A stretch of 64,000 bases of DNA from Cellvibrionaceae bacterium (GTDB lineage: Bacteria > Pseudomonadota > Gammaproteobacteria > Pseudomonadales > Cellvibrionaceae): contig JAILXR010000001.1 in assembly GCA_050789445.1 (NCBI GenBank), forward strand, positions 37,009-101,008, in the 5' to 3' direction. The notes beneath the pieces were generated by a model. That model was not told where the DNA came from and did not search any database. It worked only from the letters and a program-made list of their open reading frames with translations. Below, one piece after another: positions 1-64,000 of the stretch. Position 1 is the first letter of the stretch. Each line of letters begins with the position of its first letter. The translations under genes were made by a program, and so were the position numbers.

Positions 1-1
1 T

Positions 2-799
2 CCTGGTGGTGAAATTGCCGGTGAAGTTATTGCGGTTGCTGATGACGTAAAAACAGTAGCCGTAGGTGATCGGGTTATTGCCATGTGCGGCTGGGGTGGT
101 TTTGCAGAAGAAATTGCAATCGATGCAGATCGAGTTATTCCTATTCCAAACGAGATGGATTATGTGACCGCGTCTGCTTTTATTTTGACATACGGCACGT
201 CTTATCATGCGTTAAAGCAACGAGCAAAAATTCAACCGGGTGAAACATTGTTAGTGCTTGGAGCAGCAGGCGGTGTCGGCTTAGCGGCTGTTGAGCTTGG
301 CAAAGCGATGGGTGCTAAAGTTATTGCAGCTGCAAGTACGGCCGAAAAATTACAAATAGCAAAAGATCATGGCGCGGATGAGTGTATTAATTATGCTGAG
401 CAAGATCTTAAAGATGCTGTAAAAGAATTAACGGGTGGCAAAGGTGTTGATGTCGTTTATGACCCTGTCGGCGCTGATTTATTTGAACCCGCAGTCCGAG
501 CAACGGGCTGGAATGGTCGAGTATTAGTCGTAGGTTTCGCTGGCGGATATATTCCTAAGTTACCTGTTAATTTAACGCTGCTAAAAGGTTGCTCTGTTGT
601 CGGCGTGTTTTGGGGGACATTCACTCGTAAGCAGCCAGAAGATTCTGCTCAGAATAATAAAGAGCTTATTGAAATGTTTTTAAATGGAAAAGTTAAGCCG
701 CATGTGTCAGAAACATTTCCTTTGGAAAAGGCTTGTGATGCATTAAATGTTCTTGCAAATAGACAAGCTAAAGGAAAGGTTGTTGTTACGACGGATTAG
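2..799 (+). CDS. qor: NADPH:quinone oxidoreductase / zinc-type alcohol dehydrogenase (MDR superfamily), 5'-truncated at the window edge
   Basis: The frame is open from nt 2 and translates PGGEIAGEVIAVADDVKTVAVGDRVIAM... upstream of the track ORF Met. It carries a Rossmann GAAGGVGLAAV NAD(P)-binding motif and a C-terminal KGKVVV typical of Qor-like MDR enzymes. Confidence 0.75.
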   Translation, partial: PGGEIAGEVIAVADDVKTVAVGDRVIAMCGWGGFAEEIAIDADRVIPIPNEMDYVTASAFILTYGTSYHALKQRAKIQPGETLLVLGAAGGVGLAAVELGKAMGAKVIAAASTAEKLQIAKDHGADECINYAEQDLKDAVKELTGGKGVDVVYDPVGADLFEPAVRATGWNGRVLVVGFAGGYIPKLPVNLTLLKGCSVVGVFWGTFTRKQPEDSAQNNKELIEMFLNGKVKPHVSETFPLEKACDALNVLANRQAKGKVVVTTD

Positions 800-897
800 G
801 CTTTGCTTTTATTAAACCGAATTGTGGTGCTAATCGAATTAAAGGCGTTAATTAAAAATAATTAATCAACAGTAATTTAAATGAAAGAGGGTATGTA

Positions 898-1362
898 ATG
901 CCTGTCGTAGCGAAAGAAAAACTACAAGATTATGTAGGAAAAGAAATTGGTGTTTCCGATTGGCTAACAATTACTCAAGAGAGAGTGAATAAATTTGCTG
1001 ACGTTACAGAAGATCATCAGTTTATTCATGTCGATCCTGAGCGAGCCAAAGAAACACAGTTTGGAGGACCGATTGCACATGGCTTTCTAACGCTATCTCT
1101 ATTGCCGCATTTTGGTGAGCAAGGTTGTGGCTTGGGGGTTGAGAATGTTGGAGTGAGAATTAATTATGGGCTGAACAAAGTGCGTTTTTTGGCGCCAGTA
1201 AAAGTTGGTTCGTCCATTAGAGCTCGATATAAATTTTTAGGTTATGAAGAAAAAAGACCTGGGCAAATTTTAATGTCTCACGAAGTGACAATTGAAATTC
1301 AAGGTGAAGAAAAGCCCGCCATGATTGCAGAATCGTTAGGCATGGCAGTTATTAATCAGTAA
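898..1362 (+). CDS. MaoC-like (R)-specific enoyl-CoA hydratase / hot-dog fold dehydratase
   Basis: 154 aa, with a MaoC-like hot-dog signature (HVDPERAK...[13 protein letters not shown]). A purine-rich RBS (aaagaggg) lies just upstream. The gene sits between the qor-like gene and the thiolase. Confidence 0.75.
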
Positions 1363-1400
1363 TTACATTTAATGAAAGGTTTGATGAAGAGGAACCAACT

Positions 1401-2582
1401 ATGAAAGAAGCAGTAATCGTATCAACAGCGCGAACACCTATTGGTAAAGCTTACCGTGGTGCTTTTAATAACACAGAATCAGCGATCTTGGGTGGTCATG
1501 CTGTTCAAGCTGCAGTGCAGCGCTCTGGGATCGATCCAGCTGAAGTGGAAGAAGTCGTATTTGGCGCTGCTCTTCAACAAGGTTGTCAGGGTGGTAACTT
1601 TGCTCGACGTGTAGCTTTAGTAGGTGGTTTGCCAGTAACAACAGCAGCGCAAAGCATGGATCGTCAGTGTTCATCAGGCTTAATGGCAATTGCTACAGCT
1701 GCGAAACAAGTGATCGTCGATGGGATGGATATTGTTGTTGGTGGTGGATTGGATTCAATTAGTCTTGTGCAAAATGACAAGATGAACGGCTATCGCATGC
1801 AAGATCCTCGCACCATGGAAATCAAGCCTGAAGTTTTCATGCCGATGATTGATACGGCTGAAACGGTTGCAAAACGATATAACGTTAATCGTGATGTACA
1901 AGATGAATATTCATTAGAAAGTCAGCGTCGCACTGCGGCTGCTCAAGAAGCCGGAAAGTTTGACGATGAAATCGTTCCAATTACGACAACTCAAGCGATT
2001 GTTGATAAAGAAACAAAAGAAGTTTCTTATAAAGAAGTAACGCTCTCTAAAGACGAAGGTAACCGCCCAAGCACGACACTCGAAGGGTTAAAGGGTTTAA
2101 ACCCAGTACGTGATGGGGGTGTAATTACGGCGGGTAACGCGAGCCAGCTTTCTGATGGCGCTTCTGCGTCAGTTATTATGGATGCGAAACTTGCTGAGCA
2201 ACGGAATATTGAGCCTCTTGGTATTTATCGCGGAATGGCTGTTGCGGGAACAGAACCAGATGAAATGGGAATTGGCCCTGTGTTTGCAGTGCCTAAATTG
2301 TTGAAGCGTAATGGCTTAACAATGGATGATATTGGCTTATGGGAATTAAACGAAGCGTTTGCGGTTCAAGTTTTATATTGCCGTGACACATTAGGTATTC
2401 CGCAAGAAAACTTAAATGTAAATGGCGGTGCGATTTCAGTTGGGCATCCATATGGCATGAGTGGCGCGCGTATGGTTGGTCACGCACTTATAGAAGGCAA
2501 GCGCCGTGGTGTTAAATATGTTGTTATCACTATGTGTGTTGGCGGCGGTATGGGTGCTGCAGGTTTGTTTGAAGTTGCTTAA
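1401..2582 (+). CDS. acetyl-CoA C-acyltransferase (thiolase II family)
   Basis: 393 aa. The active-site Cys is in NRQCSSGL. The C-terminal thiolase signatures [17 protein letters not shown] and [13 protein letters not shown] are present. An RBS gaagagga lies upstream. Confidence 0.9.
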
Positions 2583-2642
2583 TTCTCTAGTTTTTAATTG
2601 CATATTAATCGTGTGATCGCTTATTGAGTGGTGCAGATCGAA

Positions 2643-2682
2643 AATGGCCGATTAAAAATTATTTTTATCGGCCATTTTTTTA
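2643..2682 (+). terminator. rho-independent terminator after the thiolase gene
   Basis: Hairpin aatggccgat...atcggccatt followed by a T-run (ttttttt). Confidence 0.6.
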
Positions 2683-2709
2683 ACTTCCTAACGATGAGAA
2701 ATTTTTCTT

Positions 2710-3495
2710 ATGAAAATTCAAGGTAAAAATATTGTTATTACAGGCGGTGCTAGTGGCATCGGTCGAGGCTTAGTTAAGCGGTTTAAAGAAGAAGGTGCTG
2801 CAAATATTGTTATTGCTGATATTAATGCTGAAGAATTAAATGAATTCGCAGAAGAAATGGGTGCGACAGCTTGTTTGTGTGATGTCAGTAAAGAAAGTGA
2901 TATTCAGAATTTAATATCGACAGCTGAAAGTCAATTTGGACACATTGATTTATATTGTGGAAATGCGGGAATCATGTGCCCAGGTGGATTTGAAACATCA
3001 AATAAAGATTGGGAAAGAATGTGGGGTGTTAATGTTATGGCCCATGTTTATGCGGCGCGTCATGCGTTACCGAATATGGTGAAGCGTGGGGAAGGGTATT
3101 TTTTAATTACAGCTTCAGCAGCTGGTTTATTGTCTCAAGTGGGTTCTGCCACCTATTCTGTTACAAAACATGCCGCACTTTCATTAGCTGAATGGCTGAT
3201 GATTACTCATGGCGCTGAAGGTATTAAGGTTTCTGCGTTATGCCCTCAAGCTGTAGAGTCAAAAATGACAGCCAATAGTAATGGTGGTGTAGCGGGGCAA
3301 GATGGAATGCTTAAAGCTGAAGTCGTGGCAGATTGCGTGGTGAAATGTATCGATGAAGAAAAATTTATGGTTCTTCCACATCCTGAAGTAGAAAAGTATT
3401 TCTTAAATAAAGCTAAAGATTATCAGCGTTGGATTGGGGGGATGCAAAAGCTTCAAGAACAATTTGGTTTGCCTTCTGCATTTGGAAAAAAATAA
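2710..3495 (+). CDS. short-chain dehydrogenase/reductase (SDR) family oxidoreductase
   Basis: 261 aa. It has the TGGASGIGRG dinucleotide-binding motif and the YSVTKHA catalytic YxxxK. Confidence 0.85.
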   Translation: MKIQGKNIVITGGASGIGRGLVKRFKEEGAANIVIADINAEELNEFAEEMGATACLCDVSKESDIQNLISTAESQFGHIDLYCGNAGIMCPGGFETSNKDWERMWGVNVMAHVYAARHALPNMVKRGEGYFLITASAAGLLSQVGSATYSVTKHAALSLAEWLMITHGAEGIKVSALCPQAVESKMTANSNGGVAGQDGMLKAEVVADCVVKCIDEEKFMVLPHPEVEKYFLNKAKDYQRWIGGMQKLQEQFGLPSAFGKK

Positions 3496-3511
3496 TCGTG
3501 GTTTTATCAAA

Positions 3512-3541
3512 AAAATGCTGCCATAGGCGGCATTTTTTTTG
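3512..3541 (+). terminator. rho-independent terminator after the SDR gene
   Basis: aaaaaatgctgcc-ata-ggcggcatttttttt: a GC-rich stem with a 3' T-run. Confidence 0.65.
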
Positions 3542-3842
3542 ATAAAAAGAAAGCCAGGAAACTACTCAGGATTGCAAGTATCCTTTTTGCGTTCTGGCCG
3601 GCCGGTTTTACTGCTTGACTGCCCCTTGCCTTTGGTTGATCATTCAAATCTATCCTCAATAATTTTTTGTTGGGGAGGATAAAATAATAATAAATTGTTT
3701 TTCTTTATTTGTTTTTCTCAAAGTTTTCGCTTTATAGTTTTCAGGTATTCTTGATGCTAAATCTTATTCTGATTTGGCGAGTTTGCTTGTTTCATTGTTC
3801 TATGAAAGCAAAACGTAACAATATATGGAAGTGGGGTTTTAA

Positions 3843-6314
3843 ATGAGTTTTCATAATAAAAATTGTTTTAAAGTGGCTTCGTTTTTGGCGGCAGGTTTGT
3901 CTTTTCAGGCAGCTGCACAAATTGAAGAAATTGTAATTACATCAGAAAAAAGAGAGTCGAATGTTCAAGATACTCCCATCGCGGTGAGCGCCTTTTCTGG
4001 CGAAGCGTTAGAAACCGCAGGCATCGACGATGCGTTAGATATTCAGTTTTCTGTGCCAAATGTTGTGTTTTCGAAAGGTAATTTTACTGGCGCTAATATG
4101 GCAATTCGCGGCATCGGTAATTCAGCTGTTGGCGTTTCCTCTGATAGCGGTGCAGGTGTTCACGTTAATGGTGTTTACCTTAATTCACCAAGAATTTTTG
4201 AAACAGAATTTTTTGATGTGGAACGTGTGGAAATGTTGCGTGGGCCGCAAGGTACTTTGTATGGTCGAAACACAACAGCAGGTGTTGTGAATGTCATTAC
4301 GGCAAAACCTGATGATGAGTTTGGTGCCGATATTGGAATAACCTTAGGTAATTACGATACGGTCAAATTAAAAGGTATGGTTAATTTCCCGATAACAGAT
4401 GCTATTTCACAGCGTTTCGCCGCATTCTCTCTAAATAGAGATGGTTACATCGATAACATTTACACCGGTAATGATATTGATGACAGAGACATGTATGCCT
4501 TTAGAAGTACAACCGCGTTTACGTTTAGTGACACGCTTGATGCAACACTCATGCTTTCAAAGTTCAGAGAAGACGATAACCGAAGTCGTGTGAGTAAGCA
4601 GCAATGTACAACTGATCCCGATGGGGTTTTAGGTTGTCTTCCCGATAGTTTGGGTTTTGATGTGTGGAATGGTTCTGCCGGTGTAACTGCTGGCGTTAAC
4701 GATTTTATTTTAGGGCAGCCGCCAATTAATGCGCCTTTAATTCCGGTTGGAACAAACGAATATGCTAACTCAGTTAACCCTGCTGATTTTAGAAAGGTCA
4801 ATGCTGATTTTGATCCGCAATATTTTGTGGAAGAGACGATAGCCTCGTTAGAATTTAATTGGCAATTGGACGATTTAACGTTCACGTCTTTAACCGCATA
4901 CAGTAACGCTTATGTGAACTCCAAGACAGATTATGATTGGACTGTCCCAAGTGTGCCATTTAATTATCCTGTTGTTGGCTATTTCAATGGCGTAGAGCGT
5001 GTGAATGCAACCTTCGATTCGCCTACAGATGAGTCTTCTGATGACAGTGAGCAGTTCAGTCAAGAGTTTCGCGTAGTGTCTGAATCGGATGGAATGTTTA
5101 ATTACACGTTAGGTTTGTTTGCTATGCAATTCGAAGCAGATAATCACTACATTGTGTATTTCCCAGTTGGTTACCAATTTGGTCAATTTGCAGGTATTCC
5201 CGAGCACCAATCCGTTTTCGATAATCACAATAAGGGGTATAAAGTATCGACTTGGGCTTTATTTGGTGAGGGTTACTGGGATCTTTCTGATAGCACGAAG
5301 TTAACGGTTGGCCTTCGTTATACTGATGAAGCAAAGGAAATTCTTGGTCGGCAATATTATTTAACTTTTAAGGCGAGCACGACAGATCCATTCATTGAGC
5401 AAGAAGAGGATTGGCAAGAAGTTACTGGTAAAATTGGTCTAGATTGGAATGTCACTGATGATGTTATGCTGTATTCGACGTTGGCTCGAGGATACAAGGG
5501 CGGTGGTTTTAATCCGCCAGGAAATACTTCATTTCCAAGTTCTTTTGACCCTGAATATATTAATTCTTTAGAGTTGGGCGTTAAGAGCTCGCTTTTTGAA
5601 TCGCGCGTCCAAGCAAATTTAAGTGCTTTCTATTACGACTATGAAGGCTTACAAATTTCTAAAATTGTTTCTCAAACATCAATTAATGAAAACGTGGATG
5701 CAACGATTCAAGGTGTCGAAGCAGAATTTTTATTCGCTCCAAATGAAAGTTGGTTATTCGGTTTGAATTTGGCTTATCTTGATGCTGAGATTGGCGATGT
5801 ACAAACATTTGATCCAACGGATCCTGCTCAGACTGGAAGTGCACTGGGCGTGATTTCTATCTTTGGTGACAATTGTCTTCCTCCTCCTGCGACCGATCCA
5901 AACACCGGCTTCCCAACTTGTACGGGTGCAAATTCTGGTGTTGATATTGACTTAGAAGGCAATCAATTGCCAAATGCGCCAGAGTTTAGCGTCAATGCTA
6001 ATGTTGAATATACGCATGATTTTAGCTCGGGTTATTCTCTGTCTGGCCGTCTTCAGTATTACTGGCAGGATGAGTTCTACTCAAGAATATTTAACGCTAA
6101 GAAAGATGAGATCGATTCTTGGGGTGTCTTAGATGCTCAAATTACTTTGGCGAATCCAACAGGGCTTTGGTCTTTGCAGGCTTGGGTGAAAAACATCAAA
6201 AATGATGATTTTGTTACGGGGCATTACACGACAGACGCTACGTCAGGTTTGTTTACAAATGTGTTCGTGCTTGAGCCAAGAACTGCTGGTTTGACTCTAG
6301 ATTTTAGCTTTTAA
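3843..6314 (+). CDS. TonB-dependent outer-membrane receptor
   Basis: 823 aa. It has an N-terminal signal peptide and a TonB-box-like EEIVITS. Plug-domain motifs are present (NFTGANMAIRGIG, RVEMLRGPQGTLYGRN), followed by long beta-barrel-type repeats. It ends in the terminal aromatic LDFSF. Confidence 0.85.
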   Translation: MSFHNKNCFKVASFLAAGLSFQAAAQIEEIVITSEKRESNVQDTPIAVSAFSGEALETAGIDDALDIQFSVPNVVFSKGNFTGANMAIRGIGNSAVGVSSDSGAGVHVNGVYLNSPRIFETEFFDVERVEMLRGPQGTLYGRNTTAGVVNVITAKPDDEFGADIGITLGNYDTVKLKGMVNFPITDAISQRFAAFSLNRDGYIDNIYTGNDIDDRDMYAFRSTTAFTFSDTLDATLMLSKFREDDNRSRVSKQQCTTDPDGVLGCLPDSLGFDVWNGSAGVTAGVNDFILGQPPINAPLIPVGTNEYANSVNPADFRKVNADFDPQYFVEETIASLEFNWQLDDLTFTSLTAYSNAYVNSKTDYDWTVPSVPFNYPVVGYFNGVERVNATFDSPTDESSDDSEQFSQEFRVVSESDGMFNYTLGLFAMQFEADNHYIVYFPVGYQFGQFAGIPEHQSVFDNHNKGYKVSTWALFGEGYWDLSDSTKLTVGLRYTDEAKEILGRQYYLTFKASTTDPFIEQEEDWQEVTGKIGLDWNVTDDVMLYSTLARGYKGGGFNPPGNTSFPSSFDPEYINSLELGVKSSLFESRVQANLSAFYYDYEGLQISKIVSQTSINENVDATIQGVEAEFLFAPNESWLFGLNLAYLDAEIGDVQTFDPTDPAQTGSALGVISIFGDNCLPPPATDPNTGFPTCTGANSGVDIDLEGNQLPNAPEFSVNANVEYTHDFSSGYSLSGRLQYYWQDEFYSRIFNAKKDEIDSWGVLDAQITLANPTGLWSLQAWVKNIKNDDFVTGHYTTDATSGLFTNVFVLEPRTAGLTLDFSF

Positions 6315-6336
6315 AAATTAACTGATAAGTAAACAC

Positions 6337-6370
6337 AAAAAAGCCGAGGAATTTCTCGGCTTTTTTGTGT
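6337..6370 (+). terminator. rho-independent terminator after the TonB-receptor gene
   Basis: aaaaaagccgag-gaatttc-tcggctttttt. It overlaps the 5' end of track ORF 6367, which argues that the ORF's N-terminal extension is not real. Confidence 0.65.
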
Positions 6371-6480
6371 GTCGGAGGTCCTGTATTGAACTGCTTGTGC
6401 TCGCGCATATCTTAGGTGCTGTTTCTGGTGTAAGCTTTTCGTACATTGTTTTGGAAAATCATTTTTTGCAGATAAATTTT

Positions 6481-7290
6481 ATGGTTGATTTAGATAAAGA
6501 TACAGGTGGTAAGTCGCATCAGGTTGGAGAGGAAGAATTTGTTCTTCCCATAGATGATCATGTTGAAGAAGTTAAAGAAAATGGAGAGACAGTTCGCCGT
6601 CGTGGGATTTTTTTGCTTCCCAACTTGATAACGACAGCCGCTCTGTTTAGCGGTTTTTATGCAATCGTTGCAGGCATGCATGGTGATTTTGAGAATGCTG
6701 CAGTGGCTATTTTTGCGGCTATGGTTTTCGATGGCCTAGATGGCAGGGTAGCTAGGATGACCAATACCTCTAGTGCATTTGGAGTTGAGTACGATAGCTT
6801 GTCGGATATGGTGTCATTTGGTCTGGCTCCAGCCCTAGTCATGTTTAATTGGGCGCTAGTTCCTCTGGGTAAGTATGGGTGGGCTGCATCCTTTGCTTTT
6901 GCTGCGTGCGCCGCATTACGTTTGGCTAGGTTTAATACACAAGTAGGGATTATTGATAATCGTTTTTTTGTCGGCTTATCTAGTCCGGCAGCTGCCGCCG
7001 TTGTTGCAGGTACCGTTTGGGTGGGCTCAGAAATTGCTGTTGGCTTTGAGCTTTCAATCTTGTGTGGCTTTTTAACTCTTTGTGCAGGCTTATTAATGGT
7101 CTCGAATATTAAGTATCAAAGTTTTAAGGGGTTGGATTTAAAAGGAAGGGTTCCTTTTGTGGTTCTTCTTGTTGCTGTTCTAATTTTTGTGGTGGTGGCA
7201 AGTAATCCTTCAGTGATGCTTTTACTGTTGGCTGCCACTTATGCTGCTTCAGGTCCTGTGGCCTGGGTCTGGCGTTTGTTTAAGAAGTAG
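6481..7290 (+). CDS. pssA: CDP-diacylglycerol--serine O-phosphatidyltransferase (CDP-alcohol phosphatidyltransferase type)
   Basis: CDP-OH phosphatidyltransferase motif FDGLDGRVARMTNTSSAFGVEYDSLSDMVSFGLAP in a multi-TM protein. I trimmed the start to ATG 6481 (MVDLDKD...) because nts 6367-6480 overlap the upstream terminator. Confidence 0.7.
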   Translation: MVDLDKDTGGKSHQVGEEEFVLPIDDHVEEVKENGETVRRRGIFLLPNLITTAALFSGFYAIVAGMHGDFENAAVAIFAAMVFDGLDGRVARMTNTSSAFGVEYDSLSDMVSFGLAPALVMFNWALVPLGKYGWAASFAFAACAALRLARFNTQVGIIDNRFFVGLSSPAAAAVVAGTVWVGSEIAVGFELSILCGFLTLCAGLLMVSNIKYQSFKGLDLKGRVPFVVLLVAVLIFVVVASNPSVMLLLLAATYAASGPVAWVWRLFKK

Positions 7291-7381
7291 TCTGGTTGAG
7301 AAGCGTTTGAGCGTCGTTTTGGCTGATTTTTTTGTTCTAGGAATTAAATTTCTTATATTGTCATATTCTTGAAATTACTTG

Positions 7382-7409
7382 TTGCTAACGGAAGTTAGAT
7401 GCGTATAAT
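7382..7409 (+). promoter_or_regulatory. rRNA P1-like sigma70 promoter (TTGCTA-16 bp-TATAAT with a GCGC discriminator and an AT-rich UP-like region upstream)
   Basis: ttgctaacggaagttagatgcgTATAATgcgctcc closely parallels the E. coli rrnB P1 layout (TTGTCA-16-TATAAT-GCGCC). AT-rich sequence lies at 7340-7380. Confidence 0.5.
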
Positions 7410-7441
7410 GCGCTCCTCGGTTGAGGCATAGCCCCCAACTA

Positions 7442-7453
7442 GCTGTTTAACAA
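7442..7453 (+). promoter_or_regulatory. boxA-like antitermination element in the rRNA leader
   Basis: gctgtttaacaa against the boxA consensus GCTCTTTAACAA, with one mismatch. A second similar element, gttgtttaacaaaa, lies in the 16S-23S spacer at about 9535-9548. Confidence 0.45.
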
Positions 7454-7617
7454 AACGATCAAGCAAAGCGTGTGGGCGCTTGCAGGATAGGCTAAAGAAC
7501 GAAAGAACCTATCAAAGCAAGTGTCCTAAAATTTATTTTAAGTCAGTTGACTTTGAGCAAGAAATTAGAGGCTTTGATGTACTGTCTTCGGGCAGATAAA
7601 GCTTCGCAACTTTTCAA

Positions 7618-9148
<1,531 letters not shown>

Positions 9149-9245
9149 AACGATACTTTACCTGTTCTGTAAACGCTCACACGCATTGCTTGATCAATTT
9201 TCAATAACTTCTAATGAGGTTGTTGGAGATGGCCGTGTTCGCCAT

Positions 9246-9322
<77 letters not shown>

Positions 9323-9339
9323 ACTACTTGAGAAAATAC

Positions 9340-9415
9340 GGGGCTATAGCTCAGCTGGGAGAGCGCTTGGTTTGCATCCAAGAGGTCTGCGGTTCGATCC
9401 CGCATAGCTCCACCA
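9340..9415 (+). tRNA. tRNA-Ala (anticodon TGC) in the 16S-23S spacer
   Basis: ggggctatagctcagctgggagagcgcttggttTGCatccaag...ctccacca, with a G3:U70-type acceptor. Confidence 0.9.
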
Positions 9416-9811
9416 ATTTCTACTGTTCTGTACAGTCTTTAGAAATGAGAAATAAACTGTTTTATCATTGTTGTTCATGATGAAGACATTTTATTTCTGG
9501 TTTTTAATCAGTCATTACCCTTAGCGGTATTGAGTTGTTTAACAAAATGGCAAAGTTTTAAGTTGTAATACTGCTGATTAATGGCAAGTGTGCTTATCAC
9601 GAATCAGTGAGTAGGACGAAGGCATACTAGTGAAAGCTAGAATGTTGGATGACTGCGCACGATTCTAACAAGCACACCTGTCCGGTGAATCACAATCATG
9701 TTGCAAAAAAGAGATACCCGTTGTGATTATCAAAGCGACACAGAATAGCGTGTAGTGAGATATGAACGACACTATCATTTGTAATAAGTCGTACAGTCGT
9801 TTGAATTATAT

Positions 9812-12698
<2,887 letters not shown>

Positions 12699-12865
12699 AT
12701 AATTGAGATGATTGTATGACGATTGTGACGGACAGTGTGCTTGAATGACATTGCCATTGAGAAACAGTAGAACAACTTAAATCATTGCCAAATTTGTGTT
12801 GAGATTGAAAAGTCTCTATCAGATACGAAAGTACTGATACTAGCGATTGCTAGAGCAAACCAGTT

Positions 12866-12985
12866 TGCCTGACGACCATAGCGAGTTGGAACCACCTGAT
12901 CCCATCTCGAACTCAGAAGTGAAACGACTTAGCGCCGATGGTAGTGTGGGGTTTCCCCATGTGAGAGTAGGACATCGTCAGGCTT
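12866..12985 (+). rRNA. rrf: 5S ribosomal RNA
   Basis: tgcctgacgaccatagcgagttggaaccacctgatcccatctcgaactcagaagtgaaacg...ccatgtgagagtaggacatcgtcaggct matches the 5S pattern. Confidence 0.93.
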
Positions 12986-12993
12986 TAATACCA

Positions 12994-13030
12994 AAAACCC
13001 CGTGTAGATAAATCTGCACGGGGTTTTTTT
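12994..13030. terminator. bidirectional rho-independent terminator (end of the rrn operon; also 3' of the convergent response-regulator gene)
   Basis: aaaaaccccgtg-tagataaatc-tgcacggggttttttt has an A-run 5' and a T-run 3' of a perfect 9-bp GC-rich stem, so it can terminate on either strand. The minus-strand regulator gene stops at 13091. Confidence 0.7.
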
Positions 13031-13090
13031 ATGTGTGATGGATTTATAGGTTCTGCTGAGGCTGAGGAGAGCGGGAGAGTTTGATACACA

Positions 13091-13981
13091 TTAATGATTT
13101 AGAAGCTGTAGTGATGCCGACGCAGCTGAAGTCCGGTTCTCAACGCCTAATTTCTTATATACTTGCTCCAAATGTTTATTCACGGTTCTTGGGCTTAGCG
13201 ATAGAATTTGTGCGATGTCTTGATTGGATTTTCCTTTTGATAACCAAATTAAAACCTCTGCTTCTCTTCGCGTTACGTTAAATTCTTTTTGTAGTTTTTC
13301 TCTATTTTTCTCTTCGTTATCTTCAACTAATCTCAATAAAAACTCTCCTGGCGCAGTTTGTCTAAGATAGCGTATTTGAGTATTTTGCGGATCGTCTTTG
13401 AGTGTTAAATGACTATTTTTAATTGGATTTCTTTCTAACCACTTTCTTAGTTGATTTGATATTTTTTCTGTAATTGATGAAGAGTTTAATAGTTTTTTAG
13501 CAGCTTCAGTGGACCATAATATTTGTCCGTTAATGTCGGATGAAAAGGTTAATTGTCCAATTTCATTTAATGCGCTGCGAGCGCCTCTTGTTATTCTAGA
13601 GTTGCTCAGGTGTACGCGAATTCTGGCAAATAATTCATCTAGTTGGATTGGCTTGTTGATGTAATCTACTCCACCAGACTCGAGTCCTTCTACAACATGT
13701 TCTGTGTCACTTAGACCGGTCATGAATATGACTGGGATATCAGACAGCTCTGAATTCTTTTTAATTTTTTTACAGGTTTCAAAACCATTTAGATTAGGCA
13801 TTATTGCATCAAGGAGAATAATGTCCGGGATCATTTTTCCTGCAATTGATAAAGCTTGCACGCCATCCATCGCAATTAAGACAGTAAAACCTGCTTTCGT
13901 TAAGGCTGTGTTTAATATTCCCAAAGAATCTGGTGAGTCATCGGCAATTAAAACAATTCCGTGATTGTTGTTATCAATCAT
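13091..13981 (-). CDS. response regulator: N-terminal REC domain, ~100-aa insert, C-terminal LuxR/GerE-type HTH
   Basis: The REC domain reads LIADDSPDSL...DIILLDAIMP...K. The C-terminus is a LuxR HTH (REAEVLIWLSKGKSNQDIAQILSLSPRTVNKHLEQVYKKLGVENRTSA). The start codon overlaps the kinase stop (ATGA at 13974-13981), which suggests translational coupling. Confidence 0.85.
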   Translation of the reverse strand: MIDNNNHGIVLIADDSPDSLGILNTALTKAGFTVLIAMDGVQALSIAGKMIPDIILLDAIMPNLNGFETCKKIKKNSELSDIPVIFMTGLSDTEHVVEGLESGGVDYINKPIQLDELFARIRVHLSNSRITRGARSALNEIGQLTFSSDINGQILWSTEAAKKLLNSSSITEKISNQLRKWLERNPIKNSHLTLKDDPQNTQIRYLRQTAPGEFLLRLVEDNEEKNREKLQKEFNVTRREAEVLIWLSKGKSNQDIAQILSLSPRTVNKHLEQVYKKLGVENRTSAASASLQLLNH

Positions 13982-16900
13982 CGTGTATGTTCTCTTTAGT
14001 TACCTTTATTATTTCAGAAAACTGAAAGCGATCTAAATATTGATTCATTTTATTGATGTAATTATTGGCACCATTTTTTTTGCTAATGCGTTTTAGAATC
14101 TTTGATACTCCATCGGCAAAGCCTAGTTCTGCCATGCTGATAAGTTCACGACGGTCTTCCTCAGAAAGATAGTAAATTTTGGATTCAATTTGTTCAGGCC
14201 TGCTTGGTTTCTCAGTGGTAGCTTTATCAATTGTATCCGTGTCGTAACACCATTCTAGGTCTAGCGCACTTGAGATGGCATTTAATAATAATGTATCTCT
14301 AATCGGTTTAATTAAATAATCTTCATAAATCTTACGTTTTCCTATGTTTTTTATCTTGTTATGATCTTCAGTGGCATCTGCGGAGACAATAATAATAGGT
14401 GCTTTAAATTGTTGATCTTGCAGTTGTTTGGCGAGCTCTATACCAGTAATCCCCGGCATGGAAATATCTAAGAATAATAAATCGATACGACTTGAATTGA
14501 TTAATTTAAGACAAGCTTCACCATCAGAGGCTTCATGCACAACGAATCTGAGAGGTGTTAAGATCGCATTGATTAAACCTCTATGTGCTGGGTCATCATC
14601 GACCACCAAGATACTTTTAGGTGTTCCCTTATAAGATATAATTTTTTTAACTTCTGTTTCTTGTTTTACTTCTTCGTGAACGCTAGAGAGCATTAACGTC
14701 ACTTTAAATGTGCTGCCAATCCCTGGGAGGCTGGTAAGAGTTAGCTCGCCGCCCATAATTTCTGTGAGCAATTTTGTTATTGTAAGCCCTAAGCCAGTGC
14801 CTGGAATTTGGCTTTCTCCAGGTTTACGTATTCGCTCGAAAGGTTTGAATATTAATTCCTGTTCATGCTCCTCAATCCCAACACCTGTATCTGTAATTGT
14901 AAATTCAGCGACTTGGCTTCGATAATTAACGGCAAGAGAAACTTTACCTGAGCGTGTAAATTTAACCGCGTTTGATAATAGGTTAATTAAAATTTGCCGT
15001 AGATGTTTTTCGTCAGCGATTACCTTGTTGGGCAAGTAGCTGGTGAGGATATATTCAAATTGAATGCCTTTTGCATCAGCTTGAAGCTGAAACATTTCAA
15101 TAAGGTCATCGAGTAAATCCCGGATGAAAACTTTGTCTCTATGTAATTCTAATCGACCCGCTTCGATTCGAGAAATGTCGAGGAGACCTTCTATCAGATC
15201 AGCCAGATGTTCTCCGCTACGTCGAATGATATTTACACGATTCATTTGTTCGCTGGTTAAGTCAATGTCATGATTTAATAATTGGGCATAACCTAAAATT
15301 GAATTTAAAGGACTTCTGAGTTCATGACTAATCCCCGTTAAGTATCGACTTTTTGCTAAATTTGCTGACTCTGCTATTTCTTTAGCGTTCTGTAATTCGT
15401 GATCAGTTTTTTCATGAGCGAGTATTTCTTTTGATAATAACGATGTTTGACGAATAGAATCTTCAAGAGCCATTTGCCTGCTTTCATTCGCTAAAACAAA
15501 CAGCCAAGTTAATACTCCGACAATGATAATCAACAAGAAAAATATTTGAGTTAGGGTGCCGGCAACAATTTCTTTTAATACAATGTCTGTTGACGGAATT
15601 TGTAAAAAAACCATCCAAAATAAAACGGCAACAATAAAAATAATCAGCGTCAGTAAACCAGAAAACTGCAATAGCCTTGGATTCATGAGCTCAACAAGTT
15701 GTTGTGGAAGTATAGAAGAAACAAAATTTGTAATTTGATCAGAAAATTTTGCGCCCTCTTTGCATTGATCATTGCAACTTGAATCTAGGGAACAACAAAG
15801 CGAACAAATCGGCCCTCCATAAGCAGGGCAGGTTGTCATGTCTTCTATTTCGAAATCATTTTGGCAGACGGTACAGGTAGCGCTGTCTGAATTAAATGTT
15901 GAAATAAGATTCGGCCGTGCAATGTAATATTTCCCTTTCGTGATAATTGCGATTAACGGCGAGGTAATAAAAGCCGTCATTAATGCAATATACGGTGAAA
16001 GAGCATGGGCGAGTTCACCAAGGCTTTTTGAGTAACATAGAATACCTACCGTCGATGCAATCAACATCGCACCAACACCAACAGGGTTAATGTCGTATAA
16101 GTGGGCACGTTTAAATTCGATATAGTTAGGGCTTAATCCTAGAGGTTTATTGATGACCAAATCAGCCACGAGTGCGCCGACCCAGGCGACAGCAACATTC
16201 GAATAAATACCGAGTATACGTTCTAGTGCGTTATAAACGCCTAGCTCCATTAACAATAAAGCAATCATCACGTTAAAGACAAGCCAAACAACTCGGCCAG
16301 GATGGCTATGGGTCAATCGAGAAAAGAAGTTTGACCAAGCAATTGATCCTGCATAGGCGTTGGTCACATTAATTTTTAATTGGCAGACGATGACAAAAAT
16401 ACCTGTCAAAGCTAGGGTGAAATTGGGTGATTGTTTGAGATAACTAAAAGCAATCAAATACATATTAGTCGGGTCGCTAGCAAGGTCGGCGGGAACGCCA
16501 TGATTGAGTGCCAACACAGCAAGAAAAGAACCTGCAATAATTTTTAAAGCCCCTACGATAATCCAACCCGGTCCAGCACAAATTAAAGCAGCCCACCATT
16601 TACCTCGTTGACCTTTTTGGGGCTCAGGAAGAAACCTTAAAAAATCGACTTGCTCCCCAATTTGGGCCATTAATGAAAATAAAACACCGGACGCTGCACC
16701 AAAAAAGACAATATTAAAATTATTATCACCGCTAGGATTTTGATTGAGGGCAGTATGTTGTGACCAGTCAGCAACGATGGACCATTCTTGCCACAAGATA
16801 AATACGAAAGGGAGTAGTTGTAAGACGAGCCAAAGTGGTTGGCTCCATAGTTGAAAGCGGCTGATTAATGTAATTCCATGTGTAACAAGGGGGATTACGA

Positions 16901-17372
16901 TTAAAGAACACAAAAGATAGCCAATACTTTTTGGAATGTTAAATAGCAACTCTAATGCCGACGCCATAATGGCCGCTTCAAGTGCAAAAAATATAAAAGT
17001 AAAAGAGGCGTAGATGAGGGACGTGATCGTAGAGCCGATGTACCCGAAACCCGCACCACGGCTTAGTAAATCGATATCCACGCCGTATTTTGCGGCGTAG
17101 TAGCAGATAGGTATTCCAGTTAAAAATATGACGGTGGATACGAGTAGAATTGCGATTAATGAATTATCGAAACCGTAGTGAAGGGTGATTGTTCCGCCAA
17201 TGGCTTCTAAAGCAAGAAATGAAATCGCACCCAGAGCAGTGTTGGCTACCCGGCTTATAGACCAGCGCCGAGCTTTTTTCGCTGTAAAGCGTAACGCGTA
17301 ATCTTCTAACGTTTGGTTGGCGACCCAGCGGTTATAGCTTCTTCGAGTTTTAAAAATAGTTTGTTCGGCCAT
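13974..17372 (-). CDS. hybrid sensor histidine kinase with an N-terminal NCS1/CodB-like permease domain, a Cys-rich segment, HisKA, HATPase_c, REC and a C-terminal extension
   Basis: 1132 aa. Residues ~30-500 form a multi-TM region resembling nucleobase:cation symporter-1 / cytosine-permease proteins (AKYGVDIDLLSRGAGFGYIGS matches CodB AKTGLTTHLLARFSFGVKGS). An 8-Cys cluster follows (CTVCQNDFEIEDMTTCPAYGGPICSLCCSLDSSCNDQC). The H-box is GISHELRSPLNSILGYAQLL, with G-box/HATPase motifs (DTGVGI, GTGLGL). The receiver reads ILVVDDDPAHR...DLLFLDISMPG. Confidence 0.85.
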   Translation of the reverse strand: MAEQTIFKTRRSYNRWVANQTLEDYALRFTAKKARRWSISRVANTALGAISFLALEAIGGTITLHYGFDNSLIAILLVSTVIFLTGIPICYYAAKYGVDIDLLSRGAGFGYIGSTITSLIYASFTFIFFALEAAIMASALELLFNIPKSIGYLLCSLIVIPLVTHGITLISRFQLWSQPLWLVLQLLPFVFILWQEWSIVADWSQHTALNQNPSGDNNFNIVFFGAASGVLFSLMAQIGEQVDFLRFLPEPQKGQRGKWWAALICAGPGWIIVGALKIIAGSFLAVLALNHGVPADLASDPTNMYLIAFSYLKQSPNFTLALTGIFVIVCQLKINVTNAYAGSIAWSNFFSRLTHSHPGRVVWLVFNVMIALLLMELGVYNALERILGIYSNVAVAWVGALVADLVINKPLGLSPNYIEFKRAHLYDINPVGVGAMLIASTVGILCYSKSLGELAHALSPYIALMTAFITSPLIAIITKGKYYIARPNLISTFNSDSATCTVCQNDFEIEDMTTCPAYGGPICSLCCSLDSSCNDQCKEGAKFSDQITNFVSSILPQQLVELMNPRLLQFSGLLTLIIFIVAVLFWMVFLQIPSTDIVLKEIVAGTLTQIFFLLIIIVGVLTWLFVLANESRQMALEDSIRQTSLLSKEILAHEKTDHELQNAKEIAESANLAKSRYLTGISHELRSPLNSILGYAQLLNHDIDLTSEQMNRVNIIRRSGEHLADLIEGLLDISRIEAGRLELHRDKVFIRDLLDDLIEMFQLQADAKGIQFEYILTSYLPNKVIADEKHLRQILINLLSNAVKFTRSGKVSLAVNYRSQVAEFTITDTGVGIEEHEQELIFKPFERIRKPGESQIPGTGLGLTITKLLTEIMGGELTLTSLPGIGSTFKVTLMLSSVHEEVKQETEVKKIISYKGTPKSILVVDDDPAHRGLINAILTPLRFVVHEASDGEACLKLINSSRIDLLFLDISMPGITGIELAKQLQDQQFKAPIIIVSADATEDHNKIKNIGKRKIYEDYLIKPIRDTLLLNAISSALDLEWCYDTDTIDKATTEKPSRPEQIESKIYYLSEEDRRELISMAELGFADGVSKILKRISKKNGANNYINKMNQYLDRFQFSEIIKVTKENIHDD

Positions 17373-17801
17373 CTAATGTGTCTCGTGTCTTCTATTTGAG
17401 GGCCAAACCAACCTAAAAGTAAGAGTAAAAGTCTGTTGTCTTATTTGCGTTAACATGACATCTGCTTCCCGTATGCAAGAACATAAGAGATTCGTAATCA
17501 ATACTGGTGCAAGACCTATACCTAAAAAATTCTTATAGCTCTTTAGTCTTATGAAAGATTAAAAAGGGTGACTTAAAAAACATCCTTCTAATAAAAGTAC
17601 AAACACTATCGCCAAATCACGTTGAACGATATGCGTCAAATGACGTAGGTGAGTAGTGCAGTCTGCCAATTTCGCTCTTCTGTTAAATCCATCATTCTCT
17701 CCCTCGACACAATCTTTAATCGAAAATTTAAAGTTCTCCATATACCCAACCCGAATTCACTATATTCATTTTTTAATTAGATATATTAAGAGAGGTTCAT
17801 C

Positions 17802-19067
17802 ATGAGACACGTTCAGGCACATTCGAAGCTCGGATTAGAACGACGCTTATTCATCAAATCAATGGTAAAGAAAATGCTATTGATCCCGGCAGTCGCTGTT
17901 ATTACGAGTGGAATGTCATCTGTTTTTGCAGAGGTTAATACAACAGGATTGGCGGTTACCGATGACAAAGTGACCGTCGGGATTCTTCATTCTGTCACAG
18001 GAACAATGGCTATAAGTGAAACAGGATCAGTTCAAGCCGAAAAATTAGCCATCGAACAAATCAATGCAATGGGCGGTGTTCTCGGTCGCCAGATTGAATA
18101 CATCCAAGAAGATGGCGCAAGTGATTGGCCCACGTTCGCGGAAAAATCTAAAAAATTATTAGTTAACGATAAAGTTGCAGCAGTCTTCGGGTGTTGGACG
18201 TCGGCTTCTCGAAAAGCAGTACTTCCTATTTTTGAGCAATACAATGGAATGCTTTATTACCCGACTTTTTATGAAGGCTTAGAGCAGTCGCCTAATGTCA
18301 TTTACACAGGGCAAGAAGCAACACAACAAATTATTGCTGGTATTGATTGGGTTGTAAAAAATAAAGGCGCAAAAAAATTCTTCCTACTGGGATCGGATTA
18401 TATCTGGCCAAGAACATCTAACAAAATTGCTCGAAAACATATCGAGAAGTTAGGTTTGAAAGTAGTTGGTGAGGAATATTATCCATTGGGTCATACACAA
18501 TTTAATTCTGTAATAAACAAAATTAAATTAAAAAAACCAGATGTACTTTATGCAATTGTTGTTGGCGGATCTAATGTTGCTTTTTACAAGCAATTAAAAG
18601 CAGCTGGTATCGATATGACAAAAGAAAAACCAACAGTGCTTACTATTTCAGTAACAGAAGATGAAATATTAGGTATTGGTGGTGAAAATATTGTGGGAGC
18701 TTATGCCGCAATGAAATATTTTCAAAGCTTAGATAACCCGAATAACGAAGCTTTTGTGAAAGCATTTAAAGCACGATGGGGAGACGACATCGTTATAGGT
18801 GATGTAACTCAAGCTGCATATCTTGGACCTTGGTTGTGGAAAGCGGCAGTTGAAAAAGCAGGGTCATTTGATATTGATAAAGTTCGAGCTGCGTCTCCAG
18901 GAATTGAGTTGAAAACTGCACCAGAAGGCTATGTAAAAATACATGACAATCATCACCTATGGTCAAAAACACGGATTGGTCATGCGAAAAAAGATGGACA
19001 GTACGAGTTGGTTTATGAAACTGATGAGTTGGTAGAGCCTGATCCATTCCCGAAAGGTTATCAATAA
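17802..19067 (+). CDS. urtA: urea/short-chain-amide ABC transporter periplasmic substrate-binding protein (UrtA/FmdD-like, LivJ fold)
   Basis: 421 aa with a signal peptide and a type-I periplasmic binding fold. The closest resemblance is to UrtA-type binders (GILHSVTGTMAISE...GCWTSASRKAVLP). It is followed by two permease and two ATPase genes in urtBCDE order. Confidence 0.75.
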   Translation: MRHVQAHSKLGLERRLFIKSMVKKMLLIPAVAVITSGMSSVFAEVNTTGLAVTDDKVTVGILHSVTGTMAISETGSVQAEKLAIEQINAMGGVLGRQIEYIQEDGASDWPTFAEKSKKLLVNDKVAAVFGCWTSASRKAVLPIFEQYNGMLYYPTFYEGLEQSPNVIYTGQEATQQIIAGIDWVVKNKGAKKFFLLGSDYIWPRTSNKIARKHIEKLGLKVVGEEYYPLGHTQFNSVINKIKLKKPDVLYAIVVGGSNVAFYKQLKAAGIDMTKEKPTVLTISVTEDEILGIGGENIVGAYAAMKYFQSLDNPNNEAFVKAFKARWGDDIVIGDVTQAAYLGPWLWKAAVEKAGSFDIDKVRAASPGIELKTAPEGYVKIHDNHHLWSKTRIGHAKKDGQYELVYETDELVEPDPFPKGYQ

Positions 19068-19080
19068 GCAGCAATATGTT

Positions 19081-19120
19081 GAGAGCAAAAGAGACGTCGG
19101 ATCATCTTTTGCTCTCCTTC
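19081..19120 (+). terminator. intra-operon hairpin/attenuator between the binding-protein gene and the permease genes
   Basis: gagagcaaaag-(14 nt loop)-cttttgctctc, a perfect 11-bp stem, followed by ttcatttattt, which is only partly T-rich. Confidence 0.4.
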
Positions 19121-19238
19121 ATTTATTTAAATAATAGAAAATATTTAAAAATAAAAAACTACGAGCTGTTAAATGAAACAGCAATGACTAAAGAAATATC
19201 AATTGAAACAATACGTAATGAAGCATGGGGTGTAGAAA

Positions 19239-20165
19239 ATGTTCGATGAATACACGATGTCAGAACTCACTTCAATATTTGCGATGCAGGGCTTTGCTGG
19301 TCTCACATTATTTTCAGTGTTTGTGTTAATGGCGTTAGGTTTAGCAATAATTTTTGGGCAGATGGGTGTTATTAATATGGCCCATGGCGAATTTATGATT
19401 TTGGGAGCATATACAACCTATTTCACCTCCAATCTATTTTCTAATTATTTTCCTTCACTTTTTGACGGCTACTTTTTTGTCGCGATGTTTCTTGCGTTCT
19501 TAATTACAGCGGCACTTGGAGCCTTTGTCGAGTGGGCTATGATTCGACACTTGTATAAAAGACCACTTGATACTCTGTTAGCGACATGGGGTCTTAGTTT
19601 AATTTTACAGCAAACTTACCGAAGTGTTTTTGGTGCAAGAGAAGTTGGCGTTTCAATTCCTGACTGGATGATGGGCTCCTATGCAATGACGGACACGATA
19701 GATATTCCTATTAATGGCATTTTTGTAATGATCCTAACTATTTTTATTACTCTATGTGTTTATTTGATGATGCAAAAATCTCGGCTCGGTAAACAAACGC
19801 GAGCAGTTGTACAGAATAGACAAATGGCTGGAGCGGTAGGCATTAATACTGAACTTGTTGATAGGTTCACATTTGCTATCGGTTGCGGCATTGCGGGGAT
19901 AGCAGGATCAGCATTCACAATGATTGGCTCAACAGGACCAACAGCGGGACAACTTTATATCGTGGATACATTTCTTGTTGTTGTCTTCGGTGGAGCTTCT
20001 AGTTTGATTGGTACTGTCGCATCAGCATTTACAATTTCGCAGGCACAATCAACGATGGAATTTTTCTTAAGCGGTTCAATGGCAAAAGTTTTAACTTTGC
20101 TAATAGTGGTGGGAATACTGATGTTACGCCCACAAGGTTTGTTTACTTTGAAAATGAGACGTTAG
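19239..20165 (+). CDS. urtB: urea/amide ABC transporter permease (UrtB/LivH-like)
   Basis: 308 aa. Polytopic membrane protein of the branched-chain-amino-acid permease family (GLAIIFGQMGVINMAHGEFMILGAY). The start could alternatively be Met at 19257. Confidence 0.75.
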   Translation: MFDEYTMSELTSIFAMQGFAGLTLFSVFVLMALGLAIIFGQMGVINMAHGEFMILGAYTTYFTSNLFSNYFPSLFDGYFFVAMFLAFLITAALGAFVEWAMIRHLYKRPLDTLLATWGLSLILQQTYRSVFGAREVGVSIPDWMMGSYAMTDTIDIPINGIFVMILTIFITLCVYLMMQKSRLGKQTRAVVQNRQMAGAVGINTELVDRFTFAIGCGIAGIAGSAFTMIGSTGPTAGQLYIVDTFLVVVFGGASSLIGTVASAFTISQAQSTMEFFLSGSMAKVLTLLIVVGILMLRPQGLFTLKMRR

Positions 20166-20174
20166 GAGATCACT

Positions 20175-21317
20175 ATGTCATTTACAGATATGCGCGCTTT
20201 AATGCCAAAAAATGATCTCTGGAGCTTTGCAATATTAGCGGCGATTATTTTTATTGTTATGCCTTTATTTCTAGATATTTTTCGTTTGAATCTATTGGGT
20301 AAATACCTCACTTATGCATTTGTTGCTTTGGGTTTAACACTTTGTTGGGGCTTAGGAGGTATCTTAAGTTTAGGTCAAGGTGTGTTTTTTGGTTTAGGTG
20401 GTTACTGCATGGCGATGTTCCTAAAATTAGAAGCGTCAAGCCCTGAAAATACAAAAATACAATCGACTCCTGGTATTCCTGATTTCATGGATTGGAATCA
20501 ACTCACTGAGTTACCATTTTTTTGGGAACCATTCCACAGCTTTACATTTACATTAATTGCTGTGGTTTTAGTTCCTGCGGTTTTTGCTTACATCATCGGA
20601 GTTGCGATGTTTAAGCGAAGAGTGGGTGGAGTATATTTTGCCATTATCACTCAAGCGATAGCAGCGGTTCTTACTATTCTGATTATTGGGCAGCAAGGAT
20701 ACACCGGCGGTGTTAATGGAATCACAGATTTAAGAACATTGCACGGCTGGGATATTCGCCTCGATTCAGCAAAATATATTTTATATTTTATTAACGGCGT
20801 ACTTTTATTTGCCTGTCTTTTTGCGGCACAGTTTATTCGAAAAAGTAAGTTAGGAAGATTGCTAGTCGCAATGAGAGAGCAAGAAGATCGAGTGCGCTTT
20901 TCTGGATATGATGTTGCCAATTTTAAAATATTTATTTTTTGTATTGCAGGTGTTTTTTCTGCGATTGGCGGAGCTATGTTCACTTTGCAAGTGGGTTTTA
21001 TGTCTCCATCATTTGTAGGAATCGTACCGTCTATTGAGATGGTTATCTTTTGCGCGGTCGGTGGACGGTTGTCTTTGCTGGGTGCAGTGTATGGCACATT
21101 AATTGTGAACTATGCAAAAACCACTTTCTCAGAATCATTCCCAGAACTTTGGTTGTTTGCAATGGGTGCTCTATTCATAGGCGTTGTGATGGCATTTCCT
21201 GATGGATTAGCAGGGGTTTACCAGTCTCATGTACAGCCTTGGATAAAAAAACACTCTCATCGGTTACCAAAAATATTTGGAGGAAAAACATCTTCTCCTA
21301 AAGAAGCCGAGTGTTGA
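20175..21317 (+). CDS. urtC: urea/amide ABC transporter permease (UrtC/LivM-like)
   Basis: 380 aa, LivM-type permease (LSLGQGVFFGLGGYCMAMF). It has the long N-terminal extension typical of UrtC. Confidence 0.75.
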   Translation: MSFTDMRALMPKNDLWSFAILAAIIFIVMPLFLDIFRLNLLGKYLTYAFVALGLTLCWGLGGILSLGQGVFFGLGGYCMAMFLKLEASSPENTKIQSTPGIPDFMDWNQLTELPFFWEPFHSFTFTLIAVVLVPAVFAYIIGVAMFKRRVGGVYFAIITQAIAAVLTILIIGQQGYTGGVNGITDLRTLHGWDIRLDSAKYILYFINGVLLFACLFAAQFIRKSKLGRLLVAMREQEDRVRFSGYDVANFKIFIFCIAGVFSAIGGAMFTLQVGFMSPSFVGIVPSIEMVIFCAVGGRLSLLGAVYGTLIVNYAKTTFSESFPELWLFAMGALFIGVVMAFPDGLAGVYQSHVQPWIKKHSHRLPKIFGGKTSSPKEAEC

Positions 21318-21387
21318 TTTTAATGATTTATCAATATTCGTTATAGCTACATTGATGAGATGAGCATTGTTAAAAGTAAAAAATTAA

Positions 21388-22182
21388 TTGATAGGTGATT
21401 CTATGTCAGCAGCCCCAGCACAAAAAGTGTCAGAAAATAAAAATACCAAAGATTTTGTATTAAGCATTGAGGGCCTAACTGTTTCCTTTGACGGTTTCAA
21501 AGCAGTTAATGACTTGTCTTTTTATGTTGAAGAGCAAGAAATCAGAGTCATTATTGGTCCTAACGGTGCAGGTAAGACGACAGTATTAGATTTGATTTGT
21601 GGTAGAACTAAAGCGACAGAGGGTTCAATAAAGTTTAAAGGTAAAGAGTTAACAAAATTAAAAGAACATGAAATCGTACATTCAGGTGTTGGAAGAAAGT
21701 TTCAAAACCCATCGATATATGAAGATCTTTCGGTGTTCGAAAATTTAGAAATCTCATTCCCTCGAGGAAGAAGTGTATGGGGGGCGCTTGGTTTTAAAAG
21801 AGACTCGGAAGTTGTCAATAAGATACATGAAATAGCAGAGATGATATTTCTTAATGACCAGCTTGATTCTCAGGCTGCATTATTAAGCCATGGCCAAAAA
21901 CAATGGTTAGAAATAGGCATGTTACTTATCCAGGATCCAGAATTACTGATGTTGGATGAACCAGTTGCAGGTATGTCTGTTTCAGAAAGAAAAAAAACGG
22001 CAGAGCTTTTACAGCGCATAACAAAAGATCGATCTGTGCTCGTAGTAGAGCATGACATGCAATTTGTTGAAGATATTGCTGATAGGGTCACCGTATTGCA
22101 TCAAGGGAAATTATTATCCGAAGGTTCTATGGAGCGTGTAAAGAATGATCCAAAAGTAATTGAAGTTTATTTGGGACACTGA
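21388..22182 (+). CDS. urtD: urea/amide ABC transporter ATP-binding protein (UrtD/LivG-like)
   Basis: Walker A GPNGAGKTT, signature LSHGQKQWLEIGM, Walker B LLMLDEPVAGM. Confidence 0.8.
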   Translation: MIGDSMSAAPAQKVSENKNTKDFVLSIEGLTVSFDGFKAVNDLSFYVEEQEIRVIIGPNGAGKTTVLDLICGRTKATEGSIKFKGKELTKLKEHEIVHSGVGRKFQNPSIYEDLSVFENLEISFPRGRSVWGALGFKRDSEVVNKIHEIAEMIFLNDQLDSQAALLSHGQKQWLEIGMLLIQDPELLMLDEPVAGMSVSERKKTAELLQRITKDRSVLVVEHDMQFVEDIADRVTVLHQGKLLSEGSMERVKNDPKVIEVYLGH

Positions 22183-22269
22183 TAGCAGAAAAAATCAATA
22201 TATAACTGTAGTGACAATATTCAGCGATCGTTTAATAAGATTCGACGTTATGAAAAAGGAAACACAATT

Positions 22270-22959
22270 ATGTTAGAGCTAGCCGATTATCATGTCGCTT
22301 ATGGTCAAAGTGAAGTGATAAATAATATGAATCTAACGCTAAGGCCTAAAGAAATAATTGCAATTTTAGGGCGCAATGGGATGGGTAAAACAACGTTGAT
22401 GAAATCGTTAATTGGCATGATTCCATCGAAGCAGGGTAGCGTTAAATTAGAAGATAAAGAATTAGCCGGATTAAAAAGTCATCAGCGAGTTGCAGCGGGT
22501 GTGGGTTTTGTTCCTCAGGGAAGAATGATTTTTTCAACTATGACAGTGAAAGAAAATATTGAAACGGGTTTAACCACTACCAAAGCGAAAAAAGTCCCAG
22601 AGGACCTTTACAGCTTATTTCCAGTGTTATTAGAAATGAGAAATAGAAGAGGGGGTAATTTATCGGGTGGCCAACAACAACAGCTGGCAATAGCAAGAGC
22701 ATTAGCTAGTGATCCAAAAGTGCTTTTGTTGGATGAGCCAACTGAGGGGATTCAGCCATCAATTATTAAAGAGATGGCTAAAACACTGAAAGAAATTCGT
22801 GATCAAAGAGACCTGTCGATTATTGTTTCAGAACAGGTGCTTAGTTTTGCTTTGGATATCGCAGATCGAATTATCGTTATTGAAAAAGGCAAAATTGTTC
22901 ACGATGAAGCTCGAGAAAATGTCGACGAGAAAAAAGTTTCATCATATTTGTCCGTTTAA
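22270..22959 (+). CDS. urtE: urea/amide ABC transporter ATP-binding protein (UrtE/LivF-like)
   Basis: Walker A GRNGMGKTT, signature LSGGQQQQLAIARAL, Walker B LLLDEPTEGI. Confidence 0.8.
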   Translation: MLELADYHVAYGQSEVINNMNLTLRPKEIIAILGRNGMGKTTLMKSLIGMIPSKQGSVKLEDKELAGLKSHQRVAAGVGFVPQGRMIFSTMTVKENIETGLTTTKAKKVPEDLYSLFPVLLEMRNRRGGNLSGGQQQQLAIARALASDPKVLLLDEPTEGIQPSIIKEMAKTLKEIRDQRDLSIIVSEQVLSFALDIADRIIVIEKGKIVHDEARENVDEKKVSSYLSV

Positions 22960-22989
22960 CTTTATTACATCTTTATTGGAGAAATCACT

Positions 22990-24222
22990 ATGGCAGAAAC
23001 AATTATTAAAATTGACCTAAAAAAATCAGCCTACGAACACGACAATATTCACAATAGGTGGCATCCGGATATCCCGATGGTTTCTACGGTTAAGCCGGGT
23101 GATGATTTTATTATTGAATGTATGGATTGGACTGGCGGACAAATAAAAGATAATGATGATGCATCCGATGTAAGGGATGTGGATTTGTCGCAAGTACATT
23201 TCTTATCCGGACCTGTAGGTGTTGAAGGCGCCGAACCTGGAGACCTTCTCGTCGTTGACATCCTGGATATTGGTACTTTTAAAGAAAGTGAGTGGGGATT
23301 TAACGGCTTTTTCTCAAAACAAAATGGTGGCGGTTTTCTGACTGAACATTTTCCAGAAGCACAAAAAACAATTTGGGATTTTAACGGCATGTTTACTAAA
23401 TCTCGTCATGTTCCTGGTGTTGAATTTGCTGGATTAATACATCCGGGATTGATTGGTTGCTTACCCTCAAAAGAAATGTTGGAAGAGTGGAATAAAAGAG
23501 AAAAAGAATTGTTTGATACTGAACCTGATCGTGTACCGGGTTTAGCGAATCTACCTGATGCGTCTACGGCACATATGGGAAGAATGAAAGGTGATGCAAA
23601 AAAAGAAGCCGCAGCAGAAGGCGCTAGAACAGTTCCACCAAGAGAGCACGGCGGTAACTGTGATATTAAAGATTTGTCACGTGGTTCTAAAGTATATTTC
23701 CCAGTTTATGTGGAAGGCGGGGGCCTATCCGTAGGTGATTTGCATTTCAGCCAAGGTGATGGAGAAATTACATTCTGTGGTGCAATCGAAATGGCAGGTT
23801 GGATTCACCTTCGTGTTGAATTGATTAAAGATGGTATGTCGAAATACGCCATTAAAAATCCAATCTTTAAGCCAAGTCCTATCACACCACGTTACGATGA
23901 CTATTTAATTTTTGAAGGTATCTCAGTTGATGAACAAGGTAAGCAACATTATCTTGATGTTAATGTTGCGTATCGGCAAGCATGTTTGAATGCGATTGAA
24001 TACCTGAAAAAATTTGGCTATTCCGGAGCGCAAGCATACTCGCTACTAGGAACCGCACCTGTCCAAGGACACATTAGTGGTGTTGTTGACGTCCCTAACT
24101 CTTGTGCAACGCTTTGGTTGCCAACAGATATATTTGAGTTTGATGTTAAACCGAACGCTGATGGTCCAACAAAATACTTAGACGGAAGTGTTGAAGTTCC
24201 TTTGGCTCCGGATCTTAAGTAG
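22990..24222 (+). CDS. fmdA: formamidase / acetamidase (FmdA_AmdA family)
   Basis: 410 aa. The N-terminus reads ...HNRWHPDIPMV...PGD and the sequence resembles acetamidase/formamidase throughout. It lies immediately downstream of the amide ABC transporter and upstream of an FmdB-type zinc-ribbon gene, as in described fmd clusters. Confidence 0.8.
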   Translation: MAETIIKIDLKKSAYEHDNIHNRWHPDIPMVSTVKPGDDFIIECMDWTGGQIKDNDDASDVRDVDLSQVHFLSGPVGVEGAEPGDLLVVDILDIGTFKESEWGFNGFFSKQNGGGFLTEHFPEAQKTIWDFNGMFTKSRHVPGVEFAGLIHPGLIGCLPSKEMLEEWNKREKELFDTEPDRVPGLANLPDASTAHMGRMKGDAKKEAAAEGARTVPPREHGGNCDIKDLSRGSKVYFPVYVEGGGLSVGDLHFSQGDGEITFCGAIEMAGWIHLRVELIKDGMSKYAIKNPIFKPSPITPRYDDYLIFEGISVDEQGKQHYLDVNVAYRQACLNAIEYLKKFGYSGAQAYSLLGTAPVQGHISGVVDVPNSCATLWLPTDIFEFDVKPNADGPTKYLDGSVEVPLAPDLK

Positions 24223-24379
24223 AGAACACAATAAATCAGTTTTAAAGTTTCGAGCTTAAATCTTTACTACTGAGCAATAGAATATTATGGGAGCGTGATT
24301 CATTAAATTTCCCCCGAGATTATGTTTCACGTTTCTATAATTTTAATAATCGAATTTATAAAACGAATGGAGAATTGTA

Positions 24380-24733
24380 ATGCCAGTGTATGATTATAAA
24401 TGTAGTGATCACGGCATATTTCATGAGTTGGCCTCGATTGCTGATCATTCAAAGCCTGCTGAATGTCCGAGTTGCAAAAAACTATCGGCGAGAGTCATCA
24501 TGTTTGCACCAAATGTTATGAAAATGGCACCTGAGAAAAAAGATGCCATTGAGCGAAATGAAGTAGCTAAGCATGAACCTCAACATTCAACAGCTGATAC
24601 TCGTGCAGAAAATGCTGAAAAACTCAAACATGGTTGCGGATGTGAACACAAAAAGAAACCATCAAAGCTGATGTATACAGCAGAGGGAAATAAGATGTTC
24701 CCTACAGCAAGACCTTGGATGATTAGTCATTAA
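24380..24733 (+). CDS. fmdB: FmdB-family putative regulatory zinc-ribbon protein
   Basis: 117 aa. The N-terminus MPVYDYKCSDHGIFHE...CPSCK is the characteristic FmdB Zn-ribbon. It is adjacent to fmdA. Confidence 0.7.
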   Translation: MPVYDYKCSDHGIFHELASIADHSKPAECPSCKKLSARVIMFAPNVMKMAPEKKDAIERNEVAKHEPQHSTADTRAENAEKLKHGCGCEHKKKPSKLMYTAEGNKMFPTARPWMISH

Positions 24734-24763
24734 TATTTGAGAAGACTAATGTGAGAGCTTCTG

Positions 24764-25003
24764 CTAAATGCTAAGTAGTTGTTTGATCTCTTCAACTCGA
24801 TTTGTTAATTCTTGATTGAGATCTTTTGGCGTTAATTTAGAAATAATGTTTGCGATAACTCTCTTTTCATTGTCATCTACAACGCCATCTCTTAAGGCTA
24901 TACCTAAAAGCATGTCGAGTTCGTTTACATTTAACTTTCCGTCATCAGAAAAGCAATTTATTGATCGAAATGTCATTTCTAGGTAGTCTGTGTTTTCGCT
25001 CAT
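24764..25003 (-). CDS. small acidic protein, possibly TerB-like; last gene of the giant-ATPase operon
   Basis: 79 aa. The start is 11 nt after the stop of the upstream zinc-ribbon gene. Helical, with a DDGKLNVNELDMLLGIALRDGVVDDNEKRVIANI pattern reminiscent of TerB/DjlA-N domains. I recognise no definite family. Confidence 0.4.
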   Translation of the reverse strand: MSENTDYLEMTFRSINCFSDDGKLNVNELDMLLGIALRDGVVDDNEKRVIANIISKLTPKDLNQELTNRVEEIKQLLSI

Positions 25004-25013
25004 AGTGATTTCC

Positions 25014-25553
25014 TTAGTGTGTTTTAAGAAGTATAAATTGTTTTATGTGTTGTTTTTCGGGATGTTTTTCTAACCATATATAAAATTCTTCGACTTTAGA
25101 AAAGTCTTTTTCTCCTAGAATTTTTTCATATCGTGATTTTTCTATATTCCATTGACGCTGTTTTCTTAAGCCCTTTTGCCAAACCTCTGTTGTGATCTGA
25201 GCAAGCTGAGTGTGTATTCCTAGATTTTTGAGTAACCTCCACTCTCCTTTGTCTAACCAGACATCATCACAATTGGAACAAAGATCTAATTTGTTTTTTT
25301 GATCCAGGCCGATTCGATATTTAAGCATAATACGGCTACATTTAGAGCAAATAATGACTTTGTTAGAATCATCGCTCTCTATCGGTAAATTATTAATGTG
25401 AGGGGAAGTTTTAAGGTCTAAATTGGACGACCAAAACCTGAAGCTAAAAAGTGAAATTAAATTACCATGACAGCTTGAGCATTCTGCAGCGACTAACCCA
25501 GTTTCTAGTTCGGTTGCTTTTAATGTTGGCTCATTACATTTAGGACAGTTCAT
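25014..25553 (-). CDS. double zinc-ribbon protein (two zf-TFIIB-like CxxC...CxxC modules)
   Basis: 179 aa. Module 1 is CPKCN...CSSCHG. Module 2 is CSKCS...CSNCDDVWLDKGEW, which matches the bacterial CxxC-x-G-x-WLD-x-GEL zinc-ribbon pattern. Its start lies 19 nt after the giant gene's stop. Confidence 0.55.
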   Translation of the reverse strand: MNCPKCNEPTLKATELETGLVAAECSSCHGNLISLFSFRFWSSNLDLKTSPHINNLPIESDDSNKVIICSKCSRIMLKYRIGLDQKNKLDLCSNCDDVWLDKGEWRLLKNLGIHTQLAQITTEVWQKGLRKQRQWNIEKSRYEKILGEKDFSKVEEFYIWLEKHPEKQHIKQFILLKTH

Positions 25554-25571
25554 TTTATTTCTCTTAAATGT

Positions 25572-28500
25572 TTAAGATTCTTTTGGTGTTTTGAGACTTT
25601 TTTTTCGTGCAGTTGGTTTCGTAGATCTAGTCTTGTTAGAATTTTTTTTGTTATTCAGTCTAAGCTCATGTAATTGCTCAGAGACATCCTGCATTTTATC
25701 GTGAGTACGCAAATCAATTTCGAATTTTTTATCCATTGTGCGAATTAAAGGAAAAATACTGTTTTCCATCGTTTCTGCTAGTGCTTTTAATAGCTTATCA
25801 ATTCCCGGTACTGGCTGATTGATCACTTCGACCTTACTTTGATTACTTTGTAATATTTTGTTTATTGAATTGAGTGTTTGTTCTGTGATTACTAGCTCTT
25901 GATTGGCTTTTTCAATGTCGTTAGATTTTCTAGTGCTAGAAGCTACTGTTTTTTCAACACTTGCATTTAATAACTTAATGCCATCAACAAGATCAACTAA
26001 TTGCGAAACAACTCTAGTTCCTGTGTTTTGATCATCGCCTCCAATAGATTTGTTTCGGATGAAATCTTTTTTGATTTGCTCCCAGCGAATGGTTTGCTCT
26101 TTTGTCATTGTCCCTCTAAGTTCAGAAAGCTTTAACAGGTTATCTTCGGTTCCCGTTGTCAATAATTGCGCCTCTCCTAGATAGTGATCGTTAATCATCT
26201 GCTGCATTTCACTATCATTCATTACAGCATTAACTTTCTCAGCCATTTTATTCATATTTCGATAACTACCTTGTAGCTTGAATGTAGGCTCAGTCCTGTA
26301 CTTATCGTTTTGTGCTGCTGACGCAATGTATTGACGATTAATCTTTAAAATAACGTCTTGTATGACAAATAGTTTTTTGAGAACTGTTGTGATTTCATTG
26401 AGCTCAGCACCACTATATTGGTGCTGTAAATCAGTTGTGGGAATATTATTGCCTTTGGCAATTTTTACTAGTTTATAAAAATCATCCATGCTTCGAGTGG
26501 CGAGCGGGGCTAAGACTTTGTTAGAAGTTAGTGCGTTCTCAATATAACTGAGAGCGAATTGCTCATCCATTCCTCCAAGTACATCACCGAGGTTATAAAT
26601 ATCTGCTCGGTTTGCGAGCATGTCAGGTATTTTAAATAGCTCACCTGATTCGGTGTATGGATTACCCGCCATGACGACGCAGAATTTCCTACCCCTCATG
26701 TCATAGGTTTTTGTTTCTCCTTTCCAGACGCCTTCTATTCGACGCGTGCCATCACAAAGAGAAATAAACTTTTGCAAAAACTCTGGGTGAGTATGTTGTA
26801 TGTCATCTAGATATAGCATGACGTTATTACCCATCTCTAAAGCAAGGTTTAATTTTTCAAGCTCTTGCCGTGCCGTTGCGTTTGGTGCTTGCTCTGGATC
26901 GAGTGATAACACATCGTGTCCAAGCGACGGGCAATTGATTTTCATAAAAATCAAACCCAAACGACTTGCGACATATTCCATAAGTGTGGTTTTACCGTAC
27001 CCCGGCGGGGATATCATCATTAGCAGACCCATGAGATCTGTTCTTTTGTTTTCGCCAAGAGTCCCCATTTGTTTTGCAAGGTTGTCGCCAATAATCGGTA
27101 AATAGGAGTCATTAATTAACTGATTACGTACAAATGAACTCAGAGGTCTTGCTTTAAAAGATTCAAGTTTTAATTGTTGTTTTTCTTTTTGAGTTATTTC
27201 ATGACGTAAGTTTAAATATCTTTTGTACGCGGGTATGACTTCAAATTTATGCTTGTTCAGTTTCAATAAAAATGCATCAAGAGCGAAAGATAATTGTCGA
27301 TTCGTTATTAATGGATGATCCCCCATTAATCCCTCGACCGTTAGCTCTAAATCTACTTCTGTGTTTCTCCGGTCTAATCGCTCTTCGCTATTAATGAGCG
27401 CAATTGCCTCAGGGATATAGCGTTTTAACTTGGATAAGTTTTTCTCTTCTACCAAGGCATTGAGCCAAGCTGAGGTGAGCTTCCAGCGCTCAGCGGGCCA
27501 ACCAATCATTTCCTCAAGTGATCGTTGATACCTCTTCCATGTTTGATCGTCCATTGATTGTCGAAGTTCTTCGGTTAATCGAACAGCGTATTTACTAACA
27601 ATGAACTCAGTGCGATCTCTACTGAGTTCGGCAACTAAGTATTCTGATGCTGAGCGAATCTCAAGTGCAGATACAGTAATTGGATTTGATGAAATGAATG
27701 AAGAAATTGCTTGCTCAATCTCTTTTGCTAGTAACTGCTTTGCATCTGCGCTGGCAAAAACAGATTCCATCTGTCCAGCTGATTCAGCGCGAGTGGGCCA
27801 AGTTTTATAGGATAAAATATTTTTATTAGCTTCTTTTGGGGTATGGCTTTGATGAAATTCTTTTTTAATATTAGCCCAGAATATTTGGGCGATAGCGCGG
27901 CTCATGGGGTTGAAATACAAGAGGTCTGCACTATCCAGTGCCGGAATTAATTTTTGTAAAATAAGGACTGAATCATGATCATGAATACCTTTTTCATAGC
28001 CTTCTTTATATCTTGGAGTCGCAAAGTCTTTAGCTATGTTATTAAGCTCGGTACTATCTAATAGCGCATGCTTGAGGATATCAGCGTTTAATCCATGTTG
28101 ATGATTTTGTGCCGCCTGTAGAATTGAAAAAGCTAAATATTCCGAGCGGTAAACATTTTCAGTTTCAGACTCTAACGAAAGATTCCAGTATGGCTGCAAT
28201 TTATTAAGCTCGTCATTATCGATAACTTCAAAAAAATCTGTTCCGGTTAAGTGGGCACTTAGTTTTCCATTTCTTGGTATTAATGTTAAATCGAGCTCTT
28301 GGGTATTCACAGAAAATTTATGATTAGGCCCCAGTTTAATGACGTTACCACCGTCCTCAAAGATATCTGTTTTATCACGCAGTGCACGAAGTGCCTGCTC
28401 TTTTGCGGCTTTAAACTGCGACTCTATATCGTCAGCTTTGACTGAGCTGTTTAATTCTCGTAATTGTTCAACGAGGTCTCGTACTTTTAAAACCAGAGCG

Positions 28501-30932
28501 TCAGAGGCAAAGTAAGTGTTGAGTGTGTCAGGATCAGTGAATTTAAGAGATCTTTTTTCAATACTTTTTACTATTCGACTAGCGGCATCTTCCACATTTT
28601 GCGCTTTACGTTGTTGTTCATCTAGAAGTTGCTGTTTGTGAGATTCGAACGATTCATATATCTCCTCACGTTTATCCATGATGTCTGAAAGAAATTGATC
28701 GAAATCACTAAATTGGCTTTCTAACTCTTCTAGTTGAATTAATAATCGAGATAACTGTTCATCACAACGGTCAGGGGTTGTAGATAGGCCGAGGGCGTTT
28801 GTAATTGTTTGTGAGAATAATTTAAATTGTGCACCAAATTGCGCAATCGCTTCTTCTGATCCTAAACTTTTTTGCTTTATTTTAGCTTCGGCTTTACTTT
28901 GATTTAATTTTGAATACACATGAGATATAGAATCGATGATGCGGGTACGAACAGTTGCATCATCGACTTTTAGTGTGCTCATTAATTCAGATAAAAGGTC
29001 TAGTCCGGCAGCTGAAGACTCAATCGCCTCAATTAAAGGGAGCAATTCTGCATTGGAGTGACTTGCCTCTACATCGTTATTTAATAAATTAATTTTTTCT
29101 AAGTATGGATCAAGTGCATTTTCTGAGGATAAAAAAATCACAGTCTTTTGGCTTAGCTCTTCTTCCTCTTTAATTAATTGTTCTTCTAATTGCTTAATGC
29201 GATTTAAATTAATGTAACGATAATCTTTTATTGTCGTAAGGTGACCTCGTTGCCGTCTAATTCGGCTGAGAGTATCAACGTATTCTTCAGCCGTCTCGTC
29301 ATTGCTGATACGTATTGCTCGAATAATAGCGTCTTGTTCATCCTCGGTTTCTGCCATCGTTTTTGCAGATTGTTGTTTGATGCTTTCGACTTTTTCAAAT
29401 TCATCGATTACGAGTTCTGCAGTCACCGCAATGCTTTTCAGCGAGTCGCTTATAGGCGAAGCTTCTTTTTCTTCTAGCCAATAATAGGCATCAAATAATT
29501 TTTGCGGGCTTTGGCTTAATTCTTCATACAATCGAACAGAAACGGATTGATTATCTATCGCTCGACAAATACTAAAAATATCCGACACACCACGCACTAA
29601 CTCTGCGTTACCAATACGCCCAAAAAATGTTTGGCTGCTAGGCGCCTTGCTTGCAAATTCATCGCTTACATAAGGCGTCTGCCAAAGTTGCATTGGATGA
29701 ACTCGTGTCGGCTCATTCTCTGCGGAAAATATAACAATGTTTCCTTCGTCAGATAGGGCATAACCATGCCCTAGAATTGGATTTTGTAAGGATTTATTTA
29801 TAAGGTTGTAGGCGAGTAGGGCGACAACACCATCGACTGGCTCATAAAAAACATAAAGTACATCTTCGCCATTGGGTGAGCGGATCGCTCGTTTAAAGCG
29901 GAGTCCAACCGTATTTGTTTCAAACGTTTTATGTTCGCCAGTTTGTAGGTAGTATCCATCAGGAAAGATAATTCCGTGATCTTCTGGTAGTTGAATACAG
30001 GATTGACCGATAGCATCGATGCGTAATATATCTTTTGTAAATGGGTTGTAAATTAGATGGCGCCAAACATCTTCTCTGTAAGGCAATATTTTAAGTAATA
30101 TCAATTCGCCGACAGACGCGTATTGAACCTCAACATCATCCAGTGATTGAGTTGAATCTTCTACTGGCTCTCTATAAATACCCAAGCCGTCTTCCGTGTT
30201 GTTTTCGATTTTTATGGTAAGATCGCCCGCCAAAGTTTCAACAAAGACGGTATCTAAAATATTAATGTGTGCATGACGACCATGAACAATATCGTCTCGT
30301 TTACATGTATGCCATTCAAAATCGTAGGAGGGTGGTAACTGGATATCGCGTTCACCACGATTATCGATATACTTTTCAACAGAGCCATCAGCCGACAGCG
30401 ACCACCTAAAGACGCGAATGTCTTCCGGCCTTTCTCCAATTTGAAAACCTGCGAGTAACTTGCCATGGTTGATGGTAAGTTCGACTAAGCGAGTGTGTTT
30501 GTAATATCTATAGAGCTCTTCAAAATCATTAGTAAAACTTTGATCAGATAAAAAAGTATTTTGAATCGCAGCGGGTTCCATTTCAATATCATCACCACTT
30601 TGATCAAGTGTAAAAAGCGCAAAGACATCATTGATCTTTGTTTCTTTTTTTAATCCGATGAAAACATTAAAACCAAAGAGCAGGTAGGGTCCTACTTGAA
30701 CGATGTCTCTGGCGATACAATTGTTTTCTGTTCTTACTCGAACACGTGCTTCGACGCTCATGTCTGAGCTACCGAACTCTGCTAGCCGTCCTTCATTTAA
30801 TTCGTTGACCAGTGATTTAAGTTGCTTACCTTGTTTGATTAAGCGTTTACTTATGATCTCGTATGCACCGCCTTCTTCAACGGCATTATCCACTATATTA
30901 TTGGCGTCAGATGACTTTTCCTGTTGTGTCAT
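25572..30932 (-). CDS. 1,786-aa protein with a single AAA+ (AAA_5/MoxR-dynein-like) ATPase core; the N-terminal, coiled-coil and C-terminal regions are unassigned
   Basis: One uninterrupted ORF. The P-loop is ISPPGYGKTTLMEY (encoded at about 26988-27017). Walker B is VMLYLDDIQH. The sensor-1-like motif is CVVMAGNPYTESGELFKIPDMLANRADIY. The ~700 aa before the ATPase are heptad-rich/helical (many E/L/K/Q runs) and the first ~450 aa appear mixed/beta. I recognise no named family. Confidence 0.8.
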   Translation of the reverse strand: MTQQEKSSDANNIVDNAVEEGGAYEIISKRLIKQGKQLKSLVNELNEGRLAEFGSSDMSVEARVRVRTENNCIARDIVQVGPYLLFGFNVFIGLKKETKINDVFALFTLDQSGDDIEMEPAAIQNTFLSDQSFTNDFEELYRYYKHTRLVELTINHGKLLAGFQIGERPEDIRVFRWSLSADGSVEKYIDNRGERDIQLPPSYDFEWHTCKRDDIVHGRHAHINILDTVFVETLAGDLTIKIENNTEDGLGIYREPVEDSTQSLDDVEVQYASVGELILLKILPYREDVWRHLIYNPFTKDILRIDAIGQSCIQLPEDHGIIFPDGYYLQTGEHKTFETNTVGLRFKRAIRSPNGEDVLYVFYEPVDGVVALLAYNLINKSLQNPILGHGYALSDEGNIVIFSAENEPTRVHPMQLWQTPYVSDEFASKAPSSQTFFGRIGNAELVRGVSDIFSICRAIDNQSVSVRLYEELSQSPQKLFDAYYWLEEKEASPISDSLKSIAVTAELVIDEFEKVESIKQQSAKTMAETEDEQDAIIRAIRISNDETAEEYVDTLSRIRRQRGHLTTIKDYRYINLNRIKQLEEQLIKEEEELSQKTVIFLSSENALDPYLEKINLLNNDVEASHSNAELLPLIEAIESSAAGLDLLSELMSTLKVDDATVRTRIIDSISHVYSKLNQSKAEAKIKQKSLGSEEAIAQFGAQFKLFSQTITNALGLSTTPDRCDEQLSRLLIQLEELESQFSDFDQFLSDIMDKREEIYESFESHKQQLLDEQQRKAQNVEDAASRIVKSIEKRSLKFTDPDTLNTYFASDALVLKVRDLVEQLRELNSSVKADDIESQFKAAKEQALRALRDKTDIFEDGGNVIKLGPNHKFSVNTQELDLTLIPRNGKLSAHLTGTDFFEVIDNDELNKLQPYWNLSLESETENVYRSEYLAFSILQAAQNHQHGLNADILKHALLDSTELNNIAKDFATPRYKEGYEKGIHDHDSVLILQKLIPALDSADLLYFNPMSRAIAQIFWANIKKEFHQSHTPKEANKNILSYKTWPTRAESAGQMESVFASADAKQLLAKEIEQAISSFISSNPITVSALEIRSASEYLVAELSRDRTEFIVSKYAVRLTEELRQSMDDQTWKRYQRSLEEMIGWPAERWKLTSAWLNALVEEKNLSKLKRYIPEAIALINSEERLDRRNTEVDLELTVEGLMGDHPLITNRQLSFALDAFLLKLNKHKFEVIPAYKRYLNLRHEITQKEKQQLKLESFKARPLSSFVRNQLINDSYLPIIGDNLAKQMGTLGENKRTDLMGLLMMISPPGYGKTTLMEYVASRLGLIFMKINCPSLGHDVLSLDPEQAPNATARQELEKLNLALEMGNNVMLYLDDIQHTHPEFLQKFISLCDGTRRIEGVWKGETKTYDMRGRKFCVVMAGNPYTESGELFKIPDMLANRADIYNLGDVLGGMDEQFALSYIENALTSNKVLAPLATRSMDDFYKLVKIAKGNNIPTTDLQHQYSGAELNEITTVLKKLFVIQDVILKINRQYIASAAQNDKYRTEPTFKLQGSYRNMNKMAEKVNAVMNDSEMQQMINDHYLGEAQLLTTGTEDNLLKLSELRGTMTKEQTIRWEQIKKDFIRNKSIGGDDQNTGTRVVSQLVDLVDGIKLLNASVEKTVASSTRKSNDIEKANQELVITEQTLNSINKILQSNQSKVEVINQPVPGIDKLLKALAETMENSIFPLIRTMDKKFEIDLRTHDKMQDVSEQLHELRLNNKKNSNKTRSTKPTARKKSLKTPKES

Positions 30933-31016
30933 TGTCTTTGTCCTTCCAGCAAATGAAGAGAATAAATGTGGGGTGAGGAGATGTAGATAACCTCACTCCG
31001 TATTTATTGAGATTGG

Positions 31017-32984
31017 CTATTCTTTATCAGCCGCTTCTTTGCTTTTTGTACCGGACGAAGTACCGCTAGGTGTTTGAGTCACTTTGTTGACTAAAGCCGC
31101 AACAGTACTACTTTTATCCGCTAACCCATCAATCGCTTTACCGATAGAAAGTGATTTGGCGAAATTATTGAAGAAGTGATCTTCACCGCCGACGATATCG
31201 ATCTTCGCTCGTTGCAATGCGGTCGCAAGGACTTCTGCGTTTTCTTTCGCGATATCTTTTCCTGCTTCAATCGAAGCTAGTACTTCTTTCAGTGCAGTTT
31301 CTAAGCCCATTCGATATTCTTCATGCGCTCTTGCATCGTCACTCATCGTACCCATCGCTTCGAATTTATCCATCAAGCCATCCGCTTCTGCTTTAAATTG
31401 TTCGCGAGTCACTTCCGCTCCAGACATGCCAATTTCTTTGTTAGCTTTTGCTTCAGAGCTACCTTTAGCTGCAATAACATCAGCTTCAGATGTTCCAACT
31501 GAGCGGTGAGCTGCGGCTTCTGCATCGCCTTTAGCTTGTATGACGTGCGCTTCCGCAACACCTTCCTTCTCTAGTGCATCTGCTTTAGCTTCTTGTACCT
31601 TCGCATCAGCAAGCCCTGGTGCAGCACGTTCAGCTTGCACACCTTCAGAAAGCTTTTTCATTGCATCAGCTTCTTTCGCAGTAGCTTCCAATTTAGCTTG
31701 TGCAATTGTCGTTATTTCTACTGCTTTATGCTGAGCCGATAACTCTTCAGCTTCAGCAGCTTTGACTAATTTAACTTTATCTTCTTCGGCGATTGCTTCA
31801 GCCGAAAGGACTTGTACTTGTTTCAGTCGATCCGCTTCTGAGACTTCTCGTACCTCTTTGATTTTTTCTTCTTCGATAGCAACTGTTTTGTCGACAGCGA
31901 CACGCTCTCTGATAACGTTTGCGATTTCTTTCTTCTCAACTTCGACGGCTTTTTCAGCCTCGATTCTTTGTAGTTCTACCTCTCTTTCGCGAGAAACAAT
32001 CTCTAGATCCTTGGCTCTAGTAACTTTTTCGATTTCGATGACAACTGCACGCTGTCTATTTTGCTCTGCAACTTCTATTTCTCTTTTTTGGTTTTCTGTT
32101 TGTACAGCAAGATCTTGTTCTACAAAAATCGTTGTAGACTCAGCCTTTTTTCGTTCTTCTTCCTGCACTTTAATTGTTTCGGCTTCTTCTCTGGCTTGAA
32201 TTGTAGCGACTTCTCTTGCCTGACGAGCTTCAGCATCTTTCTGTTGTCGTTCCAGTTCGAGCATAGCCTCAACGGTTTCGACATTCTTCTTTTTGATGGC
32301 AAGCTCTTCATCTTTCTCAAGTATATTTGTACGAACATTTTGAGTTGCTGTTAATTCGGTAATCTTTTTAATACCTTCAGAGTCCAAAATATTGCTTGGG
32401 TCTAATGATACTTTTGGTGTTTGTTCTAGGTAATCGATTGCAACGTCTTCAAGAACATAACCATTTAGATCATTGCCGATGACCTCAATAATTTTATCTC
32501 TAAATTCTTGTCTGTTTTCAAAGAGCTGAACAAATTCTATTTGCTTGCCAACTGTTTTTAATGCCTCAGAAAATTTTGCATTAAAAAGATCATTGACTGC
32601 GTCTCGATCAGAAGCTCGGCTGGCACCTAAAGATTTTGCAACTTTGAGAACATCTTCAGGTGTTTCATTAACTCTTAAATAAAAGGCAACTGTGATGTCT
32701 GCTCTCATATTATCTTGGCAGATCAACCCATCTTTACCTCTTCGGTCAACCTCCATTGTGATCAGAGAAATTCGCATTAATTCCTTTTTATGTATAACAG
32801 GGATGATCCAGGAACCTGTGAAAAATACTTTTGGTCTTGAACTTAAATCATTTTTAATTAAAGCAACGCCTTGCTCGACTTTGACATAAAAGGCTTTGAA
32901 TAAGGCAGCCATAACGACTAAAAAAAGAAAAAAACCACCAACAAAAACCAGCAACCCCATGAAACTAGGTAAATACTCAGACAT
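31017..32984 (-). CDS. flotillin / SPFH (band-7) domain protein, YqiK-like, with a long E/A/K-rich coiled-coil tail
   Basis: 655 aa. An N-terminal TM helix is followed by an SPFH domain (VEQGVALIKNDLSS...MRISLITMEVD...GLICQDNMRADITVAFYLRV). The coiled coil is extensive (EAEKAVEVEKKEIANVIRERVAVDKT...). It is paired with an upstream YqiJ/NfeD-like gene. Confidence 0.85.
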   Translation of the reverse strand: MSEYLPSFMGLLVFVGGFFLFLVVMAALFKAFYVKVEQGVALIKNDLSSRPKVFFTGSWIIPVIHKKELMRISLITMEVDRRGKDGLICQDNMRADITVAFYLRVNETPEDVLKVAKSLGASRASDRDAVNDLFNAKFSEALKTVGKQIEFVQLFENRQEFRDKIIEVIGNDLNGYVLEDVAIDYLEQTPKVSLDPSNILDSEGIKKITELTATQNVRTNILEKDEELAIKKKNVETVEAMLELERQQKDAEARQAREVATIQAREEAETIKVQEEERKKAESTTIFVEQDLAVQTENQKREIEVAEQNRQRAVVIEIEKVTRAKDLEIVSREREVELQRIEAEKAVEVEKKEIANVIRERVAVDKTVAIEEEKIKEVREVSEADRLKQVQVLSAEAIAEEDKVKLVKAAEAEELSAQHKAVEITTIAQAKLEATAKEADAMKKLSEGVQAERAAPGLADAKVQEAKADALEKEGVAEAHVIQAKGDAEAAAHRSVGTSEADVIAAKGSSEAKANKEIGMSGAEVTREQFKAEADGLMDKFEAMGTMSDDARAHEEYRMGLETALKEVLASIEAGKDIAKENAEVLATALQRAKIDIVGGEDHFFNNFAKSLSIGKAIDGLADKSSTVAALVNKVTQTPSGTSSGTKSKEAADKE

Positions 32985-33001
32985 AATGAACTCCTTTCTG
33001 T

Positions 33002-33691
33002 TTATATTTTGTTTTCAAATTCCGACGCTGAAACGACACGATATACATGTTCGTTCTCGATATATTCGAGAAGTGCTACCCGATCACCCCGATTAAACAC
33101 CTCTCCCTCGTAAGACCTAACTTTGACAATAAGTCCTGCACCACCATCTTCAATAGTGGCCTCACCAAATTGCTGGTCTACGCGTGTTGTCCTGACCACT
33201 GCAATTTGCCCAACTATGTTTCTCTCTACCTGCTGATTTGCAGATTTAAAAATAGGTCTTAATGGTTTGACGATGAGAGATGTGACAATCGCCGAAAGAT
33301 ATAGGGATCCAATAAAGATAGGTATCCCTGCTAAGAATTGAATTACCCCATCAGGAATAAATGGAAAAATAAAATGTACTGCGTAATAACAAATAAACCA
33401 ACCAATTAGGGACATCAATGAAACGAGAACCGGGATTGGTATTCCATTAAGGCCTAATCTAACTAATAATCCTGCTAGCACATTTAGATTTGAGAGGGAG
33501 TCTCCTGCATCAACATCTAAATCGGCTTCAGGGATGTCAAAGTTTAGAAAATCCATGTCTGCTAGTCCTAATACTGCTAAACATCCATACAAAAAGCAGA
33601 GTATTAAGAAAAAGGAAAAAATAACGGTTGGAAACGATGTAATGTTTAGATAAAACGGATCCATCGCTTCCGTTAAAAAAATGGCAAACAT
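33002..33691 (-). CDS. NfeD-like inner-membrane protein (YqiJ-like; flotillin partner with a C-terminal OB-fold)
   Basis: 229 aa. TM helices are followed by a C-terminal beta-rich segment (GQIAVVRTTRVDQQFGEATIEDGGAGLIVKVRSYEGEVFNRGDRVALLEY) typical of NfeD/YuaF OB-fold domains. It sits immediately upstream of the flotillin, as in the yqiJK arrangement. Confidence 0.7.
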   Translation of the reverse strand: MFAIFLTEAMDPFYLNITSFPTVIFSFFLILCFLYGCLAVLGLADMDFLNFDIPEADLDVDAGDSLSNLNVLAGLLVRLGLNGIPIPVLVSLMSLIGWFICYYAVHFIFPFIPDGVIQFLAGIPIFIGSLYLSAIVTSLIVKPLRPIFKSANQQVERNIVGQIAVVRTTRVDQQFGEATIEDGGAGLIVKVRSYEGEVFNRGDRVALLEYIENEHVYRVVSASEFENKI

Positions 33692-33737
33692 GTGTAGCTC
33701 CTTTTAATTGTTATTTTTCGTCAGCCGTTTTTTTAGG

Positions 33738-34433
33738 TTATTTTTCTGCCCGACTTTTTTTAATTCTTTCTAGTACATCGCTAGCTTTGTGCGTACTTGA
33801 TGTTATACCTGCTTCTTCAAGTTTGTTTTTTAAAGAACTATCGACGTTTTCTTCAGAAAGTTCATTGGCGACTTTCATCTGAGCATCTTTTAGAGTTTGT
33901 TTTTCTTTAAGCCGCTCTAGTGAATCCATTGCTGTTCTCAGTTTCGAGTTGGTTCCGCTATGTCTTTCGGCGACAGCTGCTTGTGCCCGCTGAACATTTT
34001 CTGTCGCTTTAACAGTGTCAACTTGTTGCTTAAGTCGCTTTATTGTTAATTCAGTTTGCCTAATGGTCTCGCGCAGTTTATTTACGTTTTCAGTAAAGCC
34101 ATCACGCAATTTTTTCTCATCATCTAACTGGTTTTCAAGATCTGCAATTTTAGTGGCGACCTCTAGGGCTAAAGCCTCATTGTCAGCCTCTAACGCTTTG
34201 ACAGCATATCCTTCATGTTCTTGGATTGCGGACTCAATTTTTTTAACTTTTTCTTCCGAAAGCTTTTGTCGAGCCATAATTGTGGCCAGTCCATCTTTTG
34301 ACTGTTTTAGTTCTTCACCAGCGTCTCGAACTTCTTGATCTAAAATTCGTAAAGCTTGTGTGTCGACGATAGCTTCACCAGCTTCATTTACACCACCTTT
34401 TAACGCGGTTATCATTTTTGCCCATACGTTCAT
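33738..34433 (-). CDS. PspA/IM30 (Vipp1, ESCRT-III-like) family protein, YjfJ-like
   Basis: 231 aa, all helical coiled-coil. The N-terminus MNVWAKMITALKGGVNEAGEAIVDTQALRILDQEVRDAGEEL and its length match the PspA/IM30 family. No pspBC or pspF neighbours are present. Confidence 0.8.
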   Translation of the reverse strand: MNVWAKMITALKGGVNEAGEAIVDTQALRILDQEVRDAGEELKQSKDGLATIMARQKLSEEKVKKIESAIQEHEGYAVKALEADNEALALEVATKIADLENQLDDEKKLRDGFTENVNKLRETIRQTELTIKRLKQQVDTVKATENVQRAQAAVAERHSGTNSKLRTAMDSLERLKEKQTLKDAQMKVANELSEENVDSSLKNKLEEAGITSSTHKASDVLERIKKSRAEK

Positions 34434-34443
34434 GTTTGTTCTC

Positions 34444-35070
34444 CTAAGCTTCTATTGCTATGTTAAGAAACTCGCTATATGCCTCTGTCGCTTGTATGAC
34501 ATTACTCGCTAAAGTTTCGATTTCGAAAATCACATTTGAAAGTGTCGATATGGAGCTAAGTGCGCCGAACATGTGATAGTAATCCTGTCCGTCTCCAATT
34601 GTGTCTAAGCTTATCGTTGAGAGAGGGAAATACTTATGTGTTCTCAGTATTGCTTTATTAAATCGATCAACGTCATTGACGGCAGTGACAGGCCATAAAA
34701 CAGATTCCGCAATTATCTGCTCACCAGAAACTGTCAAAAAAACTGGGAGGTCTCCATACTCGTGCATCATTATATGCAAAGCTGGTTCTACGCCGTCTAT
34801 AAGTTCGGCGGAAGACTGCCCGCTTTGGAGTAGATCTGACTCTAGGAGTTCTTTGTAAAGAGTTTCAGTCGTCCAAGCTTTATCGTTGCTAATCATACTT
34901 GCTCCTTTGTTTATTGTAAGGCCCCCGCGGGCTGTTCGAAGTTCTTTTTCCATAATGCTTAACGTTTTTGAGTTTTCAGGAAGAATCCATACCTCTTTTT
35001 TAATAAGGCCTTGTTCGCGAAGACGCTTTCGAAATTCTCTTTGGTAGTGTGCTGATGACTTTGGTTTCAT
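34444..35070 (-). CDS. hypothetical protein, first gene of the operon (basic N-terminus; possibly YjfI/DUF2170-like)
   Basis: 208 aa. It lies 10 nt upstream of the PspA-family gene. The N-terminus is basic (KSSAHYQREFRKRLREQGLIKK) and could be an RHH/DNA-binding segment. In E. coli the PspA paralogue yjfJ follows yjfI. Homology is not verifiable from sequence alone. Confidence 0.3.
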   Translation of the reverse strand: MKPKSSAHYQREFRKRLREQGLIKKEVWILPENSKTLSIMEKELRTARGGLTINKGASMISNDKAWTTETLYKELLESDLLQSGQSSAELIDGVEPALHIMMHEYGDLPVFLTVSGEQIIAESVLWPVTAVNDVDRFNKAILRTHKYFPLSTISLDTIGDGQDYYHMFGALSSISTLSNVIFEIETLASNVIQATEAYSEFLNIAIEA

Positions 35071-35087
35071 GGTGGAATAATCTAACT

Positions 35088-35121
35088 TGTTACATGTGAG
35101 ATGTCAATATGTTACATGTGA
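35088..35121 (-). promoter_or_regulatory. candidate operator: two direct copies of TGTTACATGTGA (core palindrome ACATGT) spaced 22 bp apart, 18-53 bp upstream of the operon's first start codon
   Basis: Copies at 35088-35099 and 35110-35121. Exact 12/12 repeat. The spacing is about two helical turns. It lies in the divergent intergenic region 35071-35407. Confidence 0.3.
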
Positions 35122-35407
35122 TGCTCCGGATTAGTTTATTGCAGTCGTATCTGATTGTTATAATTGATTTTTTTAGCTTTTCTCCGTTATTGTCGTGTTT
35201 TTTTGAGGTGGTTTGAGGAGTTTGGCGCCATTAATTTGCGCATGTTTGGGGTTGTTGACTGCATTTTGTTTCTTGGTCGCAATTATGCTGCAGGAATTCG
35301 AGCTTATCAGCGAATAGCCTTATGCTGTTATTGGCTGAGTAGAGCGGGTACTATGTCGACCGCATTTTATGAAGCATTAATTTTGTGACGAGTAGAAATC
35401 AATAGTT

Positions 35408-36367
35408 ATGTCTTATATGCATCGAGATGGAGTGAAGTTGTCTGCTGAAAGGATTGGTTATCGCTATAACGGCACTGTTAAAGCGGCTTTAAGTGATGTG
35501 TCAATTGTGTTTGAGTCGGGTTCTTGTTGTGGCATTTTGGGGCCAAATGGTGCGGGTAAGACCACTTTGCTATCGCTTCTGGTCGGCGTATTACCTATTC
35601 AGCGGGGAAGCTTATCGTTTGGAGGCGAGAAAAAAACGAATAAGGAAATTAAAAGTTCATCCGCTATTGTTCCTCAAGATTATGCCTTTTATCCCTCGTT
35701 AACTGGAAAAGAAAATCTCGATTTTTTTTCGGGTTTGTACGGTTTGTCTGGCGACAAAAAAAAGTCTCGCATTAATGACGTTGTCGATGTTTGTGGTTTG
35801 GCTGATGTTTTAGATAAGTACTCATCTCAGTATTCTGGTGGTATCAAGCGTCGTCTGAACTTGGCGATTGGTTTGTTGAGTGATCCTGACATTCTTTATC
35901 TTGACGAGCCGACTGTGGGGATTGATGCTCAATCACGCCGTTTTATTTTGTCCGCAATTAACAATTTGAAGGCGAAAGGTAAAACCATTGTTTATACGTC
36001 GCATTATATGGAAGAGATCGAGGCTATTTGCGACGACATTGTTATCATTGATCATGGCAAGTTACTGTTACAGAAAAAATTATCAGATATTTTGGGTGGA
36101 GAAAATGACAAGCTAGTCAAAGTTACATCTACTTTTCCTCCGAGTGTCGCCCAGATTGAAAAGCTTGGAACATTGTCAATTCGTCATATTTCTGGCTGTG
36201 AATTTTCTGCTTCAGCGAATCGTGCCAACTCTTCAGTTTTAGATTCTACGCAACAAATCTTCGATAGCTTTAATCAATGCGGTCTAGAGGTCGGTGCATT
36301 TAGCTATGGTGCTGACCGACTTGAAGATATTTATTTGTCTCTGACAAAAGAAAAGTTGAGAGATTAG
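35408..36367 (+). CDS. ABC transporter ATP-binding protein (ABC-2 exporter type)
   Basis: Walker A GPNGAGKTT, signature YSGGIKRRLNLAIGL, Walker B ILYLDEPTVGID. 319 aa. Confidence 0.85.
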   Translation: MSYMHRDGVKLSAERIGYRYNGTVKAALSDVSIVFESGSCCGILGPNGAGKTTLLSLLVGVLPIQRGSLSFGGEKKTNKEIKSSSAIVPQDYAFYPSLTGKENLDFFSGLYGLSGDKKKSRINDVVDVCGLADVLDKYSSQYSGGIKRRLNLAIGLLSDPDILYLDEPTVGIDAQSRRFILSAINNLKAKGKTIVYTSHYMEEIEAICDDIVIIDHGKLLLQKKLSDILGGENDKLVKVTSTFPPSVAQIEKLGTLSIRHISGCEFSASANRANSSVLDSTQQIFDSFNQCGLEVGAFSYGADRLEDIYLSLTKEKLRD

Positions 36368-37578
36368 TGAATATGAAATTATTTATTCAGCTGTCTTCTG
36401 TTTTCAAAAAAGAAATTTTATTGTTGGTGCGAGATCTTCATGGTTTGGTATTGTTATTTTTGATGCCTGCTGTTTTTATTGTGATTATGTCGCTGGCAAT
36501 GCAGCAAAATTTTTCGGCAAGAGATCAAGTGAAATTACCGGTTCTAGTCAGTGATCTTGCGGATAATGATGATTCTCGGGCACTGCTAAAAAATTTAGCC
36601 GATACGGAAGTTTTTGAATTCTTGTTTGCTGATGATATTTTTGAATTAAAAAGTAACGATGAACTTCTTGGTTATGTTCAAAAAGACAAAGCAGCTTTTC
36701 TTATAAAAATTTATACACTTCCAGAAGATGATGAAGAAACAAATACAATTGGTGTTGAATTACTGGTAGCTCCGGCAACATCTAAGCAGACCGAAATGAT
36801 ATTTGTGGCTGCACTTCGAGAGTCTTTGCGCGGTGTTAAAGTAGAAAAAATGCTTGACGATTTTGACGATGATACATTTGGTGATGAATCATTAGAAGAG
36901 TTGGCCGCTGTCGTGTTGGATGTAAATTATGCCTACGGCGGCGGTCAGGAATTATCTCCGTCGTCTGTTCAGCAAAATGTTCCTGCATGGCTAGTTTTTG
37001 CTATGTTTTTTGTGGTCGTGCCTCTTTCGAATACACTCATTAAAGAGCGCCAGTTGGGAACGCTGAAGCGATTGAAAACAATTCCAGTCTCTCCAGTGAT
37101 TTTGATTTTGGGCAAATTGCTCCCCTATTTTATTGTGATGCAGTTGCAAGTGGTTTGCATGATTGCTGTTGGGATTTTTGTTGTCCCAATGTTGGGAGGC
37201 GATCAACTGGAAATGGGGTCCTCTTTTACTGCGTTGGCTTTAATTTCTTTTGCATTGAGTTTGGCTGCGTTGGGGTATGCTTTTTTAATTGCAGTGATTA
37301 CTAAAACAACCGAGCAAGCAACTATGTTGGGTGGGGCAGGAAATATTATATTGGCCGCATTAGGTGGCATCATGATTCCTAAATTTGTTATGCCGATGTC
37401 GATGCAAAAAATCAGTGAATGGTCGCCGATGAATTGGGGGCTTGAAGGGTTTCTGGATGTGTTTTTGAGAAATGGAGACGCAACTCTCGTGTTATCAAAA
37501 GCGGCAATGCTAGGCGGCCTAGGTATATTTTTAATTGTGATTGCATCGCTTGTGATGGCAAAGCGAAATGAAGCTTAA
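36367..37578 (+). CDS. ABC-2 family transporter permease
   Basis: 403 aa. A ~180-aa extracytoplasmic N-terminal region is followed by 6 predicted TM helices typical of ABC-2 permeases. GTG 36367 overlaps the ATPase stop (TAGTG). Alternative ATG at 36373. Confidence 0.75.
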   Translation: MNMKLFIQLSSVFKKEILLLVRDLHGLVLLFLMPAVFIVIMSLAMQQNFSARDQVKLPVLVSDLADNDDSRALLKNLADTEVFEFLFADDIFELKSNDELLGYVQKDKAAFLIKIYTLPEDDEETNTIGVELLVAPATSKQTEMIFVAALRESLRGVKVEKMLDDFDDDTFGDESLEELAAVVLDVNYAYGGGQELSPSSVQQNVPAWLVFAMFFVVVPLSNTLIKERQLGTLKRLKTIPVSPVILILGKLLPYFIVMQLQVVCMIAVGIFVVPMLGGDQLEMGSSFTALALISFALSLAALGYAFLIAVITKTTEQATMLGGAGNIILAALGGIMIPKFVMPMSMQKISEWSPMNWGLEGFLDVFLRNGDATLVLSKAAMLGGLGIFLIVIASLVMAKRNEA

Positions 37579-37650
37579 TCGTTGTATATAGAACACATAA
37601 AGTGTTTGAACGAAACAAAAAAGAAAATCGAAATAAATTGGAAGTTCGAA

Positions 37651-37923
37651 ATGAATAAAAATCAGTTAATTGCAGAGCTCAAAAAAATGATCATTGAAGA
37701 ATGTGATAAAGATATTGAGCCAGAAGAGATTAAAGATGATGAGCAGTTAATTGGTGGTGGTGATTTGGATTTGGATTCTCTGGATGCATTGCAAATATCA
37801 ATGTCTGTTCAAAAAAAGTACGGTGTTAGAATTGAAAATGGACCCGATGCAAAAAAAGCGTTGCGCACTGTAGATTCTTTAGCTGAAAAGATTTTAGCTG
37901 ATCTACCTGAAAATAAATCATAG
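37651..37923 (+). CDS. acyl carrier protein
   Basis: 90 aa from ATG 37651 (the track ORF starts earlier at 37582). The phosphopantetheine-attachment motif is GGDLDLDSLDALQISMSVQKKYG, a DSLD-type serine. Confidence 0.7.
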   Translation: MNKNQLIAELKKMIIEECDKDIEPEEIKDDEQLIGGGDLDLDSLDALQISMSVQKKYGVRIENGPDAKKALRTVDSLAEKILADLPENKS

Positions 37924-37939
37924 GTGTAAGGAAGGATCC

Positions 37940-39220
37940 ATGAAGCCTATTCATATTATCGGTACGGGACTGCATACCGCGTTAGGTTCGAGTACAGCTG
38001 AATGTGTCACTGCTTTGCGTGAACATGGCGTTACTAAAAAGCCTAGCGCTAGCGTAGCTTCTTTAAGCTGTACCTTGCCAAACAATGAAATAACAATTCC
38101 TTATTATCTTCTTGCAAAAACGCCTACTCGCGATGTACACGTTCGGTTCAATGATGTTTTGTTTGATGTTGTTTCTCAAGCCATAAGCGAAGCTGGTCTA
38201 TCAGAGTCAGCATTAAATAATATAGGCTTGTTTGTTGGGTCATCATCATTTGAAATAGCTGATGAAGAGGAGCGATTTAAAAAAACGCTGTGTGAGAAAG
38301 ATGCTTTCCCGCTTGCCGAGTGCGGTATGGGGAATCTATCAGAGCGTGTAAGAAAGCATTTTAATATTAGCGGCCCTGACTTTACGTTTAATACGGCCTG
38401 CACCTCTAGCGCAAATGCAATGCTGTATGCGGGGCAATTAATTGATCAAGGTGTGATTGAAAATGCTCTGGTTGTTGCTGTTGAGTTTTCAAATGACACA
38501 ACAACGTATGGTTTTTATGGCTTGCAGTTGCTGAGTCAAAATGCGTTGTTGCCGTTTGATGATAGGCGTGATGGTTTAATACTTGGTGAAAGTTGTGCGG
38601 CTGCTATTTTATCTGGTCCCGATTCGAGTAGTAGCGAATGGCATGATCAAAATCTACAGGACAAAAGCCTTCCAGAAAAAAACGTTCTGAGAAAAAACAA
38701 AGCAAAGATCAGATTATTAGGCGGCGCAAATTTATGTGATACGCATAGCATGTCTATTACTCATGAAGATGGTGACGTTGTAGCGCAAGTGATTTCTTCA
38801 GCGCTTAAAAATGCGGGAGTTTCTTCAAGGGATATATCTGTAATCAAGTGTCATGGAACAGCGACAATGGGTGGGGATGCCGCAGAAGCTAATGGTATGA
38901 GGCGTGCTTTTGAGTCAGTTGAAAAATTTCCGCAGTGCTGTGCCATCAAGCCGTTTATAGGTCACACGCTTGGTGCCTGCGGTTTGTCGGAATTTATTTT
39001 ATTTTGTGGTGCCGTTCAGCAAGGTTTTATTCCAACCTCAAAAGGGATTGCAGAAAAGGGAAATGAATTGGGTATTGTTTTGAATCAGGAATTAACCCTA
39101 GAGAAAGGCGAAAAAATAAATCAGCCTATTTTGGGTAGGTATTTATTAAATTATTTTGGTTTTGGTGGGAATAATACCAGCCTTGTTGCCGATATAGTGG
39201 ATGGTGATAATCGTGGTTAA
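37940..39220 (+). CDS. beta-ketoacyl-ACP synthase (KAS I/II-like ketosynthase)
   Basis: 426 aa. The active-site Cys is in NTACTSSANAM. The catalytic His residues are in KCHGTATMGGDAAE and GHTLGACG. Confidence 0.85.
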   Translation: MKPIHIIGTGLHTALGSSTAECVTALREHGVTKKPSASVASLSCTLPNNEITIPYYLLAKTPTRDVHVRFNDVLFDVVSQAISEAGLSESALNNIGLFVGSSSFEIADEEERFKKTLCEKDAFPLAECGMGNLSERVRKHFNISGPDFTFNTACTSSANAMLYAGQLIDQGVIENALVVAVEFSNDTTTYGFYGLQLLSQNALLPFDDRRDGLILGESCAAAILSGPDSSSSEWHDQNLQDKSLPEKNVLRKNKAKIRLLGGANLCDTHSMSITHEDGDVVAQVISSALKNAGVSSRDISVIKCHGTATMGGDAAEANGMRRAFESVEKFPQCCAIKPFIGHTLGACGLSEFILFCGAVQQGFIPTSKGIAEKGNELGIVLNQELTLEKGEKINQPILGRYLLNYFGFGGNNTSLVADIVDGDNRG

Positions 39221-40196
39221 TCTTTTAAAAAGCCAAAGCGAAAACCAAAATGAAAAGTCTGGTGCTCCGAAAGTAGAGGGCGTGAAACTTCAGATTCTTT
39301 CAATGGGGCAATACATAGAAAAGGTTGATGAGAGTAGTGATAATCCACTACCTGAATTAAAAACACTGGTAAAAGAATCGACAGGAAAAGCAATTCGAAG
39401 AATTACTCGTTTTGTCCAATTGGCATTGATCGGCGCAAGTCGTTGCTGCAAAGATATTGAAATTGATAAAAGTGCGAGTGTGTATTTTGCTTCTTGCCGG
39501 GGCGATACCGGTGTAACGGTTGATTTGTTGAATGGTTTAGTTCGAGATCAGCAACCTCCAGCACCTTTGTCGTTTGTTAATTCAGTGAGTAATGCAGCTT
39601 GTTTTCAGGTAGCAAAGTCCGTTGATGTTTTTGGTGGAAGTAATTTTATTACGAATCGATATGACCCAATTTTTGCGGCATTACAGTTGGCTCAATCTGA
39701 TTTTATACTAGGGTCAGCATCGTCGGCGTTGATCGGTAGCGTTGATTGTTGTTCTTTGCCGCTTGATGAGCACCGAAGAAGAGTTGATTTGAGTACGAAT
39801 CAGGGGTTAGTTGAAGCGAGTAACTGGCTTTTAATTGCGAGCTTGTCAGCGGAACAGGAAAGCGCTCAGAATCAAACCTCAATTGGCGTCATCGAAGATC
39901 TTCGATATTTTTCAAATTTGGAATTACTAATCAATTGGCTAAAAACAAAAGATTTTTTAGCGGATATTGTATTAGGTATTGGTCAGCATCTTCCTGAGGG
40001 GGATGTACAGTCCATCATGAAGGAGGGGAGTATTGATTCTCGCTTTGATTATGTTGGTCGTGACGGTCACTACGATAGCCCAACAGGCGAGGGGATTATT
40101 CGTTTTTTAAAAGAGCATACAGCGACCATGATGTTGCATGTTAATTCTGATCCCTCAGGTCGCTTTACGGTTTTTATGGTCTGCCGAAACCGCTAA
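39201..40196 (+). CDS. ketosynthase-like protein lacking the active-site Cys (chain-length-factor / KS-beta-like partner)
   Basis: 331 aa. It overlaps the KS gene by 20 nt. The thiolase-like region VNSVSNAACFQVAKS has N/A at the position of the KS nucleophilic Cys. No His-His pair is present. The start may be downstream (Met at 39300). Confidence 0.5.
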   Translation: MVIIVVNLLKSQSENQNEKSGAPKVEGVKLQILSMGQYIEKVDESSDNPLPELKTLVKESTGKAIRRITRFVQLALIGASRCCKDIEIDKSASVYFASCRGDTGVTVDLLNGLVRDQQPPAPLSFVNSVSNAACFQVAKSVDVFGGSNFITNRYDPIFAALQLAQSDFILGSASSALIGSVDCCSLPLDEHRRRVDLSTNQGLVEASNWLLIASLSAEQESAQNQTSIGVIEDLRYFSNLELLINWLKTKDFLADIVLGIGQHLPEGDVQSIMKEGSIDSRFDYVGRDGHYDSPTGEGIIRFLKEHTATMMLHVNSDPSGRFTVFMVCRNR

Positions 40197-40208
40197 TCCA
40201 ACATGTTT

Positions 40209-41231
40209 TTACCACATCTTTTTCAGTAAGTTCCACACCTCTAATTCTTTATCGGCGCACTTGTTGATAATGTTGTTGAGCTCTGTTGCATCCATGGGTT
40301 TTCGTTTGCGAGACATTTTACTGGCTTGTAGAGCAAAGTTACGCCATTGATCTCCAGCATCTGTCATTTTTTCTGATGCTTCTATTAATAGATCATGATG
40401 AGTATATTGTGCGGCCTCTCGTAAAAATGCAGCATAAATAAATCGAAAGCCGGCGCCGCCAGTTCCTATTTCTTCTTGCATTCTAACAATGTGGCTTAGG
40501 TAAAGCGGTAAATATTCTTCTCTTTTCTTGGGATTCTTTTCGAGTTTGATTAGGTTTTTACCTAGATAGCGAATTCCCCGTACACCGACAATAGGGATTG
40601 GTGCTTTCGCCATAATTTTATAGTTTGATTTTATCGCTTTAGGAATAACAGTAGCGTAATCAATTTCTGAAGGAATGTGTTCTGGGTAATACATCAAACC
40701 TTTTGCTGCCATAGCTCCTTTTGCAAAGCGCGCTTTTTTTAAGCCTTCTTTTTCACAGGTTTGTGAAGTTTCAAAAACGGGGTCGCTGACAAAATAATTT
40801 TTTTCATCTTTGCCGTACACTAATAAATTGTGAGCGTTGAAGTGAAAGCGCATTTCTTGTGGAAAATAAGGGAGCCAGTAAACACTGGTTTGCAATCCAA
40901 CTAATTTTTCTTGTTCTATGAGCCTATCTAATTCTGCCATGCCCTCATCGGGGTTCCGAAAAGTTTGGAAGTGCATTTTTAAGCCAATGCGTTTTTGTAA
41001 TCCTTTAATAATCCATTTTGGGGGCATGCGATAAGCTATGAGTGGCATGCCGGATAATTTTACAAAAGGAATGTAGGCAAATGTCAGTGCGTTTGATAAA
41101 CCAAAAGCCATGGGTTCTGTCATCGGCAAGCCATAATGCGTCAACATGGATGAGATGACACCGCTCTCACAGTGAGCCGATTGCTTATGGTTGAAATGAT
41201 TGTTTTTAGGAGTCTGGGTTTGTGAGTTCAT
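40209..41231 (-). CDS. BtrH_N/DUF4872-like protein (putative ACP-dependent acyltransferase, papain-like fold)
   Basis: 340 aa with an N-terminal HCESGVISSMLTHYG putative Cys nucleophile. Length and layout are consistent with BtrH-like proteins. The assignment is by pattern recall, not by search. Confidence 0.45.
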   Translation of the reverse strand: MNSQTQTPKNNHFNHKQSAHCESGVISSMLTHYGLPMTEPMAFGLSNALTFAYIPFVKLSGMPLIAYRMPPKWIIKGLQKRIGLKMHFQTFRNPDEGMAELDRLIEQEKLVGLQTSVYWLPYFPQEMRFHFNAHNLLVYGKDEKNYFVSDPVFETSQTCEKEGLKKARFAKGAMAAKGLMYYPEHIPSEIDYATVIPKAIKSNYKIMAKAPIPIVGVRGIRYLGKNLIKLEKNPKKREEYLPLYLSHIVRMQEEIGTGGAGFRFIYAAFLREAAQYTHHDLLIEASEKMTDAGDQWRNFALQASKMSRKRKPMDATELNNIINKCADKELEVWNLLKKMW

Positions 41232-41335
41232 GTTTGTTTATCAGTATTGTTAGGAGGTTTGAACTTGGCTGTGTATTCGCAGCTATGCTTTCCCCGGCAC
41301 TTTAATCGCTAGCTTTTGGGTGTTTTGAATAGTTT

Positions 41336-41749
41336 TTAACTAGCAGAAAATTCATCCGGCAAAGTGTTGAGATCTTCTTTCGATAGGCCTAGCGCATCGC
41401 AATATTTATCGATGTTTTTTTGAGAGAGTTTTTTGAACGAGTCAGGTTTAAAATGCCTACGAATACGCCATTGAAAAAAGCCAGTTGCTTGCGAAAGGAG
41501 AGCAAGATCCATTCGGCAATTAAACATATGGAACTCAAGCGGCGCTGAAATGCCGTCTCTACCGCGTTGCCATGCAGCTTGCCTGTCGGCATTGATGACA
41601 TTGATCGCGTCTTGAGTTGCTTCGCCTTCTACATCCCATCCAGTCGATTGTACGCCGGTGTATTCGCCATCATTCTCGACAGCGTAAAATAATTTTTGGT
41701 GACCGGCGTAGGTCGAAATGTTGTCTTGCGGGACTTCGTCTTTTTTCAT
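41336..41749 (-). CDS. hypothetical protein (137 aa) within the resorcinol-type cluster
   Basis: Clean ORF between the BtrH-like gene and darB, on the same strand. No recognisable motif. Confidence 0.5.
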   Translation of the reverse strand: MKKDEVPQDNISTYAGHQKLFYAVENDGEYTGVQSTGWDVEGEATQDAINVINADRQAAWQRGRDGISAPLEFHMFNCRMDLALLSQATGFFQWRIRRHFKPDSFKKLSQKNIDKYCDALGLSKEDLNTLPDEFSAS

Positions 41750-41791
41750 TTGAATAAATCCATTTTAATTGACGATTTTTATAGTGAGAAG

Positions 41792-42943
41792 TTAAGCGAC
41801 GGTCAAACTCATCATAGCTGAAGAAAAGCGACCGCTTTCAGGAATGTAACATAGCAATCGTTGGCCTGATTGTAATTTTCCTGAGTTGTAGAGCTCTTCT
41901 AGCATGATATAAATAGATGCAGAGCCAGTATTGCCTTTTTCTGGGAGATTGGTAAACCACTTCTCTTTTGGAATATCTAGGCCCACTCGCTGAATGCTTT
42001 CTTGTACCCCTTTAGCGAAAAAATTCGATGAATAGTGAGGAATAAAATAATCGAATTGATCAGCCGTTAAATTGTAGCGCGCTATTAGGTCAGTTAAGGG
42101 TTTTTCGACAGTGTAATGCAAAACATTTTCATTCAATAATTTCACATCTTGCTTAACAGAAAGTACTGATTGCTCATTACGCTCGTTACTGTTGAAGTTT
42201 TGCCAGCCTGTCATCGTGCCATCTTCATTTTTAACCGCGCCAGCGTACATGCAAGTTTCCATTTCTCCGGCATAAGAATAAAGGTGCAGCCAGTCTACTC
42301 GAAGAGATAGGCGATCAGGAGCAGGTTGGGGTTGAAGCAACATGGCGCCCGCGCCATCAGATAACATCCAGCGCAAAAAATCTTTTTCGAACGCGAGTTC
42401 AGGCTGAGTTTCTAATTGGTTTAATTTTGCTTCTGTTTCAGCAGCAAAATTATTCGCCGTCATCACACCTGAAGACAGTTCTGATCCAGTGGCGATTGCA
42501 TTTTTATATTCGCCACTCAAAATTCCTAGATAAGCATATTTAAAAGCCGTCATTCCCGCTAAGCAAACACCGCTTGTCGCAACAACTTCGCAAGGGTGTA
42601 ATCCCAGCTCGCCTTGAACCATCACCGCATGATTTGGCATTAACTGATCGGCAATAGATGTTCCGCTAGCGAGGCAATCAATGTCGTCAAGTTGAATGGT
42701 ATCTTTGGTGACATTTTTTATTGCCTCAGCTGTGAGCTGTGCATTCGAGTAGTTGTGCTTTAGTGTTTTAGGATCGATGGCATAGTAACGTTGTTTAATG
42801 CCGTTGCTTCGCAGAATAGTTCTACGCGCTCTAGAGGGGCGAACGCCTACTTGTCCCAAAAGCGATTCCATGTCGTTGTTGTCGACGGGATCGTTGGGTA
42901 GAAAAGCTCCAATGTTTGTAATATAAACTGCGTTGTCTGGCAT
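41792..42943 (-). CDS. darB: FabH-like ketosynthase (KAS III family), DarB-type condensing enzyme
   Basis: 383 aa KAS III fold. The active-site Cys is in ATSGVCLAGMTAF. It lies immediately downstream of a DarA-like gene, as in dialkylresorcinol/cyclohexanedione darAB loci. Confidence 0.7.
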   Translation of the reverse strand: MPDNAVYITNIGAFLPNDPVDNNDMESLLGQVGVRPSRARRTILRSNGIKQRYYAIDPKTLKHNYSNAQLTAEAIKNVTKDTIQLDDIDCLASGTSIADQLMPNHAVMVQGELGLHPCEVVATSGVCLAGMTAFKYAYLGILSGEYKNAIATGSELSSGVMTANNFAAETEAKLNQLETQPELAFEKDFLRWMLSDGAGAMLLQPQPAPDRLSLRVDWLHLYSYAGEMETCMYAGAVKNEDGTMTGWQNFNSNERNEQSVLSVKQDVKLLNENVLHYTVEKPLTDLIARYNLTADQFDYFIPHYSSNFFAKGVQESIQRVGLDIPKEKWFTNLPEKGNTGSASIYIMLEELYNSGKLQSGQRLLCYIPESGRFSSAMMSLTVA

Positions 42944-42981
42944 AACTGCTTTTTAAATCCTGGTAAGTTAGAACTTGTAAG

Positions 42982-43929
42982 TTAAATCCTGTGCGTCTCT
43001 TCACCCGAGGGTGCTGCAAAATACGCTTTTTGTTCGGCCGTTCTTTTTTTTAATAATGGCGAAAATAGTCTTTTCAAAATCGCAGAAATCGGAACGACGG
43101 TTAAAATCATTGTGATTAAAAATAAAATATAAAAAACGAGCACAAATTTTCGGATGACCGATTGCTGATTGCCAAGACTACGTAATAGTTTGCCCCAAAT
43201 CTCAAAACTTCGGCGTGCAATTTTTTCAGATGCAATTAATCTTTCGTTAACTTCAACAGCGCCTAATCCTTTCAGTGTCGGCTCTGTTATTTTTGATGAT
43301 GTTTTTTCTAATTCTTCTTTTATCGCTACGCCGAATCGTCTTGAGTCGACTATATCTCTTTCGCTTACGCCAGCTCTCGGTATTAATCCATCAAGCCAAG
43401 GCCCTTTGTTACCAGTGAGTACCCAGAGCGGAGTAGCGATAAATGTAGCCGCGCTATGCGCTTCATCAGTCAATACAATATTGTCGATGAGTGTTGCTGA
43501 CAGATTTTTTAATTTTTCTTTAACTATTTCTTGCGCCGTTATCCACATGTTGCGGCAGCCAATAACGGTGATGACTGGAGTATCTTTAAAAATATGTTTG
43601 GCTTCTTCTGAATTTAAAAAAGTGCTAATAGGTCGAGAGGGTGAAAGGAACCATACTTGGTAAGATAAAATGATCAGGTCAAACTTTTCATCTGAAATTG
43701 CTAGAGGTTTTAGTTCTATATTTTCTTCGTAAACTGTCTCGGGAAAATTATTGAAAAACGATAAAAAAGGCCAAGGAAATGGAAATGCGATTACAGGCTC
43801 GATGCTTTTGTAAACAACATCAATATCACTGGCGTCTTTGAGTGGAGCAATAATGGAATTCACTATGCGAGTTAGTTGCCCAGTTTGGGAGTAGCCCAAT
43901 ACGAGCACGCGTTTTTTCATTTCTTGCAT
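42982..43929 (-). CDS. darA: dialkylresorcinol-condensing-enzyme-like protein DarA (flavodoxin-like)
   Basis: 315 aa. The N-terminus is KKRVLVLGYSQTGQLTRIV, a flavodoxin-like fold. The C-terminus has a hydrophobic helix. It matches my memory of DarA family proteins that pair with FabH-like DarB. Confidence 0.6.
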   Translation of the reverse strand: MQEMKKRVLVLGYSQTGQLTRIVNSIIAPLKDASDIDVVYKSIEPVIAFPFPWPFLSFFNNFPETVYEENIELKPLAISDEKFDLIILSYQVWFLSPSRPISTFLNSEEAKHIFKDTPVITVIGCRNMWITAQEIVKEKLKNLSATLIDNIVLTDEAHSAATFIATPLWVLTGNKGPWLDGLIPRAGVSERDIVDSRRFGVAIKEELEKTSSKITEPTLKGLGAVEVNERLIASEKIARRSFEIWGKLLRSLGNQQSVIRKFVLVFYILFLITMILTVVPISAILKRLFSPLLKKRTAEQKAYFAAPSGEETHRI

Positions 43930-44188
43930 GTTTCCGTCATTGTCTCGTCATGGGGTGGTCGTCACTTTTGCGCGCTGTTATCAGTAGCGAACTGCGTGTT
44001 ACGAATTTAGGGCCAAAGTGGCTGTTTGTTTAGTCTGTAGGCGACCCCGATTATGTACCAAATTGATCGAGGCTGCAGGAAAAACAGCTGTGGATTATGC
44101 CATAAGCGGGCGTGACCACTCTAGTAGTGACGGATAAAGTTCGTGTCTTTAGGTAAATCAATGCATATTCATTAACTGTAGGGAATAA

Positions 44189-47100
44189 TTACCAGGTGTC
44201 GACAAAGCTATTTGTCCTGAAATTACTATCCTGTGAGGTTTTATTGTTTTGAAGTGAGCTTTGGGTAGTCGCTTCTAATCCTCTCGCAATCCAGAGGCGA
44301 GTATCTTTGGGATCAATGACGTCATCTAAGTCAAAGTAGGAGGCAACATTGGTAGCTTTGCCGAGTTCATACATTGCAACCACTTTTTCTTGGTAGAAAG
44401 TTTCTCGCTCTTCAAGGTCATTAATAGCGGCTATTTCATTTCTGTAGCCCAGTTTAACGGCGCCTTCTAATCCCATTCCTCCAAATTCGCCAGTAGGCCA
44501 TGAGACGGTAAAGAATGGTGCTTTAAAGCTTCCTCCTGCCATTGTCTGAGCGCCAAGGCCGTATGCTTTACGAAGGATGATCGAAAAGAAAGGGACTTTA
44601 AGGGAGGCGCCAGCAATAAATAATCTTGCGGCATGTCGAACGAGTGCCGTTTTTTCTGCTTCGGGTCCCACCATGATTCCCGGCGTATCGCATAGGAACG
44701 TTACTGGAATATTGAAGGCATTGCAGAGTTGTAAAAAACGGGCCGCTTTGTCTGAACCAGGGCTGTCGATGGCACCGCCTAAATGAGCGGGGTTGTTTGC
44801 GACGATACCGACAGCTTTGCCTTCAATGCGAACAAAGGATGTCACTATTCCTGGTGCAAAGCCTTTTCGTAATTCTAAAACTGAGTCTGTATCGGCAAGT
44901 AATTCAATGACATTGCGAACATCATAAACTCGTAGGCGGTTTTCTGGGATGACAGTTCTTAATAAATACTGATCAGGGCATTCCCATTTCGTGAGATCAC
45001 CTTGAAAGTAACTTAAATATTTTTGTGCGGCAAAGACGGCTTCTTGTTCGTCCTTGACGGCTATATCAATCACACCATTGGGAATGTGGTCGCTAACCGG
45101 TCCGACTTCTTCTGGTTTGAAAACACCTAGGCCGCCACCTTCAATCATGGCGGGGCCGCCCATGCCAATGTTGGCATTTTCGGTAGCAATAATCACATCA
45201 GAGCAGCCGAGTAAAACGGCATTGCCCGCAAAGCATCGCCCGCTAACAATCCCGACTAGAGGGCAAGAGCCTTTGAGTTTTGCGTAGTCCCAAAAAGCTA
45301 AGCAGTCTAAACCACTGGCGCTGTTTCTTTCTGTTTCACCCGGACGGCCACCGCCTCCTTCTGCAAAAATAACAACGGGTAATCGCCATTGTTCCGCGAG
45401 CTCAAATAGACGATCTTTTTTTCGATGGTTTTTTTGCCCTTGGGTGCCCGCGAATACGGTGTAATCGTAAGACATGACAACGCATTGAGATTTTTCTTTT
45501 GAGAATAATTCTGCGTTGACTGTGCCCATTCCGCCGACTAATCCGTCAGCAGGTGTTTTTTCCATGAGCTCTTCTAGGGAGCGGCGGGCACGTTGCGCGG
45601 CAATAACCAGCGATCCATATTCAATAAAACTTCCTTCGTCGCAGAGGTGGTTAATATTTTCTCGAGTAGTTCTTTGCCCTGTTTTTCGGCGTCTTGCGAC
45701 CGCTTCTGGTCTGTTTTCATCAAGCCCGTAGCGGTGACGATCGATAACTTCTTGTAAGTCAGGGCGAATTTTATGTGGGTCTTGTACTTCGGTTTCGATA
45801 TTTTTAACATTTTGATCTTCAGAGGGGGTGATTGAAAGTAAAGGCGTGTTTTCAAAAAGAGTTTCACCGGCATTGGTTGCGATTTGAGTGATTTTCCCAC
45901 TAATTTTTGCAGTAATAACGTGTTCCATTTTCATGGACTCTATTATTAATAGCTCATCTCCTTTGTTGATGCTGTCATTAACCTTCACTTGAAGGCTAAC
46001 AATGGTTCCTTGAAGGGGAGATGAGACAACATGTTCGTCATCTGAAAATACTGAAGAGTTTTTCTGTGAAATATTTTTACTGGGATCGCTTTTTGATGTT
46101 GTTGGCGATGAGCTAATTGATTCTTTTTCACGAAACTTTTGCTCTTGTGTGACGAGATTGGCAACATTGTCGTCAATCCAGCGAGTATAAATATTCCAGT
46201 CTTTGACATCTTCTGTGTTCAAAATAGTCTGCAAAAACTGGGAGTTTGTTTTCACTCCTGACGTTTTAGAGTCACTTAAAGCTTTTGATGTTTTCTTTAA
46301 AAGGCTCTCCCATGAGTTGGATATATTTCTCGAAGAGCAAATAATTTTCGTGATTAGTGAGTCAAAGTTTGGATTGGTGGTGTAGCCGCTATATCCGAAT
46401 GTGTCTACGCGAACTCCTGGGCCTGTGGGAACAATAAAATGTTCTATTGTTCCCCCCTGTGGTTTTATATCGCCGTTTGCATCAATGGTTTCCATGTTGA
46501 TGCGTGCTTGAATGGCTTGCCCTTGAATTAATGGTGGGGTTTCTAAGTGAATTTCTTTCAGCGTTTTATTCGCTGCAATTTCTAATTGTATGTTGATCAA
46601 ATCTATGTGAGTGATTTCTTCGGTGATGGTATGTTCGACTTGCAGGCGAGGATTGGCTTCAATAAAGAAAAAGTTGTTGGATTCTACATCAACTAAAAAT
46701 TCGAAGGTGCCTATGTTGTTATACCCTGATTTTTTTGCCATCAATACAGCCGCTTCGAGAATGCTTTCTCTTGTCGAATCATTTAGATTGGGGCTGGGAG
46801 CAACTTCAATAATTTTTTGATGGCGGCGTTGAATACTGCAATCTCTATCCCATGCATGAATTACATTGCCATGATTGTCGGCTATTATTTGGATTTCAAT
46901 GTGGCGCGCTTTTTCGATTAAAGCTTCGACATACACTTGTGCATTTCCAAAAGCGTTAAACGCTTCTGACTGGCATCGCTCAAAAGCTGATTCAATGTCA
47001 GACTCTTGATGAACTATGCGCATTCCTCTGCCGCCGCCGCCAGCAATGGCTTTTATCAGCATTGCGGCTTTTGTTTTTTTGTTGAGTAGCTGAAAAAACT

Positions 47101-47530
47101 CTTTTGCTTCCGAAAGGCTAGTTTCAGTTTGGGTGCCGGGTAAAACCGGAATGTTATGTTTCTGCGCAAATTGTCTTGCAGAAATTTTATCGCCAAATAA
47201 CGCAAGCTGTTGGTGTGTCGGCCCAACAAAAGTAATGCCGTTATCCGTGCACTTTTTTGCAAAATCAGCGTTTTCACTCAAGAATCCGTATCCGGGGTGG
47301 ATGGCGTCACATTTGTTTTCCTGTGCAATAGTTAGTATCTGTTGTGAGTCGAGGTAGGCGCTAGCTCCTTTGCCTTTAAGCGGTATAGCTTCATCTGCGT
47401 ATTGGTGATGAAGTGAGTTGTGATCGTCTTCAGAATAGATGGCGAGGGTTGAAATATTCATTTCTGCTGCAGTGCGACAAATTCGAATAGCAATTTCACC
47501 GCGATTGGCGATAAGTAGTTTTTTGAGCAT
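44189..47530 (-). CDS. multidomain biotin-dependent acyl-CoA carboxylase (biotin carboxylase + BCCP + carboxyltransferase in one 1,113-aa polypeptide)
   Basis: N-terminal biotin carboxylase (MLKKLLIANRGEIAIRICRTA...). Biotinyl domain with ELLIIESMKMEHVITA, an (A/S)MKM biotin-lysine motif. C-terminal ~520 aa are AccD/PccB-like carboxyltransferase with its conserved Gly-rich CoA/oxyanion motifs (FAEGGGGRPGET, FAGTQGQ). Confidence 0.85.
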   Translation of the reverse strand: MLKKLLIANRGEIAIRICRTAAEMNISTLAIYSEDDHNSLHHQYADEAIPLKGKGASAYLDSQQILTIAQENKCDAIHPGYGFLSENADFAKKCTDNGITFVGPTHQQLALFGDKISARQFAQKHNIPVLPGTQTETSLSEAKEFFQLLNKKTKAAMLIKAIAGGGGRGMRIVHQESDIESAFERCQSEAFNAFGNAQVYVEALIEKARHIEIQIIADNHGNVIHAWDRDCSIQRRHQKIIEVAPSPNLNDSTRESILEAAVLMAKKSGYNNIGTFEFLVDVESNNFFFIEANPRLQVEHTITEEITHIDLINIQLEIAANKTLKEIHLETPPLIQGQAIQARINMETIDANGDIKPQGGTIEHFIVPTGPGVRVDTFGYSGYTTNPNFDSLITKIICSSRNISNSWESLLKKTSKALSDSKTSGVKTNSQFLQTILNTEDVKDWNIYTRWIDDNVANLVTQEQKFREKESISSSPTTSKSDPSKNISQKNSSVFSDDEHVVSSPLQGTIVSLQVKVNDSINKGDELLIIESMKMEHVITAKISGKITQIATNAGETLFENTPLLSITPSEDQNVKNIETEVQDPHKIRPDLQEVIDRHRYGLDENRPEAVARRRKTGQRTTRENINHLCDEGSFIEYGSLVIAAQRARRSLEELMEKTPADGLVGGMGTVNAELFSKEKSQCVVMSYDYTVFAGTQGQKNHRKKDRLFELAEQWRLPVVIFAEGGGGRPGETERNSASGLDCLAFWDYAKLKGSCPLVGIVSGRCFAGNAVLLGCSDVIIATENANIGMGGPAMIEGGGLGVFKPEEVGPVSDHIPNGVIDIAVKDEQEAVFAAQKYLSYFQGDLTKWECPDQYLLRTVIPENRLRVYDVRNVIELLADTDSVLELRKGFAPGIVTSFVRIEGKAVGIVANNPAHLGGAIDSPGSDKAARFLQLCNAFNIPVTFLCDTPGIMVGPEAEKTALVRHAARLFIAGASLKVPFFSIILRKAYGLGAQTMAGGSFKAPFFTVSWPTGEFGGMGLEGAVKLGYRNEIAAINDLEERETFYQEKVVAMYELGKATNVASYFDLDDVIDPKDTRLWIARGLEATTQSSLQNNKTSQDSNFRTNSFVDTW

Positions 47531-47694
47531 GAAAATCCCCTCGGTATAGATTGTTTCTATTTTGTTTTTATTGTGAAGATTATTTTATCGTGATGTTTGT
47601 GTGTTTTTTAGTATGATTAAGCGTTACTGGTAATGGCCTTGTCAAGATTGGGTACTTTATCACTTAAATAAAATGGGTAAGAAAAGGGTTTGCG

Positions 47695-48834
47695 GTGAAG
47701 AGCGTCGGTCAGCTAAAAATCAATTTGGCAGCTATTCAAAAAAATTGGCAACAGTTTGATCGATTGACCTCGTCAAACACTAATGTCGCTGCTGTGGTGA
47801 AGGCAGATGCTTATGGCCTAGGTGCAAAGCCGGTTGTAAAGGCATTGTTTGAAGAAGGTTGTAACAGTTTCTTTGTGGCCACATTGCGGGAAGCTTTTGA
47901 GGTTAAGTTGGCTGTGTCTGAGGTTGCTCCTATTGAGCAAAGAGCGCCGGATATTTATATTCTTAGCGCAATCAGGAAAGAAGATTTCCCGTCGTGTGTC
48001 GAAGAGGCTTTTATCCCCGTACTGTATTCGGTAGACCAAATAAAAAATTGGGCAGAATACTGCGTTGGCAACTCGATAGATCCACAGAGTGCGATTAAGG
48101 TAGATACTGGAATGCATCGGTTAGGCATTTCGAAATCTGAGCTTTTAGATTTAGTTGAAGAGGAAAAAACCTTAAGCGCGTGTCACCCAGTATTGATGAT
48201 GAGTCATCTTGCTTGCGCTGACGATAACGAGCATCCGTTGAATGAAGAGCAATTGCAGTGCTTTGAGGCGTGTGCGGAATCATTTAGATCGTTATTCCCT
48301 GAGATAAAGCTCAGCTTGTCGAATTCTTCAGGAGTGTTTTTGGGGGCTCAGTATCATTTTGATATTGTTCGGGCCGGGATCGGTTTGTATGGCGGCAACC
48401 CGGCACCTTATGAAAAATGTAAGATGTTGCCGGTTGTTAATCTTGACTTGCCAATTGCACAGGTTAAAGAAGTTGTCGGCCCTGCAGCGATTGGATACGG
48501 GGCAACGTTTGCTGTGTCAAAGAATGAAAAGATTAAGTTAGCTGTCGCCTTGGGGGGGTATGCTGACGGAATTTTTCGAAGTTTAAGTAATGCTGGTGAA
48601 GGATTTGTCGCTGGGAAAGCCGTACCTATGGTGGGGCGAGTTTCAATGGATAGTGTGATTTTTGACGTTTCTTGCATTGAAGATAATTTGCTAAAAAATG
48701 CTTCGGTATCTTTGATGGGGCCTGATCACGTGGTCGATAAGCTGGCAGGCGAGGCTAATACAATCAGCTATGAAATATTGACGAGTTTAGGTGATCGTTA
48801 TGATCGAAATTATGTCTATTCGATAGCTGGGTAA
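47695..48834 (+). CDS. alr: alanine racemase
   Basis: 379 aa. The PLP-lysine motif is AAVVKADAYGLG. The C-terminal motif is GRVSMDS. GTG start. Confidence 0.8.
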   Translation: MKSVGQLKINLAAIQKNWQQFDRLTSSNTNVAAVVKADAYGLGAKPVVKALFEEGCNSFFVATLREAFEVKLAVSEVAPIEQRAPDIYILSAIRKEDFPSCVEEAFIPVLYSVDQIKNWAEYCVGNSIDPQSAIKVDTGMHRLGISKSELLDLVEEEKTLSACHPVLMMSHLACADDNEHPLNEEQLQCFEACAESFRSLFPEIKLSLSNSSGVFLGAQYHFDIVRAGIGLYGGNPAPYEKCKMLPVVNLDLPIAQVKEVVGPAAIGYGATFAVSKNEKIKLAVALGGYADGIFRSLSNAGEGFVAGKAVPMVGRVSMDSVIFDVSCIEDNLLKNASVSLMGPDHVVDKLAGEANTISYEILTSLGDRYDRNYVYSIAG

Positions 48835-48890
48835 ATTGAACGGCTGTCTTTAAAAGATATCAATAATTTGAGAAAAAAGGTGTCGGCGAA

Positions 48891-49859
48891 ATGAGTGTAG
48901 AGCGCGTAATTGAATTGTTGGCCGATGGGGAAATCCAGTCTGGCGAAGAGCTGGGGAAATTACTTGGTGTCAGTCGTACAGCTGTTTGGAAGCAGCTTAA
49001 AAAAATTGAGGATTTTGGGCTTGAAGTTGAAGCGGTCAAAGGGAAAGGTTATCAACTGCTGGGTGGCATAGAATTATTATCGAAAGAGAAAATCCTCGGC
49101 AACTTGTCTGATGAAACAAAAAATCTTGTCCGTGAATTGGATATTCTTGGTTCTGTTGATTCAACAAACACTCTCGTTCTTGATAAGGCGAAATTGAGCA
49201 GTGCTCATGGGCATTTCTGCTTGGCTGAGCACCAAACGGCTGGTAGAGGTCGTCATGGCCGTCAGTGGGTTAGCCCTTATGGTAGAAATATTTACTTTTC
49301 GTGTGGGTGGGCTTTTTCGGGCGGTGCTGCTGTTTTAGAGGGGCTGAGTCTTGCTGTGGGGGTCGCTATCGTGAAAGCGCTGTCATCTTGTGGTGTTGAA
49401 GGCGTTCAGTTGAAGTGGCCTAACGACGTGTTGTGGCAAGGGAAAAAGCTAGCTGGTGTCCTGCTTGAAATGACAGGTGATGCTTCCGGGGAGTGTCAGG
49501 TCGTGATTGGTGTGGGCTTGAATGTCAGTATGGTTGATTCAGAAGCAAAAACTATCGAGCAACAATGGGTGAGCCTTGCCTCGATTCAGCCAGATATTTC
49601 TCGAAATAAATTGATTGCAGGCTTAATTCGTGAGTTAGCTTCGGTGTTGAATGGTTATCAACAAAAAGGGTTTTCCGCTTTGCGATCAGACTGGGAATCT
49701 CTTGATAGTTTTCGGGATAAAGAGGTTGAGATTAGGGTAGGCGATCAAGTGACACTTGGTGTTGTTAAAGGCGTGAGTGATAGTGGGGCGCTTCGGCTTC
49801 AGACAGAATCGGGTGAGCAGTTAATTTATGGCGGTGAAGCGAGTTTGAGATCAGCATGA
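48891..49859 (+). CDS. birA: bifunctional biotin--[acetyl-CoA-carboxylase] ligase / bio operon repressor
   Basis: N-terminal HTH (LGVSRTAVWKQLKKIEDFG). The BPL catalytic motif is QTAGRGRHGRQW, the GRGRxGRxW pattern. Confidence 0.9.
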   Translation: MSVERVIELLADGEIQSGEELGKLLGVSRTAVWKQLKKIEDFGLEVEAVKGKGYQLLGGIELLSKEKILGNLSDETKNLVRELDILGSVDSTNTLVLDKAKLSSAHGHFCLAEHQTAGRGRHGRQWVSPYGRNIYFSCGWAFSGGAAVLEGLSLAVGVAIVKALSSCGVEGVQLKWPNDVLWQGKKLAGVLLEMTGDASGECQVVIGVGLNVSMVDSEAKTIEQQWVSLASIQPDISRNKLIAGLIRELASVLNGYQQKGFSALRSDWESLDSFRDKEVEIRVGDQVTLGVVKGVSDSGALRLQTESGEQLIYGGEASLRSA

Positions 49860-50605
49860 CAGTTCAAGACAAAAGCATATTAGATGTTGATGTTGGAAAT
49901 ACCCGTATAAAATGGCGATTGCTGGAAGGTGAGTCTGTCGCATTAGAGGGGGTTTCTAATCATTCGGATAATTTGTCTGACCGCTTTCGAAAGGATCTAG
50001 CGGAAAAAAAAATTGATCGAGTTAGGGTTGCTACCGTTGTTCGAGGAGATGTATTGGCCGATCTTTCGGAAGCTTGTCGAGCATTATGGAGTGTTGAGCT
50101 CGAGGTTGCTGAGGTTCGGCAGCAGTGTTCTGGAGTGGAGCAAGGCTATGAAGATTGTTCGCGTTTGGGTGTTGATCGATGGCTAGGCGTATTAGCGGCT
50201 TACAATAAATATCAAAAAGCTTGTTTGGTTGTTAGTTGCGGAACTGCGGCAACCCTTGATTTTGTTGATGCTGATGGACTTCATCTTGGTGGTTATATTG
50301 TTCCTGGTCTAAATTTAATGCGTCAGTCGTTGTTTGGTGGAACTGATGCTGTAAAAGTCGATAAATTTGTTGTGGGTGATTCTCTTGAGTTTGGACGAAA
50401 TACAGATGCAGCTGTTAATAATGGGTTGGTTTTGATGTTGTCATCCATGATAAAGCAGGTGTTTGAGCGGCTATCGTTGAATGATGAAAATTTTCAGCTT
50501 GTCATCTGTGGGGGTGATGGTGAAATTATTAGCCGACATCTTGAGCTTCAAAATATTTATGTGAAATCACTTGTTCTCGATGGCTTGGCCTACGCTTTAC
50601 CATAG
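49856..50605 (+). CDS. coaX: type III pantothenate kinase
   Basis: 249 aa. The N-terminus is ILDVDVGNTRIKW (the DxGNT motif). It overlaps the birA stop (ATGA), which is the conserved birA-coaX arrangement. Confidence 0.85.
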   Translation: MTVQDKSILDVDVGNTRIKWRLLEGESVALEGVSNHSDNLSDRFRKDLAEKKIDRVRVATVVRGDVLADLSEACRALWSVELEVAEVRQQCSGVEQGYEDCSRLGVDRWLGVLAAYNKYQKACLVVSCGTAATLDFVDADGLHLGGYIVPGLNLMRQSLFGGTDAVKVDKFVVGDSLEFGRNTDAAVNNGLVLMLSSMIKQVFERLSLNDENFQLVICGGDGEIISRHLELQNIYVKSLVLDGLAYALP

Positions 50606-50704
50606 TGTACTGTCGCGGGAAGTCTGTTTTATATGTTTGGGCTTGCTCCGTTTTGATATTTCAGTCTTTGAGTTTGAGAAAAGTAATTAGAGAATAAGGA
50701 AGCT

Positions 50705-51436
50705 ATGCGCTGGATTGTTGGTAGTCTCATTTTTGCGAATGTTTTGGTCTTTGCTTGGTATATGTTGGCGGGGAGCGGGAGTCCAGTAGATGCTAATATG
50801 GGTTCTTCTAGAGCGCAGCAAGGCTCTTCGAGTTCTCCAGCAATTCAACTTTTGTCCGAGATTGGTTCTCAAGAGGTGATTTCTGGGGGAGAGGAAAAGA
50901 GTATAGGGTCTCCAGTACAGGAGCCCTCTGTTGTCCCTGAAACTGATGAAGATGGTAATCCCTTGTGTACTCTTGTGGGACCTTTTCCTAAGTTGTTAAG
51001 AGCTGAATATTTTATTGAGCGGTTGTCAGCGCTTGATGTTTTTTCAGTTGTGTATGAGGTGGAGATACCAGGAGATGTTGGTTATTGGGTTTTTCTTCCC
51101 CCAGAGGAATCTCGAAAGAAGGCTTACAATAAGCTTCGTGAGCTCCAGGCAAAGGGTGTTGATAGTTACGTTATTCCAAAAGGCGAGCTCGAGAACGGTA
51201 TTTCTTTTGGAATGTTTAGTCGCGAGAGTTTGGCGGACCAGCGACTAAAGGATATGAAAGAGCAGGGGTATTCTGCTGAACTAAAAGAAATCACCCGTTC
51301 GTATAAGGAGATTTGGATTCTTTTGCAGCCTGGTCGAGCTAAATTATTAGGTGAAAACACATGGTTAGAGATGCTTTCTACAGATGAAGGCATAGAACGT
51401 AGACAAAATTATTGTCCAGCTGTTGCTTCCGAGTAA
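50705..51436 (+). CDS. SPOR-domain cell-division protein
   Basis: 243 aa. An N-terminal TM helix and a Ser-rich linker are followed by a C-terminal SPOR-like repeat region (PLCTLVGPFPKL...YWVFLPP, ISFGMFSRESLADQRLKDMKEQGYSAELKEI). Confidence 0.6.
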   Translation: MRWIVGSLIFANVLVFAWYMLAGSGSPVDANMGSSRAQQGSSSSPAIQLLSEIGSQEVISGGEEKSIGSPVQEPSVVPETDEDGNPLCTLVGPFPKLLRAEYFIERLSALDVFSVVYEVEIPGDVGYWVFLPPEESRKKAYNKLRELQAKGVDSYVIPKGELENGISFGMFSRESLADQRLKDMKEQGYSAELKEITRSYKEIWILLQPGRAKLLGENTWLEMLSTDEGIERRQNYCPAVASE

Positions 51437-51537
51437 AACTTTCTCTAGAATCCGCGCTCCACTCTGCTATGAGCTTTGTGGTTAGGGAATTTTAAGGTCA
51501 TTAGTTAATCACACCTTATTTAATTTTCTATGTGTGA

Positions 51538-51613
51538 GCTGGTGTAGCTCAGTTGGTAGAGCAGCTGACTTGTAATCAGCCGGTCGGGGGTTCGACTCCT
51601 CTCACCAGCTCCA
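51538..51613 (+). tRNA. tRNA-Thr (anticodon TGT)
   Basis: gctggtgtagctcagttggtagagcagctgactTGTaatcagc...caccagctcca. Confidence 0.85.
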
Positions 51614-51775
51614 ATTTATTTTTGGTTATCATTGTTTGGGTAATCAGTCGGCAGATAAAAATTTGCTGAGTTTAAGGTCACCTTTGTGCTCTAACTCCTC
51701 AGAATATAAAAGATTATTCATTTTTGAGGTTGTTGACATCAGAAGGGGCGAAGCGGACAATGTCCGGCTATTTTC

Positions 51776-51859
51776 GCAGGGGTTCCCGAGTGGCCAAAGG
51801 GATCAGACTGTAAATCTGACGCGCAAGCTTCGGTGGTTCGAATCCACCCCCCTGCACCA
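51776..51859 (+). tRNA. tRNA-Tyr (anticodon GTA), with a long variable arm
   Basis: gcaggggttcccgagtggccaaagggatcagactGTAaatctga-cgcgcaagcttcgg-tggttcgaatccacc-cccctgcacca. Confidence 0.85.
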
Positions 51860-51966
51860 GATTTGTCAGCAGGCATCCTTTTGACCAGGTTGGTTCTGGT
51901 TGGGTACTCTACTGATAACTGCCTTGTTTTCAGCCTGTGTGGGTTTGGAGGTGAGGTAAAGCCTAA

Positions 51967-52040
<74 letters not shown>

Positions 52041-52131
52041 ATCAGCTTTATGGCATAGCGTCTTTTGTTGGTTGTTTAGGGGTTGATTGGGTTTGCTCAG
52101 GTTAGGTTTTCCGGTTCCTAGATTTTTGCCG

Positions 52132-52207
<76 letters not shown>

Positions 52208-52324
52208 GTTTCGTAGCCGCGGAGGATTACTTTCGCGGTTGTGTTTTTTTAGTTGTTTTGTTTTTTTTAATGATTATTTTCGGTCAGTTAATGACCGGCT
52301 CACTTTCTTTGGAGGCTATCCGCA

Positions 52325-53518
52325 ATGGCGAAGGAAAAATTCGAACGTAATAAACCCCACGTCAACGTGGGCACGATTGGTCACGTTGACCATGGTAAAA
52401 CCACATTGACAGCAGCATTGACGCGCGTATGTGCGGAAGTGTGGGGCGGCGAAGCCGTGGCCTTTGCTGGTATCGATAACGCACCGGAAGAAAGAGAGCG
52501 TGGTATTACGATCTCAACCTCTCACGTTGAATATGATTCGCCAACACGCCACTACGCGCACGTTGACTGCCCGGGCCATGCTGACTATGTAAAAAACATG
52601 ATCACCGGTGCGGCGCAAATGGATGGTGCTATCTTGGTGTGCTCGGCCGCTGATGGTCCTATGCCGCAAACACGTGAACACATTCTTTTGTCTCGTCAGG
52701 TAGGTGTTCCTTATATCGTTGTTTTCCTCAATAAAGCTGACATGGTTGATGATGAAGAGTTGTTAGAGCTTGTTGAGATGGAAGTGCGTGAACTGCTTGA
52801 TCAATACGAGTTCCCTGGCGACGATACACCAATCATCACTGGTTCCGCTTTGATGGCGCTTGAAGGTAAAGATGACAACGGCATGGGAACAACAGCCGTT
52901 AAAACACTGGTTGAGAAGTTGGACGAATATATTCCAGAGCCAGAGCGTGCAACAGATAAGCCTTTCTTAATGCCAATCGAAGATGTGTTCTCGATTTCAG
53001 GCCGAGGAACAGTGGTTACGGGTCGTGTTGAGCGTGGCATCGTCACGGTTGGTGAAGAAATCGAAATTATTGGTATCAAAGACACCACAAAGACAACCTG
53101 TACGGGTGTTGAGATGTTCCGTAAATTACTTGACGAAGGTCGTGCAGGTGAGAACGTTGGTGTGTTATTGCGTGGTACTAAGCGAGAAGAAGTTGAGCGT
53201 GGTCAAGTATTGGCTAAGCCTGGCTCTATTACGCCGCACACGAAATTCGAAGCAGAAGTTTATGTGTTGTCAAAAGATGAGGGTGGGCGTCATACGCCAT
53301 TCTTTAAGGGCTATCGTCCGCAGTTCTATTTTAGAACAACTGACGTGACGGGTGCTTGTGAGTTACCTGAAGGTGTTGAGATGGTAATGCCTGGCGACAA
53401 TGTTTCAATGGTTGTGACTTTGATTGCGCCAATTGCAATGGAAGATGGTCTTCGTTTTGCAATCCGTGAGGGCGGACGTACTGTTGGTGCGAGTGTTGTC
53501 GCTAAAGTTGTTGAGTAA
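52325..53518 (+). CDS. tuf: translation elongation factor Tu
   Basis: 397 aa. The P-loop is [10 protein letters not shown]. Other GTPase motifs are DCPGHADY and NKAD. Canonical EF-Tu throughout. Confidence 0.97.
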
Positions 53519-53611
53519 GTAATACTCTAAAAAAAGAGTGTTTTGCGTTTGGCGCCTTATGGCGCCAAACGTGCATTAAGTGGTTGTATAGTTTCAATCC
53601 GGATTTGTAGA

Positions 53612-53687
53612 AGGCCAGTAGTTCAATTGGTAGAGCACCGGTCTCCAAAACCGGGTGTTGTGGGTTCGAGTCCCTCCTGGCCTGCCA
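53612..53687 (+). tRNA. tRNA-Trp (anticodon CCA)
   Basis: aggccagtagttcaattggtagagcaccggtctCCAaaaccgggtgttgtgggttcgagtccctcctggcctgcca. Confidence 0.85.
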
Positions 53688-53776
53688 TTAATAATGCATG
53701 ATATTTTTTCGCTTGCTGTTGAAGAAAGTCTTATTTAGCAGATAATTAAAATTGAAATTAAGGTTGGCGCCCGCCA

Positions 53777-54151
53777 ATGAATGCAAAAGCAATTATTGAA
53801 GAACAAGAGTTTAAATTAGATCCTGCGAAGTGGTTGTTTGTGGTTCTTGTTGTGGCTGGTGGTATTTTTGCGAACTCTTTTTATTCGGAGTTGCCCTTAT
53901 ATTATCGTGTTCCTGCATTGCTGGTTGCCGCGCTGGTTGCCGGTTTTGTTGCTGCAAATACCGCAAAGGGTTCAGCTCTTTTAACATTGCTTCGGGAATC
54001 TGTTGTTGAGGTTCGAAAGGTTGTTTGGCCTACTCGTGCTGAAACAAATCAAACGACTTTGATTGTCGTTGTCGTTGTCTTTGTGATGGCTTTGATTCTT
54101 TGGGGTTTGGATACTTTGTTGGGCTGGATAGCCTCACTAATATTAGGATAG
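53777..54151 (+). CDS. secE: preprotein translocase subunit SecE
   Basis: 124 aa with three TM segments. The C-terminal conserved region is VRKVVWPTRAETNQTTLIVVVVV. Canonical position before nusG. Confidence 0.85.
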   Translation: MNAKAIIEEQEFKLDPAKWLFVVLVVAGGIFANSFYSELPLYYRVPALLVAALVAGFVAANTAKGSALLTLLRESVVEVRKVVWPTRAETNQTTLIVVVVVFVMALILWGLDTLLGWIASLILG

Positions 54152-54154
54152 CTG

Positions 54155-54694
54155 TTGCTCATGGCAAAACGATGGTACGTAGTACACGCTTATTCTGGCT
54201 ATGAAAAAAAAGTAGAAAACACTTTGCGTGAGCGAATCGAACTGAACGATATGCAGGATCAGTTTGGCGATATCATGGTTCCTACAGAAGAAGTTGTAGA
54301 AATGCGTGGTGGACAAAAGCGTAAAAGTGAAAGGAAATTTTTCCCTGGATATGTCCTAGTTCAGATGGAGCTCAATGACGCCACATGGCATTTGGTAAAA
54401 GATACACCACGCGTTATGGGTTTTATTGGTGGGAAGGCCGATCAGCCTGCGCCAATTACTGAAAAAGAAGCTCAAGCTATATTGCAGCGTGTTGATGATT
54501 CTGTTGAAAAGCCAAAACCCAAAACAATATTCGAGCCTGGCGAAATGGTTCGTGTTATTGATGGGCCGTTCAATGACTTTAATGGTGTTGTTGAAGAAGT
54601 GAATTATGAAAAAAGCAGGTTACAGGTCGCTGTACTTATATTTGGTCGTTCGACGCCAGTTGAGCTTGAGTTTGGTCAGGTAGAGAAGGCCTGA
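54155..54694 (+). CDS. nusG: transcription termination/antitermination factor NusG
   Basis: [17 protein letters not shown] (NGN domain) and a C-terminal KOW ([21 protein letters not shown]). Confidence 0.95.
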
Positions 54695-54837
54695 AGTTAT
54701 TTTAATTATCTGTGCTGTTTTTGTTTGAAGTTGCTCATTCTGTTTTACATGTGTTTTGTTAGAAAATTTGTTAACGGGGAGTCTGTGATAGCGATTTTTC
54801 GCTTGAGACGTTTGGACCCATAATTAAGGAGCCTCAA

Positions 54838-55269
54838 ATGGCTAAGAAAGTCGATGCTTATATCAAGCTTCAGGTCCCTGCTGGTAAAGCAAACCCAAGT
54901 CCCCCTGTTGGTCCTGCTTTAGGTCAACACGGCGTTAATATCATGGAGTTTTGTAAGGCGTTCAACGCTCAAACACAAAGTGTTGAGGCGGGCAGTCCAG
55001 TTCCTGTTGTGATTAGTGTATACAGTGACAGAAGCTTCACGTTCACAATGAAGACCCCGCCAGCTTCTTTTTTGTTAAAGAAAGCTGCTGGCATTAAAAG
55101 CGGAAGCGGTCGTCCTAATACTGAAAAAGTTGGTAAGGTTACACGAGCTCAGCTTGAAGAAATCGCAACCATCAAGAAGCCAGATCTTACCGCTGCTGAA
55201 ATGGAAGCCGCTGTAAGGACAATTGCGGGCAGTGCTCGTAGTGCTGGTATCGAAGTGGAGGGTGTGTAA
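54838..55269 (+). CDS. rplK: 50S ribosomal protein L11
   Basis: [44 protein letters not shown]. Confidence 0.97.
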
Positions 55270-55270
55270 C

Positions 55271-55966
55271 GTGGCTAAATTAACAAAACGTCAAAAACTT
55301 TTTAATGAAAGGGTAGATAGCGCTAAGCTTTACAGCATAGATGAAGCTGTGGCTTTGCTTAAAGAGCTGTCTGCCGCTAAGTTCTCTGAAACTGTTGAAA
55401 CGGCCATAAATTTGGGCGTCGACCCGCGTAAATCAGACCAAGGTGTTCGTGGTGCAACTACTCTCCCTAATGGGGCGGGTAAAGATGTTCGTGTTGCTGT
55501 TTTTGCTCAAGGTGCTAATGCTGATGCTGCTAAAGAAGCGGGAGCAGAATTAGTTGGAATGGATGACCTTGCAGACACGATCAAAGGTGGAGCCATGGAC
55601 TTTGATGTGGTTATTGCAGAACCTGCAGCCATGAGGGTTGTGGGTCAGTTGGGTCAGGTTCTCGGGCCTCGTGGTTTAATGCCAAATCCTAAGACTGGTA
55701 CCGTTACTCCTGATGTAGCAACTGCAGTTAAAAATGCGAAAGCTGGCCAAGTTCGCTATCGAACTGATAAAGGTGGAATTGTACATGGCGGCATCGGAAA
55801 AATTTCGTTTGATGCGTTAGCTATTAAACAAAATTTAGAAGCTTTGATTCTTGACCTTAAAAAAGGAAAGCCAGCAACTGCAAAAGGTGTTTACCTTAAA
55901 AAGGTTGCTTTGAGTACGACTATGGGTCCTGGCTTGTTAATAGATCAAAACAGTTTAGAAATTTAA
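55271..55966 (+). CDS. rplA: 50S ribosomal protein L1
   Basis: GTG start at 55271 (VAKLTKRQK...), 1 nt after the rplK stop. The track ORF extends upstream artificially. Confidence 0.92.
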
Positions 55967-56257
55967 ATTTTTGGTTGGGCTTGTTGCTTAATCGATAAAG
56001 AACTTTGTGGGTTGCAATTTTTTGCAAGCTGTCAAAGACCGTAGGAGAGGCTCTGCTTCTTAAATTGACCGATACATCTTTTTTTGTAAAGGTCGTCCTA
56101 CGCAGATGGTGAATCCCAATTCGGTATTTTTTAAATAAAATGCAGGATTTGATCACCGAAAATGTCTGATATGTTTTATTGTATTGGATATCAACGTGTG
56201 AAAATAATCTAACCATTTTATGTTGGTTTGTTTTTACCCAAATCCAGGAGAAATCTT
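55967..56257 (+). promoter_or_regulatory. rplJ leader region (expected site of the L10(L7/L12)4 autoregulatory RNA structure and the rplJL promoter)
   Basis: A 291-nt untranslated gap between rplA and rplJ. The position is conserved in the rplKAJL-rpoBC cluster. I did not verify the structure. Confidence 0.35.
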
Positions 56258-56791
56258 GTGGCATTAAGACTCGAAGACAAAAAAGCGATCGTCGCTGAAG
56301 TTAACGAGACTGCTGCTAGCGCTATGTCGTTAGTTATCGCTGATTCAAGAGGCGTTAACGTAACTGACATGACTGCTCTTAGGAAGTTGGCGCGTGAAAA
56401 TCAGGTTAGCCTACGTGTGGTTCGTAATACTTTAGCGAAGCGCGCAGTAGAGGGTACTGATTTTGAATGTGTCAAAGACGCTTTAGTTGGTCCATCAATC
56501 TTTGGTTTTTCTATGGAAGACCCAGGGGCGGCGGCCAGATTGTTCAAAGATTTTGCGAAAGCAAATGATAAATTTGAAATTAAAGCACTTTCTGTAGGCG
56601 GCAAGCTGTTAGAAGCTGGTCAGATTGACGCGCTTGCTAAGCTACCAACACGTGATCAAGCGTTGGCAAGCTTAATGAGTGTCATGATTGCTCCTGTAAC
56701 TAAGTTGGTTCGTACTTTTAACGAAGTGCCAACAAAAGTTACTCGAGTTGTCTCAGCCGTTGCTGATAAAAAACGTGATGAAGCAGCCTAG
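56258..56791 (+). CDS. rplJ: 50S ribosomal protein L10
   Basis: GTG start 56258 ([17 protein letters not shown]), preceded by the RBS aggag at 56246-56250. The track ORF start at 56228 (TTG) is an artefactual extension. Confidence 0.92.
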
Positions 56792-56845
56792 TTTCTAGGC
56801 TTTAAATTATATCCTTAAAATTTTAATTATCTGGAGATCTGGGTC

Positions 56846-57223
56846 ATGGCTCTATCTAAAGAAGACATCTTAAATGCAATTGCTGAAATGTCAGTAATGG
56901 ACGTTGTTGAACTTGTTGAAGCAATGGAAGAAAAGTTTGGTGTGTCAGCCGCAGCTGCTGTTGCTGTTGCTGCTCCTGCTGCTGGTGGAGACGCTGCTGC
57001 TGCCGAAGAGCAAACTGAATTCGATATTGTAATAACTTCAGCTGGCGAAAAGAAAGTAAATGCAATTAAAGCAGTTCGTAGCATCACTGGTCTTGGCTTG
57101 AAAGAAGCTAAAGAGTTAGTTGATGGCGCACCTTCTACTCTTAAGGAAGGTGTTAGCAAAGAAGAAGCTGAAGATGCTAAGAAGCAACTTGAAGAAGCAG
57201 GCGCATCTGTCGAACTTAAGTAA
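56846..57223 (+). CDS. rplL: 50S ribosomal protein L7/L12
   Basis: [33 protein letters not shown]..., with an Ala-rich hinge. The C-terminus is [15 protein letters not shown]. Confidence 0.97.
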
Positions 57224-57442
57224 TCCGACTACGTTGGATGCTTATTGCGCTTCGTAAAGGTCAGGGTCGATGGGTTTTTATCTGTCGGCCTTTTCCTGTT
57301 TGTGTGTATTGAATAATAACTTTTGTATTTAATGGAAATTTTATCTCGTAATTAGCCAGCTAAAACTGCTAGTTGTTTACGACATTTGATTTACACATGA
57401 ACGTAACCTTATCTGCACATATCGTGAACAAGCTGGGGAATA

Positions 57443-60400
57443 TTGATGGCTTACTCATACACTGAGAAAAAACGTATCCGCAAGGATTTTGGAAACTGGC
57501 AAGGCGTCATGGACGTTCCTTACCTACTTGCGATTCAGTTAGATTCCTATCAAAAATATACTCAGGCTAATGTTGAGCCTGACGCACGTTTGGATATTGG
57601 CCTACAAGCTGCTTTTAAATCTGTTTTCCCGATTGTTAGTTATTCTGGAAATGCTGCGCTTGAGTACGTTAGTTATGTTCTAGGCAAGCCTTCGTTTGAC
57701 GTAAGTGAGTGTATGCTCCGCGGCGCGACTTTTGCTGTTCCTCTGCGTGTAAAAGTACGGTTAATTATTTACGATAAAGAATCTGCAAATAAAGCGATTA
57801 AAGATATCAAAGAGCAAGAAGTTTACATGGGCGAAATTCCGCTTATGACAGACAACGGCACCTTTGTTATCAATGGAACTGAGCGAGTAATCGTATCTCA
57901 GTTACATCGTTCTCCAGGTGTGTTTTTTGATCATGATAAAGGCAAAACACATTCATCAGGAAAATTACTCTATTCAGCACGTGTAATCCCTTACCGAGGT
58001 TCATGGTTGGATTTTGAATTTGATCCCAAAGATCTTGTTTACGTCCGAATCGATCGTCGACGTAAACTACCGGCAACAATTTTACTTCGAGCGCTCGGTT
58101 ATGAAGCCGAAGAAATTTTGGGAATGTTTTTCGAAAATAGCACATTCCATATTAAAGCTGATGGCATAATCACTTTAGATTTAATCCCGTCGCGGATGCG
58201 CGGTGAAGTGTCATCTTTTGATATTAAAGATAAAAAAGGCAAAGTCATTGTTGAAGATGGCCGTCGCATTACTGCTCGGCATATTAGGCTCTTAGAAAAG
58301 GCCGGCATTACTCAGCTTGAGGTTCCCTCTAATTATTTGGTTGGTCGTGCTCTCGCTAAAAGTGCCATCGACACGAATACAGGTGAGATTTTAGTCGAGT
58401 GCAATACTGTTCTTACAGAAGAGGTTGTCACTCAGTTAGTTGATGCAAAAATTGAAACTATTGAAACTCTTTTCACAAACGAATTAGATCGAGGTGCATT
58501 TATCGCGGACACATTACGTGTCGATCCTACTCGTACAGAATTAGAATCTCTCGTTGAAATTTATCGTATGATGCGCCCAGGAGAGCCACCAACAAAAGAG
58601 TCTGCTGAAGCGTTATTCCAAAATTTATTTTTTAGCTCTGTTCGTTATGATCTGTCGGCTGTTGGACGTATGAAGTTCAACCGGCGTTTGGGTATTGAGG
58701 GCGAAACAGGTGAAGGAACTTTATCAAAAGAAGATATTGTTCTTGTACTGAAAACATTAGTTGAAATCAGAAACGGTAATGGCGTTGTTGATGATATCGA
58801 TCACTTAGGTAATCGACGAATTCGTTCGGTTGGTGAGATGGCTGAAAATCAATTTCGTGTTGGCCTTGTACGAGTTGAGCGTGCTGTTAAAGAGCGTTTG
58901 TCGATGGCTGAATCTGAAGGGCTTATGCCTCAAGATCTTATTAATGCGAAACCAGTTGCTGCTGCAGTTAAAGAATTTTTTGGTTCAAGTCAGCTCTCTC
59001 AGTTTATGGATCAAAATAATCCATTGTCTGAGGTTACTCATAAACGCCGTGTTTCTGCACTGGGGCCCGGTGGCCTGACTCGTGAGCGTGCTGGTTTTGA
59101 AGTGCGTGATGTACATCCAACGCATTATGGGCGTGTTTGTCCTATTGAAACTCCTGAGGGTCCAAATATTGGTTTGATTAACTCGCTTGCGACTTATGCA
59201 AGAACCAATGATTATGGATTCTTAGAAAGTCCTTATCGAAAAGTGGTGGATGGAAAAGTAACTGATCAAATTGACTACCTATCAGCAATTAACGAAGCAG
59301 GTTTTGTGATTGCACAGGCGTCAGCAGAATTAGATAAAAATGGTAAGTTGATAGAAGAGTTAGTTTCTGTTCGTCATCAAAATGAATTTACTTTAAAAGC
59401 GCCAGAAGATGTTCAGTATATGGATGTTTCTCCTCGGCAGGTTGTTTCTGTAGCTGCATCACTTATTCCATTTTTGGAGCACGATGATGCAAACCGTGCT
59501 TTAATGGGATCAAACATGCAGCGCCAAGCTGTTCCTACATTAAAGGCAGATAAGCCGTTTGTTGGAACTGGCATGGAACGAATTGTTGCGGCTGATTCGG
59601 GTGTTTGTGTTGTCGCTAAGAATGGCGGAGTCATTGAAAGTGTTGATTCTGGTCGAGTTGTTGTTCGAGTTGCTGATGACGAAGTTCAGTCTGGTGATGC
59701 TGGTGTAGATATTTATAATCTTACAAAGTACACACGATCTAACCAAAATACCTGTATTAACCAGCGCCCAATAGTTCGCACTGGTGATCGTATCGCTCGT
59801 GGAGATATTCTTGCAGATGGTCCATCAGTAGATATGGGTGAGTTGGCGTTAGGGCAAAATATGCGCATCGCATTTATGCCTTGGAATGGTTATAACTTCG
59901 AGGACTCTATTTTAGTTTCCGAGCGAGTTGTACAAGAAGATCGTTTCACGACTATTCATATTCAAGAGTTAACATGTATTGCTCGTGATACAAAACTGGG
60001 TAGTGAAGAAATCACCGCCGACATCCCCAATGTTGGTGAAGGTGCATTATCTAAATTGGACGAATCTGGTGTTGTTTATATTGGTGCTGAAGTTGGTCCT
60101 GGCGATATTTTGGTCGGCAAGGTTACTCCTAAAGGTGAAACGCAATTAACCCCAGAAGAAAAACTACTAAGAGCAATTTTTGGAGAGAAAGCGTCTGACG
60201 TAAAAGATACATCTCTTCGTGTTCCAAGTAGTACTCGCGGAACAGTTATTGATGTTCAGGTGTTTACTCGTGACGGACTTGAAAAGGATCAGCGTGCTTT
60301 AGAAATAGAAAAAGGTCAGCTGGAAGAAGTTCGTAAAGATATCAATGAAGAATATCGAATTGTCCAGACTGCTACATTTGAGCGACTCCAAAAAGCGCTG

Positions 60401-61531
60401 GTTGGAAATAAAGTTAACAGTGGTGCCGGGTTCAAAAAAGGCGCTGTTCTTTCAGAGGATGATTTAAAAGGGCTTGATAGCGATAGCTGGTTTAAGTTGC
60501 GAATGGCTGATGACGCATTGAATGAGTTGTTGGATCGTGCATCTGAGCAGTTAGTTGAGCGTCGTCGGATCGTTGATGAAAAGTTCGATGATAAAAAGAA
60601 AAAGCTATCAACCGGTGATGATTTGGCACCCGGCGTTTTGAAAATTGTTAAGGCTTACGTTGCAGTTAAAAGACGTATCCAGCCTGGCGATAAGATGGCC
60701 GGACGTCATGGAAACAAAGGTGTTATCTCGGTAATTATGCCGATTGAAGATATGCCTCATGATGAAAATGGTGAGCCGGTTGATATTGTTTTGAACCCTC
60801 TAGGTGTTCCCTCACGGATGAACGTTGGTCAAGTGTTGGAAATGCATTTGGGCATGGCTTCGAAAGGTCTTGGCGTTAAAATTGACGAGATGGTTCGCGA
60901 GCAGCGGAAAGTAGCTGAAATTCGAGATTTTCTTGAGCAAATTTACAATAAAACCGGGACCGCAAAAGATAAGGAAGATCTTAAGTCTTTTAGTGATCAA
61001 GATATTATTGATCTGGCTCAAAACCTTCGTGCTGGCGTACCAATGGCGACGCCTGTATTTGATGGAGCCAAAGAGTCAGAGATTAAAGATTTATTGCGCC
61101 TAGCAGATTTGTCGGATACTGGGCAAACCACATTGTTTGACGGTCGTACGGGCGATCAATTTACTCGTCCTGTTACCGTTGGCTATATGTACATGCTGAA
61201 GCTTAACCATTTGGTTGACGATAAAATGCATGCGCGTTCAACGGGATCATACAGTCTTGTTACACAGCAGCCTCTTGGTGGTAAAGCACAGTTTGGTGGC
61301 CAGCGCTTCGGTGAGATGGAAGTGTGGGCGCTTGAAGCATATGGTGCTGCCTATACCTTGCAGGAAATGCTTACGGTTAAATCTGATGATGTTGCCGGTC
61401 GAACCAAAATGTATAAAAACATTGTGGATGGTGATCATCGTATGGAGCCTGGTATGCCAGAATCTTTCAATGTATTAGTGAAAGAAATTCGCTCATTGGG
61501 TATTAACATCGAGCTGGAAAACGAGAAGTAA
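57443..61531 (+). CDS. rpoB: DNA-directed RNA polymerase subunit beta
   Basis: 1362 aa. [16 protein letters not shown]... Canonical RpoB motifs throughout (e.g. [30 protein letters not shown]). Confidence 0.98.
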
Positions 61532-61672
61532 CCGGCGTCGTAAATTAATATTTTGTTATCCGTGGTGGGTGAATATTTTGCCCACTATGCAAGCCAACGA
61601 TAGTTGCACAGTTTTTTAATTTGATATTGTGTAATTGATACGAAGGTATAAGCATCCACTGGAGGAAAGGCC

Positions 61673-64000
61673 TTGAAAGACTTACTCAATTTACTAAAAA
61701 CACAAGGGCAGGTTGAAGAATTTGACTCTATCCGCATTGCCTTGGCGTCACCCGAAATGGTTCGCTCGTGGTCTTTTGGTGAAGTCAAAAAGCCAGAAAC
61801 AATTAACTACCGAACTTTCAAGCCAGAAAGAGAGGGGTTGTTTTGTGCCAAAATTTTTGGCCCTGTAAAAGATTACGAATGCTTGTGTGGAAAATACAAG
61901 CGAATGAAGCATCGTGGAATTATCTGTGAGAAATGTGGTGTAGAGGTTACGCTTTCAAAGGTTCGGCGTGATCGTATGGGGCACATCGAGCTAGCAAGCC
62001 CCGTTGCCCACATTTGGTTTTTAAAATCACTGCCAAGCCGTATTGGTTTATTACTTGATATGACTCTGAGAAGTATTGAGCGTGTTCTTTACTTTGAGTC
62101 ATATGTTGTTACCGATCCTGGGATGACTGCGCTAGAAAAAGGTCAGCTTCTGACTGATGAACAGTACTTCGAAGCCATGGAAGAATTCGGCGATGATTTT
62201 TCTGCAAAAATGGGCGCGGAAGCAATTCAGGATTTGATGAGTGACATTGATTTGCCCTCGGAGATTACACGTTTACGTGAAGAAATTCCTGCGACAAATA
62301 GTGAAACAAAAATCAAAAAGCTATCTAAGCGATTAAAGCTTTTAGAGGCTTTCCATAATTCAGGAAACAAACCTGAATGGATGGTGATGGAGGTGCTTCC
62401 TGTCCTTCCGCCCGATTTGCGTCCTCTTGTTCCTCTTGATGGTGGTCGTTTTGCTACTTCTGATTTGAATGACCTGTATCGTCGGGTTATTAACCGTAAC
62501 AACCGCTTGAAGCGTTTATTAGATCTTAATGCGCCAGATATTATTGTTCGAAATGAAAAACGAATGCTTCAAGAGTCTGTTGATGCGTTGCTAGACAATG
62601 GTCGTCGTGGTCGAGCAATTACAGGTTCTAATAAGCGTCCATTAAAATCGTTAGCGGATATGATTAAAGGGAAGCAAGGTCGCTTCCGTCAGAACTTACT
62701 GGGTAAACGTGTTGATTACTCCGGACGTTCGGTAATTGTTGTCGGGCCGACTTTGCGCTTGCATCAGTGTGGTCTTCCGAAAAAAATGGCATTGGAATTA
62801 TTTAAGCCATTTATATTCAGTAAATTAGAATTGCGTGGCTTGGCAACAACCATTAAAGCAGCTAAGAAAATGGTTGAGCGTCAGGAGCCTGTTGTTTGGG
62901 ATATTCTCGACGAGGTTATTCGTGAGCATCCTGTGTTATTGAACCGCGCACCAACTCTTCATAGATTGGGTATTCAAGCGTTTGAGCCAGTCTTAATCGA
63001 AGGTAAAGCGATTCAATTGCATCCTCTCGTTTGTGCGGCATATAACGCTGACTTCGATGGTGACCAAATGGCTGTGCATGTGCCATTAACTATTGAAGCT
63101 CAAATGGAAGCTCGCGCATTAATGATGTCTACAAATAACATCCTTTCTCCTGCGAGTGGTGAGCCAATTATCGTACCTTCTCAGGATGTTGTTCTTGGTT
63201 TGTATTGGATGACTCGTGAGAGGGTAAATGCTTTAGGTGAAGGCATGATTTTTTCTGATATCGCAGAAGTTTCTCGTGCGTACCAAGGAAAAATTGTTGA
63301 TCTTCAGGCGCGAATTAAAGTTCGTATTAGCGAAAAAGTAATTCGTGAAGATGGTGGAGTTGATGCGTCAACTCGTTTGGTTGATACAACTGTGGGTCGT
63401 GTGTTGCTTTGGGATATCGTTCCAGAAGGACTTCCGTTCTCAATGGTTGATCGCCCCATGGTGAAAAAAGCAATCTCTGCAGTTATTAATTCTTGTTATC
63501 GGGTGGTTGGGTTGAAGGCGACAGTTATTTTTGCTGACCAATTGATGTACACCGGTTATGAGTACTCGACTAAATCTGGTTCTTCGATCGGCGTCAATGA
63601 TTTCATTATTCCAGAAGAAAAAGCAGCCATCATTGAACAGGCTGAAGACGAAGTTTTGGAAATTGAAAAACAATTCGCCTCTGGTTTAGTGACTCAAGGT
63701 GAAAAATATAACAAGGTCATTGATATTTGGTCTCGCGCTAATGACTTAGTTGCGAAGTCGATGATGGAAGGTATTAGTACTGAAGTTGTCACAAATAAAG
63801 ATGGCAAAGAAGAGAAGCAAGACTCGTTTAACTCTGTGTTTATGTATGCTGATTCGGGTGCGCGTGGTTCTCCAGCTCAGATTCGTCAGCTAGCGGGTAT
63901 GCGTGGTTTGATGGCTCGTCCAGATGGTTCGATTATTGAAACGCCAATTACTGCTAACTTCCGTGAAGGTTTGAATGTAAACGAATACTTTATTTCTACG
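61673..64000 (+). CDS. rpoC: DNA-directed RNA polymerase subunit beta' (5' portion; continues past the window end)
   Basis: TTG start at 61673 after the RBS ggagga (61661-61666). Translation is [92 protein letters not shown] (Zn-finger), then [14 protein letters not shown]. The frame is open to nt 64000. It is absent from the ORF track because it has no stop. Confidence 0.95.

What the first reader, a model, noticed from the sequence alone, without database searches (positions are those of the whole stretch)
44189..47530. Single-polypeptide BC-BCCP-CT carboxylase (1,113 aa) embedded in the biosynthetic cluster, adjacent to birA
In most proteobacteria, biotin carboxylase, BCCP and carboxyltransferase are separate subunits. 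Here all three are fused. The N-terminus is BC, the middle is a biotinyl domain with an SMKM motif, and the C-terminus is an AccD/PccB-like CT. The fused enzyme sits at the head of the dar-like operon. It probably supplies a dedicated (methyl)malonyl-type extender, or carboxylates an unusual acyl-CoA. The biotin ligase gene birA lies 1.4 kb away on the other side of alr. That may be coincidental core synteny.
Basis: partly seen in the sequence, partly recalled or inferred. Interest (0 to 1): 0.5.

Follow-up and report, generated by a model that had tools for sequence, protein, structure and literature searches.

The report
Known-type fused acyl-CoA carboxylase, neighbour gene

Summary
The ORF at 44189-47530 (minus strand, 1,113 aa) is real. 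Its domain order is BC, low-complexity linker, BCCP (ESMKME, Lys534), then acyl-CoA carboxyltransferase. [quoted passage not shown] The CT domain alone scores 654 and 614 bits against the two solved single-chain carboxylases, but at most 230 bits against PCC, ACC, MCC, GCC or transcarboxylase CTs. The fusion is therefore a new member of a known, widespread family.

The "dedicated supplier at the head of the dar operon" reading is not supported:
- None of 80 DarB loci from other species has such a carboxylase within 10 kb.
- In seven close relatives the carboxylase is always beside alr. The dar genes follow directly in three, lie about 10 kb away in one, are not adjacent in two, and one contig ends.
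- One relative has alr-birA directly beside dar with no carboxylase.
- A conserved extended -10-like motif (TGGCATAATC) lies upstream of darA whether or not the carboxylase is there.
- Three distant homologues are stand-alone genes in unrelated contexts.

birA lies in the classic birA-coaX-tRNA-tufB core block, so its proximity is synteny. Local co-option for DAR supply cannot be excluded. Interest is low.

The parts
44189..47530 (-). Gene for the single-chain acyl-CoA carboxylase (LCC family), 1,113 aa
   Evidence: ORF, translation. End-to-end match to 4RCN (query 3-1083, chain 3-1071, 1062 bits). A 100% identical protein, P0001, comes from a Cellvibrionaceae MAG.
46172..47530 (-). Biotin carboxylase (BC) domain, aa 1-453
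   Evidence: Pfam Biotin_carb_N, CPSase_L_D2 and Biotin_carb_C. GGGGRG at 164 and EANPRLQVEH at 291.
46031..46171 (-). Low-complexity BC-BCCP linker, aa 454-500, too short to hold a BT domain
   Evidence: 77% of residues are S/T/P/N/Q/K/E/D, and identity to relatives is only 9-45%.
45830..46030 (-). BCCP (biotinyl) domain, aa 501-567. The biotinyl-Lys534 codon is at 45929-45931.
   Evidence: Pfam Biotin_lipoyl, 52 bits. ESMKME motif, with MKM starting at residue 533.
44246..45688 (-). Carboxyltransferase (CT) domain, aa 615-1095, LCC clade
   Evidence: Pfam Carboxyl_trans, 266 bits. The CT alone scores 654 bits to 4RCN and 614 to 5FIF; the next best are 230 (12S transcarboxylase), about 200 (PCC beta) and about 130 (MCC/GCC). 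Identity to 4RCN is 59%.
44094..44102 (-). Conserved extended -10-like motif TGGCATAAT(C) upstream of darA. It lies 87 nt after the carboxylase stop and 165 nt before the darA ATG.
   Evidence: Invariant in the window and in L001, L003, L005, L006 and L043; the last two have no carboxylase upstream. An exact match occurs in 16 of 79 darA upstream regions against 0 of 79 coding controls.
42982..43929 (-). DarA-like gene (315 aa), not part of the carboxylase unit
   Evidence: No Pfam or NCBIfam hit. Homologues (41-91% identity, about 98% coverage) lie directly upstream of DarB in nearly all 80 loci, including the Pseudomonas loci L048, L068 and L073, which have only this gene plus DarB.
41792..42943 (-). 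StlD/DarB-family ketosynthase (383 aa)
   Evidence: NF005293 scores 600 bits against a cut-off of 450.
41336..41749 (-). DarG-family protein (137 aa), equivalent to darD in the Azoarcus table
   Evidence: NF053536 scores 165 bits against a cut-off of 70. Nomenclature from PMC3949708.
40209..41231 (-). DarH, a BtrH-related acyltransferase (340 aa), equivalent to darE in the Azoarcus table
   Evidence: NF053550 scores 495 bits against a cut-off of 300. Pfam BtrH_N plus DUF4872.
35408..40196 (+). Convergent half of the dar module: ABC ATPase, ABC-2 permease, ACP, KS and a CLF-like protein
   Evidence: Pfam hits. These genes are found together with DarB in most of the 80 loci.
47695..49859 (+). 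alr and birA, core genes transcribed divergently from the carboxylase
   Evidence: Pfam hits. alr is adjacent to the carboxylase in 7 of 7 close relatives.

Best explanation
[quoted passage not shown] The BC domain uses ATP and bicarbonate to carboxylate biotin on Lys534 of the BCCP domain. Two flexible linkers let the BCCP swing to the CT domain, which transfers the carboxyl group to the alpha-carbon of an acyl-CoA. By homology with the characterised enzyme, the likely properties are a homo-hexamer active on C2 to C16 acyl-CoAs with a preference for long chains (inferred, not tested here). In this Cellvibrionaceae lineage the gene is a long-standing resident of the alr-birA locus. It is most likely transcribed on its own from the divergent alr/LCC intergenic region. 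The dialkylresorcinol (dar) module next to it is a separate, self-contained unit with its own promoter-like element. The carboxylase is therefore a neighbour of the cluster, not a dedicated component. Shown: the architecture, the family membership, the uncoupling from dar in other genomes and the conserved darA upstream motif. Inferred: the substrate range, the oligomeric state and separate transcription.
For: Family: the protein aligns collinearly and end to end with 4RCN (1062 bits). The CT alone scores 654 and 614 bits to the two solved single-chain carboxylases and at most 230 to all other CTs, with 59% identity to 4RCN. The 120 best database clusters are all 1,091-1,192 aa with the same domains. 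Independence from dar: none of 80 DarB loci from other species has a BC or LCC hit within 10 kb, although DarA-DarB-DarG-DarH plus KS, CLF, ACP and ABC genes recur there. In Gilvimarinus about 10 kb of cytochrome oxidase, ABC and radical-SAM genes separate the carboxylase from a complete dar module. L004 has alr, the carboxylase and then unrelated genes with no dar. In L093 a radical-SAM gene follows the carboxylase. L043 has birA-alr directly beside dar with no carboxylase. alr is adjacent in 7 of 7 relatives. Three distant homologues are solitary genes in unrelated contexts. The LCC-darA gap is 259 nt against 38-104 nt inside the dar genes, and the TGGCATAATC motif is conserved upstream of darA regardless of the carboxylase. 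The published dar cluster has the same gene set and no carboxylase (PMC3949708). Composition is uniform, so neither block looks recently acquired.
Against: The carboxylase and the dar genes are on the same strand and directly adjacent in the window and in three relatives whose carboxylases are only 62-89% identical, so the adjacency is old. No intrinsic terminator was found in the 259-nt gap, so read-through into darA is possible. The dar module contains KS, CLF and ACP genes that need malonyl units, and DarB condenses fatty-acyl-derived thioesters, so a broad-range acyl-CoA carboxylase could plausibly feed it. Whether genomes with dar usually carry an LCC elsewhere was not tested.
Confidence: 0.75

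Rival explanations
1. Local co-option. In this Cellvibrionaceae clade the LCC-type carboxylase has been recruited to the dar pathway. It would be co-transcribed or co-regulated with darA-darH. It would supply either extra malonyl-CoA for the KS/CLF/ACP trio or an alpha-carboxylated medium or long-chain acyl-CoA (2-alkylmalonyl-CoA) as a decarboxylative nucleophile for DarB. The second route would resemble the use of carboxylated long-chain acyl-CoA in mycolic acid condensation.
For: Same strand and direct adjacency in the window and in L001, L003 and L005, across 62-89% carboxylase identity. No terminator in the gap. The family accepts C2-C16 substrates (PMC6491548). A precedent exists for long-chain carboxylation feeding a condensation reaction in mycobacteria (PMC13012033).
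Against: None of 80 dar loci elsewhere has any biotin carboxylase within 10 kb. Within the same clade the two are separated, the carboxylase occurs without adjacent dar, and dar occurs at the same locus without the carboxylase (L043). darA keeps its own conserved promoter-like motif. The gap is long compared with the spacing inside the dar genes.
Confidence: 0.13
2. Housekeeping acetyl-CoA carboxylase. The fused enzyme would be the main source of malonyl-CoA for fatty acid synthesis in this organism, replacing or backing up AccABCD.
For: The family has measurable acetyl-CoA activity (PMC6491548). A different multidomain carboxylase is the essential ACC of Saccharopolyspora (same paper). The position beside core genes is stable (alr adjacency in 7 of 7 relatives). 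The CT domain is strongly conserved in the clade (66-96%).
Against: For the characterised enzyme the Km for acetyl-CoA is about 350-fold higher than for palmitoyl-CoA (PMC6491548). A close relative lacks the gene at this locus (L043). Gammaproteobacteria generally carry accABCD (established knowledge, not testable in a 64-kb window). The Saccharopolyspora ACC belongs to a different, eukaryote-like fusion group.
Confidence: 0.07
3. Catabolic or anaplerotic acyl-CoA carboxylase used to grow on particular carbon or nitrogen sources, as proposed for the Pseudomonas homologue. This refines the best explanation more than it competes with it.
For: [quoted passage not shown] The solitary, context-free placement of distant homologues fits a self-sufficient metabolic enzyme.
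Against: No catabolic genes (acyl-CoA dehydrogenase, hydratase or mutase) are consistently adjacent in any locus examined. The primary paper could not be read.
Confidence: 0.05

Closest known systems
[quoted passage not shown]
   Same: The BC-linker-BCCP-linker-CT order is the same on one chain of about 1,100 aa. The alignment is collinear and end to end (1062 bits). CT identity is 59%. There is no BT domain between BC and BCCP. The biotinylation motif and the BC catalytic motifs are present.
   Different: The host is a gammaproteobacterial (Cellvibrionaceae) MAG. The linkers and C-terminal tail are unrelated low-complexity sequence. Substrate preference and hexameric state are untested. The genomic position next to a dar cluster has not been described for the family.
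Deinococcus radiodurans single-chain carboxylase (PDB 5FIF for the CT part, 5H80 for the BC part)
   Same: It is the second solved member of the same clade. CT scores 614 bits and BC 461 bits.
   Different: It is more distant than 4RCN over the full length. I could not find its characterisation in the held library.
Propionyl-CoA carboxylase and actinobacterial acyl-CoA carboxylases (PccB, AccD5 and similar beta subunits with a separate BC-BT-BCCP alpha subunit)
   Same: The chemistry and the CT fold are the same. The CT aligns over its full length.
   Different: They are two-subunit enzymes with a BT domain. CT scores are only about 190-230 bits against 654 for LCC, so this protein lies outside those clades.
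Mycobacterial multi-subunit 'LCC complex' (AccA3-AccD4-AccD5-AccE; PMC13012033)
   Same: The name and the ability to carboxylate long-chain acyl-CoA for a later condensation step are shared.
   Different: It is a hetero-oligomer of separate subunits, not a single chain. Its alpha subunit matches only the BC part of the query (367 bits), and the two beta subunits of that entry (9t97 chains D5a and D4a) score about 182-185 bits against the CT. It is dedicated to mycolic acid synthesis.
Eukaryote-like homodimeric multidomain ACC of Saccharopolyspora erythraea, SACE_4237 (PMC6491548)
   Same: It is a bacterial single-polypeptide acyl-CoA carboxylase.
   Different: It has a large central domain, forms a dimer, accepts short-chain substrates only and arose from an independent fusion event. 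The same paper places the LCC-type SACE_3154 in a separate CT group.
dar (dialkylresorcinol) gene cluster of Azoarcus sp. BH72 (PMC3949708)
   Same: The window's neighbouring genes match it in gene content, though the order differs: darA, darB, a conserved hypothetical, a BtrH-like protein, ABC ATPase, ABC permease, ACP, KS and a hypothetical.
   Different: That cluster, like the 80 loci surveyed here, contains no carboxylase.

Membership tests
[quoted passage not shown] | BC, BCCP and CT lie on one polypeptide of about 120 kDa, in that order | tested here: met
   Pfam domain order in a 1,113-aa protein.
[quoted passage not shown] | Collinear full-length homology to the founding member | tested here: met
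   One aligned stretch, query 3-1083 against chain 3-1071, 1062 bits.
[quoted passage not shown] | The CT domain belongs to the LCC clade and not to the PCC, ACC, MCC or GCC clades | tested here: met
   654 and 614 bits to the LCC-type CTs against at most 230 for any other. This is a score ranking, not a full phylogeny.
[quoted passage not shown] | No BT (BC-CT interaction) domain, only a short linker between BC and BCCP | tested here: met
   There are 47 low-complexity residues between Biotin_carb_C (ends at 453) and Biotin_lipoyl (starts at 501). That LCC lacks a BT domain is from my memory of the primary paper, which I could not read.
[quoted passage not shown] | A biotinylatable lysine in an (A/S)MKM motif and intact BC catalytic motifs | tested here: met
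   ESMKME with Lys534, GGGGRG at 164 and EANPRLQVEH at 291.
[quoted passage not shown] | Homo-hexameric holoenzyme with domain swapping | not testable with these tools
   This needs size-exclusion chromatography, cryo-EM or a multimer prediction.
[quoted passage not shown] | Kinetic preference for long-chain acyl-CoA (a much lower Km for C16 than for C2) | not testable with these tools
   The property of the characterised enzyme is reported in PMC6491548. It needs an enzyme assay.
dar (dialkylresorcinol) biosynthetic gene cluster, as a component | The gene recurs with darA and darB in dar clusters of other organisms | tested here: not met
   None of 80 DarB loci has a BC or LCC hit within 10 kb. 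One locus (L060) has a 30%-identity CT-only hit at its edge. The gene is absent from the published Azoarcus cluster.
dar (dialkylresorcinol) biosynthetic gene cluster, as a component | Presence and absence of the gene track the cluster among close relatives | tested here: not met
   The carboxylase occurs without adjacent dar (L004 and L093), dar occurs without the carboxylase (L043), and the two are split by about 10 kb in L002/L006.
dar (dialkylresorcinol) biosynthetic gene cluster, as a component | Co-transcription with the dar genes | tested here: inconclusive
   There is a 259-nt gap with a conserved promoter-like motif for darA, but no terminator was detected and the scan is at chance level. 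This needs RNA data.
   The NCBIfam pyruvate carboxylase and urea carboxylase models match only residues 2-467 and score far below cut-off (606 against 965, 489 against 1304). The C-terminal half is Pfam Carboxyl_trans.

The most novel reading that the evidence does not exclude
In one Cellvibrionaceae clade an LCC-type single-chain carboxylase has been captured by the dialkylresorcinol pathway. It would supply a 2-alkylmalonyl-CoA (or boosted malonyl-CoA) building block, giving the LCC family its first defined physiological role and adding a carboxylation step to DarB chemistry.
Probability: 0.12. Interest if true: 0.45.

Novelty: new member of a known kind. Interest (0 to 1): 0.15.

Why it matters
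The result mainly corrects an annotation and sets a cluster boundary. The carboxylase should be named an LCC-family single-chain acyl-CoA carboxylase, not the 'ATP-grasp domain-containing protein' label the MAG carries. The dar cluster boundary should be drawn at the darA promoter-like motif near 44.1 kb, not at 47.5 kb. The physiological role of bacterial single-chain LCCs is still poorly defined. A lineage in which one has sat next to a fatty-acyl-condensing pathway for a long time is a cheap place to test for a link, but the comparative evidence argues against a dedicated role.

Tried and rejected
- **Pyruvate or urea carboxylase:** rejected. Those NCBIfam models match only the BC domain and score below cut-off.
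- **PCC, ACC, MCC or GCC-type CT:** rejected on score ranking.
- **Operon signals:** the terminator and promoter consensus scan of 40-48 kb returned counts no higher than shuffled sequence, so it was not informative.
- **Sigma-54 reading of the motif:** considered for TGGCAT-N-GC upstream of darA. Judged by eye from the alignment, the GG-to-GC spacing is one base longer than the canonical -24/-12 spacing and the GC is absent in one of the six loci. The extended -10 reading (TGnCATAAT) fits better.
- **Horizontal acquisition:** tested by GC, GC3 and codon usage. Neither the carboxylase nor the dar block stands out.
- **Primary LCC paper:** PMC4319993 is not held, so its properties are cited through PMC6491548.
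- **Deinococcus carboxylase:** a search for papers on it found nothing.
- **Papers linking dialkylresorcinol, DarB and a carboxylase:** none found.
- **P0004:** its contig ends right after the carboxylase, so it says nothing about dar.
Full report
**Observation.**
- Pfam places the three biotin carboxylase domains at residues 1-453, a biotinyl domain at 501-567 and an acyl-CoA carboxyltransferase domain at 615-1095. All score far above threshold.
- The biotinylation motif is IIESMKMEH with Lys534.
- The BC glycine loop GGGGRG is at 164 and the EANPRLQVEH motif at 291.
- Two low-complexity linkers (454-500 and 568-614) join the domains. The first is too short to hold the BT domain found in PCC and MCC alpha subunits.

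**What the protein is.** It aligns in one collinear stretch (query 3-1083, chain 3-1071, 1062 bits) with PDB 4RCN, deposited as 'long-chain acyl-CoA carboxylase'. The next hits are the CT and BC fragments of the Deinococcus radiodurans single-chain carboxylase, 5FIF and 5H80.
- The C-terminal 545 residues (568-1113, which contain the CT domain) score 654 and 614 bits against those two.
- They score only 230 bits against transcarboxylase 12S, about 190-220 against PCC beta, AccD5 and similar subunits, and about 125-135 against MCC and GCC beta.
- Identity to the 4RCN CT is 59%.
- A secondary source says the LCC family carboxylates C2-C16 acyl-CoAs with a Km for palmitoyl-CoA about 350-fold lower than for acetyl-CoA. 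It also says the enzyme is a homo-hexamer and has been proposed to act in carbon and nitrogen metabolism (PMC6491548). The primary paper is not held.
- The family is large. Those that carry a source name come from Cellvibrionaceae, Gilvimarinus, Binataceae/Binatus, Chloroflexi and Anaerolinea.
- An identical protein comes from a Cellvibrionaceae MAG on a 3.68-Mb contig.

The fusion is therefore a new member of a known kind and not a new architecture.

**Surroundings.**
- *Downstream, same strand:* a DarA-like gene (42982-43929), StlD/DarB (41792-42943), a DarG-family gene (41336-41749) and the BtrH-related DarH (40209-41231).
- *Converging on these:* ABC ATPase, ABC-2 permease, ACP, KS and a CLF-like gene (35408-40196).
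- This gene set matches the dar cluster published for Azoarcus sp. BH72 in content, though not in order. That cluster contains no carboxylase (PMC3949708).
- *Upstream, divergent:* alr, birA and coaX, a SPOR-domain gene, four tRNAs, tufB, tRNA-Trp, secE, nusG, rplKAJL and rpoB. In this classic core block birA is expected next to the tufB region.

**Is the carboxylase part of the dar cluster? Starting from the dar side.** I built a DarB alignment and scanned one genome per GTDB species. The scan gave 596 confirmed hits, and the best 80 loci were kept with 10-kb flanks. I then searched each locus with every cluster protein from the window.
- The loci come from Gamma-, Alpha- and Betaproteobacteria, Campylobacterota, Desulfobacterota, Planctomycetota and Verrucomicrobiota.
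- DarA-DarB-DarG-DarH, usually with the KS, CLF, ACP and ABC genes, recurs in nearly all of them.
- No locus has a BC-domain or full LCC hit. One locus (L060) has a CT-only hit at 30% identity at its edge.

**Is the carboxylase part of the dar cluster? Starting from the carboxylase side.** I looked up the contigs of seven close relatives (62-89% identity).
- alr is adjacent in all seven.
- dar follows directly in three: L001, L003 and L005.
- In Gilvimarinus about 10 kb of cytochrome oxidase, ABC and radical-SAM genes lie between the carboxylase and a complete dar module.
- L004 has unrelated genes and no dar.
- In L093 a radical-SAM gene follows the carboxylase before the contig ends.
- L092 ends at the carboxylase and is uninformative.
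- Conversely, L043 (DarB 76% identical) has birA-alr directly beside the dar module with no carboxylase.
- Three distant homologues (about 55% identity) are solitary genes in unrelated neighbourhoods.

The two units are gained, lost and separated independently.

**Transcription signals.**
- The carboxylase-darA gap is 259 nt, against 38, 42 and 104 nt between the dar genes.
- Aligning the darA upstream regions of the window and five relatives reveals an invariant TGGCATAATC, which reads as an extended -10 element (TGnCATAAT). It is present in L006 and L043, where no carboxylase lies upstream.
- The exact nonamer occurs upstream of darA in 16 of 79 loci (Pseudomonas species, Steroidobacteraceae and Cellvibrionaceae) against 0 of 79 coding controls.
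- In the window it lies at 44102-44094 on the minus strand.
- This points to a dar-specific promoter. However, no terminator was detected after the carboxylase, and the consensus scan is at chance level, so read-through cannot be excluded.
- GC, GC3 and codon usage are uniform across the carboxylase, the dar genes and the core genes.

**Interpretation.** The best-supported account (confidence about 0.75) is an LCC-family carboxylase that has long resided at the alr-birA locus of this Cellvibrionaceae clade, with a self-contained dar module beside it.
- *Mechanism:* BC carboxylates biotinyl-Lys534, and the swinging BCCP delivers the carboxyl group to the CT domain. This follows from family membership.
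- *Substrate range and hexameric state:* both are inferred.
- *Main rival, local co-option for DAR precursor supply (about 0.13):* the adjacency is old and on the same strand, there is no detectable terminator, and a broad-range acyl-CoA carboxylase next to a fatty-acyl-condensing pathway is chemically plausible.
- *Housekeeping ACC (about 0.07) and a purely catabolic role (about 0.05):* both remain possible but cannot be tested in a 64-kb window.

**Verdict.**
- The fusion, the acyl-CoA CT type and the coincidental birA position are right.
- The implied novelty of the fusion and the 'dedicated extender supplier at the head of the dar operon' reading are not supported.
- Novelty is 'new member of a known kind', and interest is low (0.15).
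- The most novel reading still open is clade-specific recruitment of an LCC to dialkylresorcinol synthesis, with probability about 0.12 and moderate interest if true.

Noticed in passing
window 44094-44102 (minus strand); also L010, L021, L025, L027, L031, L051, L053, L054, L056, L072, L076 upstream of darA: An exact TG(T)GGCATAATC motif, which reads like an extended -10 element, lies upstream of darA in 16 of 79 dar loci from Pseudomonas, Steroidobacteraceae and Cellvibrionaceae, against 0 of 79 coding controls. It may be a conserved dar promoter or regulator site.
   Followed up: partly
window 25014-35070: This block holds a Zn-ribbon protein, a 1,786-aa DUF3686 plus AAA ATPase, unknown proteins of 655 and 229 aa, PspA and DUF2170. 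In relative L003 the dar ABC ATPase is followed directly by the Zn_ribbon_8 and formamidase genes, so this roughly 10-kb block is variable between close relatives.
   Followed up: no
window 898-7290 compared with L004: In relative L004 the CDP-alcohol phosphatidyltransferase, TonB receptor, SDR, thiolase and MaoC genes lie just beyond the carboxylase and a radical-SAM gene. The window's 7.3-44 kb stretch (rRNA operon, two-component system, amide transporter and formamidase, DUF3686 block, dar module) is therefore absent or rearranged in that genome.
   Followed up: no
window 44189-47530 (protein level): Within the clade the CT domain is much more conserved (66-96% identity) than the BC domain (53-89%). 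The BC-BCCP linker is almost unalignable (9-45%).
   Followed up: partly
window 47695-49859 and loci L001-L005, L043: alr diverges much faster than the adjacent birA among the same relatives (39-68% against 64-83% identity).
   Followed up: no
window 40209-41749: Gene names clash. NCBIfam calls these genes DarG family and DarH, while the Azoarcus paper (PMC3949708) calls the equivalent genes darD and darE and uses darG and darH for a toxin-antitoxin pair.
   Followed up: partly
L007-L086: The dar module (DarA, DarB, DarG, DarH plus KS, CLF, ACP and ABC genes) gave 596 confirmed hits in the scan of GTDB species genomes. The loci kept include Planctomycetota, Verrucomicrobiota, Campylobacterota and Desulfobacterota. 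This is a very wide spread for a cluster whose product is characterised in few organisms.
   Followed up: no
L002 4970-5353 and L043 4748-5215: A small ORF (127 and 155 aa, no Pfam hit on record for the L002 one) lies between alr and the next gene in two relatives but not in the window. I did not compare the two.
   Followed up: no
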